Shown: piece after piece, positions 1 through 49,796 of the stretch
Layout of the letters: every line of letters starts with the position of its first letter
How positions within the stretch are numbered: the stretch's first letter is position 1
From: Candidatus Hydrogenedentota bacterium
GTDB taxonomy: Bacteria > Hydrogenedentota > Hydrogenedentia > Hydrogenedentales > SLHB01
Assembly: GCA_020847495.1 (NCBI GenBank)
Contig: JADLCA010000463.1
Coordinates: 1-49,796 of the forward strand
Length of the DNA stretch: 49,796 nucleotides
Direction: 5' to 3'
Notes under the pieces: model-generated
Database searches by the model: none
What the model saw: the letters and a program-made list of their open reading frames with translations, nothing else
Told to the model about the DNA's origin: nothing
Program-made: the position numbers and the translations under genes

Positions 1-5
1 ACTAT

Positions 6-467
6 GTGACGGCAATTCGGCCGACTGCCGACATCGACCGATTTGGTTTCCCGGCGTGGCACGGCTGGGCGATCAGCAAGGCGTGGCGTGACGGTTACGC
101 CGCAGCGATCAACGAGGGCGGGCAGGCGGGCCAGTCGGTCGCCGCCGGGGAAGCCGAGGGCCAGAAAGCACCCGGAACTATGCCTGTACCGCCCTCACCC
201 GATGCGCAGTCCGTTGACGGCATCCTTGCACGTCTGTACGGGCATCCTGACGGAACGGTAATCAACAGTGCGCGTCGGATAAACGACGCCATCGCCACGC
301 TGCGGGCCGAGCGCGATGCGCTGCGGGCGGACGCGGAGCGGTATCGGTGGCTGCGTGCCGCACAGAGTCAAACCGCCCGCAATTGGATTGTTATCAACAA
401 TCGCAACATGTACGGCGAACACGAGCTTGACGCCGCCATCGACGCAGCGAGGAAGGAGCGTACATGA
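6..467 (+). CDS. hypothetical phage protein (frame is open to the window edge, so it may be 5' truncated)
   Basis: 153-aa ORF. It is coupled to the next gene by an ATGA overlap at 464-467. No recognisable domain. Confidence 0.5.
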   Translation: MTAIRPTADIDRFGFPAWHGWAISKAWRDGYAAAINEGGQAGQSVAAGEAEGQKAPGTMPVPPSPDAQSVDGILARLYGHPDGTVINSARRINDAIATLRAERDALRADAERYRWLRAAQSQTARNWIVINNRNMYGEHELDAAIDAARKERT

Positions 468-1036
468 AATTCGCGGATCAACTTCGCGCGATTGGCGCGT
501 GCAACGAAGCGGTCGAATGGGTTGCTGACCGCACGCTGGAACAGGCTTGGCGTGAGTGCGAGCGAAGCGATTGGATGTTGTGGCTACTGCGCGCGAGCGG
601 TATCGACGCCAGCCGGTGCGCGGGCCTGTTTGCTCTCCGCGTTTGGGATTTGGTCCCGCCGGAAGGGAAACTGGCCTGCGCGTGGGCAATCGACTGCGCG
701 CTGCGGGGTGCGGATGAGGACGAATGCCGCGCCGCCGCCGCCTACGCCGCCTCCGCCGCCTACGCCGCCTCCGCCGACTCCCCCCACTTCGCCGCCGCCT
801 CCGCCGCCTCCGCCGCCTCCGCCGCCTACGCCGCCTCCGCCGCCTACGCCGTCTCCGCCGCCTCCCCCCACTTCGCCGCCGCCTCCGCCGCCTCCGCCGC
901 CTCCGCCGCCGAGCGCCGAGCGCAATGCGACATCATCCGCGACGAGATACCACTGCTTCTCGTGCGCGCCGAGATACCACTGCTGCTCGTGCGAAAACGA
1001 CTCGCCGCCATCGACGCGGCGCGGGGGGAGAAATGA
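464..1036 (+). CDS. hypothetical protein with a globular N-terminus and Ala/Tyr/Ser-rich tandem repeats
   Basis: 190-aa ORF. The repeat AAYAASAAYA(A/V)SA(D/A)SPHFAAASAASAAS occurs twice, then EIPLLLVR(A/K) occurs twice. The stop overlaps the next start (ATGA at 1033-1036). Confidence 0.6.
   Translation: MKFADQLRAIGACNEAVEWVADRTLEQAWRECERSDWMLWLLRASGIDASRCAGLFALRVWDLVPPEGKLACAWAIDCALRGADEDECRAAAAYAASAAYAASADSPHFAAASAASAASAAYAASAAYAVSAASPHFAAASAASAASAAERRAQCDIIRDEIPLLLVRAEIPLLLVRKRLAAIDAARGEK
737..904. repeat. 2 x 84-bp near-identical in-frame tandem repeat inside CDS 464..1036
   Basis: Unit 737-820 is repeated at 821-904 with a few substitutions. The GCC-rich sequence also generates spurious Pro-, Gly- and Arg-rich ORFs in other frames. 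Confidence 0.9.
944..997. repeat. 2 x 27-bp in-frame tandem repeat inside CDS 464..1036
   Basis: gagataccactgct(t/g)ctcgtgcg occurs twice in tandem (944-970 and 971-997). Confidence 0.9.
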
Positions 1037-1260
1037 CGCTCGCCAAAAAGTTGAAGGCGTTTCTGCGAGCGAAGGAACAGCAGCTCACAGAAAAGAATGC
1101 GTGCTGGGACTGCTCACCATTCGCAGAAGATAACCAAGAGTGGGGCACCACGGAGACGGGCCAGTATGGATCAATCGACATCAACTGGCCGGAGTTAGAC
1201 GCGGCGATTGACGAATTCTGCGCTACTTTTGACGACGACGCGGCGCGGGGGAAGGGGTGA
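1033..1260 (+). CDS. hypothetical protein (75 aa)
   Basis: The ATG at 1033 overlaps the upstream stop. It is in frame with ORF 724..1260, whose upstream part is a repeat-derived artefact. Confidence 0.5.
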   Translation: MTLAKKLKAFLRAKEQQLTEKNACWDCSPFAEDNQEWGTTETGQYGSIDINWPELDAAIDEFCATFDDDAARGKG

Positions 1261-1580
1261 TAGGCGTGACAGACGATCCGACAACGGACATTTCTTTAGA
1301 GGAAGCGCGTGCCGTGCTAGAAAGCGCGCCCGTGCGTATCATCGAAAAGCCGGCCGATTGGTCTGGCGGGGCTTGGACAGACCCGGAAATATTCCACGAC
1401 GGGAAATGGAAAAGCTTGTGTCGCACGGATATGTGCGATGACGTAGCGACCTGCTGGTGTATGACGTTGACCGCCGAGGAGTGGCGCGCGCACTACCAGA
1501 ACTCGCTTATAAAGTTTGGTTATGGTGCGCGGTATAACTCAAGGCGTTTCAGCATCTTTGACGCAATGACGGACGGATAG
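1257..1580 (+). CDS. hypothetical protein (107 aa)
   Basis: The GTG at 1257 overlaps the upstream TGA (GTGA). The amino-acid composition looks coding. Confidence 0.5.
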   Translation: MIGVTDDPTTDISLEEARAVLESAPVRIIEKPADWSGGAWTDPEIFHDGKWKSLCRTDMCDDVATCWCMTLTAEEWRAHYQNSLIKFGYGARYNSRRFSIFDAMTDG

Positions 1581-1585
1581 CTGCG

Positions 1586-1684
1586 ATGAGCGATCTCGGA
1601 TGGCTCGCCGTTATCGTAATTATGCCGCTGGCATTGACGATCCTATGGTGCCTGTACGAATTTCGGGGCGACGATAAACCATAA
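1586..1684 (+). CDS. possible 32-aa single-TM peptide
   Basis: ATG at 1586. Product is MSDLGWLAVIVIMPLALTILWCLYEFRGDDKP, with a hydrophobic core. It is below the length cut-off of the ORF track. Confidence 0.25.
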   Translation: MSDLGWLAVIVIMPLALTILWCLYEFRGDDKP

Positions 1685-1785
1685 AAGCCGGAAGTTCTAC
1701 GCGCTCGCGCTATCCGCACCCTCCGAGCGAGTATGCGGCACATATACACCGATGGGCTAATTGCGGGAGCCTGCTCGCAGCTATC

Positions 1786-2010
1786 TTGCAAGACTATATG
1801 TGCGAGCCGCATATGCTTGCCCGCACTGGCCTGACGATTGCCGACCATCAGCGGCTAACGATCGAACGCTACGACGAACTTTTGACGCATGACCGCGGCG
1901 GCGTCTACATCATGCCGGTCCCGCAGGGGTATGCGCCGATGTGTGGGGCTATTCGCATTGCGTGTGTGGCACCTGAGATTGTCGGGGCGATAGCGGATAA
2001 CTCATGTTAA
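1786..2010 (+). CDS. hypothetical protein (74 aa), weak call
   Basis: It is the only sense ORF in the 1.7-2.1 kb gap. No clear RBS. Confidence 0.3.
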   Translation: MQDYMCEPHMLARTGLTIADHQRLTIERYDELLTHDRGGVYIMPVPQGYAPMCGAIRIACVAPEIVGAIADNSC

Positions 2011-2109
2011 TACTGGTCCTTGTGTTTGAGGGCAGTCCGGGTTACGCTACACATGCACCAGTAGCCCCCGGTGCACTGTGTCAATAAGTCAACCAGCCAA
2101 GGAGCCACT

Positions 2110-2658
2110 ATGGCCGAAGAAAAAAGCAAGCGCCGTGCCATCATCACTCCCCCCGCGTGCGCGATGTTTGTGTACGTGTGGGAGCCGAGGGAGAGCATGA
2201 ACGAAGGGCAACCCGCGCAGTACAGCATCTCGCTACTGTTCAAGAAGACCGAGGACATCAGCGCGCTGCGGCGTGCAGCCAAGGCAGCAGCGGTCGAGAA
2301 GTTCGGCGACAAGGCGCGCGGGTTGAAGGATCCGTTCCGCGATGTCGACGAACTGGAGACGCCGGTGCCGGGGTACAAGGGCGGCGTGTTCATCACCGCG
2401 AAGAGCAAGACCAGACCCGGCATCGTCGATGCCGATCTGCAAGCCATCACCGATCCGATGGACTTCTACCCCGGCTGCATCTGCCGGGCGTCCGTCACGG
2501 CATGGCCGTTCGACAAGAAGGGTAGCAAGGGCGTCACCTTCCTGCTGAACAACATCCAGAAGGTCAAGGACGGCACCCGCCTGGATGGCAAGAAGAGCGC
2601 GGAAGAAGAGTTCGACGCTATCGGCGATGGCGACGACGACAACGACCCGCTGGCGTAA
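2110..2658 (+). CDS. ssDNA-binding protein, T7 gp2.5-like / DUF2815 family
   Basis: AAGGAG RBS at 2099-2104, then ATG at 2110. The pattern FVYVWEPRE...QYSISLLFKK matches the family. The C-terminal tail is acidic (DGDDDNDPLA). The gene sits next to the DNA polymerase. Confidence 0.7.
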   Translation: MAEEKSKRRAIITPPACAMFVYVWEPRESMNEGQPAQYSISLLFKKTEDISALRRAAKAAAVEKFGDKARGLKDPFRDVDELETPVPGYKGGVFITAKSKTRPGIVDADLQAITDPMDFYPGCICRASVTAWPFDKKGSKGVTFLLNNIQKVKDGTRLDGKKSAEEEFDAIGDGDDDNDPLA

Positions 2659-2691
2659 CCCCCCACCACCATCATCACAGAGAGGAACATC

Positions 2692-3114
2692 ATGAGCGAG
2701 CTCGACAACCTGCTGAACTCCACCAAGACCAAGTCCGCCAAGGCCGCCAAGGCCGCGAAGCCGGCGAAGACCGAGGCCAAGCCCGCCAAGGCCGCGAAGA
2801 CCGAGGCCAAGCCCGCCAAGGCCGCGAAGCCGGCGAAGACCGAGGCCAAGCCCGCCAAGGCCGCGAAGACCGAGGCCAAGCCCAAGAAGAAGGTGGACCC
2901 GAATGTCAGCATGACCCAACCCGAAGACGGCATCGTGCTCAAGGCCGTGCGCAAGCTGAAGGAAGCCACGCTGGCGGCGCAGTTCGCCCACGACCTCGGC
3001 GTGCATCGGCGGGTGATCCGCGCCCAACTCCAGCGGCTCGCGAAGGACAAGGCCAACGGGGTCAAGATGGTCAAGGACGGGGCGCACTGGCTCGTCAGCA
3101 ACACGGCGAAGTAA
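2692..3114 (+). CDS. lysine/alanine-repeat (histone H1- or AlgP-like) protein with a C-terminal helix-turn-helix-like domain
   Basis: N-terminal half consists of AKPAKAAKTE-type repeats. C-terminal part is ...LGVHRRVIRAQLQRLAKDK.... A strong terminator follows. Confidence 0.7.
   Translation: MSELDNLLNSTKTKSAKAAKAAKPAKTEAKPAKAAKTEAKPAKAAKPAKTEAKPAKAAKTEAKPKKKVDPNVSMTQPEDGIVLKAVRKLKEATLAAQFAHDLGVHRRVIRAQLQRLAKDKANGVKMVKDGAHWLVSNTAK
2752..2883. repeat. about 1.9 copies of a 69-bp in-frame tandem repeat (nested 30/39-bp subunits) encoding the KAAKP repeats
   Basis: The unit starting gccgcgaagccggcgaagaccgag... begins at 2752 and again at 2821. Confidence 0.85.
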
Positions 3115-3134
3115 CCGTAGGGGCGACCACGGAT

Positions 3135-3163
3135 GGGGGCGGGGCGATCCCGCCCCCTTTTTT
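3135..3163 (+). terminator. rho-independent terminator
   Basis: GGGGGCGGGG, CGAT loop, CCCGCCCCC, followed by TTTTTT (3158-3163). Confidence 0.8.
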
Positions 3164-3185
3164 CTAGAGTGTTGAGAATACGATC

Positions 3186-5180
3186 ATGCGCCCGGTGCTG
3201 CACCTGGACTTCGAAACCTACTCCGACCTTGATGTACGGGTGGTCGGGGCGTACCGCTACGCCGAGCACCCGAGCACAGAGATCCTGGTCGCCGGATACG
3301 CGTTGGATGACGGCCCGGTCCGCCAGTGGGAGCCGCATCTAGCCAAGCGCCCGCCTGCTGATCTACGCGCCGCCCTGGAGGACCCGGACGTATTGATACT
3401 CGCGCACAACGCCGAGTTTGAGCGGCGCATTATCGTGAATTGCATGGGGCTGGACCTGCCCCGCACCCGCTACCGCTGCACGGCCGTGCGCGCCGCAGCC
3501 GCAGGGCTACCGCGCGCGCTGGACGGAGCACTGGCAGCGTTAGGGCATGTGGTCCGGAAGGACCCTCGCGGTAAAGCCTTACTCCGCCGGTTTGCCAGTC
3601 CACGCAAGCCGACTAAGCATGATGATCGTACCCGCATCCGCCCGGCTGATGACCCTGAGAAATGGTCGCAGTTGTTGGAGTACAACAAGCAGGACGTGAT
3701 TGCTGAAAAGGCGTTGGATCAAGCCATACCGGACCTACCCCCGCGAGAATGGAGATACTACCAGTATGTCTGCAAACTGAACGACCGGGGCTTGCCGATT
3801 GATCTAGCCGCCCTGGACGGCGCGGCTCGTATGACTCGCAAGTTGGAGCAGAGCACGGTACTGGAAGTGACTCGGTTGACCGGGCACCGCCCAACTCAGG
3901 TCGCCAAGATTTTGGCGTGGCTAGGTCGCAAAGGGGTGACGATCCCTAACCTGCAACTCAAGACCATCCAGGTGGCCTTGCGCGAACAATCTATGCCACT
4001 GGAAGCTCGCACGGTGCTGCTCGCACGCGTGGAAGCGAGCAAAGCCAGCACGAAAAAGATCAAGGCGATGCAAGCGGTAGTCTGCAAGGATGGCCGTGCT
4101 CACGGCACCGTGCTTCCCTATGGCGCGCATACTGGGCGGCTGGCTGGACGGTTGATCCAACCGCACAACTTCCCGCGCGGCTTGTTGACCTCGACGGTGC
4201 AAGATCTCGTGCTGGACTTATTCACCAAGGGAGACATCGACCTCATACGCATGTTGTTGTGGCATCAGCCGGAGCCGACCCCTTCCGGACCACAACCGAT
4301 CCAAGGGCCGATGAGCATGCTGGCTCAGTCCATGCGTGGGTTCATACGGGCACCGAGCGGCTACCGCTTCGTAGTCGTGGATTATGCCGCCGTGGAGGCT
4401 CGAATCCTGGCATGGTTGGCGAACGAGGCCAAGTTGCTCATCGCATACCGCAACAAGGTTGACACCTACAAGATGATGGCGAGTGACCTGTACCAAGTTC
4501 CAATTGAGGAGGTGACCAAAGAGCAACGCCGCATCGGTAAGAACTTACGGCTCGGCGCCGGGTATCAACTTGGCCCGCCCCGACTGGTAGAACACTGCGC
4601 CAAGGAAGAGATCTTCATCACACTGGAATTCGCCACCAAGGCCATCCGTGCGTTTCGAGACACCAACCGTAACATCGTGCGCTCCTGGTACGCACTGGAA
4701 GACGCCGCCATACGCGCAATGCAGACTGGTCAACAAGTGCGCGCGTTGAAAGACCGCGACTTGTTCTTCGAGAAATGGCGGGATTGGCTGTTGATGGAAT
4801 TGCCGAGCGGGCGCAAACTGCACTATTACGCGCCTTCGGTGGAGACCGTAGTCAAGTTCGGCAAACCCAAGCTGCAACTCTCGTACTTCGGGGAACGCAA
4901 GGCGGGCATGCGTGGGCGCGTTTCGACCTACGGCGGCAAGCTAGTCGAAAATGCAGTACAGAGTATCGCGCGAGATATCATGATGGAAGGCATGCTAGCC
5001 GGAGAAGAGGCAGGCTATCCCGCGCTAGTCAACATCCACGACGAAGACCTAACGCTACGCAAGCATGATGAAGGCAATGTAAAAGAGCTAGAGCAAGTAG
5101 TCTGCAAGATGCCGCAATGGGCGGCGGGGATCCCCCTCGCCGCGGAAGGCTTTGAATGTGAACGATACAGGAAGGGTTAA
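3186..5180 (+). CDS. family-A DNA polymerase with an N-terminal 3'-5' exonuclease domain
   Basis: Exo I motif LDFETYS. Motif A DYAAVEARILAWL. Motif B RRIGKNLRLGAGYQLG. Motif C NIHDE. Confidence 0.95.
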   Translation: MRPVLHLDFETYSDLDVRVVGAYRYAEHPSTEILVAGYALDDGPVRQWEPHLAKRPPADLRAALEDPDVLILAHNAEFERRIIVNCMGLDLPRTRYRCTAVRAAAAGLPRALDGALAALGHVVRKDPRGKALLRRFASPRKPTKHDDRTRIRPADDPEKWSQLLEYNKQDVIAEKALDQAIPDLPPREWRYYQYVCKLNDRGLPIDLAALDGAARMTRKLEQSTVLEVTRLTGHRPTQVAKILAWLGRKGVTIPNLQLKTIQVALREQSMPLEARTVLLARVEASKASTKKIKAMQAVVCKDGRAHGTVLPYGAHTGRLAGRLIQPHNFPRGLLTSTVQDLVLDLFTKGDIDLIRMLLWHQPEPTPSGPQPIQGPMSMLAQSMRGFIRAPSGYRFVVVDYAAVEARILAWLANEAKLLIAYRNKVDTYKMMASDLYQVPIEEVTKEQRRIGKNLRLGAGYQLGPPRLVEHCAKEEIFITLEFATKAIRAFRDTNRNIVRSWYALEDAAIRAMQTGQQVRALKDRDLFFEKWRDWLLMELPSGRKLHYYAPSVETVVKFGKPKLQLSYFGERKAGMRGRVSTYGGKLVENAVQSIARDIMMEGMLAGEEAGYPALVNIHDEDLTLRKHDEGNVKELEQVVCKMPQWAAGIPLAAEGFECERYRKG

Positions 5181-5182
5181 CC

Positions 5183-5464
5183 ATGAACCTCACTACCAAG
5201 ATTACCAAGACCGACATCGCACGAATCATGCCGCACATGACGAACTGGATGCCGGTGCATGCCTACATCCGGCACCTTCCGGTCGACGAAAACTCGCTAC
5301 TGGAACTGCGACGCATGCTCACGATCGAACTTAACCGCGAAGAACCGCGTGCGCAAATTCTGGAACGCCTGTACGGCAAGTTCAGCGCGATGCGCAAGCA
5401 GATGGAAGAGCGAGACATCTTTGGCCGCATGCACACGACGACCGCGCAGCCCGAGACGGCTTGA
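5183..5464 (+). CDS. hypothetical protein (93 aa)
   Basis: Starts 3 nt after the polymerase stop. Its stop overlaps the next start (TGATG). Confidence 0.55.
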   Translation: MNLTTKITKTDIARIMPHMTNWMPVHAYIRHLPVDENSLLELRRMLTIELNREEPRAQILERLYGKFSAMRKQMEERDIFGRMHTTTAQPETA

Positions 5465-5766
5465 TGCGAGAACGTGCAGTCGAGCGTAAACTCTTCTTGA
5501 TGGTACGGCAACTCGGGGGTCGTGCCATCAAGTTGAGGAACACGACCTATAACGGTGATCCAGACCGCATACTGGTTCTACCAAACGGCGTGACCCTGTA
5601 TGCCGAAGTGAAGCGCCCCAAGCAACGCCCCCGAGCATCGCAACAACGCGTGCATCGCTGGTTTCGCCGCAAGGGCCACACGGTCTTGATTGTGGACGGC
5701 ACTAATTGGCATCAAGTGTTTACTTACATGCAGTCGCGTATTATAATGGCGGCACGGCGCGCGTAG
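5464..5766 (+). CDS. VRR-NUC domain nuclease
   Basis: Contains GDPDRILVLPNG...YAEVKRPKQ...Q, which fits the PD-(D/E)xK VRR-NUC pattern. Size is about 100 aa. Confidence 0.75.
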   Translation: MRERAVERKLFLMVRQLGGRAIKLRNTTYNGDPDRILVLPNGVTLYAEVKRPKQRPRASQQRVHRWFRRKGHTVLIVDGTNWHQVFTYMQSRIIMAARRA

Positions 5767-5794
5767 TGTGCGCCGAGCCACCGTGGGAGGAGCA

Positions 5795-6352
5795 GTGCAA
5801 ATCTTTGTTGTTGAAGAAAGCCCGTTGCGGGCCGCGAAAGCATTGTGCGATAAGCATGTACTCAGCCAGATTGGCGAGACCGCAGAAATGCTGGCGTTGG
5901 CTCATCTGCATAATCACGAGCCAGTACCGCCGCTGGCTCGACTCAAAGTCCGGCGAGGACACGTGAACCACCCTTGTACCCGATGGGTCGGTCTGACGCT
6001 TGGCAACTATCAATGGGCGGCGACGCTTGGGGTTGCCCTACTTGACGAGTACGCCCATCGATACAACAACGAACACGCGTACACGGTGGACATCTATCGC
6101 ATGGCCTCCAGCCCGCCGTTTCAGTTGATCGGAGCGGCTATGCCAGAGACCCCGCACCCGCTGGTCGTGCCCGAAAACTACCGCATGGCGATGCCCGCTA
6201 CGCAAGGAGCTTCCGTGGTGCTGTCGTACCGCATCTACTACCACATGAAGGCCGCTCGTATGCCCATGCGTTGGACCCGCCGGCGAAAGCCAAAATGGTT
6301 CGATTACGCCGGGGTCTCCGCGCTCCACCTGGACGCCCATGCGCACACGTAG
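5795..6352 (+). CDS. conserved phage protein of unknown function
   Basis: GGGAGGAG RBS, then GTG at 5795. Motifs are IFVVEESPLRAAKALCDKHV and NHPCTRWVG...NYQW...LLDEYAHRY. I recognise the pattern from other phages but cannot name a function. Confidence 0.55.
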   Translation: MQIFVVEESPLRAAKALCDKHVLSQIGETAEMLALAHLHNHEPVPPLARLKVRRGHVNHPCTRWVGLTLGNYQWAATLGVALLDEYAHRYNNEHAYTVDIYRMASSPPFQLIGAAMPETPHPLVVPENYRMAMPATQGASVVLSYRIYYHMKAARMPMRWTRRRKPKWFDYAGVSALHLDAHAHT

Positions 6353-7736
6353 TGACCTACGACGGTATCAGGCCCGCGCGGCATTGCGAATTTGCTTGCA
6401 ACGCCGTGTGGGTCTATTCGTGGATATGTCACTAGGCAAGACCGCCATTACGCTCACTGCCATCCGCAACCTGATAGATCAAGGCAAGCTACCACATGGC
6501 GCATGGGTGATTGCACCGCTAACGGTCACCAAAGATACATGGCAGCAGGAAGCGCAGAAGTGGTCGCACTTGAAAGATCTTACCTTCGTGCTGGTCGAAG
6601 GCAAGCGACCGGCGGCACGCTTGGCGTTGCTCAAGAGCAAAGCAGACGTCAAGATCATCAGTTACACGCTATTACCGTGGATCGGGCGCTTGTTGAAGAA
6701 CGTACGCAAGCGTCGCCCCGGTTGGCTCCCTGATCTGCTGGCCCTGGATGAGTCTGAACACATTAAAGGGCGAGGCAAGTGGTTCCGTGTCATCCGATAC
6801 CGACTGCTGCGTTGGGTTGACTACCGTGTCATCCAGACTGGCACGCCTGCCGCGCACAGCTTGTTCGACATATGGTCGCAGATCTACGTGTTGGATAAAG
6901 GCAAGCGACTCGGAATGAACTTCGGCATCTACCGCCACCGATTCTTCCGGCAAGCTGACTATCAAGGATTCAAATACGAGCCACGCCCCGGTGCGGAGGC
7001 CCGCATCTATGGTCTAGTACGTGACATCGTCGTGCGCCTGGATGGCCGTGATTGGCTAGAATTGCCGCGCATCGTGACCGATACCCGGCATGTGGTACTG
7101 CCCCCACGCGCTATGGAATTGTACCGCCGTCACGAACGCGAAATGTTCATTCGCTTGGACAACTTGCGCGAAGTCGAAGCGATCAATGCAGCGGTGCTGT
7201 CCAATCAATGCTGGCAGTTGGCCAACGGAGCGATCTACGACGACCCCGAAGAACGTACCAGCTACACTGAAATCCACCAAGCCAAGATCGAAGCACTGCA
7301 TTTGATGATCGAAGAAGCCGTAGGCAATGCGGTGATGGTGGCGTACTGGTTCAAGCATGACCGTTGGCGGTTGCAGGCAGCATTTCCGCATGGCGTGTTC
7401 ATGAACAAAGACAACGTTGTAGATGTCAAGGAGCGCTGGAACAAAGGCAAGATCCCGCTGCTGTTTGTCAGTCCATCCAGTTCCTCCTACGGGCTGAACA
7501 TGCAGTACGGTGGGCACATCTTGATCTGGTTCAGCCAAATCTGGTCAGGCGGCAAGCATGCGCAATTGATCGCCCGACTGGTACGGCCGGACCAACGATC
7601 CCCACACGTTATCTCGAGGTATATCAGCGCCCAAAACACGGTAGATGAAGTGATCGAGGAAAGCCGGATGCAACGCTTGGAGGGCCAAGCGGCATTCTTG
7701 GACGCGTTGCGTCGTTATCGCAAAAGGAGAGCCTAG
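6339..7736 (+). CDS. SNF2-family DEAD/DEAH-box helicase
   Basis: LRRYQ, Walker A DMSLGKTAITL, motif II LALDESEHIK, and a C-terminal helicase domain. Confidence 0.9.
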   Translation: MRTRSDLRRYQARAALRICLQRRVGLFVDMSLGKTAITLTAIRNLIDQGKLPHGAWVIAPLTVTKDTWQQEAQKWSHLKDLTFVLVEGKRPAARLALLKSKADVKIISYTLLPWIGRLLKNVRKRRPGWLPDLLALDESEHIKGRGKWFRVIRYRLLRWVDYRVIQTGTPAAHSLFDIWSQIYVLDKGKRLGMNFGIYRHRFFRQADYQGFKYEPRPGAEARIYGLVRDIVVRLDGRDWLELPRIVTDTRHVVLPPRAMELYRRHEREMFIRLDNLREVEAINAAVLSNQCWQLANGAIYDDPEERTSYTEIHQAKIEALHLMIEEAVGNAVMVAYWFKHDRWRLQAAFPHGVFMNKDNVVDVKERWNKGKIPLLFVSPSSSSYGLNMQYGGHILIWFSQIWSGGKHAQLIARLVRPDQRSPHVISRYISAQNTVDEVIEESRMQRLEGQAAFLDALRRYRKRRA

Positions 7737-7737
7737 C

Positions 7738-8550
7738 ATGATGAGCTGGAAGCAATTCGCCAAAACTCTGTTTGAAATAGAAGACGCAGACCCCGGCTAC
7801 ATGCTGCTCGGCCGCGCCAAGATCTCATTGCCACAGAAACGTCGTTTCATGGCGGCATGGTGCGCGTTCTATAATCCCGGCATCGCGGCCAAGGCCAGCG
7901 AGTACGAAGGTGAGCTCTTCTGGCGCTATCTGCAGACGCAGTACGCGATCGCCAAGCGGGCCAGTGAACGTCGGCACTTCCGCGGCAAGGCGGGCCTGGA
8001 TGCACTCAAAACGTGGCAAGAGCGATTCACACTGCCAGAGACAATGGTGTCCTATATGGTCGCATCGAACTTCTTCAAGGTACAGTACCGAGCCAAGTCA
8101 GTGCCGCAGATCGGTGTGTACTTCGTCTGGAAGTTTGCGGATGTGCAGGAACGGGTCTTCCGCATCCCATGTGCATTCCCGCCAGAGGCTGCGAAGCATA
8201 GTCCTAGTGTACCGCAGCAAGGCGCGAAGCGCATTGCGCCTGACTTGACGGTCGGCGAAACTTACGCAATGATCGCAGACTACCTGAACGATCTGGGCAT
8301 GCGCTCGCCACCGTGGTACGACCGCCCGATGAACATGCAGGAGGCTGAAACGGTAGCCTGCGTCTACAAGCAATACATCAACAGTAAGTGGTGTCCACAC
8401 AGCCGCACCGCTAAGGCGACTCGCAGCTTGCTCGCTACCCCTAGCGACACCGGTGAGGTACTGCTCAAGGCGCTGCACACGCGCACCGGAGTGCGCAGGA
8501 AGGAGATGGACGCATGGCAAACCGACGTGCTGAACCAACTCGGGCACTGA
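7738..8550 (+). CDS. conserved protein of the base-modification module; possibly a second aGPT-Pplase / amino-acid:DNA-transferase-like protein
   Basis: 270 aa with an ERRHFRG motif. Its position immediately upstream of, and overlapping, the P-loop kinase drives the call. The family assignment is from memory only. Confidence 0.4.
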   Translation: MMSWKQFAKTLFEIEDADPGYMLLGRAKISLPQKRRFMAAWCAFYNPGIAAKASEYEGELFWRYLQTQYAIAKRASERRHFRGKAGLDALKTWQERFTLPETMVSYMVASNFFKVQYRAKSVPQIGVYFVWKFADVQERVFRIPCAFPPEAAKHSPSVPQQGAKRIAPDLTVGETYAMIADYLNDLGMRSPPWYDRPMNMQEAETVACVYKQYINSKWCPHSRTAKATRSLLATPSDTGEVLLKALHTRTGVRRKEMDAWQTDVLNQLGH

Positions 8551-9125
8551 TCTACGTGCATGGCACGAATGGCAGCGGTAAGAGCACATTGGCGCGCTAT
8601 CTCATCATGTGCGCCGGCGGCATCAAAGCCATCAAGCCGCACCCGCGCACCGGGGCCAAATGCACCTATACGCATGGGGTACTAGCCCTTGTGGGCAAAT
8701 ACAGCACGGCCACGGGAGGAGCGGATGGGGTGCAACCCTACGCGCTCGTCCCACAAACCGCGTTGGCGCTGCTGGCGGACGGCCACGATGTCCTGGTGGA
8801 GGGGCTAATGACCCCCGGTGTAGACACTTGCGCTGAGCTGACCCGCAAGGCCCGGAAACTCGGGGCGTCGGTGCGCTTCATACGACTGGACATCGGATTC
8901 TACCAGTCTTGCGAAAACGTCAAGCGCCGCCGCCGTCTGGTCGGTAACGTTAAGCCATTCGACCCAATCAATCTGCGCAAGAAGCAGCAGACCTGCCATA
9001 GCTGGTTCGAACGCTTGGCCGAAGCCCGCCTGCCTATCTACGGTTTTGACTGGAGGAACGCCCGTGACTACTGTCTATCCACATACGGACTCTCGACCGC
9101 TGGAGCGGTTCGCATACTGGATTAG
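8514..9125 (+). CDS. P-loop kinase, candidate 5-hydroxymethyluracil DNA kinase (5-HMUDK-like)
   Basis: Walker A YVHGTNGSGKST near the N-terminus. About 200 aa. Flanked by transferase-like genes and a TS homologue. Confidence 0.6.
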   Translation: MANRRAEPTRALIYVHGTNGSGKSTLARYLIMCAGGIKAIKPHPRTGAKCTYTHGVLALVGKYSTATGGADGVQPYALVPQTALALLADGHDVLVEGLMTPGVDTCAELTRKARKLGASVRFIRLDIGFYQSCENVKRRRRLVGNVKPFDPINLRKKQQTCHSWFERLAEARLPIYGFDWRNARDYCLSTYGLSTAGAVRILD

Positions 9126-9936
9126 CGAGCGCGATAAAATCCGGCTGCGTCGACTTAAAGGCCAGAAGCCGCCGTACACCGATGATCCGATCTTGCAGAA
9201 GTACCGCTTCTGCAATGTGCGACGAGAAGATGACCGGGTAACGCGCTGGATCGCGCATAACTGGCGCAACACTCACATCGACGAGCCTTCTGTGTGGCAT
9301 GCGATGCTGATCGCCCGGTACATCAACTGGCCCGCCACGCTGGGAGAGTGCGGCTACCCAGAGCCGTGGGCTGAACGGCGCAAAGAGTTCGCCAAGCGGT
9401 TGTCCAGATGGGATACGATGGGGCAACAGGTTTTCACCGGCGCGTACATCGTCAGCACCAACGGTGCCAAGATCGGGAAGGTCGAACACGTATTGCAACT
9501 TTTCCAGCGGGCACACATCGCACTGGAAGGCGTTATGCCAGCAGTCCGCACTTGCGACGAAGCCTATAAAGCCCTGCGCACGGTGGACGGCATCGGTAGC
9601 TTTATGGCCGCTCAAATCGTAGCGGACGTGAAGTACACAGACCTTTTAACCGAGGCGCCGGACTGGCATACTTTTGTAGCCCCCGGCCCCGGCAGCATGC
9701 GCGGACTCAACCGAGTTCTGGAGTACGATCTGCAGACCAAGTGGAACTTTGCCGAGTTCGCATCTACCATGCGCTATCTGAAGAAGACTACCGCGCGCAT
9801 GGTACGATGGGCCGAGTCACTGCATCTGCAAGATCTGCAGAACTGTTTGTGCGAGTTCGATAAATATGAGCGGGTATTGCACGGTCAAGGCAAGCCCCGC
9901 TCACAGTACCGCCCGTCCCTTGACCCCTTGCCATAG
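9064..9936 (+). CDS. aGPT-Pplase-like (alpha-glutamyl/putrescinyl-thymine pyrophosphorylase / AADT) DNA base hypermodification protein
   Basis: GGAGGAA RBS, then GTG at 9064. An alternative start lies at 9046. The motif PPYTDDPILQKYRFCNVRREDDRVTRW is what I recall for this family. Gene context supports the call. Confidence 0.55.
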   Translation: MTTVYPHTDSRPLERFAYWISERDKIRLRRLKGQKPPYTDDPILQKYRFCNVRREDDRVTRWIAHNWRNTHIDEPSVWHAMLIARYINWPATLGECGYPEPWAERRKEFAKRLSRWDTMGQQVFTGAYIVSTNGAKIGKVEHVLQLFQRAHIALEGVMPAVRTCDEAYKALRTVDGIGSFMAAQIVADVKYTDLLTEAPDWHTFVAPGPGSMRGLNRVLEYDLQTKWNFAEFASTMRYLKKTTARMVRWAESLHLQDLQNCLCEFDKYERVLHGQGKPRSQYRPSLDPLP

Positions 9937-9944
9937 GAGTACTC

Positions 9945-10931
9945 GTGCTGAACATTACCGGTCGTAACGTCAACGAGGTCTTCGCCTCGGCGCTGGTGCA
10001 TTTTCGCAATAACCCTGCTCTGCTCGAATCACGTCCGCGCGGGGAGCGTCGCCTGCAATACCAGTACCCGATCGCGAGCCACTATCTGCGCCCGCGAGAA
10101 CGGGTGCTGTTCCACTCAGTTCGGGACGCCAACCCCTTCTTCCACTTCATGGAAGCCCTGTGGATCATCGCTGGTCGTAGCGATGTGCAGTGGCTCAGCC
10201 AATGGTTGCCTTCGATCGCGGACTATAGCGATGACGGCCGCTACTTTCACGGCGCTTACGGCATGCGGTTACGTCGGGACAATCAACTCACCGACGTCAT
10301 TCGCCGTCTGACCAATGAGCCAGACACTACGCGGGCGGTGTTGCAGATCTACGACCACATGGAAGACAAGAACTATCGGGGCAAGGACATGCCCTGCAAC
10401 TGCATGGTCTTCCTCGGGCTTCAAGACAACCAACTGAATCTGACGGTGGCCAACCGCAGCAACGACATGATCTGGGGGGCGTACGGAGCCAACGTTGTTC
10501 AGTTCAGCATGTTGCAGGAGTACATCGCCAGCGTAATCGATGTGGATGTAGGCTGGTATGTGCAGTTCAGCAACAACGCGCACATCTACCCAGACAAAGA
10601 GGCTACTCAGCGGGTACTCAACCACACTGCCCACGTACTGGACACTGATCTGTACGCAGAAGACATAGTCCAGCCGTACCCGCTGATGAAGGACGTAGGG
10701 TTCAACGAGTGGCATCGCGACCTGGACTACTTCCTGCGCGACTCGCCTGGACCGTACAAGACACCGTTCTTCGCGACGGTAGCCTTGCCCATGCAGGCCG
10801 CGCACCAACTCTACCGTAAACGCGAACTCAACGCCGCGATCGATGCGTGCAACATGATCGAAGCTACCGATTGGCGGATTGCCTGCCGCCACTGGTTGAT
10901 GCGCCGCTTGACCCCGAAGGCGTCGGTATGA
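9945..10931 (+). CDS. thymidylate-synthase superfamily enzyme, candidate dUMP hydroxymethylase
   Basis: FFHFMEALWIIAGRSD, AYGMRLR, catalytic-Cys region GKDMPCNCMVF, ANRSNDMIWGAYGANVVQF, NNAHIY. It is divergent from canonical ThyA. Confidence 0.7.
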   Translation: MLNITGRNVNEVFASALVHFRNNPALLESRPRGERRLQYQYPIASHYLRPRERVLFHSVRDANPFFHFMEALWIIAGRSDVQWLSQWLPSIADYSDDGRYFHGAYGMRLRRDNQLTDVIRRLTNEPDTTRAVLQIYDHMEDKNYRGKDMPCNCMVFLGLQDNQLNLTVANRSNDMIWGAYGANVVQFSMLQEYIASVIDVDVGWYVQFSNNAHIYPDKEATQRVLNHTAHVLDTDLYAEDIVQPYPLMKDVGFNEWHRDLDYFLRDSPGPYKTPFFATVALPMQAAHQLYRKRELNAAIDACNMIEATDWRIACRHWLMRRLTPKASV

Positions 10932-11464
10932 AAACCGATGCGCTCGGCGTTGTACTGGCCAGCGGAAACGTGCTGCGTTGTCATACCATGCCCTGTCTGC
11001 ACCGCCAGACGATCGGGCAGCATACGTGGCGAGCGATGATCATCCTGCACTGGCTGTTCCACCCGGCCTACCCGCCACCGCAAGTCTCGTATGCCATGTT
11101 GATGCACGATGTACCTGAGATCCACACCGGCGATGTACCGGGCGGTATCAAAGCAGACCACGCGGGCTTGTCCGTCGCTCTGGATGAACTAGAACAAGAC
11201 TTTCTACAATCCATGGGCATCCCGGTGCCGATGTTGCCCCCATTAGAAGAGAGGCTAGTCAAGGTGTGCGACCGTGCCGATCTGACCCTTTACACCCTGG
11301 ACGAGTACGAAATGGGTAACGTGCATATGGAGACAATCGCACGGCGAGCGTACCAGATGACTACTCGTCTGATCAACGACAGCGCCGAGTTACGCATCCA
11401 TTGGCCGCGCGTCGTAGACTTGGCGGCTGCACTTGATCACCGCATAGGGGTGCTTCGTGGCTAA
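10928..11464 (+). CDS. HD-domain phosphohydrolase (YfbR-like 5'-deoxynucleotidase)
   Basis: ATGA overlap with the upstream gene. Contains QHTW...MLMHDVPEIHTGDVPGGIK (H...HD...D metal ligands). Confidence 0.75.
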   Translation: MKTDALGVVLASGNVLRCHTMPCLHRQTIGQHTWRAMIILHWLFHPAYPPPQVSYAMLMHDVPEIHTGDVPGGIKADHAGLSVALDELEQDFLQSMGIPVPMLPPLEERLVKVCDRADLTLYTLDEYEMGNVHMETIARRAYQMTTRLINDSAELRIHWPRVVDLAAALDHRIGVLRG

Positions 11465-11633
11465 ACTCGTGATTTTGACCGTAGAACTAGACGAAGCCAA
11501 GGCCGTGCGCGCGTTCTTGGAACGTCAACCGTTGCCTCGTGAAATTACCGGCGAGGTCAAGCGTATCTTGGCATTCAACGCCAAGCTGTTCAAAGCCATC
11601 CAACACAGCGAAGGAGTCAAGCGTCGTGTCTAA
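11457..11633 (+). CDS. hypothetical protein (58 aa)
   Basis: The GTG at 11457 overlaps the upstream stop. Product is VAKLVILTVELDEAKAVRAF.... It fills an otherwise empty gap and is below the ORF-track cut-off. Confidence 0.35.
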   Translation: MAKLVILTVELDEAKAVRAFLERQPLPREITGEVKRILAFNAKLFKAIQHSEGVKRRV

Positions 11634-12147
11634 CGCCAATGCTACCCAAGTCGGCGGGTCTCACTACAAGGCTCATGGTGACAGCGACCTGCAACACTGG
11701 GACATCGTCCACAAGTTCAAGCTGGACTACTTCCAGGGGCAAATCACTCGGTACGTCTTCCGCTGGCGGGACAAGAACGGTTTGGAGGACTTGCACAAAG
11801 CTGCGCATTTCCTCCAGAAATACATCGAGCTGAATACACCGTCGCAAGAAGACATTCAGGCGCAACTCGAACTCTTGCCCCGCCTTCTGGGCGACTCGGA
11901 CCCGGTCAAGACGTACCATGTCGGCGAAGTTCTGGCGACCGGTTGGGCGCAATTTCTGTTCGAGGGCACTGACGCATACGGCACGCTATACACCTGTCGC
12001 ACCTGTAAGCAGAAGTTTCTCGCGCCGCCCGACCAAAACCCGCACGACTATCACGGTTGCCATGACATCCCCAATCAATGCTACCGGGGCATGGCGGCTG
12101 CTGCGCCAGAAGGGGATGCGACTCCGGCGTACGTAAAGCAGGAATGA
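11626..12147 (+). CDS. DUF3310 family protein
   Basis: AAGGAG RBS at 11611, then GTG at 11626. Contains GGSHYK...HWDIV...YFQGQITRYVFRWRDKNGLEDLHKAAHFLQKYIE. Confidence 0.7.
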   Translation: MSNANATQVGGSHYKAHGDSDLQHWDIVHKFKLDYFQGQITRYVFRWRDKNGLEDLHKAAHFLQKYIELNTPSQEDIQAQLELLPRLLGDSDPVKTYHVGEVLATGWAQFLFEGTDAYGTLYTCRTCKQKFLAPPDQNPHDYHGCHDIPNQCYRGMAAAAPEGDATPAYVKQE

Positions 12148-12258
12148 GAACGTTCAAGTTGTTGTTTTTGCCTGGAGTTGCATTTTAACGGGCTAGGGTG
12201 TAGCGTATGGGGTAGCGGCGCGCGTAGTGCGGGCCGCATAACCCTATAAGGAGCTTGT

Positions 12259-12543
12259 GTGTTCATTGCTATTGCGTTGGATGTAATCGCCACCCCGATG
12301 GTCGTCGAGATGGCCGCTACCCCGGAGGCGCTGCTGGAAGGACTGCGTGCGTGGTGCGTCGACGAGAAAGGCGAGCCGCTGGAACAGGTGGGTCCGGTAT
12401 TCGAGAAGCAACTGCTGGATGCCTGCCACGCCGGCTTCAACAGCTTCGGTGACCTCGCATCCAGGGGGTTCCCAGTCGTCAAGCTGCCGGGAGGCGGCGA
12501 GACCATTACCATCGTGGTGCAACGCTACGACGAGGAGGCCTAG
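12259..12543 (+). CDS. hypothetical protein (94 aa)
   Basis: An AAGGAG RBS lies upstream. The composition looks coding. Confidence 0.5.
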   Translation: MFIAIALDVIATPMVVEMAATPEALLEGLRAWCVDEKGEPLEQVGPVFEKQLLDACHAGFNSFGDLASRGFPVVKLPGGGETITIVVQRYDEEA

Positions 12544-12544
12544 C

Positions 12545-12763
12545 ATGTGGGCGGTCCGCTGCGAAGTATGGGGCGGCGTCACCGGGCACCGGCAAAGCCT
12601 GCTGCGTCAAGGTGATCAAGTCCTCGTGTTCCGAACCGAAAAAGCCGCGCAAGCCCAAGCGGATAAGTGCAAGCAAGCGGTGCGCAGTGCGTACGCCACC
12701 GCGCAATTCTGGTACGAACCTGTGCAACTCCCCCTTACTCAAGGAGAACAACCATGCAAGTGA
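12545..12763 (+). CDS. hypothetical protein (72 aa)
   Basis: The ATG at 12545 lies 2 nt after the upstream stop. It overlaps the next gene by 10 nt. Confidence 0.45.
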   Translation: MWAVRCEVWGGVTGHRQSLLRQGDQVLVFRTEKAAQAQADKCKQAVRSAYATAQFWYEPVQLPLTQGEQPCK

Positions 12764-13611
12764 CTACTTCCGCTGTCAGCCACAAGATGGCCCCGCGCGA
12801 ACCGCTGACCATCGCGCAACTCAAGGACCGTGCGCCGAGCGTGTTCGCTACGCGCGCCGCCAGCAAGATGTCGGAGAACTACACCTTCGTGTCCAGTCTC
12901 CAGGCGATGGACATCATGACGAAGGTCGGCCTCGTGCCGGTGGACGCCAGCCAGCGGCGTTCCAAGAGCGACCCCACTGCCGCCCGTCATCTCGTCCGGC
13001 TCGCATTCAAGAGCGACATCGAGAAGGCTAAAGCCCGCAAGGTCGGTGAGACCATCCCCGAAGTCGTGTTGGTCAACAGCCACAACGGCCGCTCCGCGTT
13101 CAAGCTGTACTACGGCCTGTTCCGTTTCGTCTGTGCCAACGGCCTGATCGTCAGCGACCACGAGATCGGAGCCACGCGCCGGCACATCGGGAGCGCCGAA
13201 GCCATCCTGGACGAAGTCGAAAACTTGCTGGAGCAGGGAGAATCCGTCATCAAGCGGGTGCAGCGCATGCAACACACGATGTTAACGGAGGCCCAGCGGC
13301 TGAAGTTCGCCCAGCGGGCGCTGGAGTTGCGCTACCTGACCAAGGATCAGGAACTCGATACGGCCAAGCTTCCGACCATCCAGCCTGCGCAGTTGCTCGT
13401 ACCGCGCCGGCCCGAAGACATCGGCCTGGACCTCTGGCACACGTACAACGTCGTGCAGGAGAACATGGTGGTCGGTGGTCTAACCGGCAAGTCGTCGAAC
13501 GGGCGGGCCACGCACACGCGGCAACTGCGTGACGTGCGCAAGCTGGTCGCGGTCAACACCGGGTTGTGGGATCTCGCGTCCGGCCTGATCCGCGTGAAGG
13601 AGGCCGCATGA
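12754..13611 (+). CDS. DUF932 family protein
   Basis: AAGGAG RBS, then ATG at 12754. Contains LKDRAPSVFA...SENYTFVSS...RHLVRL...PEVVLVNSHNGRSAFKLYYGLFRFVCANGLIV. Confidence 0.8.
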   Translation: MQVTTSAVSHKMAPREPLTIAQLKDRAPSVFATRAASKMSENYTFVSSLQAMDIMTKVGLVPVDASQRRSKSDPTAARHLVRLAFKSDIEKAKARKVGETIPEVVLVNSHNGRSAFKLYYGLFRFVCANGLIVSDHEIGATRRHIGSAEAILDEVENLLEQGESVIKRVQRMQHTMLTEAQRLKFAQRALELRYLTKDQELDTAKLPTIQPAQLLVPRRPEDIGLDLWHTYNVVQENMVVGGLTGKSSNGRATHTRQLRDVRKLVAVNTGLWDLASGLIRVKEAA

Positions 13612-13844
13612 AGATGCAGATCTTCGGCAGCATGCCCGAACGCAATATCCGCGTGCTAGGCGGCGGGTACGACGTCAAGACCGGGAGGGCCGTCCTGATC
13701 ATCCAGGACGAAGACAACCGGGCGGGCCTCGTTACCTTCGATGTCACAGAGGCTCGCGAAGCGGCAGGCACGCTTACCCGTGATCTACCCTCCGTGGTAG
13801 CGGTCGAACCCTCGAGAACGAACGGGGGCGGCGGGGGCTTGTAA
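13608..13844 (+). CDS. hypothetical protein (78 aa)
   Basis: ATGA overlap with the DUF932 gene. Confidence 0.45.
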   Translation: MKMQIFGSMPERNIRVLGGGYDVKTGRAVLIIQDEDNRAGLVTFDVTEAREAAGTLTRDLPSVVAVEPSRTNGGGGGL

Positions 13845-13866
13845 GACCCTGCCGCTTGCGGTACAC

Positions 13867-13901
13867 TATACGGCACGGGCTGTAGTGGCTCGTGCCGTAT
13901 A
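13867..13901 (+). promoter_or_regulatory. perfect 11-bp inverted repeat (hairpin or operator) in an intergenic gap
   Basis: tatacggcacg, 13-nt spacer, cgtgccgtata. No T-tract follows. It lies directly upstream of the RBS of gene 13920. Confidence 0.4.
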
Positions 13902-13919
13902 ACCCACCAAGGAGCTCAC

Positions 13920-14525
13920 GTGAAGAAGCGCAAACCTGTTCCACCCCCGCCGGCGGAGGATGACCCGCTAGACCCTACGCCGTCCAGTGACATGCCGGGG
14001 GCGTACATCGGCACGTACAAGGGCGTTCAACGCCGTGCGGCCCTCGCCTACAAACGCGATGACCGCCACGTCTGGACAGTTATGTTCGGAGACGGCGGCA
14101 CCCGTACCCTCGTCAAATGGGGCGTAGAAAGTTTCGACGCCAACATGTGGCATGCGCCCATGCCGATCGGAGTGCGCGGGAAGTATTACCCACTGCGTCG
14201 CGCGATCAACGTCTTCTTCCGCCCGCATGCCGTGTATGCGGAGGGCGCGTACCGCGTACTGTCCCGGATGGATCGTGGCCTGGACCCGACCGTCGAAGAC
14301 ACCTTGGAAGAATTACTGGATCCGACTCCGTCCACCGTGCGTCCACGCATGCGGCGTACCGAGACGCAGAAAGCGATCCGGCGCAATAATCGTCGCGCCA
14401 AGCTCGCGGCGATGAGCCCCGACCAGCTTCGCGCATGGCGGGACAAGCGCAACGCCAGCCGCCGCGCCAAGCGGTTCGCGGTTAGACAAGCTCGGGCCAA
14501 AGCCAAGAAAGGAGGCAAGCAGTGA
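13920..14525 (+). CDS. hypothetical protein with a highly basic C-terminus
   Basis: AAGGAG RBS, then GTG at 13920. The C-terminal region is RRNNRRAKLAA...RRAKRFAVRQARAKAKKGGKQ. Confidence 0.55.
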   Translation: MKKRKPVPPPPAEDDPLDPTPSSDMPGAYIGTYKGVQRRAALAYKRDDRHVWTVMFGDGGTRTLVKWGVESFDANMWHAPMPIGVRGKYYPLRRAINVFFRPHAVYAEGAYRVLSRMDRGLDPTVEDTLEELLDPTPSTVRPRMRRTETQKAIRRNNRRAKLAAMSPDQLRAWRDKRNASRRAKRFAVRQARAKAKKGGKQ

Positions 14526-14761
14526 GATACCCGGTGGTAAGCGAGAGCAAGCGGCCGTACCGGCTGTGGGATGCCAACGCGAAGTGCGCCCTGCGTTGGC
14601 GGTATTACTCAAACCCCAAGCGGGCGCACATGGGCGCGTTGATCGAAGCGCGTTGGGCGAAAGTGGGCACCGTAGTGGAAGTCTACAACGCCGAGAATGG
14701 CCGCTTGTTGGGGCAGTACCGGCGGACCGCGACAACGATCGAGTTCACTCAAGGAGATTGA
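14522..14761 (+). CDS. hypothetical protein (79 aa)
   Basis: GTGA overlap with the upstream gene. Confidence 0.45.
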   Translation: MRYPVVSESKRPYRLWDANAKCALRWRYYSNPKRAHMGALIEARWAKVGTVVEVYNAENGRLLGQYRRTATTIEFTQGD

Positions 14762-14763
14762 TC

Positions 14764-15117
14764 ATGGCGAAGTATTCAAAAGCACGCGTGCAGCAAGCAA
14801 TCGACGCTTCAGTTAAAAAGTGGCTTGATATTGCCACCGGGCATGGGGTGGATAAAGGCGCGGAGAATTGCCCGCTTTGCGCGTTGTTCTTCCACCGCGG
14901 TGAGGGCTGCGAAGGGTGTCCTGTCCAGAAAAAGACTAATAAAAAGGGCTGTCGGGGTACGCCCTATTACGATTTCACCGATGCCTACTATACGGAGTTC
15001 GCAGACTTGGTTGGTACTTTTCATCGCACGTACTTGGACCCGATGGCTGTCATCGGCCCGCAAAGCCAGCAGGCAGCGTTGGACGAAGCCTTGTTCCTCA
15101 GCAGACTCAAACCGTAA
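14764..15117 (+). CDS. hypothetical Cys-rich protein (117 aa)
   Basis: The ATG at 14764 lies 3 nt after the upstream stop. CPLC...CEGC...C suggests a metal-binding site. Confidence 0.5.
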   Translation: MAKYSKARVQQAIDASVKKWLDIATGHGVDKGAENCPLCALFFHRGEGCEGCPVQKKTNKKGCRGTPYYDFTDAYYTEFADLVGTFHRTYLDPMAVIGPQSQQAALDEALFLSRLKP

Positions 15118-15132
15118 CCCAAGGAGAACAGC

Positions 15133-15348
15133 GTGTCTAAGAAGTGGACCCCCACGCAACGCCAGAAATTTCGCAAGACGATGGCTGCCAAGCGGGCTAA
15201 CAAGAGGACGACCGCGGTCATCCCCCTGGACGCCATTCCGGAGCGCCGCGCGCAACCCGCGCCGCGCCCACTGGTGCCCTCCGACAAACACGCTCGTCTC
15301 GCGCTGGCGATGGCACTGGTGAGCACGGTGCGGGAGTTAATCAAGTGA
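15133..15348 (+). CDS. hypothetical basic protein (71 aa)
   Basis: An AAGGAG RBS lies upstream. GTG start. Confidence 0.45.
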   Translation: MSKKWTPTQRQKFRKTMAAKRANKRTTAVIPLDAIPERRAQPAPRPLVPSDKHARLALAMALVSTVRELIK

Positions 15349-15632
15349 ACGCTCTGCGAGAAATACTCGGGTTTACCCCCGAAAGTGTGCGAGATGCAAT
15401 CGCGTACCGGGAACAGTACGCAGATCTTGGCTACGCGCAACTGCCGGCGATTACCCATGCGTTCCAGCACAGTTTCTTTGGCTGGGAAGCATACGGCGCG
15501 GTGCCGATACTATTGCGTTACCTCAACAACACGCCGGCTTGTGCGCCCCGAGAAATCATACCTACGAACGACGATCATTGCGATACCCTGCTGGCGTTCC
15601 TGTTGCTGTGGTTGGAGGAAGAAGATGTCTAA
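15345..15632 (+). CDS. hypothetical protein (95 aa)
   Basis: 4-nt overlap with the upstream gene. Confidence 0.45.
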   Translation: MNALREILGFTPESVRDAIAYREQYADLGYAQLPAITHAFQHSFFGWEAYGAVPILLRYLNNTPACAPREIIPTNDDHCDTLLAFLLLWLEEEDV

Positions 15633-15900
15633 GACTCGCCACCTGGACCGGGCGATCAGCATACTGCGCGGATCAACGCCTCCACGTAGCAGCGCCAACA
15701 TGCGCGCCACCTATGAACAGGCGTTGCGTGCCGAAGGCTGGCAGCTTCGGGACCACAGTGGCTACTGTAGTGAGTGGTTCCGGGGCAACAATCGCATGAT
15801 CGTTTACAACGGAGACAAGGTTGCAATCTCGTTTGGCCGGGATATCCGCTGGCATTTTCTCAACGCCACTGCCCGCCAACGGCTGCTCCTACCCTCATAG
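15625..15900 (+). CDS. hypothetical protein (91 aa)
   Basis: ATG at 15625 preceded by GGAGGAAGAAG. It overlaps the upstream gene by 8 nt. Confidence 0.45.
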   Translation: MSKTRHLDRAISILRGSTPPRSSANMRATYEQALRAEGWQLRDHSGYCSEWFRGNNRMIVYNGDKVAISFGRDIRWHFLNATARQRLLLPS

Positions 15901-16061
15901 CTGTTTGGGTGCTAACATGCTTACACGTAGCCGATGCGTTCCTTGGGCGCCAGCCCAATCTCCACGTAGCCGCGCGTCGCGTATCATCGGTAACGCGCCG
16001 GAAGACAGTACCCGCCACTACCTGCGGAGCCAACCCGCAGAACCTGTCAAGTTGGCCCGCG

Positions 16062-16086
16062 CCCCTCAGCCCTCGTGGCTGAGGGG
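16062..16086 (+). terminator. 10-bp GC-rich hairpin in the 15901-16163 gap (possible terminator or attenuator)
   Basis: cccctcagcc, ctcgt loop, ggctgagggg. A T-run (ggttttcg) lies about 10 nt downstream, so it is not a textbook terminator. Confidence 0.35.
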
Positions 16087-16163
16087 GTCGCGGTTACGGT
16101 TTTCGAGCGTAGTCGTAGTGACTGCGCTATCCTGCCGCAAGGCATCCACGTAAGGAGACCGCA

Positions 16164-16883
16164 ATGGAAGATTTCAACAAGGAACGTGTCCTCGCCCGCA
16201 TCAAGAAGATGTTGGCCTTGGCCAACGATGCCGCTGCTGCTGAGGGCGAGCGCGAGAATGCGTTGCGCATGGCGCATGCCACCCTCGCGAAGTACAACTT
16301 GTCAATGGCGCAGGTGGAGGCCACCGGCGGCACCAGCGAAAACCGGGTACTAGGCCAGTTCGAACTGCGTGAGTATGCCTGGATGCGCAGCGTAGCCCAC
16401 GCGGTAGGCGAACTGTTTTTCTGCATCATGTTCTATCAGCGGGTGCAAGTCAAGCACGCCCGTTACGTCTTCATCGGCAAAGAATCCAACGCCCACACCG
16501 CCGTAGAGATGACCCGCTTTATTCTGAGCAACATTGACCAAGAAGGCATGCGCCAAGCTCGTAACATTCCTGGCGAATCGCCGCGGGGCACCTACTGGCG
16601 GAGCTTCTGCAAGGGCGCGGCGGCACGCATCTACCAGCGGTGCCAGGAATTGATCAACGCGGCGCAGACCCAAACGTCAGAGCAGGCTACGCCGGGAACC
16701 GCACTGGTACTGGCTTCGGTGTACCAGTCAGAACGCCAAGCCAACGAGCTGATGCTGCGCAATCAAGGCGTACAGTTGCGCACGCGAACCTCCCGGCAGC
16801 AACGCCCTACCGTGGATGGGTACACGGCTGGAAGAGCCTATGGCGACCGTGTGCAGTTGCACCGCCAGATCAAGGAGAATTAA
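16164..16883 (+). CDS. DUF2786 domain protein
   Basis: AAGGAG RBS. N-terminal RIKKMLALANDAAAAEGERENALRMAHATLAKYNL is the typical DUF2786 signature. Confidence 0.7.
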   Translation: MEDFNKERVLARIKKMLALANDAAAAEGERENALRMAHATLAKYNLSMAQVEATGGTSENRVLGQFELREYAWMRSVAHAVGELFFCIMFYQRVQVKHARYVFIGKESNAHTAVEMTRFILSNIDQEGMRQARNIPGESPRGTYWRSFCKGAAARIYQRCQELINAAQTQTSEQATPGTALVLASVYQSERQANELMLRNQGVQLRTRTSRQQRPTVDGYTAGRAYGDRVQLHRQIKEN

Positions 16884-16885
16884 TC

Positions 16886-17077
16886 GTGTATGATCTCGCC
16901 GAAGAAGCGCGGCTTGCCCGCGTGCGCCTGCTGTTGAAGATGGCTTGCCAAATCGGACATAGCGACGTACGAGCAGGCGACGCCATCGTGGCCAGTGCCG
17001 CGAACATATTGGCCGGCGTGGTGCGCCGTCAAGACCGCAAAGCCCAAGTGATACCTTTTCGACCGCGCACCAAATAA
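16886..17077 (+). CDS. hypothetical protein (63 aa); last gene of the plus-strand arm
   Basis: AAGGAG at 16872, then GTG at 16886. A terminator follows. Confidence 0.4.
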   Translation: MYDLAEEARLARVRLLLKMACQIGHSDVRAGDAIVASAANILAGVVRRQDRKAQVIPFRPRTK

Positions 17078-17096
17078 GTGCGTGAGGTTGCATCAT

Positions 17097-17127
17097 AGCG
17101 CCCGGCACCCGCCGGGCGCTTTGCTTT
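17097..17127 (+). terminator. rho-independent terminator ending the plus-strand arm
   Basis: agcgcccggc, accc loop, gccgggcgct, followed by ttgcttt. Confidence 0.7.
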
Positions 17128-17269
17128 GGGGGCCATGCCGGCATATACCGCTAGGGCCGCGCCAACGGGCCGCTACGGGCCGCGCCGGGGCGGCAAGCTA
17201 GGGGGGTGCGTGGGTTTACGCTGCCACGCGTAGCGGGGCGGCTAAGGCCATTTGCGGGCCAGTGCTACC

Positions 17270-17360
17270 GGGCCGCTGGGGGCCATTGGCGGGCCGCTGG
17301 GGGCCATTGGCGGGCCGCTGGGGGCCATTGGCGGGCCGCTGGGGGCCATTGGCGGGCCGT
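17270..17360. repeat. 21-bp direct tandem repeat, 4 perfect copies plus a partial copy, in the convergent intergenic region
   Basis: gggccgctgggggccattggc at 17270, 17291, 17312 and 17333, with a partial copy at 17354-17360. Degenerate GGGCCGC-containing copies run upstream from about 17154. Confidence 0.9.
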
Positions 17361-17549
17361 AGCGCGCTAGGGTAGCCCGCGCTGCGGATCGGATGGTGGC
17401 CCTTGCCTACCAGTGGTCGATCCGTTTTGCGCCATGCGCCACGCTAATAGTCTCAGTAAAAGTGCCCTAGCCGCTAGGAGACGGCAGGTCACAGAGCGTG
17501 CAGCGCCGGGAGGAGAAACACGGCACGCCTCGTGGCTCTTCGGGCAAAG

Positions 17550-17786
17550 CTAGAACGTCGACAGTATCATGCTCTGATTCTGCGCGTACCAGCGCATCGC
17601 CGCATCTTCGTCGATCTTGCGCTGGCGTTGCAGTAGCGCGAGCAGCAGCGGGTCCTGCTGATCATCGATGGTCAGCGGCAGATCGAGGCTGATAGGTATG
17701 CCGCGCTCTTGCGTGGCGCGTGATGCGAAGTCCTCGGTGAACTCGATCTTGCCGGCCAGCGTGATGCGGTCGTAGCGCCGGCTCAT
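17550..17786 (-). CDS. hypothetical protein (78 aa); last gene of the minus-strand arm
   Basis: 4-nt overlap with the upstream gene. Confidence 0.45.
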   Translation of the reverse strand: MSRRYDRITLAGKIEFTEDFASRATQERGIPISLDLPLTIDDQQDPLLLALLQRQRKIDEDAAMRWYAQNQSMILSTF

Positions 17787-18049
17787 GGCGCAGGCGGCTC
17801 TTCGTCGAACAGGTCAGGTGCCTTGATGATCTCTTCCTCGACCGGCGGCACCGGGTTGTGGATGCTCTCGAACATCGTAGACGGTGCCGGCTCAGGCGCA
17901 CGGGGAATGACGATCTCCGCCGGGGCTTCGTCGTGCGTGTGATGCAAGTCGCCAAGTACGCTGTCCGCGAGTTCGTCGAGGATGTATTGCCCGGTATCTG
18001 GGTCGTACGGCTTGCCTGTGACGCTGTCCTTCAGGTATTTGCGGCGCAT
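17783..18049 (-). CDS. hypothetical acidic/proline-rich protein (88 aa)
   Basis: ORF in the operon orientation. GGAGGAG-like RBS (gaggagcacgccATG). Confidence 0.5.
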   Translation of the reverse strand: MRRKYLKDSVTGKPYDPDTGQYILDELADSVLGDLHHTHDEAPAEIVIPRAPEPAPSTMFESIHNPVPPVEEEIIKAPDLFDEEPPAP

Positions 18050-18072
18050 GGCGTGCTCCTCTTGATTGACGA

Positions 18073-18615
18073 TTACGGTGCTGTTTGCCAGACGATGGAG
18101 AAGCCGCTACCGGTCTGCGACTCTGCCACCGGCTCGTCGACCATCGTATTGAAGTACAGCAATTCTCCAACCGGAAACTCGACGCCCGGCGTGATGTGGA
18201 AAGCCACCTCCTTGCCGCGCCCGTACAGGTTCCCCGGAGCATTGGAAAGATCGCCGGCCACGCGCGACACGACGCCGAGGCGCAGTGCACTTGCACCGCC
18301 CACGGACGGGTTCTCGGCCACGCTGCCATATAAGTGCCGCGCGCGAGCATCGACCCGGAACGGGAAGGCGTACACCGCATGACCCGGTACGAAATAGCGG
18401 CGGGCGAAGTCGCCGTACAGAATCTCCGACTGCACTTCGGCAGCGGGCGGCGGCGTCTGCGCGGCTGCGTAGTTGAGTGCCCCCGCGAGGTCGGACAGGT
18501 CGACGAACTCCTGCGGCGTCAGGCTGAACACCTGCCCGGTCTGTAGCCGGCCCATGACGTTCGATAGCGTCGTCTGGTGGCCGCGCTTGATGCTGGCGCT
18601 GAACCGGTCACTCAT
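18073..18615 (-). CDS. hypothetical protein (180 aa)
   Basis: The ATG at 18615 overlaps the upstream stop (ATGA). No domain recognised. Confidence 0.55.
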   Translation of the reverse strand: MSDRFSASIKRGHQTTLSNVMGRLQTGQVFSLTPQEFVDLSDLAGALNYAAAQTPPPAAEVQSEILYGDFARRYFVPGHAVYAFPFRVDARARHLYGSVAENPSVGGASALRLGVVSRVAGDLSNAPGNLYGRGKEVAFHITPGVEFPVGELLYFNTMVDEPVAESQTGSGFSIVWQTAP

Positions 18616-18845
18616 GGCGCCTGCTCCATCGTCAGCACCAGCACGTCGTCGCGCGTCGCGCGCTTCCAAGTGTACGCTCCGCCGCCGGCTGCGCGCACGA
18701 TGGAGGCGACGACCGCTTTGGCTGCGCGCGTCGCGCTGCTCTGGTTGGCGAACACTTCATTGTTCGCGGTTTGCTTGCCGTTGCGGGCGACGAGCGCCCA
18801 CGTGAAGCCGCGATTGGCAGGTCGAATCTCGATGCGCATGGTCAT
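18612..18845 (-). CDS. DUF1508 / YegP-like protein
   Basis: FTWALVARNGKQTANNEVFANQSSATRAAKAVVASI matches the YegP repeat. The start at 18845 overlaps the upstream stop (ATGA). The ATG at 18839 has better RBS spacing. Confidence 0.55.
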   Translation of the reverse strand: MTMRIEIRPANRGFTWALVARNGKQTANNEVFANQSSATRAAKAVVASIVRAAGGGAYTWKRATRDDVLVLTMEQAP

Positions 18846-20086
18846 GCCTCCCCGTTCGGGTTGTACTGCTGCCGCGCCATCGCGAGCATCGCTTCGGTCT
18901 GGTCGGCGGAGTTCTTGTTGCCGTCGAAGCGGTAGGCCACGATGGCGACCACGCTGGCGACGATGGCGCCGGTCCAGATCGGACCCGCCAAACCGATCAG
19001 CGCGGCGAGCACCATCTGGTTTGGTTCGGGCTGCTCGATAACCTTGAAGATCGCCCAGCCCAGCCCCCACGCGATGCCCCACAGCATCGCGAGCAGCGAG
19101 CACACCAGCACCGGGGTCATGTCCCACAGTCCCGCTTTCTTCTCCTCGATCACTCGCTTGGAGGCTGCGTCACGCCCCGCGCGTTCCGCTTCCCACTTCA
19201 GCCGGTCGATCTCCGCCGACTGCACGAGCACCGGCGCCAGTTGCTTCAGCCGCTCTGCCAGTGACTCTTCTGCCGCTTGCTGGATGGCGGCGAGCTTCGC
19301 CGGGTCTTGCCGCGCCACGGCGACCGCTTCCAGATCGTCAGTCTTGCCTGTCTGTTCCTTCGCGCCGCCGAGCAGTGCCTCAGATAGCGCATCCGCGAGC
19401 GCCTGCCCTGCTCCCGGCGTGCCGCTGACCCCGTCCACCTTGTCCGCGATCTTCTGCTTGAACACCGGGGCCAGCACGTTGAATAGAATGCCCGCTGCGG
19501 GGTGCAGCATCCCGAGCAGCCCACCAATTCCTTGTCTCGTCGTTGCTTCCATTTGTGTTGCCTCCTCGCGTTCGCGATCTTCCAGCGTTGCGTTCGTTTC
19601 CTGCATCCCTTCTGCTAAGCGTCGACGCACGTACTCCGTCGCTTCGTGCTTCGTGATGTTGCCGTCCTGGTTTAGGTCCAATCCCTTGTTGGCGATATAC
19701 GCCTTGCCCTCCGCGCTCGTGATCAGCGCGAAGTCATCAGGCTTGCCGATGGCCGTTGGACGCAGCACCGCCATGTATAGATCGGATAGTGTGCTGATGC
19801 GTCCTCGGTACGGCATCAAATAGCGCTGCACCAACCCCAATTGCTCGATCCGTGACATGGCGCGAATTTGCTCGGGCGTGTAGCCCATCGCCGCTGCCGT
19901 AGACTTGATGAACTGGATTAGGCCCGAGGCTTCGTACGCTGCATTGAACGCCTTCGGGTCCCAGTGCGACTCGAACATGATGACCGCGGACAGGTGCGAC
20001 GGATCGCACGCGACCGCCCGCGCGCACGTGCGCAGCGCCGCGCGCTCGCCCGCGTCGAGCAGGCGCCCCCACGCGAGGCGGGTCAT
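18842..20086 (-). CDS. lytic transglycosylase (SLT-like) fused to a coiled-coil plus C-terminal multi-TM, 3TM-holin-like domain
   Basis: The ATG at 20086 overlaps the upstream stop. N-terminal FESHWDPKAFN...SGLIQF is SLT-like. C-terminal hydrophobic segments are VLVCSLLAMLWGIAWGLGWAIF, MVLAALIGLAGPIW and AIVASVVAIVAY. Confidence 0.65.
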   Translation of the reverse strand: MTRLAWGRLLDAGERAALRTCARAVACDPSHLSAVIMFESHWDPKAFNAAYEASGLIQFIKSTAAAMGYTPEQIRAMSRIEQLGLVQRYLMPYRGRISTLSDLYMAVLRPTAIGKPDDFALITSAEGKAYIANKGLDLNQDGNITKHEATEYVRRRLAEGMQETNATLEDREREEATQMEATTRQGIGGLLGMLHPAAGILFNVLAPVFKQKIADKVDGVSGTPGAGQALADALSEALLGGAKEQTGKTDDLEAVAVARQDPAKLAAIQQAAEESLAERLKQLAPVLVQSAEIDRLKWEAERAGRDAASKRVIEEKKAGLWDMTPVLVCSLLAMLWGIAWGLGWAIFKVIEQPEPNQMVLAALIGLAGPIWTGAIVASVVAIVAYRFDGNKNSADQTEAMLAMARQQYNPNGEA

Positions 20087-20280
20087 GCCAGCCACCTGCT
20101 CGCAAGCATCGTCAGCGTATAGACAACCGCCGCGAACAGCAACAGCAGCGCCGCGCCTAGGTGCCACGACGGCATCGGAAAATAGCTGCCTTCGCTTCGG
20201 GTCATGGCCGCAAACCCAAAAGCGGCAACAACGAGCACAACTGTGATCCACCACCAAGCGAACTCCAAGGTGAAGGTCAT
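20083..20280 (-). CDS. small 2-TM membrane protein (65 aa; holin/antiholin-like)
   Basis: MTFTLEFAWWWITVVLVVAAFGFAA...HLGAALLLLFAAVVYTLTML. ATGA overlaps at both ends. Confidence 0.5.
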   Translation of the reverse strand: MTFTLEFAWWWITVVLVVAAFGFAAMTRSEGSYFPMPSWHLGAALLLLFAAVVYTLTMLASRWLA

Positions 20281-20381
20281 AGCAAGAGCCTCCGCACGGC
20301 ATGGTAGCCGAGCACCAGCAGCGCGCCGATGATGCAGCCAAGCACCACCATCGCCATCAACTTCCACTCCTCAGTATCCAT
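20277..20381 (-). CDS. 34-aa single-TM peptide
   Basis: GGAGGTGCC RBS, then ATG at 20381. Product is MDTEEWKLMAMVVLGCIIGALLVLGYHAVRRLLL. The stop overlaps the next start. It is below the ORF-track cut-off. Confidence 0.35.
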   Translation of the reverse strand: MDTEEWKLMAMVVLGCIIGALLVLGYHAVRRLLL

Positions 20382-20390
20382 GGCACCTCC

Positions 20391-20639
20391 TCAATAGCGT
20401 GGTTCGATCCCCGGCGAGAATGATTGCGGGCGTTCGCGCTCTCGCCGCCACAGTTCGCGCGCTGCCTCTTTGTCCTTCTGCGCTTGCCACTTCTCCACCG
20501 CCTCGATACGCGCTACAAGGCGCGTCCACTCCGCAGTGACGTACACGATGCTTCCAACGCATGCGGCGACGATGACTGCTACCACCGTCACGGTGCTCCA
20601 GATCACGCGCAGATCGCGCCCGGTAGGTTCATCACTCAT
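20391..20639 (-). CDS. N-terminal-TM plus charged coiled-coil protein (i-spanin-like)
   Basis: TM segment VIWSTVTVVAVIVAACVGSIVYV, then ARIEAVEKWQAQKDKEAARELWRRERER. ATGA overlap with the upstream gene. Confidence 0.5.
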   Translation of the reverse strand: MSDEPTGRDLRVIWSTVTVVAVIVAACVGSIVYVTAEWTRLVARIEAVEKWQAQKDKEAARELWRRERERPQSFSPGIEPRY

Positions 20640-20986
20640 AGGTCATCCCCGTCGCGCAGTTTGCGCTCCGGATAGTCCACCCGGTCCCGCAGTTCGCGCG
20701 CGATGCGTTCTGCGTCATAGCGCGCAACACGTTCTTCCTCTAGTTCGCGGGACAGGCGCTCCACGCTTTGGGCTAATCGCGCAACCTCCTCGCGCAACGT
20801 CTCCACGACCTTATCGTATTCGGCGACGACGACGCCGTGCGCCCTTTGGGTGTGTACCTCGGACTTGTCTGCCCGTGTGTCCGCCTTCAGCCGTAGCCAG
20901 ATTTTCCAAGTGGCAGCAGCGATCATCGCGAGCAGCGCCCAGCGCCCAACCGGGTCCTCCAGCATTTGCACATCGAGCATGGCCAT
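20636..20986 (-). CDS. TM plus coiled-coil protein (116 aa)
   Basis: The start at 20986 lies 4 nt after the upstream stop. TM segment RWALLAMIAAATWKIWL, then a heptad-like charged region. Confidence 0.5.
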   Translation of the reverse strand: MAMLDVQMLEDPVGRWALLAMIAAATWKIWLRLKADTRADKSEVHTQRAHGVVVAEYDKVVETLREEVARLAQSVERLSRELEEERVARYDAERIARELRDRVDYPERKLRDGDDL

Positions 20987-20990
20987 CCGA

Positions 20991-21428
20991 TCACAGGGCG
21001 TCGCCGTAACCGGGCGGCGAACCACGCTTCGGGTTCGCGATGAAGGCGTACAGCGCGAGTGCTGCGACAACTGTCCCCGCTGCCGTGCCGGTCGGCCACA
21101 CCCGCGGCGACAGCACGAGGCCGAGCCACAAGTACATCCAAAACAGCCCGAGCACGAAGTAGCCGGCGACCCCGATGCGATGCGGCCGCAGGCACAGAAT
21201 AATACGCAGTAGCAGCAGTAACGCGAGCGTGCCCAGCACCCCCGCCCACAAATCCTCATCGGGGAGCAGGCGCAGCATGTGTTGGTAGTTCGGATTATTC
21301 GCCGTTGCGTTCGGATAGAACAGCACGAGCGCTGCCCACATCAGCGTCGCAGTGCACACTGACAGCTTTGCGATCACCGCACCGCTGTACTGGTAGGGGT
21401 GGTGGAATATATGATCAAAAAGACTCAT
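20991..21428 (-). CDS. polytopic (about 4-TM) membrane protein (145 aa)
   Basis: AAGGAG RBS, then ATG at 21428. Four hydrophobic stretches. Confidence 0.55.
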   Translation of the reverse strand: MSLFDHIFHHPYQYSGAVIAKLSVCTATLMWAALVLFYPNATANNPNYQHMLRLLPDEDLWAGVLGTLALLLLLRIILCLRPHRIGVAGYFVLGLFWMYLWLGLVLSPRVWPTGTAAGTVVAALALYAFIANPKRGSPPGYGDAL

Positions 21429-21439
21429 GGCTTTGCTCC

Positions 21440-22240
21440 TTATGGTGATCCAGACGCAAGTTCTGCGAACCATTCAACGAGGATATAGCCAGAAGCTCCA
21501 TCGCCACCATCGCCGTGGCCAGCGGGAACGGGCGACGAGTTATAGGAGCCTGCGCCGCCGCCTCCGGCTCCGTAGTGCGTGGAATCGGCTGAATCGCCGT
21601 TTGTATCAGCCGGTGCGGCTCCACCGTCGCCACCAATGCCTCCTGTTCCCCATTGACTCGACGCACCACTACCCCCTGACGAACGAGTGCCGTCATCTGT
21701 GCCGGCGGGTGTTGCCTCGACGCCGGCTGCCGGGCCACCTGCCGCTGAATATGAGACGGTATTGGCAAATCCTCCACCAGATGCCCCGCCGACAAATACC
21801 GATCCGCCGGCACGAGTTCCGATTACGCCATTACCAGATAGCACGCCTAGCGCACGACCAGCGCCGCCGCCATTGCCCCCCGGTAGATTGCCGGTTCCGC
21901 CGCGAGCGCCAAAGCCGCCGCCCTCACACCTAATGCTTCCGAAAGAGGATGCGCCGCCGGCAGTAGCGGTCGTCGCTGCCGTACGGATGCCGCCGATCCC
22001 TGCGGCGCCTACTTCAACTGGGATAATGTCGTTCGGCGTGACACTCAATGGCATCCGCATACAACACTCGCCCGCGCCGCCGCCAGCCGCACCGGCCGAC
22101 GGAGTGCCAGGAGCGCGACCACCGCCGCCACCGCCGCCGACCATCGTTAGGTAGACAATTGACACGCCGGCCGGCACGGTGAACGTCTGCGCGGTAGGCG
22201 ACCCCGCGAAGAACTCCTCACGTTGCCATTTGCTAGGCAT
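21440..22240 (-). CDS. glycine-rich-domain tail fibre-like protein
   Basis: FTVPAGVSIVYLTMVGGGGGGG ... GASGYILVEW. It is paralogous to the C-terminus of the upstream J-like protein. Confidence 0.65.
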   Translation of the reverse strand: MPSKWQREEFFAGSPTAQTFTVPAGVSIVYLTMVGGGGGGGRAPGTPSAGAAGGGAGECCMRMPLSVTPNDIIPVEVGAAGIGGIRTAATTATAGGASSFGSIRCEGGGFGARGGTGNLPGGNGGGAGRALGVLSGNGVIGTRAGGSVFVGGASGGGFANTVSYSAAGGPAAGVEATPAGTDDGTRSSGGSGASSQWGTGGIGGDGGAAPADTNGDSADSTHYGAGGGGAGSYNSSPVPAGHGDGGDGASGYILVEWFAELASGSP

Positions 22241-22241
22241 A

Positions 22242-25200
22242 TCAGGCTACCCACGTCACGAGAACATAACCGCCCGCACCGTCGCCGCCGTTCATGCCGG
22301 ACGTTGCCTTGCCGCCCGCGCCGCCCCCGCCTGCGCCGTACGCGCCAGCCGCCGGCGCAGCGCCATCCGCGCCGCCGTTACCGCCCTGCCCGCCCTGCCC
22401 AAATAAGCTGCCCGCACCGGAGCCACCGCCGGCCTGCGATGCTGCCGTAGTGCCCCCCGCGGTCCCCGTCGAATAGCCCGGAGCAGGACGACCGGCACCG
22501 CCATTCGCGCTAGTCGCGCTACCGCCCCCTGCGCCGCCGCTGCCGCCGAAGTGGCAAGCCGATTCCGCCGTGCCAAGCGAGCCGCCCCCGCCGGGATTCC
22601 CGACCGCGCCGCCAGAGCCAGACCCACCACCGCCGCCCGCACCACCCACGCCCGTTGCAGGCGAACCGCGACCGCCCGCTACCTTGAAGTCACCGAAGTA
22701 GGAGTCGCCACCACCGCCGCCGGCAACCGTCGACGTTGTGCCGACCGCGCCCGTACCCGCCGCACCGACGATCACGGTAACGGTGTTCGACGGGCTACCG
22801 CTGCTCGCGTCAACCGGAATCGGGAACGAAATACACGATTCACCAGCGCCGCCGCCACCACCGCCCTGTGCTGCCGCGTTGCGGGACGACCCGCCGCCGC
22901 CGCCGCCGACCATCGTAACCTGCACGATGCTGACGCCTTCCGGCACGGAGAAGTCATAGGTTCCCGGCGTCGTGTACTCGACCGATTGTCCCGTGCCGCC
23001 GCCGGCCGACACAGTGCAGTCAATCGTAATCACGCCGCCCGCGCCGCCGTCCGTAAGCGTGATGTTCGTCCCGGCTTCCAGTACGCGCGCATTCGTCAGG
23101 TTCGGGCTGCCGATACTCTCCGCAAGCACATACGGCGCGTCGATTGGCGCGCGGTACGGCACGTCAATGTTCGTAATTCCGTAGCCGTCGTCATATACGT
23201 TGACGTCGCCCTGGAAGTTCAGCGCGATAGCGTCTACGTCTATTGGTGTGTACTCGTATTCCGTGATGATGGATTGAACGATGCCAGCGTTTGCCGCCGC
23301 CGTAATGCGGCCATAGGCATCGACGGTTAGGGAAGCCGAGTTATACGAGTCACCGTAAGACCCAGGCGTTACGCCGGTCGTCGTCAAATCCCACCACGCC
23401 AGACCGCTGGGACTGCCAACGCCACTCGTGTTGAAAGTGATGTTGCCGGCGTCTGTCGCTACCCATCCGTTAGGTACGTTGGAATCCGCTGCGGCTAGCA
23501 CGAACTCCGCAGTAAGTTCGACGGTGCCGCTAGGCGATCCGCCACCGCCCGACGTCGCGCCGCCGACGCCGCGCATTGTGTACCACTCGTCGCCGTCCCA
23601 TACGAGCAGCACGCCTTGATCGGTTTCGAGGTCAAGCGTGCTAACGTACTCGTCAATCGTCGTCGCGCCCGCGTCGAGCGTTACCGTACCCGCGCCGATG
23701 TTTTCGATGAAGCAATGCCACCCGGCCTTGAGCGTCGTCGGCAGCGTCACCGTTACCGGCGATGCGTTGTCGAACGTTATCAGCTTGAAGTTATCGGAAC
23801 TTTGTAGCGTGTACGTCGTACCAGTCTGCGGATTCGTAATAACTGGAAGCTCGCCGGCTTCGGTTTCGAAGAACTCCTCCGCGCCCACGCCGGTATTGAT
23901 AAACGTAAACGCCGTCGCGCTGGCAAGCGTCTTGCCGAACGTTACCGCCTTGTAGTAAAGCTCCTTGTTCAAATCTTCCTGCGGTGCATCTACGTTCGTC
24001 ACCGGCAGGAATACGAACGTATCGCCGTCTCCGTGCCCGCTGGTAGCCGTGCCCTTGCGACCACGCAGGAAGCCGGATAGCAGATAGGTCCGCTCGTCAA
24101 TCAACGTCGCGTCGCGGAAGCAGAGCAGTTCCCATTGCGTCGTGGCCGGCGATCCACCGGTCCCGCGACTGATGGCGCAGAGGTTCGCCCCGTTCGCGAA
24201 CGCCGTAGCGTTGACGCTTTCCAATTCGGCGTCGTCGTCATGTAGCGTGATGATAATGGATGCTTCCTCAACCACATCGCCGCCGCTATACGCCGACAGC
24301 GTGCCACTTACCGTAGGCGAGCCGAACGTAGGTGAGCCGGTCAAATCATCCGACGACGCCGTTTCCCCGATGATGCTAGGCACGTTGCTTGACGCGACCG
24401 CCGCATACGTCGTACCGCCGTCCAGCGACTTGTAAAGCGTCGCTCCCGGCCAACGGCCGTCAGACGCCGGCCCCATTGCCGCGTAGAACCCGAACGGCGA
24501 CGCTTCCTGCGTCAGCACCGGAATGTCGAGCAGTACGGCTTCCGTCAATACCGGTTCCGTCGTGCCGGTCTGCTCCGTGAATCCTGACGAACTGCCGGCC
24601 GACTGCGCCTGCGTATAGATGGACGGTCGATGCAGGACGCCTTCCCAATTGATGACGCCAGATGGCGTCTCGACCTTGCCGGTGATGCGGACCACGCGCC
24701 CGCGCACCGTCACCACGTCGCATGGTTCGACCCACGCGTATTCCCGCGTCGTACTCCACGCGAACGATTCGCGTTCGATCCACTCCGCAACCTGTAGCGC
24801 CCAACATTTCTGCAACGCCTCGTCTGCGGTGAACCCCACGGCGAGGTCCAGTGTTACGTCGGAATCGGAAAGCGTCGTCAGACGCGGCGACGCTTGCGCG
24901 CCGGTCTGATAATCCATGTCCACGTCGATATAGCGCAACGTCACCGTGCGCGGCATCCCCTGCTCTTTCTTCCGCACCGTGAGCAGTGGTGCCTTATCCT
25001 CCGTCCCGAACTCGCGCGCGCATAGATCGTCGTCGTCCAGGGTCACGACACTATCCGTCGCGCCACGCTTGCGGAACTTAACCAGATCGTCGGACTCGAC
25101 GGCATCGAAGGCGAACGCCTTGCGGAGCGGGTCTAGCGCGTTGCGAACCGTCATCTGATTACCGACCGCGAACCAGCGCACTTCGTCCGTAAGTTCGCTG

Positions 25201-26732
25201 ACGTCGTAGGCGTCAGATTCCGGCGACCCGATGCCGCGCAGCGACGTCATCGACGACAGATCGGCTACGATGGTCGAGAGCAGTTCCGGCCCGGCCGGCG
25301 GGTCAAGTGAAATCACGCCGTCGTTTACCAGCACTAGCCCGTTCTGCAACGTGATACACGGACCGGCTACGATATCGACGCCTCCGACGTAGGTAAACGT
25401 CCAATCGTCGTTGACCTGCATAACCCACGCCTGCCGACTAGGCTTGCCGTTATCGAAACAGATCATGTCGTTGTAGACATGAAAGTTATAGGCGAGGTCA
25501 GCGAAATTCGCGTGCCACGTTGCCGAATCCCAAGCGTGAACAAGATTCAAATCCTCGTCCAGTTTCAAGATTTGTTCGGTAGTCGTATGAACAATCCAGA
25601 TGTGACCGTCGTTGCTGGTGCCGAACCTGACGCCGGAAGCTGCGCCGATGGAATAGGGCGACAGATCGAACGACGCGGACGGCGTACTTTCGCCGGGATC
25701 GCCATCCGGTGCGGCGTAGCGGATGATGTGCAGAATCGTCGCGATCAAACCGACGCTATAGATATATCCGTTCTGATAGATGGAGAGCACGGCCGTGGGC
25801 ACCGCGCCGCTAATCTCCATCGATGTTTCGGCGTCTTCAAAGAACCCGTAGAACGAACCGTGATTATGCGAATTGAAGACGGCGACGCCGGCCAGATTGC
25901 CGACGACTGTTTGTCGGAACCCCTCGCCGGTACTAGCGAATGCGATGGTATCGTCTACCGCCGGCGCGACTTCCGTACCATCGACGGTGAATTGCCGTTC
26001 GTAATAGTGCGCCGCTACCGACGTGTAATAACTCGTCGTAATGATGCCATCGACCATGCGCGCGCCGATGTTCGTTTGTGCGGCATCCGGCCACGGATCG
26101 AACGTCGATACTCGCCACGGAATGTCGCCGCCCGACGTATAGACCTCAAATTCCAATTGCGGGATTCGGTCGCCGTAATCCTTCAAATAGAAATCAGCGA
26201 ATACGGCGTACGCTACGCCACGGTAGGCGGGCTGCTGTCCGATGCCGTGGATCGCTTCAAACGTCGGGTCTGGTTCCTGGCTCTCCGTGCCGAGATACAA
26301 CGTACAAGGCATCGTATCGCCGCTATCCATCGTCCAGATCAGCTTCCCATCCGCCCATATGCGCGACACGCCGGCAATCGCCGCTTCGTCGTATCGCTTC
26401 GCGACGGCGAGCGCGGTAACGAAGCTCGCGCTATAGGTGTAGCTGGTGACTTCCGGGCCGCCCTTACCGCCGCTGCTTTCCGAATGTTCTTCGAGGTCCG
26501 TCTGGTCGATGACTACGCCGGCAATGCGGCCGGTCCCCCATACGAAAGGCAAGTTCCGTCCGTACTCGCTGACCTGAAGTTTCAGGTCGCTGCGACGTGG
26601 CCCTTCCACCTTCGGCGGGTCGATGAGATTCCCGAGCAGCGAGCCAACCAGGAAGCCGACGGATCCGCCAATTCCAGGTAGCAGCGCATTGCCGATCAAG
26701 CCGCCAACCGTACCAAGAACTAGCGTCGTCAT
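22242..26732 (-). CDS. host-specificity / central tail fibre protein (lambda J- or RcGTA gp15-like) with a C-terminal glycine-rich domain
   Basis: 1496 aa. The N-terminus is glycine/hydrophobic with the LKLQVSEYGRNLPFVWGTGRIAG motif. It follows the NlpC/P60 gene. C-terminal 247 aa run FSVPEGVSIVQVTMVGGGGGG...GGYVLVTWVA. Confidence 0.85.
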   Translation of the reverse strand: MTTLVLGTVGGLIGNALLPGIGGSVGFLVGSLLGNLIDPPKVEGPRRSDLKLQVSEYGRNLPFVWGTGRIAGVVIDQTDLEEHSESSGGKGGPEVTSYTYSASFVTALAVAKRYDEAAIAGVSRIWADGKLIWTMDSGDTMPCTLYLGTESQEPDPTFEAIHGIGQQPAYRGVAYAVFADFYLKDYGDRIPQLEFEVYTSGGDIPWRVSTFDPWPDAAQTNIGARMVDGIITTSYYTSVAAHYYERQFTVDGTEVAPAVDDTIAFASTGEGFRQTVVGNLAGVAVFNSHNHGSFYGFFEDAETSMEISGAVPTAVLSIYQNGYIYSVGLIATILHIIRYAAPDGDPGESTPSASFDLSPYSIGAASGVRFGTSNDGHIWIVHTTTEQILKLDEDLNLVHAWDSATWHANFADLAYNFHVYNDMICFDNGKPSRQAWVMQVNDDWTFTYVGGVDIVAGPCITLQNGLVLVNDGVISLDPPAGPELLSTIVADLSSMTSLRGIGSPESDAYDVSELTDEVRWFAVGNQMTVRNALDPLRKAFAFDAVESDDLVKFRKRGATDSVVTLDDDDLCAREFGTEDKAPLLTVRKKEQGMPRTVTLRYIDVDMDYQTGAQASPRLTTLSDSDVTLDLAVGFTADEALQKCWALQVAEWIERESFAWSTTREYAWVEPCDVVTVRGRVVRITGKVETPSGVINWEGVLHRPSIYTQAQSAGSSSGFTEQTGTTEPVLTEAVLLDIPVLTQEASPFGFYAAMGPASDGRWPGATLYKSLDGGTTYAAVASSNVPSIIGETASSDDLTGSPTFGSPTVSGTLSAYSGGDVVEEASIIITLHDDDAELESVNATAFANGANLCAISRGTGGSPATTQWELLCFRDATLIDERTYLLSGFLRGRKGTATSGHGDGDTFVFLPVTNVDAPQEDLNKELYYKAVTFGKTLASATAFTFINTGVGAEEFFETEAGELPVITNPQTGTTYTLQSSDNFKLITFDNASPVTVTLPTTLKAGWHCFIENIGAGTVTLDAGATTIDEYVSTLDLETDQGVLLVWDGDEWYTMRGVGGATSGGGGSPSGTVELTAEFVLAAADSNVPNGWVATDAGNITFNTSGVGSPSGLAWWDLTTTGVTPGSYGDSYNSASLTVDAYGRITAAANAGIVQSIITEYEYTPIDVDAIALNFQGDVNVYDDGYGITNIDVPYRAPIDAPYVLAESIGSPNLTNARVLEAGTNITLTDGGAGGVITIDCTVSAGGGTGQSVEYTTPGTYDFSVPEGVSIVQVTMVGGGGGGSSRNAAAQGGGGGGAGESCISFPIPVDASSGSPSNTVTVIVGAAGTGAVGTTSTVAGGGGGDSYFGDFKVAGGRGSPATGVGGAGGGGGSGSGGAVGNPGGGGSLGTAESACHFGGSGGAGGGSATSANGGAGRPAPGYSTGTAGGTTAASQAGGGSGAGSLFGQGGQGGNGGADGAAPAAGAYGAGGGGAGGKATSGMNGGDGAGGYVLVTWVA

Positions 26733-27178
26733 ACCTCAACTCCCTTGTACGAATATGCTGCCAGCACATGCGCTCGCGCGATGGGCAATGACTGTTCGCA
26801 GACACCGCGCACGGCCATCAACGCATAGGCGTGCACGATGCGATGCGGCTTGCCGTCGCGCGTTTCGGTGATGATGGCGAAGTGACGTGGTTCACCCTGC
26901 AACGAGAACAACAGTACGTCGCCCTCGCGCGGCGCGGGAGTTCGCTCGAAGAACTGCGCGCAGCCGCCGAGCAGCAGCGTCGGATCAGGCGTACGAGCGT
27001 ACGTGTGCAAGTCGCGCGCATCTGCCCATGCGCGGGCATTCGGCACGCCGACCGCGAGCGCGACGCCGCCAACCAATCCGATGCAGTCAACGCCGACGCC
27101 GCGCACGCGACCCTGATGCTTGTAGCGCGTGCCGATCCACGCGCGGGCCTGCTCGACGATGTCGCTGCGTCGGATCAC
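26729..27178 (-). CDS. NlpC/P60 family tail-associated peptidase (lambda K- or GTA gp14-like)
   Basis: Catalytic Cys context GVGVDCIGLV. His context PRHFAIIT. ATGA overlaps at both ends. Confidence 0.8.
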   Translation of the reverse strand: MIRRSDIVEQARAWIGTRYKHQGRVRGVGVDCIGLVGGVALAVGVPNARAWADARDLHTYARTPDPTLLLGGCAQFFERTPAPREGDVLLFSLQGEPRHFAIITETRDGKPHRIVHAYALMAVRGVCEQSLPIARAHVLAAYSYKGVEV

Positions 27179-28041
27179 TCGTGCCTGCCGATTTGGACGA
27201 GTTTATCGTTACCGCGCAACCACGGCTCGCCCCGGAAGTTGGCCGCGTTGTTGAACGTCCCGGCACACGTCGCGAAACGCCGATCACATCCGCGCGACAT
27301 CGTGTAATCGGCACCAGTCGCATCATAGGCAAACGGCGTCTTCGTAATCCAAAGCCCGACGATGTACGCCTTGATCTCGTACGACAAGCCCGCGTTGTCG
27401 CCGCTCGTGAAGGTTATCACGCCTTCATCGAAGTAACCATCTGGCTCTGTGCGCGCACTGTCATGCAGCGTGAAGAAATCTGAGTCCGCCGTATCGATAG
27501 TTCCACTCACCGTGCCCGAAGTTGGAGGTGAGCCAATTGCCGAAATATCAACCTTGCAGTGCCGGTCGCCGAGGCTCGCTCGGCACATCGGCTGCGTGAC
27601 AATGCCGATTGCCGTGCCGTAGTTTTCCATCAAGCCCAGCAGTTCGATGGAGAAAAAGTGCCGATGCGCCTGTGCCTCACCTAGCGTGCCCGCGCGCATT
27701 TTGTACTCGCCCATCGACAAGTCATCCCAGTTGACGGCGAAGATGTGGAAGGATGCGTGGTCCCATCGGCCGGCGCGCAGATCGTCCTCGGTGATTGAGG
27801 CGGAATCGAGCACGCCTTCTACGGTCAAGTTGTCCGTATCCAGATTTGAGCCAGACGCTACGTTGCTCGGCCTGAACGATGCAGTCGATTCGTACACCAA
27901 GCCATCAATAGTAAGCGGTTCGTCATGCGTGGTGAATCCATACACGGTGTCGTCCGTGCGCTGGATACGCATGCAGATCGCGATGCGCTGGAGCGCACCA
28001 GTCATCTCCGCCTTAAGAGCGATGCTTACCGTCTTGCTCAT
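27175..28041 (-). CDS. DUF2163 / BR0599-type distal tail protein (GTA gp13-like)
   Basis: C-terminal CDRRFATCAGTFNNAANFRGEPWL signature. Position is between the DUF2460 and NlpC/P60 genes. Confidence 0.75.
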   Translation of the reverse strand: MSKTVSIALKAEMTGALQRIAICMRIQRTDDTVYGFTTHDEPLTIDGLVYESTASFRPSNVASGSNLDTDNLTVEGVLDSASITEDDLRAGRWDHASFHIFAVNWDDLSMGEYKMRAGTLGEAQAHRHFFSIELLGLMENYGTAIGIVTQPMCRASLGDRHCKVDISAIGSPPTSGTVSGTIDTADSDFFTLHDSARTEPDGYFDEGVITFTSGDNAGLSYEIKAYIVGLWITKTPFAYDATGADYTMSRGCDRRFATCAGTFNNAANFRGEPWLRGNDKLVQIGRHE

Positions 28042-28631
28042 TAGTCGCGTACCTCAATGATCGGGATAGACTGCCAGCCTACCAGCAATTCCCCGCTCGG
28101 CATACGTTCGATAGTTTCAGAGCGCATGGCGTCTGTATCGAAACGGGCATGGACGTCAAACTCCCCATACCACGCGGATGGAGAGCCGCCTTCCACAATG
28201 CCGCTCGAGTAGCTTAGCGTTCCGCCGCCGGTAATCGTAATCGTACCGCTGACCGGCTTGGTGATTTTGCGGTAGTACGTCTGACCTCCGAACGTATAGA
28301 CTTTATACATCTGCATCCCAGTCGGGCTGCCGGTGTCCGCCGTCTGGAAAATACCCGACCCGTTCGCGCACTCAAAGTCCGTCCAGTCCTTGAATCGGAA
28401 CGAGTGCGCGCGGCCCTTGCATACCAGGAAGAACGCCTGCAATTTGCGCCATGCCTCTTCTCGACGCGCGGCGTGCGCCACGTCGAACCGCATGCGCTGC
28501 TGCGTCCAGTTCTGGTTGCGTGTTTCGAAGCCGCTGGCCGTCACCACGATATCGGTCAAGAACTCTGCGCCACCTTCGGCTCCCAGCGAGATCTTGGTCG
28601 GAAACCGAATGTCCAGGAAATTGGCGCTCAT
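28041..28631 (-). CDS. DUF2460 distal tail protein (GTA gp12-like)
   Basis: FPTKISLGAEGGAEFLTDIVVTASGFETRNQNW...RFD signature. It immediately follows the tape measure gene. Confidence 0.75.
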   Translation of the reverse strand: MSANFLDIRFPTKISLGAEGGAEFLTDIVVTASGFETRNQNWTQQRMRFDVAHAARREEAWRKLQAFFLVCKGRAHSFRFKDWTDFECANGSGIFQTADTGSPTGMQMYKVYTFGGQTYYRKITKPVSGTITITGGGTLSYSSGIVEGGSPSAWYGEFDVHARFDTDAMRSETIERMPSGELLVGWQSIPIIEVRD

Positions 28632-28632
28632 G

Positions 28633-31600
28633 TCAACGATCCTTTATCGCGCGGATAATGCCGTCGCGAGCCGCCGCGCCGATCTGGCGGGCAGACGCCG
28701 TAGTGGTCGACTGCGGCACATTGATGTTGACCGTAATGCCGCCCGTGAACATTTTCTTGAGCTCTTTGTTGGGCGTAACGGAGGAGCCACGCGGCAACTG
28801 CACCAGTTCCGGACCACGCTCGCCCACGAGAGCCATGCCGCCGGGGTGGAATGCCGTTCCATCGGCGTACGGGAACGGCCCTGCCGGTATGTTACTGCCG
28901 ATAGTGCCGTACCCCAGACCCCCACTGCTGCCCCCGAACATCTGTGAGAATAACCAACTGAGTGGATTGCCCCCACTGCTGCCCCCGAACATCTGTGAGA
29001 AGAACCCACCAACCCCGCTCGCCGGCCCGCCTTTGCCGAACAGCGCTGTCGCGATGTTCTGGGCGGCAATGTCGGCGATTGCCTTGGTGATGCTTTTGGC
29101 CATATCCTTGAAGGCTTGACTGATGCTCTTGGTGCCCGTGACCACATCCACCACCGAGTTGGCGAATTCCTCTGCGAACAGTTTGTTGAACTTATCCGCC
29201 ACCAAATCGGTCTGCGCAGCGACCTTCTCCAATTCGAGTTTGATCTGCTCCGCCTTGAGCATGTCCGCCGGATCACGTGAACGTTCTGCAATGGCAACGT
29301 AAGCGGCTGCGATCCGTTGCAGAATAGCCAGCTTTTCCTTGTTGGCTGCCGACGTTTGGTAGAGCGTATCCAGTTCGGAGATTGCCCCGGTTGCCTGCGC
29401 GATACCGAGCCGCTCTTGCGCGATTTCGGCATAGCCTACTGCGATCGAATATTCCTTGTAGACGTCAGTCAATTGGCTCTGGACTTCAAGCTGTTCCCGG
29501 ATAATCGCGAGCTGGGCCTGCCCTTCCAGGTTGTCACTGGAACGCAGCAGATTGCCGAGCGCACGGTTTTGGATGTCAAAGCGCAGGATTGCCGCTTCCG
29601 CGGTATTGCCTTTGATCTCCAAAATCTTGGCGTTGAGTTCGATCAGCTGATCGATATAGGCTTGCGTAGCCTTCTGGCGGTCGCGATCCAAGCCGGCGGC
29701 GTTATTGGCTGCGTCGCGGCGAGCGTTATCTTGCTTGGCACGCACGTCGTCCAGTTTGTTGCGCAGGTCTTCTTGATCGGTCAGCTTCTTGGCCGTCTGG
29801 ATACTGCGCTCGATGGCCAGTGCTTCTTGATCGTAATACGCGAGTGTGCTCTGCAGTGCTTGATCGCGTGCATCCTGAAGCTGGTTATAGTAGCTCTCAA
29901 CAGAGAGCAAACCGTCTTCGTAGGTATCCCGCAGGAACGACTCACGCCCGGATAGCAGGTCTTTCTCACGAGCAATGCTGGCTTCGAGCGCCTTGAGTTG
30001 ACCATCCAGGATCTTGCGGGTCGGATCATCGACACCACCTTTGTTCTTCTTGGCGTACTTGTCTCGGATACGCTTTTCGATCTCGGCATCAAACAACGGC
30101 CCCAGTTCTTCTTTGGCCTTGGCCAGTTCGGCGTTCAGCTTCTCGGTATCAGTGGCGAGATCTTGCAGATATTTCTTGTACTTCTCTTTCTGCCCACCCT
30201 CTTCGATGACTCGTTGCACTGACGACACCGTGCGCAATTTGTTGGCAAGCCGATCCGCCATCTCGTCCAATGTGATCGCTTCTACCAAGTCGGCACGGCT
30301 ACCGGTCTTGCGCAAAGCTTCGGCGCGAGCGCGCAATTCGGCGAGTTTCTCGGCTCGTTCACCGCCGCCCCGCGCAAGCGCAGCTTCCGGCCCGCCGCCT
30401 TCGATCAACCCCGCACGTTGTTTGAGCTTTTCGATCTGCTTGTCCAGATCGTTGACAATTTCCTGAGTGCTCCGAGACATCGCGTTCTGGGCTTTGACCG
30501 CTGCCTCTTCTGACTTAGAACTCCAAAGCTGCCATGCGGCAATGCCGAGACCAAGAGCGGTCGTAACCGCACCAATCGGCCCGCCCAGGAAACCCAGCGC
30601 ACGGCTGAGTACCTTAGACGAAGCGGTCGTACCCGCTTGCGCGGCGGCGAGTGAAGCTTGTGCGGTCGCAAGCTGGGCAGTGGTCGCTGCTTGCGCCTTA
30701 CCAAGCATCGCCAAGTCCGCGATCAGGGCGACCGTATGCGCCCGCGTAGCTGCCGTGCGGACTCCAGTTGCTTGCGCGGCCACCAATTCGGCCGAAGTCT
30801 GGGCGCGGGCGGCGACAATCGTAGCTTCTGTTGCCTGGAGCCGTGCGACTTCAGCCGCAACGGCTTCGATCTTTACCGCGCGGTTGGCCTTGACTGCGGC
30901 GGCTTCGGCTACCGTAGAGGCGATCGATTGCTCGATAGCAATAACATTACGCAAGAATACATCAGCGAGCTTGGTCGCGCCAAACCCGAGAGCGGCTGCG
31001 ATCAATACGTCTATGTTCTTGGCGATCAGCAGGATGCCCTTCGCCAACACCGTGGTCTGGCCCGCCGATTGAAATGTTGTACCGATGAACCGTTGGAGTT
31101 CGTTCTGTGCGACAGTCATCGCACCCGAAATCGTAACCGGGATCTTTGCAAACTCCGCGTCGACCCGCTCCAAGCCCTTCGAGAAACCCTCCACAAAGAC
31201 ATCGGTAGTGATCTCGCCTTCGTTGGACATCTCCCGCAACTGGCCAACCGTCTTGCCCAAGCCGTCGCCCAAGGCCCGCATGATGCGGTTCGCCTGCTCG
31301 TTGACGGTGTTGAACTCTTGTCCGCGCAGCTTGCCCGCCGCCAACGCTTGAGACAACTGCACAATGGCACCGCGCGCAGAAGTACCCGTAGCCCCGCTGA
31401 TGATCAATGCCTTGTTGATCCCATCCGTAATGCGCAGCAGGTCGCGCTCGCTTACCCCAACGTCTTGCGTGGCGTTCGCGAGTTGGTAGTACAGATCAAC
31501 CGTGCCGGACAGCGATTGACGAGTGTTCTGGGAGATACCAAACAACTGCGTCTGCAGGCTGGCCAGATGCTCTTGTGAACTTGTAAAGATAGACAGACGA

Positions 31601-31857
31601 GCATTAGCGTTCTGATACTCGTCGGACAGGCGCACGAGTTCGCTCACACCAAAGGCGCCAACCGCGCCCTTGAGTGTACGCTCCAACGACTTGAGTGAGC
31701 CAGCGTGCTCGTCAACCGCGCGGGTGGCCGTGCGCATCGACCGTTCGGTCGTGGTAGCGTACCGCTGCGCTTGCTGTTCCGCTTTGCTCAGACCGGCGGT
31801 GTAATCCCCCGCATCCAGACCGAGACGGACTACCAGAGAGCCAAGAGAACTAGCCAT
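28633..31857 (-). CDS. tail tape measure protein
   Basis: 1074 aa, largely alpha-helical and low in complexity. Tape-measure core motif ...GKTVGQLREMSNEGEITTDVFVEGF. It lies downstream of the G/GT chaperones. Confidence 0.9.
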   Translation of the reverse strand: MASSLGSLVVRLGLDAGDYTAGLSKAEQQAQRYATTTERSMRTATRAVDEHAGSLKSLERTLKGAVGAFGVSELVRLSDEYQNANARLSIFTSSQEHLASLQTQLFGISQNTRQSLSGTVDLYYQLANATQDVGVSERDLLRITDGINKALIISGATGTSARGAIVQLSQALAAGKLRGQEFNTVNEQANRIMRALGDGLGKTVGQLREMSNEGEITTDVFVEGFSKGLERVDAEFAKIPVTISGAMTVAQNELQRFIGTTFQSAGQTTVLAKGILLIAKNIDVLIAAALGFGATKLADVFLRNVIAIEQSIASTVAEAAAVKANRAVKIEAVAAEVARLQATEATIVAARAQTSAELVAAQATGVRTAATRAHTVALIADLAMLGKAQAATTAQLATAQASLAAAQAGTTASSKVLSRALGFLGGPIGAVTTALGLGIAAWQLWSSKSEEAAVKAQNAMSRSTQEIVNDLDKQIEKLKQRAGLIEGGGPEAALARGGGERAEKLAELRARAEALRKTGSRADLVEAITLDEMADRLANKLRTVSSVQRVIEEGGQKEKYKKYLQDLATDTEKLNAELAKAKEELGPLFDAEIEKRIRDKYAKKNKGGVDDPTRKILDGQLKALEASIAREKDLLSGRESFLRDTYEDGLLSVESYYNQLQDARDQALQSTLAYYDQEALAIERSIQTAKKLTDQEDLRNKLDDVRAKQDNARRDAANNAAGLDRDRQKATQAYIDQLIELNAKILEIKGNTAEAAILRFDIQNRALGNLLRSSDNLEGQAQLAIIREQLEVQSQLTDVYKEYSIAVGYAEIAQERLGIAQATGAISELDTLYQTSAANKEKLAILQRIAAAYVAIAERSRDPADMLKAEQIKLELEKVAAQTDLVADKFNKLFAEEFANSVVDVVTGTKSISQAFKDMAKSITKAIADIAAQNIATALFGKGGPASGVGGFFSQMFGGSSGGNPLSWLFSQMFGGSSGGLGYGTIGSNIPAGPFPYADGTAFHPGGMALVGERGPELVQLPRGSSVTPNKELKKMFTGGITVNINVPQSTTTASARQIGAAARDGIIRAIKDR

Positions 31858-32185
31858 TTGTGCGCTTCCTCTTCTGTCCGATCCGAATTACCTTGACCCC
31901 GCCTGCCATTGCCCCGATTACTTCCGCCCCGGTTTCGGCGGTGTCTTGCTTTTGCGCTTGCTGTACTCTTACGTCGAACAAGAAGTCTTGAACGCTGTAC
32001 TCCGGGCCGCCCCACAGCCGCGCCAGCAACGACACATGCAGTGTGAGTTGAGCCATGTAATACTCCATGCGACGCAACGGGAGCAATTTCGCATGACGGT
32101 ACAAATACCACTGTTCGAACTCAGCTACTGGCATCTCCCGTTCGAGCTGAGTGACTGTCTTACCAAGCGCCAGCGCCAGTTCCAT
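31850..32185 (-). CDS. tail assembly chaperone T-segment (expressed as a G-T fusion, 31850..32550, by -1 frameshift)
   Basis: This frame is -1 relative to gene 32206..32550. It stays open upstream across the slippery site. Confidence 0.6.
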   Translation of the reverse strand: MELALALGKTVTQLEREMPVAEFEQWYLYRHAKLLPLRRMEYYMAQLTLHVSLLARLWGGPEYSVQDFLFDVRVQQAQKQDTAETGAEVIGAMAGGVKVIRIGQKRKRTNG

Positions 32186-32205
32186 CTTGAATTCCTGGCG
32201 CGGGG

Positions 32206-32550
32206 TCAGTTTGGGTTGATGGCCCCCTTTGCGTCGTGACCGTCAGCGGCATTGACGATCGCATGGAACACCGTCTCCGGCTGGCGGGCCAACAACGCAA
32301 TCAACCGCTCCTGGACGTCCAGCGGGAACCGCTTGCCTTGCTCGTCGCACAGCAGCCGCGCCACCGACGGTGCGAAGAACCCGTTGGGGGAATCAGCATT
32401 CGCTTCGCGCACGGTTGCCATTTGCTCGAATTCCAGCACCGTACGCTTACGAACGTACAGCGTACCGACACCGGGAACGGCGACCGCGATGGGCCGCTCC
32501 ACAGTGCCGGCGTTGACTTCCAACTGCTTCAACAGTTCTTCGATATCCAT
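32206..32550 (-). CDS. tail assembly chaperone (gpG-like)
   Basis: 114 aa. It lies between the major tail protein and the tape measure genes. A slippery heptamer sits 6 codons before its stop. Confidence 0.7.
   Translation of the reverse strand: MDIEELLKQLEVNAGTVERPIAVAVPGVGTLYVRKRTVLEFEQMATVREANADSPNGFFAPSVARLLCDEQGKRFPLDVQERLIALLARQPETVFHAIVNAADGHDAKGAINPN
32224..32230 (-). promoter_or_regulatory. -1 programmed ribosomal frameshift slippery heptamer A_AAG_GGG
   Basis: The minus strand reads GC A AAG GGG GCC in the G frame. The -1 frame continues ...RKGGHQPKLTPRQEFKMEL... into ORF 31850..32185. Confidence 0.6.
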
Positions 32551-32585
32551 GGCGATGCCTCCCGTGGGCTACGATGTTATTGTGA

Positions 32586-33242
32586 TTACAGCACGAAGAT
32601 CGGGCCAGTCAGCTTAATCGTCGCCGAGCCGGACCACACACCGTTCACCTGACCGGACACGCTCTGCTGTTGCACCGTGCCGATCATGATCAGCGTGCCG
32701 CCGCTGCCGGGGAACGTGATCTTGAACGCCAGTTGCGTACCGGCGACCTTGGCGGTGCGCAGGGCGGTCTGCACGGTGGAGTTCGGAGCCGCGTTGTAGT
32801 CCAGTTGCAGCGTGCCCGAGTCCGACAACCCTTGCTCGAATTCCTTGGCCGTCGAGCAGATGGTCGTGACTTCGATCTGATCCGCCGCACCGTCTTGCTG
32901 GTTGGCCCCGGTCAGTTCGCAGAAGTTCGAAAAGTCGACCTCCTGGATGATGCCGCCGCTGGTGTACGCATCCGCTTCCGTGGTGTCTTCGCCGGCCAGT
33001 TCGAACGACGTACCCGCGACGACACCGTCAGCGACGTACAGGTTGTCGTTCAGGTTGGTCATGCCGGCCACCCCGGAGATCTTGACGACGCTGCCGTCGA
33101 CGAGCGGATGGCCGGTGACGGTCACGACCGCCGGATCGGCTTGCGTGATGGCCGTGATGTTGTTCACCGGGCTGGTGCCCAGGAACCCCGTTTGCACCTG
33201 GAATTGCGAACCGTTGAATTTGTACCGCAGACCTTGGGACAT
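32586..33242 (-). CDS. major tail (tube) protein
   Basis: 218 aa, beta-rich. It lies immediately upstream of the chaperone pair. An internal segment, AVVTVTGHPLVDGSVVKISGVAGMTNLNDNLYV, resembles an inserted small beta domain. Confidence 0.75.
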   Translation of the reverse strand: MSQGLRYKFNGSQFQVQTGFLGTSPVNNITAITQADPAVVTVTGHPLVDGSVVKISGVAGMTNLNDNLYVADGVVAGTSFELAGEDTTEADAYTSGGIIQEVDFSNFCELTGANQQDGAADQIEVTTICSTAKEFEQGLSDSGTLQLDYNAAPNSTVQTALRTAKVAGTQLAFKITFPGSGGTLIMIGTVQQQSVSGQVNGVWSGSATIKLTGPIFVL

Positions 33243-33275
33243 GACTTGCTCCTTACGTTGAAATTGCGAGGGAGA

Positions 33276-33683
33276 TTACGGACTGCCTGCCGGGGTAGAA
33301 CCGTAGAACGTGTAACGCAAAATACCGCGATAAGTTTTGGTTTCTTCGTCGTACTCTTCCTGGTAGAAATCCCGCGTGCAGGGCGGGTCAGTAACTTCCA
33401 GAACTGCAACCACAGACGTGACCAATGACTTCATCGCGCCGTACGTGCGCGCAACTACGTCGATCTGCACCGTAGTGTCGTCTGTGTCCTCGTCATCGGT
33501 GCCGTCGATGGTAGGCGGGTTGACCGCTCCGATCTGCTGGTAACGAATCGCCGGCCATGTCGGGTAATTGAGACTCCCAGTGCTGGTAGACGGCGGGTTG
33601 ATCAGCTCCTGCGGGAATTGATTGGGGTAGCAGCGTCCGTTGACCAGAGTCTGCAGAGCGGTATATATCACGCCGCTGATCAT
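33276..33683 (-). CDS. DUF3168-type tail completion / tail terminator protein
   Basis: 135 aa. Its position between the gp10-like and tube protein genes fits. The N-terminal pattern is typical of the family. Confidence 0.6.
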   Translation of the reverse strand: MISGVIYTALQTLVNGRCYPNQFPQELINPPSTSTGSLNYPTWPAIRYQQIGAVNPPTIDGTDDEDTDDTTVQIDVVARTYGAMKSLVTSVVAVLEVTDPPCTRDFYQEEYDEETKTYRGILRYTFYGSTPAGSP

Positions 33684-34162
33684 GGCCGCACCTTCGCCCG
33701 TTGAAAAATACGTTCTTCCAACTTGGCCTTCATAGCATCCGTGACCTTCTGTAAATTCTCGCTCAACGCAGGCTCGATAAACGGTCGTGCGGGTTGCTTG
33801 ACCGTACCGAGCTCGTTAAACTTCCAATAGAAGGTGGGCGGGTCCATCAGATACTTCTTGCCAGCGCGCCCTTTGCGTACGTTCTCACGAGTGTTGGCGT
33901 ACACGCCGAACACCTTGAACACACTCACTGCACGTACTTCAAAGCCGGGTCGGCTGTTGACTTTGTCGCGCAGGCTTTCGATGGACTTCTTCAGCTTGCC
34001 GCTTTTGACCGGAGCGTTGCGTCGAGCCGCCAACACGATCACCCGCGCACCGGCAGTGACCGCTTGCCGGACCGCCTTTTTCTGCATGTCTTCACGCATG
34101 CCCGCCAGCGCAACCCCAAGCGGTTGCAGCCCTGTGACCTTGAACGAGAGCCCCTTAGCCAT
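33680..34162 (-). CDS. HK97 gp10-family head-tail joining protein
   Basis: Start at 34162. Contains ...APVKSGKLKKSI...TVKQPARPFIEPAL. Confidence 0.7.
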   Translation of the reverse strand: MAKGLSFKVTGLQPLGVALAGMREDMQKKAVRQAVTAGARVIVLAARRNAPVKSGKLKKSIESLRDKVNSRPGFEVRAVSVFKVFGVYANTRENVRKGRAGKKYLMDPPTFYWKFNELGTVKQPARPFIEPALSENLQKVTDAMKAKLEERIFQRAKVRP

Positions 34163-34496
34163 CGTTGACCCCACTCTTGGCCATGATCTCGACTTCGCGT
34201 TGCTCCAGGTACAAATGGGCGACGCTAACAAAGTTAAAGATCGAACCTTGGTGCTCGCCGCGGTGAGCGGTCGTGATCTGGCTGGTAATGTCGTTCCAAC
34301 GTACCTTGATACGCGTATCCATTTCGCCAGCAATCTGGTCGCCCAACAAGCGTTCCCGGCCGCGCATCGGTTCGATGGATGCCCACACGGCGCCGATGGT
34401 CGTCCAGGTGGGCACCAGTTCGCCGGTCGTCCCATCCTGCGCCATGACTGGCGCTTGGATGTTCAGACGATGCCGCTTGGCGCCGATCTGCATCAC
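34155..34496 (-). CDS. head-tail adaptor / head closure protein (SPP1 gp16 / HK97 gp9-like)
   Basis: RHRLNIQAPV...DGTTGELVPTW...VWASIEPMRGRE pattern. Confidence 0.7.
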   Translation of the reverse strand: MMQIGAKRHRLNIQAPVMAQDGTTGELVPTWTTIGAVWASIEPMRGRERLLGDQIAGEMDTRIKVRWNDITSQITTAHRGEHQGSIFNFVSVAHLYLEQREVEIMAKSGVNDG

Positions 34497-35209
34497 GCCA
34501 TCCCGCGTCGGAAGCGCTCCGGGTACAGCAACGCTTTGACGCCCATCTCGATTTCTCGAGGAAGTTGGCTCAGCGTCTCGGTGTTGGATCTGTTCTCGTA
34601 GAAGTGAGTGAGCAACAGCAAGATCGCGGCCGTGTACGTGGCGGGCATGCCGAGTTCAAACGGACTGGCTCCGTCCGCATCGTAACCTGCATTGAATCGA
34701 ATACGAACAGCATTGGGGCGGTCATAAGTCGCGGGCCAACCGGAACCAGGAGCCGGGAACAACCGCCCTTCGTCGGTGTATGGATCGAACGCGTACCCGG
34801 TCGGGCTACCACTCAAGTCAACATCTAGGTTATTGGCATCGGCATAGATCACCGAATTGATCGAGCGGGCGGGGCCGATTGGGAACCGGATGTAATCGTA
34901 TTGCGAAGAGTACAGCGCAACCGGATAGTCAGAGTACCCCCGCACTGGGAAGCAGCGCAAAGTGAGTTCGTATTCTTGGTATGCGAGCGCTCGCCCCGAG
35001 AGCACTTCGCAATGCTGTCTTGCGGCCGGCAGGTAGACCGATTGAATCAGATTGTCATCCGGGTGGGACAACGGACTGCCATAGAGGTCAAGCCGCAGAT
35101 GATTGCGGGCAGTCTCCAGCGTGATCGGTTCCGCCGCAGAACCGAGCGGGCGCGCGCTATGCCGTAGCAGTGCTTCTCTGTACCACGAAGGCGTCGAATA
35201 TGTAGGCAT
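34493..35209 (-). CDS. gp6-like head-tail connector (QLRG family) protein
   Basis: ITLETARNHLRLD opening motif. Position is at the head of the connector genes. Confidence 0.65.
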   Translation of the reverse strand: MPTYSTPSWYREALLRHSARPLGSAAEPITLETARNHLRLDLYGSPLSHPDDNLIQSVYLPAARQHCEVLSGRALAYQEYELTLRCFPVRGYSDYPVALYSSQYDYIRFPIGPARSINSVIYADANNLDVDLSGSPTGYAFDPYTDEGRLFPAPGSGWPATYDRPNAVRIRFNAGYDADGASPFELGMPATYTAAILLLLTHFYENRSNTETLSQLPREIEMGVKALLYPERFRRGMA

Positions 35210-35237
35210 TTCTCACCTGCGGGGCTGGATGGGTGAC

Positions 35238-35267
35238 ATTATACCGGCTGAGTTCTATTGAAAGCAA
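35238..35267 (-). promoter_or_regulatory. sigma70-like promoter candidate, TTGCTT-N18-TATAAT
   Basis: On the minus strand the -35 TTGCTT is at 35267-35262 and a perfect -10 TATAAT is at 35243-35238. It lies in the 66-bp gap between the island and the connector gene. Confidence 0.4.
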
Positions 35268-35275
35268 CTCGTAAA

Positions 35276-35959
35276 TTACTGGGCGTACTGCTCACATGCT
35301 CGATACCACAGATCAGCATGTTCGCAATCAGGCAACAACTCCGGAGTGCCGAGCGTATAGTGAGCAATCGCCGGGTTGGCCGGTTTCGGCTGCATGCCGA
35401 CCAGCCAGTTCCAATCCATCGGGAGTTCGCCAATCTCGTCATCATGCAGCCAGCCGAAAGCGTGCAGGTCGCGCCCCGGCCAACTGTTCAACGTGGTGAT
35501 GTTGAGTCGCCGATTGGCCGGATGATCAACGTTCCACAGAGTCACTGCTGACCAGAGTTTGCGAGGGTAGGCTGTCTGCACCTGCCCGTCCATCTTCTTG
35601 CCACCTACGTTGCCGACATCGTGCTTGACCACTTGCACCGCGTAACGCGAATCAGCCAACTGCATGAGTTCTTGGGCATCTCGCAAGAATACCATATCGC
35701 AGTCGGTGAAGAGTGCCCATCCAGTATGTGCGAGCAACGGCGTAAAGAATCGTGCAACCGCGAACGAGGTAGCTTGCGGCGCGTTGCTGACTAAGTCCCA
35801 CATCTGGCCGCGTCGATCTAACGGACGAGTCAGCAGCCCACTCGTACGTAGTGCATGCTCGTACAATGGCAACGGGGCAAAGCCATGAGCTCGCGCGGTC
35901 CCCATCGCGACGTCGAAGCTGCGTTGCTCCCTGTCTTCGTGCCCGATGTAAACCCGCAT
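35276..35959 (-). CDS. GT-A fold glycosyltransferase (GT8-like)
   Basis: N-terminal VYIGHEDREQRSFDV. DxD motif LFTDCDMVFL. It resembles the small phage-type nucleotide-sugar transferases. Confidence 0.65.
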   Translation of the reverse strand: MRVYIGHEDREQRSFDVAMGTARAHGFAPLPLYEHALRTSGLLTRPLDRRGQMWDLVSNAPQATSFAVARFFTPLLAHTGWALFTDCDMVFLRDAQELMQLADSRYAVQVVKHDVGNVGGKKMDGQVQTAYPRKLWSAVTLWNVDHPANRRLNITTLNSWPGRDLHAFGWLHDDEIGELPMDWNWLVGMQPKPANPAIAHYTLGTPELLPDCEHADLWYRACEQYAQ

Positions 35960-35960
35960 G

Positions 35961-36161
35961 TCAGTCCACCACGTAAATGTAGGGAAAATTGTCTTTGCCG
36001 CCTACCCGACGACAACAGGCGCCGCGTGCATGCACCGCGCCCGTCTTGCCGTACCACCGAGCTTCTCGAGCCTTGATCTGGCCTTTGCACACGACGCACC
36101 GCGCTTCACCGGGGCCACCATGCAGCACCGTCGCTTCCAGCTTGTCTTTCAGTGGATCCAT
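35961..36161 (-). CDS. small Cys-containing protein (66 aa)
   Basis: The ATG at 36161 lies 2 nt after the radical-SAM stop. Its stop lies 1 nt before the GT start. Contains CVVC...ACC. Confidence 0.4.
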   Translation of the reverse strand: MDPLKDKLEATVLHGGPGEARCVVCKGQIKAREARWYGKTGAVHARGACCRRVGGKDNFPYIYVVD

Positions 36162-36163
36162 GG

Positions 36164-37114
36164 CTAACTGTAAGCCACGCATTCTTCGCACGGCGTGCCG
36201 CTCACGTCTTTCCGCAGATGTGCCTCACGCAGCGCCGCGAACTCAAGGCTGTGCCACGCTTCCATGAACGTTTGTTGATTGAGATCACCCATGCGCCACC
36301 GGCCGTCTGCATCGAAGCAGCACGCGGAAAGATAGCCGTCTGCCGTAACGTGCCCTTCGGTAAAGGCGCTCCAGCACGGCAGCGGTTCACGCAACGCGCC
36401 GAGCCGTCCTTGATTGCCGGCAGTCGGCTTATAACCGAGTTCGGCTTCACGTTGCGTAGCGAGCGACCCCATGCTGTAAAGCGGCAACCAGTAGTGTTCG
36501 TCCACGTAGGGGCGCACCCGCTCGCTGAGCAGTGCTTCCATCGCGACCTGCTGCGCGCCGTCGTACTTGATGCTGCTGGCGTAAATACCACACTTGAACT
36601 TGCCGGCCGCACGGACTTCGCGTGCTCGCTTGATGGCGTCCAGTGCGTCCTCATACAACCGCGCCTTGACCCCCATCACATCAACGAATTGCTCCGGGGT
36701 TGCGGCGTTGACGCTGAACTTGAGCGAGTCCAGCCCTGCTGCCATGACTGCTGCCAGCCGGTCCCACGTACACAGGCTCCCATTCGTCGTCAAGAATACG
36801 TATGGGAACCCAATCTTCTTGCACCACGAGATCGCGCGCACCAGCAGGTCCGGCGCCATGAACGATTCGCCGAGGTAGAACACGCCGATCTCCTCGACCC
36901 CGGCATCGCGCATCTGCTGCGTCATGCGCATAAACAGATCGAAGTCCATGTCGCCGGTCGGCTGCTCCTTGCGCGTGCGCAAGGCGCAGAACCCGCAACG
37001 GTAATTGCACCGGCCGGTCAGTTCGATCTTCACCGACTTGGGCGCAGGCGGACGCGCGGAATAACGGTCTGCTGTCACCAGTGTGATTGCATCGATGCGT
37101 TGCGTAATGGTCAT
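36164..37114 (-). CDS. radical SAM enzyme with a SPASM/twitch-like Cys-rich C-terminus
   Basis: Cluster motif CNYRCGFC. GGE-like motif YLGESF. C-terminal cysteines CWSAF...ACCFD...PCEEC. The start at 37114 overlaps the upstream stop. Confidence 0.9.
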   Translation of the reverse strand: MTITQRIDAITLVTADRYSARPPAPKSVKIELTGRCNYRCGFCALRTRKEQPTGDMDFDLFMRMTQQMRDAGVEEIGVFYLGESFMAPDLLVRAISWCKKIGFPYVFLTTNGSLCTWDRLAAVMAAGLDSLKFSVNAATPEQFVDVMGVKARLYEDALDAIKRAREVRAAGKFKCGIYASSIKYDGAQQVAMEALLSERVRPYVDEHYWLPLYSMGSLATQREAELGYKPTAGNQGRLGALREPLPCWSAFTEGHVTADGYLSACCFDADGRWRMGDLNQQTFMEAWHSLEFAALREAHLRKDVSGTPCEECVAYS

Positions 37115-37332
37115 GAGGTTAGCCGTCCGTCCAGTAGCAGGGAAAACGCACATCCGAGTTCTTGGCATGCCGAAAGCAGTTCGGCTCGAACACATGCACC
37201 GCCCCGTCCACGCCGTACGCGCGCGACTCGTACGCCGGAATCGTCTGCCCACACTCGATCGATGCAACGCACAGCCTTCGGGCCAGCGTACAACTTGCGC
37301 AGTTGCTCGGCGATAACGGGGTCCGCGATCAT
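37111..37332 (-). CDS. small ORF (73 aa) bridging the methyltransferase and radical SAM genes; frame uncertain
   Basis: ATGA overlaps at both ends. Codon bias looks coding only in the first half. A different frame looks coding in the second half (see findings). Confidence 0.3.
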   Translation of the reverse strand: MIADPVIAEQLRKLYAGPKAVRCIDRVWADDSGVRVARVRRGRGGACVRAELLSACQELGCAFSLLLDGRLTS

Positions 37333-37988
37333 CTCGGCACCATCACGTAGTCACCGCTCATCTTCTCCACGCAGCGGTAGCCGAACTCCTTCGTCAGCCA
37401 CTCCACCGCACCGAGTTCCGGCAAGCCGAACTGCTGCCCGCGCCCCGGTTTCTGCTCCACGCAGATCACCGGCAGGTCGCGATTGATGATACGCGCCGCG
37501 CCCTTCAACGCAAACAGTTCATACCCCTCGCAGTCCAGCTTAATGAAGTCCACGTCTTGCACCTGCCCGAACGTATCAAGCATACACAGCGGGATGTCGC
37601 CCGCGCCGCCCACGCGGGAGTCACCGGAAGAAGTCGGCGCAGTCACGATGGACACGCGCCCTTCGTGATCACCGAGCGCGCAGGCGTGGAGCGTCAGGTC
37701 GTGACCGGCGCTCATGCCGGCGAGGTTCGCCTGCCAGCACTCGCGGTGCGCGGCGACAGGCTCGAACGCATGGACACAGCGAAACCGCTTGAGCAGTTGC
37801 ATCGTCCATAGCCCGACGTGCGCGCCCACGTCGACCGCGGTGCGGAAGTCCTTGACGTGTGCCAGCGCGGCGCGCAGTTTCTTGATCTGGTAAGTGCCAC
37901 GCCCGTCGACCATTTCGCCATTCTTGGTCATCCACTCGGTCAGATGTGTTTCGCCGTCGGGAAGCCAGATGCCTTGATGCTTAATCAC
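37329..37988 (-). CDS. FkbM-family SAM-dependent methyltransferase
   Basis: GGAGGA RBS, then GTG at 37988, which overlaps the upstream TGA. Motifs are VDVGAHVG, VHAFEP and VDFIKLDCEGYE. Confidence 0.85.
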   Translation of the reverse strand: MIKHQGIWLPDGETHLTEWMTKNGEMVDGRGTYQIKKLRAALAHVKDFRTAVDVGAHVGLWTMQLLKRFRCVHAFEPVAAHRECWQANLAGMSAGHDLTLHACALGDHEGRVSIVTAPTSSGDSRVGGAGDIPLCMLDTFGQVQDVDFIKLDCEGYELFALKGAARIINRDLPVICVEQKPGRGQQFGLPELGAVEWLTKEFGYRCVEKMSGDYVMVPR

Positions 37989-38743
37989 TTGTTCAATTCC
38001 TCCATGATTGCCGAGCGAACTTCTTCTATAGTGATTGCATCCATAGACGCCTTGCACGAAGCGCACGGCATCCGTGATCCGCACACTGCTGTGGTCTTAC
38101 GGATATTGCGTTGGCTTGCGTATCCGGTGTACGCAGGGGCGATGAACTCGGACCAGAGCACGATAGCCCGCGTGCCGAGCGCCGCTGCGGCATGGTGCAG
38201 CGCCCCTTCCGCGCCAACAAAAAGACGCGCACTGGCGAGCACGCCGAATGCTTGGCGCACCGTGGTCGGGACAAAGCGCACGCCTTGCAAACGACGCGTA
38301 TCCGGAACGCCGATCTGCACCCAATGCACGTCCAGCGAGCACACGAGTTCCTGCCAGCGCTCGAACGGCCACGCCTTGTTACCGTCCAGCGCTTTGGTGT
38401 TCGGCTCGATCACGACCGCACCCGCACTGATCACAGCGCCTTGCGCGTGCTCCTCGTGTGTGAGATATAGCTCTCCCGGCTGGATGTTCCATGTTTGCCA
38501 AAACCAGCGCTTATCGGTCTTGGATCGAATATATGGACGCGACCCACCCGCATTGACTAACCGCACCAAGTTTACCATCTCACGTGGGGTGACTTCATGC
38601 GGCTTCGCGATGCGCGGGTTGTTGTCGAACGCGTCGGACCAACGCAGCCGCCCCATGCGGTCGATAACGGCCACCTTCTTCCCGGTGCGCTCATTCAGTT
38701 CCCGCACCTGCGCCGTCGCCATGATCCAGTCACCGAGGCCCAT
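37985..38743 (-). CDS. GT9-family (heptosyltransferase-like) glycosyltransferase
   Basis: GGAGGA RBS, then ATG at 38743 (TAATG overlap). N-terminal GLGDWIMAT. C-terminal LFVGAEGALHHAAAALGTRAIVLW. Confidence 0.7.
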   Translation of the reverse strand: MGLGDWIMATAQVRELNERTGKKVAVIDRMGRLRWSDAFDNNPRIAKPHEVTPREMVNLVRLVNAGGSRPYIRSKTDKRWFWQTWNIQPGELYLTHEEHAQGAVISAGAVVIEPNTKALDGNKAWPFERWQELVCSLDVHWVQIGVPDTRRLQGVRFVPTTVRQAFGVLASARLFVGAEGALHHAAAALGTRAIVLWSEFIAPAYTGYASQRNIRKTTAVCGSRMPCASCKASMDAITIEEVRSAIMEELNK

Positions 38744-39264
38744 TACAGCGTTTCCTCCAACGACAGCATCCCGCGATAGGAGCACTTCGCCGCGTACACG
38801 CCGAACAGCGTTTGCCACCATTCGATCGGGCGGACGGTAACGTGCAGGTTCGTGATGCCGTCTGGAAAAAATTTCTTGGCAGGGCGACAGCAGATCGACG
38901 CCCAGAGGAACAAGCGACTGTGCGTCATCATGTAGATGATCGCATCCTCCAGTTCGTGCTCCGGGATGTGCTCCATTACGTCAGAGCAGACAATGCCGTC
39001 GAACTCCTCGTTCGGGCGCGTGGCCAACGCTGGGATCGCGGGATCGTACAGACGCGGCTTCGGCACCTTCCACCGCTGGTGCAGGAAGTAGGGCGCGTCG
39101 TACGCGACGCCAGCACCGGAACCGTAATCGAGCAATGTCACCGCGCCGCTGCGCTTGATCATACCTTGCACGCTGCGCGCGTGGATCAGCAACGACAGCC
39201 CACGAAAGTTCTCGCCTTCCGCCGTCATCTGCCGATACGCGTTGACCAACTTACCCTCGGGCAT
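38743..39264 (-). CDS. class I SAM-dependent methyltransferase
   Basis: Motif I LLDYGSGAG. DGIVCSDVMEHI. The start is at 39264, with an alternative at 39285. Confidence 0.8.
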   Translation of the reverse strand: MPEGKLVNAYRQMTAEGENFRGLSLLIHARSVQGMIKRSGAVTLLDYGSGAGVAYDAPYFLHQRWKVPKPRLYDPAIPALATRPNEEFDGIVCSDVMEHIPEHELEDAIIYMMTHSRLFLWASICCRPAKKFFPDGITNLHVTVRPIEWWQTLFGVYAAKCSYRGMLSLEETL

Positions 39265-39808
39265 AGTATCCGATCCACTCGTCATAGGTTCCGTGCACTA
39301 CGTCGACTAATGACAGCCCAGCATCACGCATCGCCACGCCGATGTCGTGAGGCACATAGCCGGACCGCTCGTCCCGGATCACTTCACCCGATGCCGGGAG
39401 TCGCACCACGCACAGGCTTTTGGTGACTGCGCCGAAGCGATGTGCGGCTGCGCTCGGGTCCTTGAGCTTGTGCAGGATCGCAAGCAACAGCACGACATCA
39501 AAGCCACCGTACGGCGTGCAATCAGTCGGGTCCCACACATTCGCATCGGCATGGAATAAAGCCAGCGGCAACCGCTCTTGATCACGCAACGTTCGTGCGA
39601 CATCCAGATGCGCAGCCACCCGCTCGACCCCGACCGCTTCGCGTGCGCCCGCGCGCAAGAACTCCATGGCGATCAAACCTTCAGCACACCCAACATCGAG
39701 TACGACGCCACCTTTGGCAGCGACAACAGCAGATTCGAGTCCCACCATCTGCTGCTCCAGTGTGCGGTCGCCCCCGCGCCCCGGCGTGCTGAACCAACCT
39801 TTGCTCAT
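39251..39808 (-). CDS. class I SAM-dependent methyltransferase
   Basis: Motif I VLDVGCAEG. FDVVLLLAILHKL. The ATG at 39808 overlaps the upstream stop. Confidence 0.8.
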   Translation of the reverse strand: MSKGWFSTPGRGGDRTLEQQMVGLESAVVAAKGGVVLDVGCAEGLIAMEFLRAGAREAVGVERVAAHLDVARTLRDQERLPLALFHADANVWDPTDCTPYGGFDVVLLLAILHKLKDPSAAAHRFGAVTKSLCVVRLPASGEVIRDERSGYVPHDIGVAMRDAGLSLVDVVHGTYDEWIGYYARG

Positions 39809-40614
39809 GCCGACTGCTCCTGCTGCTGTTGCAAGTCCGCCCAGCATTGGCCGTAACGCATTTCGTCTAGTGTCCATTGGTTGTCGGCGAGTACATGGAA
39901 CAACTGCTCTCGCGCAGGGTCGGGGGCCAGATGCGGTTCTTCCAAATCATCGAACAACGACGCGCAAGGCGATGCTGCGCAAAGCTGACTACAGAACACC
40001 GGGATACCGTGATGCAGCGCCGTGATCGCCGCAGCCGATGAGTGCGTGATCAAGGCGTGCGCGTCGAGCAAGTCCTGCTCCAGTGTTGCGGCAAGTGCAC
40101 CCTTATCCGGAGACCAATCGCGCAAACAAACCGGAAGCGATGTAACACGGTTCAGCCGTCGGATCGTATCGCGACACCAATCACCAGGGTACTTCACGAT
40201 GTTACGCATGAAGTGATCCGACTGCGGGCAAACGACAATGTGCTCCCCCTGCGCGCGCCACGGCCGAATCGGCGACAGGTTCAGCGTGCGGTAACGTGCA
40301 CCATTTGAAGTTCGATCACGGCGCACGTATTGCAGACCGTTGCTGGTCACACGGAAGTAGTGCTGCCTGGTCGCGTCAAAGTAACTGTTGTCGCAGTAAT
40401 AGAACGGGGCGCCTCCGTGCGCGGCTCGCTTCACGGCCGCATCATACAGGTGCTGGTTCGAGGCGTCGACACCGTAGAAAAACGCGGGAACGCCCGGCGT
40501 CAACCCAGCCAAACCCGCCCCCTTCTGCATGACGACCCCGCCGCAACCCTCGACGAACGCACGGCAAATCTCCAGCGACTTCGCCTTGCCGGCCACCGGA
40601 TAAGCGATCACCAT
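39805..40614 (-). CDS. putative GT-B-like glycosyltransferase, paralogue A
   Basis: GGGAGA RBS, then ATG at 40614. Contains HIVVCPQS..., LEQDLLDAHALITHSSAAAITALHHGIPVF and QWTLDEM. It shares these blocks with the upstream gene. Confidence 0.45.
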   Translation of the reverse strand: MVIAYPVAGKAKSLEICRAFVEGCGGVVMQKGAGLAGLTPGVPAFFYGVDASNQHLYDAAVKRAAHGGAPFYYCDNSYFDATRQHYFRVTSNGLQYVRRDRTSNGARYRTLNLSPIRPWRAQGEHIVVCPQSDHFMRNIVKYPGDWCRDTIRRLNRVTSLPVCLRDWSPDKGALAATLEQDLLDAHALITHSSAAAITALHHGIPVFCSQLCAASPCASLFDDLEEPHLAPDPAREQLFHVLADNQWTLDEMRYGQCWADLQQQQEQSA

Positions 40615-41414
40615 TGGATTCTCCCCGCGCGGGCAGCATCGCGGAACAGCACGAACGGCTCGCCGCTCGCGAGTTCGTCCACGGTCCACTGCGCCCACGC
40701 CATGTCCTCCAATGCCTGCTGTCGCGCGCCGTCGTTGCGGAGCACGGACTGCTCACCGTCGCGCCCCGGCTTCAACCGCGTGGCGGCATGTTCGCAAATC
40801 CAATGCGGCGCGTCGTACACGACCGGAATGCCGCGCAGCAACGCCTTGACCCCGGACGTGGACGACCACACTACACACAATTTCGCATTCGTAAGGTCTT
40901 GCTCCAGCGTCGGTGCTTTAGGGTCGGGCTTGTTGCCGGGGTGCACACGCACGCGGGCCGGTTGCGGACTGCGCTTGGCCGCACCTACGTGCCAGTTGGG
41001 AGGAGACGCCATGCTACGGGAGCCAATCCCTCTCTGCCCGCACACCAGCGCGTGCCCGTCCGGCCGGGACACCCACGGCGCGGGCGTCAGCCCAAGCGCG
41101 GCAAAGCGTTCCGGTCCGCCGCGCGGCCACCATCCGCTGCCATTGTGTCCGTGCGCCGCAAGGGCGTAACGCTGCCGCCCTTGATCATCGCCGCCAATGT
41201 AACCGTTCTCAGCAACGAGAACCGTGCCTCCGTGCGCTTCCCACGCATCGGCCATCTGCTCATTGGCACCATAGCGGTTCCAGATCACGAGAAGATCGTC
41301 CGACTTGCGCGCACCGCCGCGATCTGTGACGGCGTAACCCGCACGTTGCAACCCGGTGACAAAGGCATCACGTCGGTAGTGCGGTTGGTCGCGAATCAGG
41401 CAGATGGCGGTCAT
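40608..41414 (-). CDS. putative GT-B-like glycosyltransferase, paralogue B
   Basis: Contains HALVCGQRG..., LEQDLTNAKLCVVWSSTSGVKALLRGIPVV and QWTVDEL. ATGA overlap with the upstream gene. Confidence 0.45.
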   Translation of the reverse strand: MTAICLIRDQPHYRRDAFVTGLQRAGYAVTDRGGARKSDDLLVIWNRYGANEQMADAWEAHGGTVLVAENGYIGGDDQGRQRYALAAHGHNGSGWWPRGGPERFAALGLTPAPWVSRPDGHALVCGQRGIGSRSMASPPNWHVGAAKRSPQPARVRVHPGNKPDPKAPTLEQDLTNAKLCVVWSSTSGVKALLRGIPVVYDAPHWICEHAATRLKPGRDGEQSVLRNDGARQQALEDMAWAQWTVDELASGEPFVLFRDAARAGRIQW

Positions 41415-42211
41415 GCCGTGCCTCCCAGCGCGGGCGACAGGTCGGCACGCGGAAACACCGCATCAGGGATCGCAGTGCCCGGCGAGCAGTTGACGATGCG
41501 CACGCCTTCGTCGCGCAGGTCCTTGGCGAGCGCTGCAAAATGTTCAATCCAACGCGCGTGAGGCAGACTTGCCTTGAGCGGGGTCGGATGGTCACCGTGC
41601 CAGTGCGTACCCTTGCAGTCATAGCCGAGCAGCACGAAGTCCCGCACGCCTGCATGGAACGCGAGGTTGATCGACTGGAAACCCGACGACATCCCTTGGT
41701 GGATCAACCCCGGCTTGCGCGACAATCCGCGCGCCCCGACACTCGCAATGTGGCCGAGGCCGTACTTCTGCGCGGCCGGCTTGTCTTGCGTAAACAGCAG
41801 CGTGGTCGGCGCAACCGTCGCAATGACTTCCTCGTAATACGTGTCCCACCACTTCGTGTCGCACGCATAGAGCATGTCCGCAAACGGCGCACGACGGAAG
41901 CTAGTATTGATTGCGATCACGCGGTTGTGTGGCGTCTGCCCCCACCATGCCGCAACTTGCACGCACTGATCTTCGGTCAGGCTCGGCCCGCCCGCGATGA
42001 TCACAGCACGGCAACCCGTCCAATTCGGGAACGTCGTGCGCGAGAACGTAAGCGACGGTGCCTGCTCCTGCGCAACCAGCACCGTCTCGGCCGGGCGCGC
42101 GAAGCCCTGTGCGAGCAACTGCGCGCGGTACTCCGGATTGTATTCGTAGAACGACTGCCCCGGTGCGATCTGAATCGAACCGGGGATGTTCTTCAACGCG
42201 ACCAGCAACAT
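41411..42211 (-). CDS. DUF115 / MptE-like (Maf-type glycosyltransferase-like) protein
   Basis: GGAGGAGCC RBS, then ATG at 42211. Contains AVIIAGGPSL...RVIAINTSF...ADMLYACD...GFQSINLAFHAGVRDFVLLGYD. Confidence 0.45.
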   Translation of the reverse strand: MLLVALKNIPGSIQIAPGQSFYEYNPEYRAQLLAQGFARPAETVLVAQEQAPSLTFSRTTFPNWTGCRAVIIAGGPSLTEDQCVQVAAWWGQTPHNRVIAINTSFRRAPFADMLYACDTKWWDTYYEEVIATVAPTTLLFTQDKPAAQKYGLGHIASVGARGLSRKPGLIHQGMSSGFQSINLAFHAGVRDFVLLGYDCKGTHWHGDHPTPLKASLPHARWIEHFAALAKDLRDEGVRIVNCSPGTAIPDAVFPRADLSPALGGTA

Positions 42212-42237
42212 GGCTCCTCCCAGAGCTGTGAATGCGT

Positions 42238-43449
42238 CTACTTCAACGACACGCGCGGCGGCTCGCGCTTCTCCTGTGATGCGTCGCGCCCATCGCGCCC
42301 ATGCTTGACCGAGAGTCGCCATGCGTCCGACGTCCCCGGCTTGTCCTGCGTATTGTCTTGCGCAATCCACATCGAACCGCCGGAACTGACCACGTCACCT
42401 TGCGCGTATGCCGTACCGTCCTTCCAGACACCTTGATCGAGCAGTGCTGGGACCACAAGCGGGACGGCCTTCGTTTCGTTCGTAAGCGCAAGCGCCAACT
42501 GGAACGTACGAGCATCGATTTGCGCCACATCGATTCCAGCGACGCCAGCAACGACGCATTCCCAGCCAGAGTCGACCATACCCGCACGCTGCTCCTCGAA
42601 CGTCGGCAACGGCTCCATCGGATCGGTCGTGCGCGCAGCGCGCCACAACCCGCCGCCGAAACGCAGCCACGTGCCCTTCGGGTACACGCGCCCGACCTGC
42701 GCCGAATCATGCACAACGAGGTCGAGCGCATCCTTTCCGTCCATGCCATCACGACCAGCAGGACCCGGCTTGCCGTCGCGGCCGTCGCGGCCGTCACGGC
42801 CATCTGTGCCGTTGTTGCCGTCCTTGCCATCGACGCCATCGCGGCCGTCCTTGCCGTCGACACCGTCCTTGCCGTCGACACCGTCCTTGCCATGCACCGG
42901 CTCTGGCACCATGATTTCGATGCGCTTGACCTCTTCCTCAACCTGTGCTGCGAGCAACGAATGGAAACGACCGCCGCCCAGCATTGCGTCAAGCTCAAGC
43001 GCGATCAAGGACCGCGCCTCCTCGGTCGGGAGGAACCCGCCTTGCTCGCCCTTTTCGCCACGTTCACCTTGCGCGCCGGGAGCACCGTCCATGCCGCGCT
43101 CGCCTTGCGGGCCGGGAGCACCGTCCATGCCGCGTTCACCCTTCTCGCCGCGCTCGCCGATATCTCCCTTCTCGCCTTGCGGGCCGGGGGCGCCATCCAC
43201 GCCGCGCTCGCCTTGCGGGCCGGGTTCGCGCGCCAGCGCGATCAACCGAGTGTCGACATCAATAGTGCGCGCGGCTGCGGCATCCAGAAGCGTTGACAAC
43301 CCCTGCATTTGCGATTGCAACGCCAACAGATCCTTGGTAAACTGTGCAGCTAACGCTTCCAGTTGATCGTGTGCGCGCTGCTCCGCCGCTTTGACCTGCG
43401 CAAAGATCATTTGCGCAAGCTCCTCGACAACTTGATCCAGCTTGTTCAT
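42238..43449 (-). CDS. collagen-like protein with an N-terminal coiled coil and a C-terminal beta-rich (possibly carbohydrate-binding) domain
   Basis: Two uninterrupted GXY blocks of 20 and 18 triplets. C-terminal region is ...WKDGTAYAQGDVVSSGGSMWIAQDNT.... AAGGAAG RBS. Confidence 0.85.
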   Translation of the reverse strand: MNKLDQVVEELAQMIFAQVKAAEQRAHDQLEALAAQFTKDLLALQSQMQGLSTLLDAAAARTIDVDTRLIALAREPGPQGERGVDGAPGPQGEKGDIGERGEKGERGMDGAPGPQGERGMDGAPGAQGERGEKGEQGGFLPTEEARSLIALELDAMLGGGRFHSLLAAQVEEEVKRIEIMVPEPVHGKDGVDGKDGVDGKDGRDGVDGKDGNNGTDGRDGRDGRDGKPGPAGRDGMDGKDALDLVVHDSAQVGRVYPKGTWLRFGGGLWRAARTTDPMEPLPTFEEQRAGMVDSGWECVVAGVAGIDVAQIDARTFQLALALTNETKAVPLVVPALLDQGVWKDGTAYAQGDVVSSGGSMWIAQDNTQDKPGTSDAWRLSVKHGRDGRDASQEKREPPRVSLK

Positions 43450-43461
43450 CGCGCGGCTTCC

Positions 43462-43829
43462 TTATGACAACAGTCCCGCCGCAAGCATGCCAGCGGCGCA
43501 CATCAATAGAAACTCGTCCTCGTCCAAAAGTTGCACGAACGTCGGCAGCACGATGCGGTACTGTGGCTGTGCGAAAGCGTTGAGCGGAGGCTCGACCGTA
43601 AGCGTAATAGACGGCCCCCACCAGTCGCTGCCGTATTGCGCCGCTCCGAACCACGGCGAACACCACCACTGCTGCGGCCCGCCGGACCCTGCGGGCCAAC
43701 GTCTCCCTTCTCCCCCACGAGTCCACGCGGACCCGGAGGTCCGAGGTCGCCACGCGGACCCTGCGGGCCACGCGGACCAGGATCGCCGTCTTTCCCATCG
43801 AGACCATCGCGTCCGTCACGCCCGGACAT
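43462..43829 (-). CDS. small collagen-like protein, apparently requiring a -1 frameshift near 43674-43680 (or a pseudogene or sequencing error)
   Basis: Frame A from the ATG at 43829 encodes 16 perfect GXY triplets. Coding-like sequence then continues only in the -1 frame ([35 protein letters not shown]...AAGLLS). That frame stops at 43462-43464, just before the RBS of the next gene. Confidence 0.5.
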
Positions 43830-45213
43830 CGCTCACCCCGAATCGCTCTTGCAGCTTGCTCCGAAGCGACAGCATCAACGCGCGCACTTGCTCCTCGGCA
43901 GTGTCTTCGTCGTCATCTACTGGCGGAGCGGGCAAAGCGGGCGACGGAGCGGCAAGCGGGTTCGTCGCGTCGCGCGCAGCCAGCGCCGCCAGTGAGTAGT
44001 TCTGCTGTTGCAGGTATGGTGTCTCGCCACCCTTGACCGGCGGCAGATTCTCGCGCAACCGCGCCTCGTTCGGCGCGAGCACGCCGGCGCCCACTTGCTT
44101 CTGCGCCACGTCGGCACGCGTCGCCGGATCCATACGCAGCAATCCTTCCAGATCGAATTCGACACTGTATACGTGATCTTTGACGCCGTACAAATTCAAG
44201 CCATCGTCCAGCAACGCTTCGATCGCTTCGATGTGCGTCTGCAAAGTCTGCGTATAGTAATCCTGGTTCATCGCAGACACGTTGTTGAATGTCGGGTTGG
44301 CGCCACTCGCGATCTTGTGCAGCGGTACACGAAAGCAGCGCGCCACGTCTTCCACAGTCCAGCGCAGTTGCTCGATCAGTTGAGCGTCGGTAGCCGGGAT
44401 GACCATCGGTTGGTACTTCATATCATCGCCGGTGACTAGCAATCGTCCGATGCGCCCGCCGGAAAAGTTGGCTTCGAAATCTTCTTTAAGACGTCGGGCG
44501 GTGTCGTCACTGATCGAACCGGGTGCAGTCAGTTGGCCGCTCGGCCGCGACATGTTCTCAAAGAACACAACACTATTGTGCTGGATGCGGATGCCTTGCG
44601 TGGCTGCTACGCCGCATGCAAAGATTGGAGATACGCCGACCAGCGGGTGGAATAGTGTCAGCCCGCGATCATGGATCACTTCGCTGGCAGGCAGTGTGAT
44701 GTCCAACGGTTGCTGTGACAGTTTGTCCGCGCGGATCTGATAAAACACTTCGCCGTTGTCCGCTACCAGCGGGGTCACCATACGCGAGTCCAACACGTAT
44801 AGCGCGGTGACAACTCCGCGTTTGTCACGCTCCTTGACCACGTACGTGTTGCCGTACAGCATCTTCATCGTAAGCCACGAGATGATGAACTGCAACATCG
44901 TCTGGTAATGATTTGGCTTGCGCAGTACCGGCGCGAACGGAGTATTGCGCGTGACTTCTTGCCAGTAGCCGCCGTTGATCTGCTCCATGATCCGCAACCG
45001 CAGCTTGGCTACGTCTTCTGCGATCAACGACACACAGGCGAACACTGCGGAGAACGCCAGCAGGTTCTCCTTCTTGTCGGGGGTGATGTTTTTCTGCCAT
45101 GCGCCAGCGAACGGTTCGCGAATCGCACTGGAGAACCATCCCCAGTAATTCGGACTCGCCGCTTGAAGTTCTTTGCGGAACGGCCACGTGAGCTCGTACC
45201 CGAACAAATTCAT
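43816..45213 (-). CDS. portal protein (HK97 family)
   Basis: 465 aa. Typical HK97-portal blocks ...[21 protein letters not shown]...GNTY... and [16 protein letters not shown]. Confidence 0.9.
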
Positions 45214-45296
45214 GGCTTGGCCCGCAGGTCCCGTCGGTTGTAGTAGGCGCGTTCCAGCTTCTGCCGGCGTTGTTGTTCTTGGTCGCGGGCGAGTAA

Positions 45297-45328
45297 AACC
45301 CGGTCGAGGTATGACCCCCGACCGGGTT
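45297..45328 (-). terminator. perfect 10-bp hairpin downstream of the capsid gene (possible leaky terminator or attenuator)
   Basis: The minus strand reads AACCCGGTCG, 12-nt loop, CGACCGGGTT, then TTAC. The T-tract is weak. Confidence 0.4.
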
Positions 45329-45375
45329 GTGCGCGACGTTGCTTGCGCTGCTTCACGACGTCACGCTACGCCAGA

Positions 45376-47322
45376 TTATGACGTGTGCATGTTGTCGATG
45401 TAACCGACGCCGTACGACCGACGCCGCGACCAGTTGATGACTCGCTCGCACCGGATCGCCATGCTGTTGGTCTGGAACATCGAGACCAGTTGCGCAGCGG
45501 TCGGCGTCGCGGACGAACCGGACGGGGCCGAGTCCATTTCCAGCGACGCTTCCGTGGACACGTCGATGGCGATGGCGCCGTCGTCGGCCAGGAACACTTC
45601 GCTTTGCTTCACCAGCGCGACGATGCTGCCCGCCGACGTGCTGTGCGGCACGGCGTTCGACGTGATCACCGGCATGCCGAACCACGTGCCGCCCATCATG
45701 TTGATGCCCGGATAGGCGAAGTTCTCGCCGCCGGTCGTGCGGATCATCGACAGGGCGAGTGCGGCATCGGGTGTCATCACCCAGACCGCGCCGTCCAGCG
45801 AAATCTCCTGAGTGGCGAACGTCGCGAGGAACGCCTTGACGTCCGTCTCGACGTTCGCAGCCGTCGTCCACGCTGCTGCCGCCTGTCGCACGTTGCTCGC
45901 GCCGTTCAGCACCGACGCCGGGTTGACGTTGGCGACTGCCGCGACACCCGGATCGATGAACTGGGCATCCAAGAAGTAGCGCATTTCGCTCGCGAGGTCA
46001 TCGCGCACCATCAGTTCCGCCGAGGGCGACGAGAACCGCGCGAGTTCCTGCGTGATCACGACGATGCCGGCAGCCTTCGCAAAGCCGAGCGTGCCGTACG
46101 ACAGTTGCAGCTTGCCGACCTTCTTCGCGGCGCCCTGACCAACCCAGCCCACCGACGCGCCGGCCGACTGCGTCGGGTAGCGCACGTTGAACGGCACGCG
46201 GCGCAGGCCGGGCATCTTGCCGATGATGGTCTGCGGGCGCAGGTACTCGACGAACTCGCTGGTGAGGTTCTCGCTGTAGACCAGCGGACCCGCCCACGCG
46301 GCGTCGCTCGTGGTGCCGGCAGCGACCGCCGCCTTGAGCGCCTCGACCACTTCCGGCGTGGACGTGTTCCACTGCTCGGCGTACTTGATCGCCGACTCGT
46401 AGTTGCCCTTGCTGAACGCGAGTGCCTTGGCGTAGCGGGCGAGGCCCATGCCCTTCGGCAGATTGGCGTTCGGGCGCAGCACGCCTTCGCCCGCGCGCAC
46501 GCGGCGCGACGTATCTTCGGTCGTGCCGGCGCTCGTCGGGACCGGGGTCGCCGTGTCGGCGTTCATCTTCTCCAGCGTCTTCAGCCGCTTCAGGTGACCG
46601 TCGATCTGGCTGACTTCCGCCTCCAGCGTGTCGTACTCTTCCTGCTTGCCGGCGTCGAGCGTGGCGCCCTCCGCGTCCTTCATGAGTTGCGTCATCGCGG
46701 CGACGTTCGCGGCTCGCTTCGCCTCAAACCCCGCGATCTGCTCTTTCAGGTTCATGTTTGTTGCTCCTTGCTTGGGTTGCGGGATGTCCGAAGCGCCGGA
46801 CGACTTGATGCGCACCACGACGTTCCGCTGCGCCGGCTGACCGGGCGCGGTCGAGCGCAGCAGTTCCTCGTCGATGCTCTTGATGGTTTGGATCGTGGCT
46901 TCGCTGTTGGCGGGGATCGTCACCGCTGACAGTTCGAGCCATTCCCACTTGGTGAAGCGGCGACCCCAAGTGCCCTTGATGTCGCTGTCCTCGATGCTGC
47001 GGAAGCCGATGCTCAGGCCGCGCACGAGTCCAGCCTTGATCAGTGCCCATGCGCGGTCGATCTCCGGCAGCACGCCGCGCAAGATCTTCGCCTTGATGGC
47101 GATGCCGGCGTCGGTCACCTTTGCACTGATTACGTGACCGAGCGGGTCACGTGCGCTGTGCTGCCACAGCAGGGGTAGCGGCAGTTTGAACTCGGCGCCC
47201 TTCGGCTCGACGATGTCGCCCATGCGGTCGGTCGTCGGCGTGGACGCGATGCCTTCGATGACGCCTTCCTCGTCGTTCACCGCTTTGATTTCGAACAGGC
47301 TGTACGCCCGGATCATGGTCAC
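45376..47322 (-). CDS. fused HK97-family prohead protease and major capsid protein
   Basis: The N-terminal approx. 150 aa have S78 protease motifs (GIASTPTTDRMGDIV...LLWQHS...GLSIGF). A coiled-coil delta-like segment follows. Then comes an HK97 MCP fold region (...FVEYLRPQTIIGKMPG...ITQELARFSSP...). Confidence 0.9.
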   Translation of the reverse strand: MTMIRAYSLFEIKAVNDEEGVIEGIASTPTTDRMGDIVEPKGAEFKLPLPLLWQHSARDPLGHVISAKVTDAGIAIKAKILRGVLPEIDRAWALIKAGLVRGLSIGFRSIEDSDIKGTWGRRFTKWEWLELSAVTIPANSEATIQTIKSIDEELLRSTAPGQPAQRNVVVRIKSSGASDIPQPKQGATNMNLKEQIAGFEAKRAANVAAMTQLMKDAEGATLDAGKQEEYDTLEAEVSQIDGHLKRLKTLEKMNADTATPVPTSAGTTEDTSRRVRAGEGVLRPNANLPKGMGLARYAKALAFSKGNYESAIKYAEQWNTSTPEVVEALKAAVAAGTTSDAAWAGPLVYSENLTSEFVEYLRPQTIIGKMPGLRRVPFNVRYPTQSAGASVGWVGQGAAKKVGKLQLSYGTLGFAKAAGIVVITQELARFSSPSAELMVRDDLASEMRYFLDAQFIDPGVAAVANVNPASVLNGASNVRQAAAAWTTAANVETDVKAFLATFATQEISLDGAVWVMTPDAALALSMIRTTGGENFAYPGINMMGGTWFGMPVITSNAVPHSTSAGSIVALVKQSEVFLADDGAIAIDVSTEASLEMDSAPSGSSATPTAAQLVSMFQTNSMAIRCERVINWSRRRSYGVGYIDNMHTS

Positions 47323-47331
47323 GGCTGCCTC

Positions 47332-49062
47332 CTATCCGAGTACGAACATCTGGTACTCTTTATCCTTCGTTTGCGGAACGACAGCACGAGCAAACGCCAT
47401 GATCGCTGCGACCGCTCCGTCAATCTTCTGGTGAGGCTTCGACTTCATTGGAGCGAACAGTCCCTTCTTCGTGGGACGAGCAACGACATTGGACATACAC
47501 CATGCGGTCATCTCGTTACCATCGTGGTGCAGCCTCCCGTCTTTCAATGCCGATACAATCTCATCCATCGGCACTGCGAAATTCTGCGGTTGCTGCACGA
47601 ACTCTACCACATTCTTAACGCCTTCCGCAAGGAGGGCTTGCGCCATCGGCGTACCGTTAAACGGGTCGTAAATAACCTCGATCGGGCTAATCCGCCGGGT
47701 GTCTGCAATGATCTGTTCTGTGATCAAATCGAAGTCAACAGTCGCACCCTCAGTCTGAGTCAACAGCCCCATGCGAACCCACTTGCGATAGTGTGCTGAA
47801 TTCGGGCCTGGGTCTTCCACGGTCTCTTCCGGCAACCAGTACCGACCGAAGAGGTAGAAGTGGGGTTTGCCGTTGATCTTCTTGCGATACAGACGTTGTT
47901 GGGCGCATAAGTCAGTCTTACTAGCCAGATCGATTGCGATCCAGCGATCAACGTTCTTGTCCGCAGACAACTCATCCTCTTCCAGCATGGTGTCCGCGGC
48001 GAGATGCCACAACTGCATGTTCATCCAGGAATTCAATACACTGCACCAGACATTCAAGTGCTTCGTTTTGAACTTGCCCTGTTGAACTGGGTTCACCAGC
48101 GCGGCGCGTTGCTGGCTCAGCAAAAACTCCGCGTCCACTGAGATTCCATAGTTGGGGTTCGCTTTGATCAACGACTTGGGGTCGGCCCAGTCGTCTTCCT
48201 TGTCGATGCCGAAGATCACCCCGAACAACTGGTCGTTCGGAAACACGCCATCCAGCACCTTGCACACTTCCTCATGCTTGTCGTAGCATGGACTGGCGAG
48301 GTTGTATCCGGCAGTCGTAATGATCAACATCAACGGCTGTTCCCGCGCGCCCATGCCGGTCTCCATCGTATCATGGAGATTGGGCAGGTCATGCTCGTGA
48401 AACTCGTCAATGATGGCGCAGGATGGCGAAGAACCGTCGCCGGGGTTGCCGATCAGCGGTTCGAACTTTGACCCCTTGTGGTCGACAACCAACATCTTGG
48501 CACGCGGCTCGGCCAAGAAGTGATCTGTCAGCAGGGGCGTGCGCTCCAGCATGAGTTTGGCGGGCTTGAACACTTCCCATGCCTGCTTCTCGGAGGTTGC
48601 CCCGGAGTACACTTCTGCCCCGAACTCCCCATCCGCCAGGAACATATACAGCCCAATCGCCGCAGCGAGAATAGACTTGCCGTTCTTGCGTGGGATCTCC
48701 CAGTAGGCGACTCGGAACCGCCGTTTGCCGTTATCCTTGCGCAGCCAACCGAACAACACGACGACCAGGAAGCACTCCCACCCTTCCAGGCGGAGCAGTT
48801 CGCTGTGAGCGGCCCACTTCCCTTTCGTGTGTGGTAGGAACTCGATGAACCTGCAAACCTTGGCCCCGACCGTCTCGTCGAAATAGTACGGGAACGCCTT
48901 GTTTTTGGCGCGCTCGATATCGTCCAGATGGCGCTGAGCGGCCCGCCGCACGTACGGGCCGGCGGGCACCGCTCCGCTGATCACATCCCGCGCGTACTGC
49001 GCGGCAATTGCTGCGTGATCGCGCTTAGGCTGCGAATTCGCTGAGCGGGTTTTGCTTGCCAT
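47332..49062 (-). CDS. terL: terminase large subunit
   Basis: 576 aa. Walker A-like region EIPRKNGKS. Contains AIIDEFHEH, plus a C-terminal nuclease domain. Confidence 0.95.
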   Translation of the reverse strand: MASKTRSANSQPKRDHAAIAAQYARDVISGAVPAGPYVRRAAQRHLDDIERAKNKAFPYYFDETVGAKVCRFIEFLPHTKGKWAAHSELLRLEGWECFLVVVLFGWLRKDNGKRRFRVAYWEIPRKNGKSILAAAIGLYMFLADGEFGAEVYSGATSEKQAWEVFKPAKLMLERTPLLTDHFLAEPRAKMLVVDHKGSKFEPLIGNPGDGSSPSCAIIDEFHEHDLPNLHDTMETGMGAREQPLMLIITTAGYNLASPCYDKHEEVCKVLDGVFPNDQLFGVIFGIDKEDDWADPKSLIKANPNYGISVDAEFLLSQQRAALVNPVQQGKFKTKHLNVWCSVLNSWMNMQLWHLAADTMLEEDELSADKNVDRWIAIDLASKTDLCAQQRLYRKKINGKPHFYLFGRYWLPEETVEDPGPNSAHYRKWVRMGLLTQTEGATVDFDLITEQIIADTRRISPIEVIYDPFNGTPMAQALLAEGVKNVVEFVQQPQNFAVPMDEIVSALKDGRLHHDGNEMTAWCMSNVVARPTKKGLFAPMKSKPHQKIDGAVAAIMAFARAVVPQTKDKEYQMFVLG

Positions 49063-49432
49063 TGTCGCGCTTGACTGCAGAAACCTTGGAGCGGGCTGAC
49101 GGCGTCATGCCCAGTCGGTCCAGGCCGGAGTACAGCTTGCCGATGAGGTTAGGGTGGACATCACCCTGCTTGGCCCGGAACTTGCAGAGCAGCACCGCCA
49201 CCATCTCGACGATCGATTGGTCCGCGATGGTCAGGACATCCTTGTGGCAGATTCGAATGATGTACGAGTACACTTCCTTCTGGGGTTCCGTCATCCAGTC
49301 GGGAGGGTCGGGCGGCAGAGGGTCGGTGTTCTGTGGCTCGTTCTCACGCCCTTGGCGGGCGAAGCGGCCGGGGTTGGCCTTGTGTGTTCCATGCAGTATT
49401 GCGACTTTGGTCGGTAGTCTCGCTCTGGCCAT
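49025..49432 (-). CDS. terS: terminase small subunit (P27 family-like)
   Basis: TAGGAG RBS, then ATG at 49432. About 135 aa, directly upstream of and overlapping terL. Typical ...AILHGTHKANP... opening. Confidence 0.75.
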   Translation of the reverse strand: MARARLPTKVAILHGTHKANPGRFARQGRENEPQNTDPLPPDPPDWMTEPQKEVYSYIIRICHKDVLTIADQSIVEMVAVLLCKFRAKQGDVHPNLIGKLYSGLDRLGMTPSARSKVSAVKRDNGKQNPLSEFAA

Positions 49433-49573
49433 GTTGTGATCTCCTATGATTGAAAAACTCCGTTCACTGTGACCCCTACCCTGTGATCCACATTCGTTGC
49501 CGCGTGTAAAAAGGCCCGCGCCCGGTTTACGCCGGGGCATGGAAAAATTGTTCCATAACCCCCCGGTTATATA

Positions 49574-49601
49574 ACTATATAGCTATGCGCGTATATGCCA
49601 A
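49574..49601 (-). promoter_or_regulatory. sigma70-like promoter candidate, TTGGCA-N16-TATAGT, in an AT-rich patch upstream of terS
   Basis: On the minus strand the -35 is at 49601-49596 and the -10 is at 49579-49574. The local AT-rich stretch 49567-49597 stands out in GC-rich DNA. Confidence 0.3.
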
Positions 49602-49670
49602 CGGCATTGACACAATGCGGCAAGCATACCGCGTGCCAGCGCTAGGCGCAAGCTACATTGGCATGGGCTT

Positions 49671-49796
49671 TGCTTTACGCGTGCGCGCGTAGCACATTGC
49701 GTGCCAATGGGCTTTGGCATGGCGCTTGCTTTACGCGTGCGCGCGTAGCACATTGCGTGCCAATGGGCTTTGGCATGGCGCTTGCTTTACGCGTGC
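49671..49796. repeat. 56-bp direct tandem repeat, at least 2.2 copies, running off the right edge of the window
   Basis: tgctttacgcgtgcgcgcgtagcacattgcgtgccaatgggctttggcatggcgct starts at 49671, 49727 and 49783. Copies 2 and 3 match each other. Copy 1 has a divergent 5' flank. Confidence 0.85.

Follow-up and report, generated by a model that had tools for sequence, protein, structure and literature searches.

The window, as we call the whole stretch of 49,796 nucleotides that was analysed, very probably carries at positions 7738-11464 a minimal module for thymidine hypermodification by way of 5-hydroxymethyl-dU. This reading, which upholds the proposal made in a preliminary description of the sequence, draws support from profile and profile-profile searches, from structure and from synteny. 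The region consists of five contiguous genes, all on the plus strand, with ribosome-binding sites and overlapping ends. These genes, together with the polymerase gene and a downstream gene discussed below, are the following:

7738-8550, plus strand: amino-acid:DNA transferase (AADT; PF18724, formerly aGPT-Pplase2), 270 aa, assigned by Pfam, PDB sequences and AF2 fold
8514-9125, plus strand: P-loop 5-hydroxymethyl-dU DNA kinase (5-HMUDK-like), 203 aa, assigned by hhalign, BLASTP and Walker A
9064-9936, plus strand: PF18723 protein (formerly aGPT-Pplase clade 1), 290 aa, all-alpha, assigned by Pfam and M6 gp55 homology
9945-10931, plus strand: TS-fold pyrimidine hydroxymethylase, predicted dUMP hydroxymethylase, 328 aa, assigned by homology, PDB matches and residues
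10928-11464, plus strand: HD-domain phosphohydrolase with the motif HDVPEIHTGD, 178 aa, assigned by Pfam, PDB and PHROG
11539-12147, plus strand: DUF3310-domain protein, candidate accessory (possible nucleotide kinase), from a sub-cut-off Pfam match, PHROG and synteny
3186-5180, plus strand: family-A DNA polymerase, context (PF00476, E 3e-20; 46% identity to the P26218 polymerase)

The open reading frames, ribosome-binding sites and junctions of the five contiguous, overlapping early genes described before were all confirmed. The AADT gene starts at ATG 7738, preceded by AAGGAG, 1 nt past the stop of a SNF2 helicase gene. The kinase gene (ATG 8514, GGAGA upstream) shares 37 nt with the AADT gene, and the PF18723 gene (GTG 9064, GGAGG upstream) shares 62 nt with the kinase gene. 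The TS-like gene starts at GTG 9945 with AGGAG upstream, and the HD gene starts at ATG 10928, where its start codon and the TS stop overlap as ATGA. Junctions of this kind suggest translational coupling across the block. A strong terminator-like hairpin is found at 3135-3157, followed by only weak stems of 5-6 pairs before about 12.1 kb; the polymerase gene and the module share one stretch without a strong terminator. Five metagenomic relatives (L010 to L014) have the identical five genes in identical order, and the order also recurs, interrupted by inserted tailoring genes, in M6 and PaMx11. Because of this recurrence the block is not a product of chance. Every module gene matches its M6/PaMx11 counterpart by BLASTP.

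The gene at 9945-10931 had been described as a divergent thymidylate synthase homologue that makes 5-hmdUMP, and this description was borne out. The protein matches PF00303 (E 6e-19) and phrog_5131 (E 9e-99) and shares 40% identity with M6 gp58 (E 4e-77) and 38% with PaMx11 gp51. Its best PDB match is the CMP hydroxymethylase MilA (1e-23), while ThyA matches are at 3e-9 or weaker. The equivalents of Cys146, Arg166, Asp169 and Asn177 are retained, and Trp80 and Trp83 are replaced by Ile and Tyr; the retention of Asn177 with loss of both tryptophans is common to M6 gp58 and PaMx11 gp51. Judged by its sequence, the protein is not an ordinary ThyA and keeps the uracil-specifying Asn. Since this position is Asn and not Asp, cytosine would not be the substrate. 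The region could also be read as an ordinary thymidylate synthase or dCMP hydroxymethylase beside unrelated P-loop and helical neighbours, with no hypermodification. The Pfam match of the homologue is named merely "Thymidylat_synt" and the kinase falls below the PF18748 cut-off, as this reading would have it. However, all NCBIfam ThyA equivalogs score far under their cut-offs (21-78 bits versus 108-427), the MilA E-value is 14 orders of magnitude better than that of any ThyA, the base-specifying residue is not Asp, Trp80 is lost, and the neighbours have high-confidence matches to validated kinase and transferase proteins. The MilA ranking, equivalog scores, Asn, hhalign and Foldseek effectively refute an ordinary enzyme with unrelated neighbours, an explanation that we regard as extremely improbable.

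An HD hydrolase had also been named at 10928-11464, and this assignment holds. The protein scores 39.1 bits on PF12917 (YfbR-like; cut-off 25.9), and its best PDB match is the phage S-2L dATP triphosphohydrolase DatZ (2e-5). It also matches phrog_7076, "dATP triphosphohydrolase" (E 6.9e-9), and shares 31% identity with PaMx11 gp52 and 33% with P26218 gp17. The NCBIfam 5'-deoxynucleotidase equivalog gave 20.9 against a cut-off of 122. By analogy, its predicted role is the depletion of canonical thymidine nucleotides, dU nucleotides or both.

The kinase has the Walker A motif GTNGSGKST. Its PF18748 score is 21 bits, under the cut-off of 27; PaMx11 gp49, a validated kinase, itself scores just 18.1 bits, and homologues at 38-49% identity bear the domain. 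BLASTP aligned the protein with gp49 at 28% identity over 175 aa. In hhalign, its family profile matched gp49 with 99.5% probability (E 4e-22) and M6 gp54 with 98.9% probability (E 2e-17). The alignment to these two validated kinases sustains the earlier assignment as a 5-hmdU DNA kinase. The pyrophosphate product proposed with it does not stand, since the published product is the monophosphate 5-PmdU rather than a pyrophosphate (PMC8989533, PMC11472151).

The transferase role had been given mainly to 9064-9936 and, with some hesitation, to 7738-8550. The latter is the bona fide AADT. It scores 67.7 bits on PF18724 (cut-off 26.2), and among PDB sequences it matches 25qc (1.3e-20) and 8z2m, the PaMx11 glycinyltransferase (2.3e-18). 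The AF2 model (pLDDT 96.1) superimposes on PaMx11 gp46 (8z2n; Foldseek TM 0.80/0.75, E 4e-12); its weak fold matches are HhH DNA glycosylases. The catalytic Cys208 and the metal ligands Glu204/Thr205 are retained, and these Cys, Glu and Thr residues are invariant in 123 aligned clade members. Sequence comparison places the protein in this uncharacterised clade of 123 aligned sequences, whose closest cultured member is that of Rhodoferax phage P26218. Its identity to all characterised AADTs is 25-30%.

The product of 9064-9936, by contrast, belongs to PF18723 (clade 1), a family for which no transferase activity has been reported, and it could not be kept as the main transferase. Pfam names the family "5-hmdU DNA kinase, helical domain". 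The protein, searched as ORF 9046-9936, scores 166.3 bits (E 1.3e-48), and its N-terminus from GTG 9064, MTTVYPH, agrees with those of homologues. It shares 32% identity with M6 gp55 (E 5e-41), and 3279 homologues were found. The C-terminal motif QNCLCEFDKY is invariant. For its AF2 model (pLDDT 94.1) no PDB fold reached significance; the nearest weak matches were OGG/AGOG HhH glycosylases (E 0.45, TM 0.40-0.51). M6 gp55, the orthologue, was dispensable for N-alpha-GlyT in an in vitro lysate reconstitution (PMC8989533). We consider the PF18723 protein a conserved partner of the module. It is rather unlikely that it is a second catalyst on 5-PmdU/5-hmdU DNA, either a second group transferase, which would give mixed modification, or a reverter that would return part of the 5-PmdU to thymine. 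Such a role would agree with the alignment of its C-terminal motif QDLQNCLCEFDKY, with invariant Cys263, to the AADT catalytic helix QEAETVACVYKQY, with further invariant residues (Arg, Asp and a GPGxxRG loop), and with weak fold matches that are all HhH DNA glycosylases, as those of the AADT are. SP10 has the domain as a fusion with the kinase and showed no clade-2 protein (PMC5889632, Table 3), the family is far larger than the AADT clade, and its pairing with a TS gene is reported in pelagiphages (PMC9599517). On the other hand, the hhalign comparison with the AADT family was not significant (E 0.38, 18 columns), structural comparison with PaMx11 gp46 gave nothing significant, N-alpha-GlyT does not require M6 gp55, and P26218 and MW202557 have the rest of the module without a PF18723 gene.

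The AADT donor pocket is divergent, with V209, W218, R223 and K226. In comparison with YuA, Lys248 is replaced by Val, Asp262 by Arg and Glu265 by Lys, while E77 and K132 are retained counterparts of the YuA residues that hold the glycine amine and one carboxylate contact. With a single exception, the 123 clade members have V or I at the position of V209 and Y or W at that of W218, and the charge reversals at D262 (to R) and E265 (to K) are invariant in the clade. As far as sequences of about 30% identity can be aligned to residues described in crystal structures, the pocket conforms to neither the glycine nor the diamine type. Because the E77/K132 glycine contacts are kept and Lys248, Asp262 and Glu265 are swapped, the favoured donor is an alpha-amino acid that exceeds glycine in size or acidity, rather than a polyamine. 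The same pathway might nonetheless yield a described base in spite of the divergent pocket, namely N-alpha-GlyT, O-SerT, putT or dapT from glycine, serine, putrescine or 1,3-diaminopropane; this is possible, though the less likely outcome. In YuA numbering, the conserved residues include D24, E96 and K159, which make up half of the glycine-binding set known from publications; a kinase and an AADT without tailoring are the exact PhiW-14 and SH-Ab 15599 arrangement (PMC13458397), and AADTs are reported in that source to accept several donors in vitro. However, mutagenesis identified K248/Y257 in glycine enzymes and G227/D238 in 15599 as the positions of donor preference, and here they are V209/W218. 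The invariant charge reversals make the pocket cationic, which speaks against diamines, since these need D238/D243, and identity to any characterised AADT is low.

When the flanking early ORFs were scanned with Pfam and PHROG, no gene for a PLP enzyme, a flavin enzyme or an acetyltransferase turned up, in agreement with the preliminary description. There is no tailoring gene beside the module in L010 to L014, P26218 or MW202557, and neither the looser context L015 nor the fragment L016 showed one. Because none adjoins the module here or in relatives, the final base is probably the direct adduct of the AADT donor, and it may be new because the decorating enzyme belongs to an unstudied branch. 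We agree with the earlier view that the module, with no adjacent tailoring enzymes, does not predict the base. No dCMP deaminase or dUTPase feeding the pathway was detected in the ORFs scanned. The DUF3310 protein scores 21.6 bits on PF11753 (cut-off 24), PHROG "nucleotide kinase" families match its DUF3310 region only, and its true start is probably downstream of 11539; it comes next after the HD gene not only here but also in every syntenic relative, in P26218, in MW202557 and in M6-like phages.

The sole radical-SAM and methyltransferase genes in the ORFs scanned lie, as noted before, in a late island (36164-42370, minus strand). This is a glycosyltransferase-rich cassette inside a block of head-morphogenesis genes whose borders are a collagen-repeat/CBM protein and the head-tail adaptor; the block also contains GT9-like genes and a sialyltransferase-like protein. 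Because of this location the two kinds of genes are unlikely partners of the module and are probably unrelated to it. That they and the glycosyltransferases further tailor the thymidine adduct, so that the module would not be minimal, is very unlikely. The scanned ORFs offer no other such genes and the M6 radical-SAM enzyme acts on glycinyl-thymine, yet the island is on the opposite strand within a head-morphogenesis block, its radical-SAM enzyme is SPASM-type with no BLASTP similarity to M6 gp53, and late expression suits protein glycosylation better than DNA tailoring.

In the proposed pathway, the TS-fold enzyme, of which the fold, Cys and Asn are seen in the sequence, would convert dUMP to 5-hmdUMP before replication. 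The HD hydrolase would clear competing dTTP/dTMP and/or dUTP, by analogy with DatZ and the dTTPase of hmU phages. The triphosphate would be made from 5-hmdUMP by host kinases or perhaps by the DUF3310 protein, and the phage PolA would insert 5-hmdUTP instead of T. Once the DNA has been replicated, the P-loop kinase would phosphorylate the 5-hydroxymethyl group in DNA to give 5-PmdU. The AADT would flip the base out, Cys208 would attack C6, the phosphate would be eliminated with the aid of the metal bound to Glu204/Thr205, and a small-molecule nucleophile would then join the exocyclic methylene. Kinase and AADT are enough for N-alpha-GlyT, 5-PmdU is the common intermediate, and the AADT Cys-Michael-addition mechanism, its metal dependence and the K248/Y257 versus G227/D238 determinants of the pocket are published (PMC8989533, PMC11472151, PMC13458397). 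If hypermodified, the virion DNA would be partly restriction-resistant; we infer this anti-restriction role from related phages (PMC6449724, PMC13458397).

In order and homology the module matches the experimentally dissected M6 and PaMx11 modules, minus the tailoring enzymes. The M6/YuA module comprises gp51 (AADT), gp52 (PLP decarboxylase), gp53 (rSAM isomerase), gp54 (5-HMUDK), gp55 (PF18723), gp58 (TS-like) and gp59 (HD), and its product is 5-(2-aminoethyl)-dU. The five families in matching order, the AADT Cys and metal ligands and the hydroxymethylase signature residues are shared, whereas the PLP and radical-SAM tailoring genes are absent here, AADT identity is about 30%, and V, W and R stand in for the glycine-carboxylate residues K248, Y257 and D262. 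The PaMx11 module (gp46 PUGT/AADT, gp47 FAD, gp48 acetyltransferase, gp49 kinase, gp50 PF18723, gp51 TS-like, gp52 HD) makes 5-acetylaminomethyl-dU. It resembles ours in gene order, AADT fold (TM 0.80), kinase family (99.5%) and HD protein (31% identity), and differs in its flavin lyase and acetyltransferase, neither of which is present here, and in the pocket, where our protein has V, V, R and K for D175, K248, D262 and E265.

Delftia phage PhiW-14 makes alpha-putrescinylthymine and Acinetobacter phage SH-Ab 15599 alpha-diaminopropanylthymine by a post-replicative route of kinase and transferase only, with the direct adduct as the final base (PMC13458397). Their module genes are dispersed across genomes of 143-157 kb, and they have a Gly227/acidic-pocket diamine signature in contrast to V209 and the basic pocket here (25-26% identity). 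S-2L DatZ, which excludes A from Z-genomes, is the best solved relative of the HD protein, and both are small phage HD enzymes adjoining a gene for replacement-base synthesis; similarity is low, and DatZ acts in adenine replacement while the HD protein here would act in thymine replacement. The closest cultured-type relatives are P26218 and the metagenomic podovirus MW202557, for which no DNA modification has been reported. Their genomes, of 36-38 kb, have no PF18723 gene, and YuA positions 157/254/257 are Y/V/Y there and V/N/W here. They share AADT (41%/39% identity), kinase (41%/45%), the synteny of PolA, endonuclease, SNF2 helicase, AADT, kinase, TS, HD and DUF3310 genes, and the clade signature V248, Q251, R262 and K265.

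The segment 7738-11464 holds five plus strand open reading frames whose genes abut or overlap, precisely where the preliminary description had placed five contiguous overlapping genes. Shine-Dalgarno-like sequences precede the starts, and the arrangement is as follows:

7738-8550, + strand: amino-acid:DNA transferase (AADT); start ATG 7738 with AAGGAG upstream; the stop of the SNF2 helicase gene lies 1 nt before
8514-9125, + strand: P-loop kinase; start ATG 8514 with GGAGA upstream; 37-nt overlap with the AADT gene
9064-9936, + strand: PF18723 protein; start GTG 9064 with GGAGG upstream; 62-nt overlap with the kinase gene
9945-10931, + strand: thymidylate synthase (TS)-like protein; start GTG 9945 with AGGAG upstream; 8-nt gap after the PF18723 gene
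10928-11464, + strand: HD protein; start ATG 10928, ATGA overlap with the TS-like gene; no upstream motif noted

A strong terminator-like hairpin on the plus strand directly 5' of the PolA gene (3135-3157; 10-bp stem with nine G-C pairs, then a T-run) bounds the transcription unit of the replication and modification genes at its upstream end. No terminator of comparable strength was found between this hairpin and ~12.1 kb; therefore, the module is probably co-transcribed with the replication genes. The window is phage-like (~49.8 kb, 60.7% G+C), and no close cultured relative of the phage was found. A comparison with 50,697 phage records returned no close DNA relatives, the matches being short stretches of the TS gene only. 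Scanning the window revealed no tRNA and no terminal repeat, and a host search by genome-contig scan produced two distant MAG matches and nothing else. Proteins 98-99% identical to the AADT and the PF18723 protein were found in ENA clusters P0001 and P0121, the longest contig being 4706 bp in both, probably the same contig. Earlier sampling has therefore already caught a near-identical phage, as a fragment only.

Two plus strand ORFs just upstream of the SNF2 helicase gene and the module encode a VRR-NUC-like endonuclease (5461-5766; phrog_93, E 7e-19) and, after it, a Pyr_excise-family protein (5768-6352; PF03013, 26.5 bits; phrog_624, E 3.5e-36). The latter is also found upstream of the SNF2 helicase in syntenic relatives, and a glycosylase-family protein adjoining a base-modification module may merit attention. 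On the other side, the HD gene is followed by a 58-aa ORF and the gene of a DUF3310-domain protein (11457-12147, + strand), an arrangement shared with the syntenic relatives; the loci compared include L002 8125-8613 and L010 11723-12446. The DUF3310 protein also comes after the HD gene in Rhodoferax phage P26218, in MW202557 and in M6-like phages. PHROG families sharing this domain carry the label 'nucleotide kinase', and the protein could be a candidate kinase phosphorylating 5-hmdUMP.

The product of 9945-10931 has a TS fold (PF00303, E 6e-19, Pfam). It had been described as a TS-like hydroxymethylase, a reading to be abandoned if the protein turned out to be an ordinary ThyA. All seven NCBIfam ThyA equivalogs scored far under their cut-offs (e.g., 78.5 vs. 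174.6 and 53.1 vs. 327), and the best PDB match was the CMP hydroxymethylase MilA (1e-23), with ThyA structures beginning at 3e-9. Alignments to the E. coli TS showed that Glu58, Tyr94, Cys146, Arg166, Ser167, Asp169, His207 and Tyr209 are kept, and that Trp80 is replaced by Ile, Trp83 by Tyr and His147 by Asn, three changes shared by gp58 of M6 and gp51 of PaMx11, Pseudomonas phages whose modules have been dissected experimentally. The alignment agrees with that of PDB 1kzj. The protein is not ThyA proper because the equivalog scores were not reached and the Trp80/Trp83 shield is absent. From what is known of TS enzymology, the missing tryptophan shield fits an exocyclic methylene that would be captured by water and not by hydride transfer. 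As for a dCMP/CMP hydroxymethylase of the T4 gp42 or MilA type, residue 177 sets the base: mutagenesis of TS and of the T4 dCMP hydroxymethylase established that Asn selects uracil and Asp cytosine. The protein keeps the Asn177 of E. coli TS ('GAYGAN', vs. the Asp of MilA in 'GAV-SD'), which argues against a cytosine enzyme.

The P-loop protein encoded at 8514-9125 gave as its best family PF18748, '5-hmdU DNA kinase', with 21 bits, under the 27-bit cut-off (Pfam). Its homologues at 38-49% identity carry PF18748. The validated kinase PaMx11 gp49, used as a control, reached 18.1 bits and was also below the cut-off, which is therefore an unfair membership test for this kinase branch. Because the kinase was the weakest link, a kinase-family profile was built and aligned with hhalign to two biochemically validated kinases. 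It matched PaMx11 gp49 with 99.5% probability (E 4e-22, 177 columns) and M6 gp54 with 98.9% probability (E 2e-17). These homologies bear out the assignment of a 5-HMUDK-type kinase. The product proposed for it does not hold: the preliminary description had the enzyme pyrophosphorylating 5-hmdU, and the published product of its homologues is the monophosphate 5-PmdU.

The protein encoded at 7738-8550 is a member of PF18724, 'amino acid:DNA transferase' (67.7 bits, cut-off 26.2, Pfam). JGI database names show PF18724 to be the former 'aGPT-Pplase clade 2' and PF18723 the former 'clade 1'. The label 'aGPT-Pplase-like' used for both proteins is thus correct in the older nomenclature, and the roles attached to it were inverted. 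The transferase had been sought primarily at 9064-9936 and the proven transferases, M6 gp51, PaMx11 gp46, ViI gp247 and PhiW-14 gp109, all belong to clade 2 (PMC8989533), the clade of 7738-8550. An AF2 model of the AADT (pLDDT 96.1) superposed on the PaMx11 gp46/PUGT crystal structure (8z2n) with TM values of 0.80/0.75 and E 4e-12. The window protein is 25-30% identical to each of the characterised AADTs. The closest cultured-type AADTs are those of P26218 (gp14, 41%) and MW202557 (39%), and a literature search found no reports of DNA modification or its chemistry in either phage.

The AADT was aligned with the YuA, M6, PaMx11, PhiW-14, 15599 and ViI enzymes and 120 metagenomic homologues; ViI gp247 (serine type) was left out of the pocket comparison because it aligns too poorly for trustworthy columns. 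The catalytic residue of YuA, Cys247, is kept as C208 and its metal ligands Glu243/Thr244 as E204 and T205, and the YuA donor-pocket residues D24, E96 and K159 are conserved. The published donor-switching positions are K248/Y257 in the transferases that use glycine and G227/D238 in the one that uses diaminopropane; the window AADT has V209 and W218 there, and the pocket-lining D262 and E265 are charge-reversed to R223 and K226. In the glycine:DNA transferase subtype (M6 gp51, YuA gp10, PaMx11 gp46), Lys248 and Tyr257 bind the carboxylate and are buttressed by Asp262 (PMC13458397). Val209, Trp218 and Arg223 in these three columns argue against assigning the AADT to this subtype. The diamine subtype (PhiW-14 gp109, SH-Ab 15599 Pplase2) is characterized by Gly227 and by a pocket made acidic by Asp238/Asp243 (15599 numbering). 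The window protein does not fit here either, since its Gly227 column (YuA 248) is occupied by Val and its Asp243 column (YuA 262) by Arg; in the YuA 257 column it has Trp in place of the Asp or His of the diamine enzymes.

These features extend to the whole clade. Over 123 sequences, V or I at 248, R at 262 and K at 265 (YuA numbering) are constant, position 257 is Y in 100, W in 22 and H in one, and position 251 is Q in every pattern listed. The Glu that binds the amine is kept, as is one Lys that binds the carboxylate, and the pocket is more basic, so that on the alignment we favor an alpha-amino acid over a polyamine as the putative donor. The donor specificities assigned to AADTs so far are only a handful (glycine, serine, putrescine and 1,3-diaminopropane), and according to a 2026 sequence-similarity network study most clusters are uncharacterised. 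We tentatively hypothesized, giving it slightly less than an even chance, that the AADT and its clade (with Rhodoferax phage P26218 and at least 123 sequences of environmental origin) constitute a new donor-specificity class that would install an undescribed thymidine adduct without further tailoring, and that the PF18723 protein is itself catalytic on hmU-DNA. The signature of this putative class, as read from the aligned columns, is V248/Q251/[YW]257/R262/K265 (YuA numbering). The adduct could be, for example, an N-alpha-linked non-glycine amino acid, perhaps an acidic one to which the two new basic residues would bind.

The PF18723 protein (9046/9064-9936) reached 166.3 bits, with a cut-off of 25, on the family named '5-hmdU DNA kinase, helical domain' (HMUDK_hel, Pfam). 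The family-invariant residues R23, D41, R54, D57, C263, E264, D266 and K267, are present, the invariant Cys lying within a QNCLCEFDKY motif. That a frameshift had broken a single gene into the kinase and PF18723 genes was considered and rejected: every relative has the two as separate genes, and in the metagenomic relative L012 an HNH endonuclease gene stands between them. That HNH gene (9445-9813 in L012) is missing from the otherwise near-identical L013 and looks like a recent homing-endonuclease insertion. A sequence search for solved structures of the kinase and the PF18723 protein returned nothing meaningful (cytoglobin-type noise). The AF2 model of the PF18723 protein (pLDDT 94.1) had no significant PDB fold match in Foldseek, and PaMx11 gp46 was not retrieved; the weak best matches were OGG/AGOG helix-hairpin-helix glycosylases (E 0.45, TM 0.40-0.51), a class that also turns up, weakly and behind the top match, for the AADT model. 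Aligning the PF18723 family to the AADT family with hhalign, to see whether the two proteins are paralogues, gave 18 columns at a non-significant E of 0.38, the aligned part being two Cys-bearing helices. M6 gp55, the PF18723 protein of that phage, is dispensable for N-alpha-GlyT formation in lysates (PMC8989533). In SP10 the PF18723 domain is fused to the kinase and there is no clade-2 protein (PMC5889632), and a pelagiphage survey reports PF18723 to pair with M6-type TS genes (PMC9599517). An independent catalytic role for the PF18723 protein is possible. With 3279 homologues found in the family search, vs. 215 for the AADT query, the function of these thousands of proteins is a question of wider scope than the window.

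The HD protein (10928-11464) has the motif MHDVPEIHTGD and matches the YfbR-like family PF12917 at 39.1 bits (cut-off 25.9, Pfam); on the NCBIfam 5'-deoxynucleotidase equivalog its score of 20.9 did not reach the cut-off of 122. Among solved structures it is closest to DatZ (E 2e-5), the HD dATP triphosphohydrolase by which phage S-2L keeps adenine out of its own genome, and it also matches the PHROG 'dATP triphosphohydrolase' family (E 6.9e-9). It may thus be either a monophosphatase or a triphosphohydrolase. By analogy, the protein is predicted to remove dTTP or dTMP and/or dUTP. Phage 15599 has a parallel to this predicted role in a dTTPase/dUTPase of a different fold (PMC13458397).

The preliminary description had remarked that no PLP enzyme, flavoenzyme or acetyltransferase lies beside the module and that the radical-SAM and methyltransferase genes lie in a late island, and both observations were confirmed. 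Pfam and PHROG scans detected no dCMP deaminase, dUTPase, PLP, FAD or acetyltransferase gene among the other early ORFs of the window. Five metagenomic relatives, L010 to L014, with AADTs 61-81% identical, have the same block in the order SSB, PolA, Pyr_excise-like, SNF2, AADT, kinase, PF18723, TS, HD, 58-aa ORF, DUF3310, DUF932, and no PLP, FAD, radical-SAM or acetyltransferase gene near the module. No tailoring genes were found near the module in more distant clade members or in two podovirus-type relatives. The late genes are on the opposite strand, in a cassette (35276-43449, minus strand) lying within head-morphogenesis genes, with portal/capsid on one side and the head-tail adaptor (34493-35209) on the other:

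42238-43449, - strand: collagen-repeat and CBM5/12 (CBM5_12) protein
41411-42370, - strand: sialyltransferase-like/MptE-like protein (phrog_4603, E 1e-37)
39805-40698, - strand: putative glycosyltransferase
39251-39877 and 38743-39285, - strand: two class-I methyltransferases
37985-38821, - strand: GT9-like protein
37329-38084, - strand: FkbM methyltransferase
36164-37267, - strand: radical-SAM/SPASM enzyme

The cassette resembles an island for glycosylating virion proteins more than a DNA modification locus. Its radical-SAM enzyme could be thought of as an analogue of M6 gp53, the radical-SAM protein of that module; it is of the SPASM type, has no similarity to gp53 and is surrounded by glycosylation genes among head genes, which argues against such a role. 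Elsewhere on the minus strand, a single 648-aa ORF (45376-47322) matches head-maturation protease families (residues ~3-267) and, over its full length, major head protein families (phrog_617, E 3.7e-141), which suggests a protease-capsid fusion.

Based on the published biochemistry of the homologues, 5-hmdUTP would be incorporated during replication and the kinase would convert 5-hmdU in DNA to the monophosphate 5-PmdU. The AADT Cys would then add to C6, the phosphate would leave, the donor would join the methylene and the Cys would depart. The substrate of the HD protein, the class of donor and the lack of further tailoring are what we infer for this phage. An anti-restriction benefit would be expected by analogy with related bases (PMC6449724, PMC13458397). 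Hypermodified thymidines protect the DNA of phages against restriction enzymes, and the enzymes that make them are a source of tools for site-selective DNA labelling. The window offers a complete, compact, tailoring-free module within an uncharacterised AADT clade with a concrete residue signature, and its cultured relative P26218 is where the base could be read directly, as an imperfect proxy with three pocket-aligned differences. That this transferase clade makes a previously undescribed base is a prospect that we rate as real, if not quite probable.

Membership was tested for thymidine hypermodification clusters of the 5-hmdU/5-PmdU type (Lee et al. 2018, 2021). Sequence comparisons, predicted structures and gene order show that the active-site residues of the hydroxymethylase, kinase and transferase are present and intact and that the operon is conserved. 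Each window protein matched its M6 or PaMx11 counterpart in BLASTP searches: the AADT at 28-30% identity (E 2.6e-25 for M6, 7e-25 for PaMx11), the PF18723 protein at 32% to M6 gp55 (E 5e-41), the TS-like protein at 40% to M6 gp58 (E 4e-77), the HD protein at 31% to PaMx11 gp52 (E 3e-15) and the kinase at 28% over 175 aa to PaMx11 gp49 (E 4e-11). The M6 module runs gp51 AADT, gp52 PLP, gp53 radical-SAM, gp54 kinase, gp55 PF18723, gp58 TS and gp59 HD, and that of PaMx11 gp46 AADT, gp47 FAD, gp48 acetyltransferase, gp49 kinase, gp50 PF18723, gp51 TS and gp52 HD. The order in the window is identical, but the tailoring genes are missing. The system recognized in the preliminary description is real and was correctly read in outline, and it belongs to a known kind, that of M6 and PaMx11, and not to a new one.

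Follow-up and report, generated by a model that had tools for sequence, protein, structure and literature searches.

What does a block of eleven genes for sugar transfer, methylation and radical chemistry contribute to a phage when it is placed among the genes for its head? The window analysed here, a stretch of 49,796 nucleotides (contig JADLCA010000463.1), derives from an uncultivated phage infecting Gram-negative bacteria, and its late genes follow the order TerL, protease-MCP fusion, portal, collagen-like protein of 403 amino acids, island, and head-tail adaptor.

Gene structure and products of the island

The island consists of eleven co-directional, tightly overlapping ORFs spanning 35276-42211 (Table 1). 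Both its coordinates and its flanks reproduce those of the preliminary description, and gene calls made independently on identical metagenome contigs agree with the ORFs. All six start/stop overlaps described earlier are present, namely ATGA at 41411-14, 39805-08, 37329-32 and 37111-14, GTGA at 37985-88 and TAATG at 38741-45; the other junctions also overlap or are at most 1 nt apart. Gaps of 26 and 66 nt separate the island from the collagen-like gene and the adaptor gene, respectively, and promoter- or terminator-like sites are no commoner than chance in a scan of 32000-49796. These features support the island, as built in the window, as one translationally coupled unit within the late operon.

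Table 1. Island ORFs A to K and the two flanking genes, in ascending order of position in the window
Feature	Product	Length (aa)	Position	Strand	Basis or remark
Downstream boundary	Head-tail adaptor		34493..35209	-	phrog_442, phrog_40
K	GT-A, GT8-like nucleotide-sugar transferase	227	35276..35959	-	phrog_28018 1e-41; Pfam GT8 only 14.2 bits
J	Small Cys-rich protein, preceding K	73	35961..36182	-	Conserved in close relatives
I	Radical-SAM enzyme, twitch-like or partial SPASM C-terminal domain	316	36164..37114	-	Radical_SAM 3e-18, SPASM 2e-11
H	ORF of doubtful coding status, lineage-specific	73	37111..37332	-	ATGA overlaps at both ends
G	FkbM-family methyltransferase	219	37329..37988	-	Methyltransf_21 (Pfam) 5e-13; TIGR01444 2e-19, above cut-off
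F	Short GT9 (heptosyltransferase-like)	252	37985..38743	-	Glyco_transf_9 6.5e-8, above cut-off
E	Second methyltransferase	180 (173 from ATG 39264)	38743..39285	-	phrog_24759 'methyltransferase' 3e-18
D	Class I SAM methyltransferase	185	39251..39808	-	Methyltransf_25 5e-9, above cut-off
C	Divergent paralogue of B	~268	39805..40614	-	Start ATG 40614 or GTG 40611; 30% identity to B, E 8e-14
B	Kdo-transferase-fold protein	268	40608..41414	-	AF2 model and Foldseek; family without Pfam model
A	DUF115/Maf- and GT42-like transferase	266	41411..42211	-	phrog_4603 7e-38
Upstream boundary	Collagen-like protein, CBM5/12-like C-terminal end; one candidate acceptor	403	42238..43449	-	Pfam Collagen 1e-19, CBM_5_12 8e-5

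Five transferase-like proteins (A, B, C, F and K), three methyltransferases (D, E and G) and one radical-SAM enzyme (I) support the identification of the island as a cassette for glycan assembly and methylation. The earlier family assignments are mostly borne out by Pfam, PHROG and profile searches. The Pfam cut-offs are exceeded by Methyltransf_25 (D), GT9 (F), FkbM (G) and Radical_SAM with SPASM (I); the DUF115/MptE-like (A), second methyltransferase (E) and GT8-like (K) calls lie below them and are backed by PHROG and profile searches. None of the island proteins contains a transmembrane-grade hydrophobic segment, and family searches with them gave no match to flippases, polymerases, ligases or initiating phosphotransferases. 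Conservation has been followed in 80 IMG/VR loci seeded with B, to which the counts below refer unless another set is named.

The DUF115/Maf-like assignment of A stands by its PHROG match, the Pfam MptE-like score being only 17.8 bits (under the cut-off), and is refined towards the GT42 sialyltransferases, as the family profile reaches CstII of C. jejuni (GT42) at ~1e-3, against E ~1 for Maf 5mu5. Homologues of A are present in D3, PAJU2, P1 and CcrColossus, and A adjoins B in 71/80 loci. A is a candidate initiating or ulosonic-acid transferase.

B and C had been described as two paralogous GT-B-like proteins; the paralogy holds, and the fold is now specified as that of the retaining beta-Kdo transferases KpsC (GT107), WbbB (GT99) and KrkA (GT140). 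The best 28 Foldseek matches of the B model (pLDDT 95) in the PDB are all KpsC, KrkA or WbbB, nothing but Kdo transferases matches at E<=1e-3, and a profile search with the B family finds KpsC at 1e-3. B shares with these enzymes the overall fold, the CMP-binding HP motif (His158-Pro159) and the carboxylate-binding Gln of QXXXD (Gln127), as the motifs are defined in PMC12887879, and the tandem of B and C recalls the two domains of KpsC. However, B and C are shorter and phage-encoded, the TM-score of B is only ~0.5, Gly131 stands where the nucleophilic Asp would be expected, and C lacks both this Asp and the HP motif. Loss of the nucleophile makes the chemistry of B, and even its donor, uncertain. 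B has 881 homologues in metagenomes; C is found in 67/80 loci, and of 20 C-family members ten weakly match DUF6716 and two match Capsule_synth.

The profile of the F family matches WaaF/WaaC at ~1e-5, confined to the donor-binding C-terminal domain, and C230 is the sole invariant Cys in the C-terminal Cys cluster of F. K carries a DxD-type motif (DCD), and its homologues in CcrColossus, Pelagibacter phage Mosig and other phage records are labelled nucleotide-diphospho-sugar or galT-like transferases. Among the methyltransferases, G is found in 58/80, D in 53/80 and E in 34/80 loci; one locus (L090) has FdtA, DegT and a GT-A protein in place of D. E shows no similarity to D and matches Methyltransf_23 at 1.7e-4, under the cut-off; its cluster in the set seeded with the radical-SAM gene comprises 39 ORFs with 27 distinct sequences.

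The radical-SAM enzyme and the small ORFs

The radical-SAM gene is the unusual component of the window's island, a gene of this type being present in just one of the B-seeded loci. I has the invariant cysteines C36/C40/C43, C247, C265, C266, C309 and C312, and matches no NCBIfam equivalog. It has 86 relatives in IMG/VR (49-79% identity) and no match at E<=1e-10 across 50,697 GenBank phage records; its family is large, highly conserved, known from uncultivated phages and usually found beside a GT8-like gene. Some other loci with the radical-SAM gene carry a TPR-domain protein after the capsid gene, the C-terminal half of which appears GT9-like by eye; it has no Pfam GT9 call, and its family profile did not match F.

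H shows a weak codon signal and a GC3 of 0.57 as compared to 0.66-0.80 in its neighbours, has no family match and is seen solely in near-identical contigs; in L160 it is missing and G abuts the radical-SAM gene. J, also without a family match, occurs in 1/80 B-seeded loci.

Small ORFs on both sides of I admit a reading in which the enzyme is merely located in the island and acts in RiPP-like peptide maturation or in a viperin-like antiviral role, with H or J as its substrate or partner. Peptides are common substrates of SPASM/twitch enzymes, the Foldseek matches of I, though generic, include SuiB, SkfB, anSME and EpeE, and there are weak pVip matches. However, DesII, BtrN, viperin and MoaA, with sugar or nucleotide substrates, are structurally as close to I as these peptide-acting neighbours, and viperin models score 37 bits against a cut-off of 180 bits. 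Nor do H and J accompany I through its family; in 88 I-bearing loci (80 seeded with I, together with contigs near-identical to the window) they are confined to the near-identical contigs, and the J homologues of L090 and L094 (70-72% identity) stand immediately upstream of K rather than after I. The constant partner of I is K, which lies within 120 nt of an I-family gene in 34/54 loci, in either order, and sugar-nucleotide genes are frequent around the family. A peptide or antiviral role for I is hence considered improbable.

Spread of the cassette among phages

The order A-B-C-D-(E)-F-G-K is kept across most of the 80 loci, and the cassette is also found in proteobacterial prophages, the hosts being alpha-, beta- and gammaproteobacterial. 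Cultured Caulobacter phages carry a shorter, reordered and hitherto unremarked form, A-B-C-K-E-F, which in CcrColossus (gp126-131) comes after the tail genes. The island is thus not unusual for phages, contrary to the preliminary view that phages of this layout normally have nothing, or a decoration gene, at this position.

About 45/80 copies lie within virion modules, beside portal, collagen-like or adaptor genes; an adaptor homologue is next to the cassette in 34/80 loci and in the Rhodospirillaceae prophage L092. Prophage copies on large bacterial contigs likewise occupy virion modules, the late genes of which are presumably silent in lysogens. Another 18/80 copies are at the end of a replication operon, after PolA-SNF2 homologues, so that co-expression with virion genes is no rule; the late, co-translated unit proposed earlier applies to the window and not in general. 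In one such copy (L164) an integrase gene and the cassette overlap, the end of the former with the start of the latter. In L160, a PAPS-reductase-like protein adjoins PolA. A collagen-like gene is directly upstream of the cassette in only ~15/80 loci, so that the collagen-like protein cannot be the general acceptor.

The absence of nucleotide-sugar synthesis genes noted earlier is true of the window and not of its relatives. A KdsB-like cytidylyltransferase (PF02348) and a HAD hydrolase come after the B homologue of a Rhodospirillaceae prophage, a neighbourhood in line with Kdo transfer, the KdsB linkage being seen in this one prophage only; other relatives carry FdtA with DegT, or GDP-mannose dehydratase with DegT (GDP-perosamine genes). 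Glycan synthesis is well supported by these CMP-Kdo synthetase, FdtA/DegT and GDP-perosamine genes, and together with the enzyme families they support the assembly of a methylated oligosaccharide that had been proposed.

Product and acceptor of the cassette

As B and C have the Kdo-transferase fold and A is GT42-like, the predicted chain resembles an LPS inner core or capsule linker of ulosonic acid, heptose and hexose, and the product is most likely a methylated sugar chain similar to bacterial cell-surface sugars. From the enzyme families we infer the donors and the order of action: the soluble cytoplasmic enzymes would add sugars stepwise to an acceptor from host nucleotide sugars, the donors most likely being CMP-activated ulosonic acids such as CMP-Kdo for A, B and C, ADP-heptose for F and UDP-hexose for K. 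D, E and G would O-methylate the product, and I, as a functional partner of K, may use C-H chemistry to tailor a sugar or the acceptor.

For the acceptor above all, the argument is indirect, and our best guess ranks virion proteins before LPS and LPS before DNA, as did the preliminary description. We tentatively favour, at somewhat less than an even chance, a phage cytoplasmic glycan-assembly cassette acting on one or several virion proteins (capsid, collagen-like fibre or tail tube), which would be modified in the cytoplasm during virion assembly. The copies in virion modules, the solubility of all island enzymes and the cassette of mycobacteriophage Corndog, in the same slot directly after the portal gene, argue for such a target; the 18 copies after PolA-SNF2 homologues argue against it. 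A clear Ser/Thr-rich acceptor tail was not found; in the capsid, S/T richness is limited to a short loop that exceeds its counterpart in relatives by 3-5 residues.

Among characterised enzymes, those closest to B/C, F and K (KpsC/WbbB/KrkA, WaaC/WaaF and, by a weak match, GT8 LPS enzymes) use glycolipid acceptors (lyso-PG-Kdo, O-antigen, lipid A core), which also counts against a virion target and points to remodelling of a host glycolipid during infection, either lipid A-Kdo of the LPS inner core or a Kdo-lipid. Lipid A-Kdo is a universal proteobacterial acceptor, so one cassette could serve phages whose virion proteins are unrelated and whose hosts are alpha-, beta- or gammaproteobacteria. 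An altered, methylated core would mask receptors and could block superinfection or the adsorption of progeny to debris. The 18 copies in an early operon and the junction with the integrase gene in L164, a classic site of conversion genes, are consistent with this. GtrABC-type seroconverting modules, which alter LPS, also adjoin an integrase; they depend on membrane proteins and are expressed during lysogeny, whereas the cassette is entirely soluble and mostly in late operons. Most copies, those of true prophages included, lie in late virion operons, where they would presumably be silent in lysogens and switched on only shortly before lysis; seven to eleven genes are costly beside known conversion modules, membrane components are absent, and the Asp that is catalytic in the lipid-acting enzymes is missing from B. 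Glycolipid remodelling is accordingly held to be rather unlikely, though the stronger of the alternatives.

Glycosylation of phage DNA, with the oligosaccharide placed on residual 5-hydroxymethyl-dU or on the hypermodified thymidine of the early module, is very doubtful. The window does encode an amino acid:DNA transferase, a 5-hmdU DNA kinase and a thymidylate-synthase homologue, and radical-SAM enzymes participate in some thymidine hypermodification pathways. The slot after PolA-SNF2 taken by 18 cassettes corresponds in the window to the thymidine-hypermodification genes. Phage glycosyltransferases related to LPS enzymes place Kdo, heptose and di- or trisaccharides on 5hmC, from host Kdo, heptose and hexose donors (bioRxiv 10.1101/2023.12.21.572611). 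However, those transferases adjoin enzymes making 5hmC or 5hmU, whereas ~24 kb separate the cassette from the base-modification genes in the window, on opposite strands. In the fetched loci, no homologue of the window's hydroxymethylase, kinase or transferase was found up to 10 kb from the cassette, and family scans of flanking ORFs sampled in L164 and L160 revealed no base-modification enzyme. The cassette is present in integrated prophages and in an integrase-bearing phage, A-family genes lie within virion modules of the temperate phages D3, PAJU2 and P1, and B has no Foldseek match to T4 beta-GT-like DNA transferases.

The favoured virion-protein reading can be compared with two groups of viruses. 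Giant viruses decorate virion proteins with their own cytoplasmic glycosyltransferases and methyltransferases, as in the methylated capsid glycans of chloroviruses and the fibrils of mimivirus (cf. PMC9614988), and several proteins of Tetraselmis virus 1 have the B fold (TM 0.7); these viruses infect eukaryotes, with a different glycan chemistry and no shared gene order. The Corndog system is reported (Freeman et al. 2023, as cited in PMC11600133 and PMC12363180) to glycosylate the capsid and tail tube. Corndog gp35-38 are a TylF-type O-methyltransferase, gp36 (no family match), gp37 (GT2-like, below cut-off) and gp38 (GT25), so that, as in the island, a sugar-type O-methyltransferase and several soluble glycosyltransferases, including an LPS-type family (GT25), follow the portal in the head operon. 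The mycobacteriophage systems differ in having actinobacterial hosts, three to four genes instead of eleven, and no ulosonic-acid-type, GT9 or radical-SAM parts, and their proteins show no similarity to the island proteins (blastp E>0.01). Their glycosylation is experimentally demonstrated, whereas that by the island is predicted. In Che8, the essential glycosyltransferase is gene 110 (gp110) of roughly 112; this position suggests a place outside the virion module, similar to the two contexts of the cassette. Modification of the virion would parallel that in Corndog and Che8 by unrelated enzymes, and the cassette, which is widespread among phages, mobile and conserved, is apparently a previously undescribed phage system.

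Gene order of the window and structure of the island

The window is a phage contig with a G+C content of ~60%, deposited as a MAG contig of 'Candidatus Hydrogenedentes', a placement that we take to be a binning artefact. Related phage contigs occur in bins of Coxiellaceae, Nitrososphaerota, Methanoperedens, Anaerolineae and Clostridia and are probably mis-binned as well; the true hosts of the window phage and its relatives are most likely Proteobacteria. The early genes on the plus strand encode PolA, SNF2, an amino acid:DNA transferase, a 5-hmdU DNA kinase and a thymidylate-synthase homologue. The late operon on the minus strand comprises TerL, a protease-capsid fusion, portal, a 403-aa collagen-like protein, the island, head-tail adaptor, neck, tail terminator, tail tube and tape measure. 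Capsid identity to the nearest deposited phages is only ~45%, and a near-identity search of the island against 50,697 phage records returned no match, so the window phage is new at the DNA level.

Eleven ORFs, lettered from A down to K, make up the island, which was confirmed as observed in the preliminary description. The start/stop overlaps named there were all found, the remaining junctions overlap or leave a gap within 1 nt, and metagenome gene calls on identical contigs match the ORF calls. Codon-position G+C is coding-like for every ORF but H, a small ORF with a weak signal. A scan of 32000-49796 recorded promoter- and terminator-like sites at chance level only. Between K and the adaptor gene, which are 66 nt apart, lies TTGCTT-18 nt-TATAAT, with a perfect -10 and a weak -35, which the promoter scan did not flag.

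Coordinates of features in the window, and occurrence of cassette genes in the best 80 of the 193 IMG/VR loci gathered with B as seed
Feature	Position	Strand	Assignment	Loci of 80
Early module	7738-11464	+	Amino acid:DNA transferase (PF18724), 5-hmdU DNA kinase (PF18723), thymidylate-synthase homologue, HD phosphohydrolase; by PolA and SNF2	
Tail tube gene	32586-33242	-	Tail tube protein	
K-adaptor gap	35210-35275			
K	35276-35959	-	GT8-like GT-A transferase	53
J		-	Small ORF	
I		-	Radical-SAM enzyme	
H		-	Small ORF	
G		-	FkbM methyltransferase	58
F		-	GT9-like	52
E		-	Methyltransferase	34
D		-	Methyltransferase	53
C		-	Kdo-transferase-fold paralogue	67
B		-	Kdo-transferase-fold paralogue	
A	41411-42211	-	DUF115/GT42-like	71
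Collagen-like gene	42238-43449	-	Collagen-like protein	
Short collagen-like ORF	43466-43829	-	~50 aa of G-X-Y, then out of frame	
Portal gene	43816-45213	-	Portal	

In its C-terminal domain, the collagen-like protein resembles the C-terminus of phrog_2271 ('portal protein', 859 positions), the N-terminal part of which matches the window's portal; the two proteins may be fused or mis-annotated in some phages. A single base missing near 43680 would connect the short collagen-like ORF right after the portal stop to a protein-like frame ending at 43466. Metagenome gene callers skip this ORF, and a related locus, L090, has a 621-aa collagen-like gene there; gene decay, an assembly error or a frameshift site may account for it. 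The tail tube protein carries an inserted domain scoring as E1_FCCH (PF16190, 2e-10) before its lambda-like tube domain.

Predicted glycosyltransferases and methyltransferases of the island

B and C are paralogues, and neither has a Pfam family. The AlphaFold model of B (pLDDT 95) contains the modified GT-B fold common to KpsC, WbbB and KrkA (GT99/GT107/GT140). In a PDB structure search its top 28 matches are all KpsC, KrkA or WbbB (E 5e-6 to 1e-3, TM ~0.5), and these proteins are the only matches at E≤1e-3. The B family profile also matches KpsC, and in a viral structure library the model matches 'capsule polysaccharide biosynthesis' proteins of Tetraselmis virus 1 and a protein of the Caulobacter phage CcrColossus. 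The motifs defining retaining β-Kdo transferases are laid out in PMC12887879. His158-Pro159 of B aligns to the CMP-binding HP motif of KpsC and is near-invariant among B orthologues, and the motif is not kept in C. The Gln of the QXXXD motif is kept in B, and its nucleophilic Asp is absent (Q127-R-G-I-G131), with Asp160 of KpsC aligning to Gly131; the position reads Q-S-D-H-F in C. An acidic residue in the 'ENGY' motif, E69, is conserved as well: apart from exceptions, it is Glu in B-type sequences and mostly Asp in C-type ones. Since B has Gly for the nucleophilic Asp and C also lacks the HP motif, both are predicted to carry the Kdo-transferase fold and yet to be non-canonical members of the retaining β-Kdo transferases. 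A B homologue in one prophage adjoins a KdsB-like gene, the sole and indirect pointer to CMP-β-Kdo as a putative donor.

PDB searches with the single sequences of A, K and F gave no useful signal; signals came from family profiles only. A scores 17.8 bits with MptE-like (PF01973), below the cut-off of 34.6, and is clearly a member of phrog_4603 (7e-38). Against solved structures, its family profile reaches C. jejuni CstII (GT42) at E ~1e-3 over ~150 residues and Maf (5mu5) at E ~1. F scores 32.6 bits with GT9 (PF01075), above the cut-off of 22, and its family profile matches WaaF/WaaC at 1e-5. Only the C-terminal donor domain, the ADP-heptose-binding half, of this 252-aa protein aligns to WaaC/WaaF; a full GT9 heptosyltransferase has two domains in ~320-350 aa, the N-terminal one binding lipid A-Kdo. 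K scores 14.2 bits with GT8 (PF01501), against a cut-off of 24.3. It has a DxD-type motif, belongs to phrog_28018 (1e-41), and its homologues are annotated as nucleotide-diphospho-sugar transferases. Among the methyltransferases, D scores above the Methyltransf_25 cut-off, E is phrog_24759 ('methyltransferase'), and G passes both FkbM cut-offs (PF05050, 50 bits against 22.7; TIGR01444, 70.4 against 37.7).

Most family calls of the preliminary description are borne out, some in altered form. The class I methyltransferase call for D, the FkbM call for G and the GT9 heptosyltransferase-like call for F hold, the last for the donor half. The 'GT-B-like' pair is indeed paralogous with a modified GT-B fold, now refined by profile and B model to a Kdo-transferase fold without the nucleophilic Asp. 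'DUF115/Maf-like' for A is backed by the phrog but falls below the Pfam cut-off, its profile coming nearer to GT42 than to Maf, and 'GT8-like GT-A' for K agrees with its motif and phrog but not with the GT8 cut-off.

Recurrence of the cassette and its radical-SAM variant

The B-family search yielded 881 homologues among the metagenomic candidates scored, 193 IMG/VR loci and 29 loci in representative genomes, the last mostly of Proteobacteria. True prophages with the cassette were found on 0.1-1.2 Mb contigs in Alphaproteobacteria. It is probably present in prophages of Beta- and Gammaproteobacteria too, as judged mostly from MAG bins on short contigs and one isolate, Variovorax sp. JS1663. A search for the same neighbourhood in related phages had been proposed earlier; the gene order A-B-C-D-(E)-F-G-K recurs in the best 80 of the 193 IMG/VR loci, most of which carry the whole cassette. 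Phages of Caulobacter in culture have the cassette too: in CcrColossus, gp126-131 are A, B, C, K, an E-like methyltransferase and F, between tail and lysis genes. In the temperate Pseudomonas phages PAJU2 and D3, and in P1, the virion module includes A, by itself or accompanied by a methyltransferase. The order in locus L094 is A B C D E I F G J K. In L090, FdtA, a DegT aminotransferase and another GT-A take the place of D and E, and in L092, a Rhodospirillaceae prophage, a KdsB-like CMP-Kdo synthetase and a HAD hydrolase are inserted after B, with two extra B/C paralogues. These loci show shuffling of the cassette among close relatives of the window phage. Full-text literature searches yielded no published description of the cassette, and the preliminary description, too, was aware of no phage system of this composition; its pieces carry one-by-one annotations in GenBank phages. 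Phage-encoded glycosylation clusters are a known kind of system; what is new is the enzyme families in this role and the rare radical-SAM version in the window.

The radical-SAM enzyme I is the unusual component of the window within the cassette family, being found in just one of the best 80 B-seeded loci (L160, with the same G-I-K order). L160 also encodes, at 6830-7819 between PolA and SNF2, a PAPS-reductase-like protein (phrog_424, 3e-67), which may be another DNA-modification function. I scores 67 bits with Radical_SAM and 44.6 bits with SPASM, both over the Pfam cut-offs, and its CX3CX2C motif (C36/C40/C43) is invariant. Both scores uphold the earlier 'radical SAM/SPASM' call, but the full seven-Cys SPASM motif for two auxiliary clusters is incomplete, with five conserved C-terminal Cys (C247, C265, C266, C309, C312). 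The C-terminal domain looks like a single-cluster 'twitch' rather than a full SPASM, and I matches the N_Twi_rSAM domain at 7e-7. A defence (pVip) role was rejected, as I scores 37.4 bits against the 180 of the NCBIfam viperin equivalog and its PADLOC pVip match (40 bits) covers the core domain only. Peptide-, sugar- and nucleotide-acting enzymes score alike in sequence and structure (Foldseek) searches, so no substrate call is made. H and J were rejected as its peptide substrate, neither being conserved with I.

The I-seeded search gave 86 IMG/VR relatives at 49-79% identity, metagenomic relatives in thousands, and no match at E≤1e-10 among the 50,697 deposited phage records. The family is strongly conserved across otherwise unrelated phage contigs (including L009-L088). 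K is the constant partner of I (the two lie ≤120 nt apart in 34 of 54 loci, whichever comes first), and we infer that I tailors a sugar or the acceptor, coupled to K. I is also often accompanied by E, by a TPR-domain protein encoded right after the capsid, and by GDP-mannose 4,6-dehydratase, DegT aminotransferase and a GT29-like protein, in islands that follow the capsid gene or precede the terminase gene. Profiles of other glycosyltransferase families from these loci (c4, TPR-containing; c11, sialyltransferase-like; c6) found no match in the window, and their orthology was rejected; methyltransferase profiles c44 and c65 likewise matched no window protein. By these comparisons, the glycan islands of such loci appear mosaic and not orthologous to the window island.

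In podovirus-like contigs (L013, L018, L020, L036, L057, L082-L085 and MW202512, which is L089), the capsid gene is followed by one for a ~470-530-aa protein with TPR repeats at its N-terminus. This gene is the first of a different glycan island, closed by an SU10-type adaptor gene. The C-terminal half of the protein is GT9-like by eye, with no GT9 call by Pfam and no profile match to F; TPR and transferase domains, if joined, would be the arrangement seen in protein-directed glycosyltransferases. A further type of island (L067-L075, L024, L026, L031) lies immediately upstream of the terminase gene and contains K, the radical-SAM enzyme and a GT29-like protein, together with GDP-mannose 4,6-dehydratase and DegT (a GDP-perosamine-like route).

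Possible acceptors of the predicted glycan

The findings support a cytoplasmic pathway in which a methylated oligosaccharide is assembled stepwise from nucleotide sugars of the host. A, B and C would draw on CMP-Kdo or a different CMP-ulosonic acid, F on ADP-heptose and K on a UDP-hexose, and the pathway would involve no lipid-carrier, flippase or ligase step. Gtr-type seroconversion modules have a membrane-embedded flippase/transferase, whereas no island protein has a membrane-grade stretch (maximum 19-residue hydropathy ≤1.5 in all).

The preliminary interpretation, a methylated oligosaccharide placed preferably on virion proteins, is supported in part. Virion proteins are the favoured acceptor, at a little below even confidence, because ~45 of the best 80 cassettes are embedded in virion modules, by portal, collagen-like or adaptor genes, and integrated-prophage cassettes also sit in late operons. 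The mycobacteriophage Corndog provides a third reason: its cassette gp35-38, a glycosyltransferase and O-methyltransferase cluster of the head operon lying directly after portal and before protease, occupies the same slot as the window's cluster between portal/collagen-like and adaptor genes, and is reported (PMC11600133, PMC12363180) to glycosylate capsid and tail tube. The enzymes are unrelated in sequence: besides gp36, which has no family match, the Corndog cassette encodes an O-methyltransferase, a GT2-like protein (below cut-off) and a GT25 protein, none with a blastp match to island proteins below E 0.01. The collagen-like protein was rejected as an obligatory acceptor, being absent from most cassettes, and a search of the capsid protein for a Ser/Thr-rich acceptor tail gave just a marginally longer S/T loop.

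Counting against a virion acceptor, in 18 of the 80 loci the cassette comes last in the replication operon, following homologues of the window's PolA and SNF2. L164 and L160 are examples; in L160 the cassette directly follows SNF2 and is convergent with a DNA-ejection protein gene. The same slot in the window holds the thymidine-hypermodification genes, and the window phage probably carries hypermodified thymidine. These copies, together with phage transferases that put Kdo, heptose and oligosaccharides on 5hmC (bioRxiv 10.1101/2023.12.21.572611), make DNA a real rival acceptor. DNA glycosylation is nevertheless quite improbable: the window's thymidylate-synthase homologue, kinase and transferase lie at 7.7-10.9 kb (plus strand) and the island at 35-42 kb (minus strand), although in known DNA glycan hypermodification clusters the glycosyltransferase genes adjoin the hydroxymethyl-base enzyme. 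Homologues of the hydroxymethylase, kinase and transferase of the window were not found within 10 kb of any fetched cassette, the flanking ORFs sampled in L164 and L160 included no base-modification enzyme by family scan, and the cassette also occurs in prophages. Remodelling of a host glycolipid agrees with the biochemical ancestry of B/C, F and K, with lipid A-Kdo as a universal acceptor, and with L164, where the cassette start overlaps the integrase gene end. It fits poorly with the late-operon placement and the cassette size, and is considered unlikely.

As a whole, we tentatively propose, with some doubt, that phages of Proteobacteria, by means of a widespread mobile cassette, may assemble a methylated Kdo/heptose/hexose oligosaccharide resembling the LPS inner core directly on their virion proteins in the cytoplasm. 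They would do so via a new, Asp-less branch of the Kdo-transferase fold, a subset of them also using a new phage-specific radical-SAM enzyme coupled to a GT-A. To our knowledge, phage-encoded virion glycosylation has so far been demonstrated in mycobacteriophages only, where it shields the particles from antibodies. Both CcrColossus and Caulobacter crescentus, its host, can be cultured and are amenable to genetics, so the acceptor question is directly testable. If LPS is the target, the cassette would be a multi-gene core-remodelling system, and if DNA, it would make a new DNA glycan. The Kdo-transferase-fold proteins without catalytic Asp, the truncated GT9 and the conserved radical-SAM enzyme paired with a GT-A may represent new enzymology. 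If virion proteins are the target, the phenomenon would be extended to phages of Gram-negative bacteria with entirely different enzymes, as the first virion glycosylation in such phages and the first protein-linked Kdo-type glycan, as far as we know.
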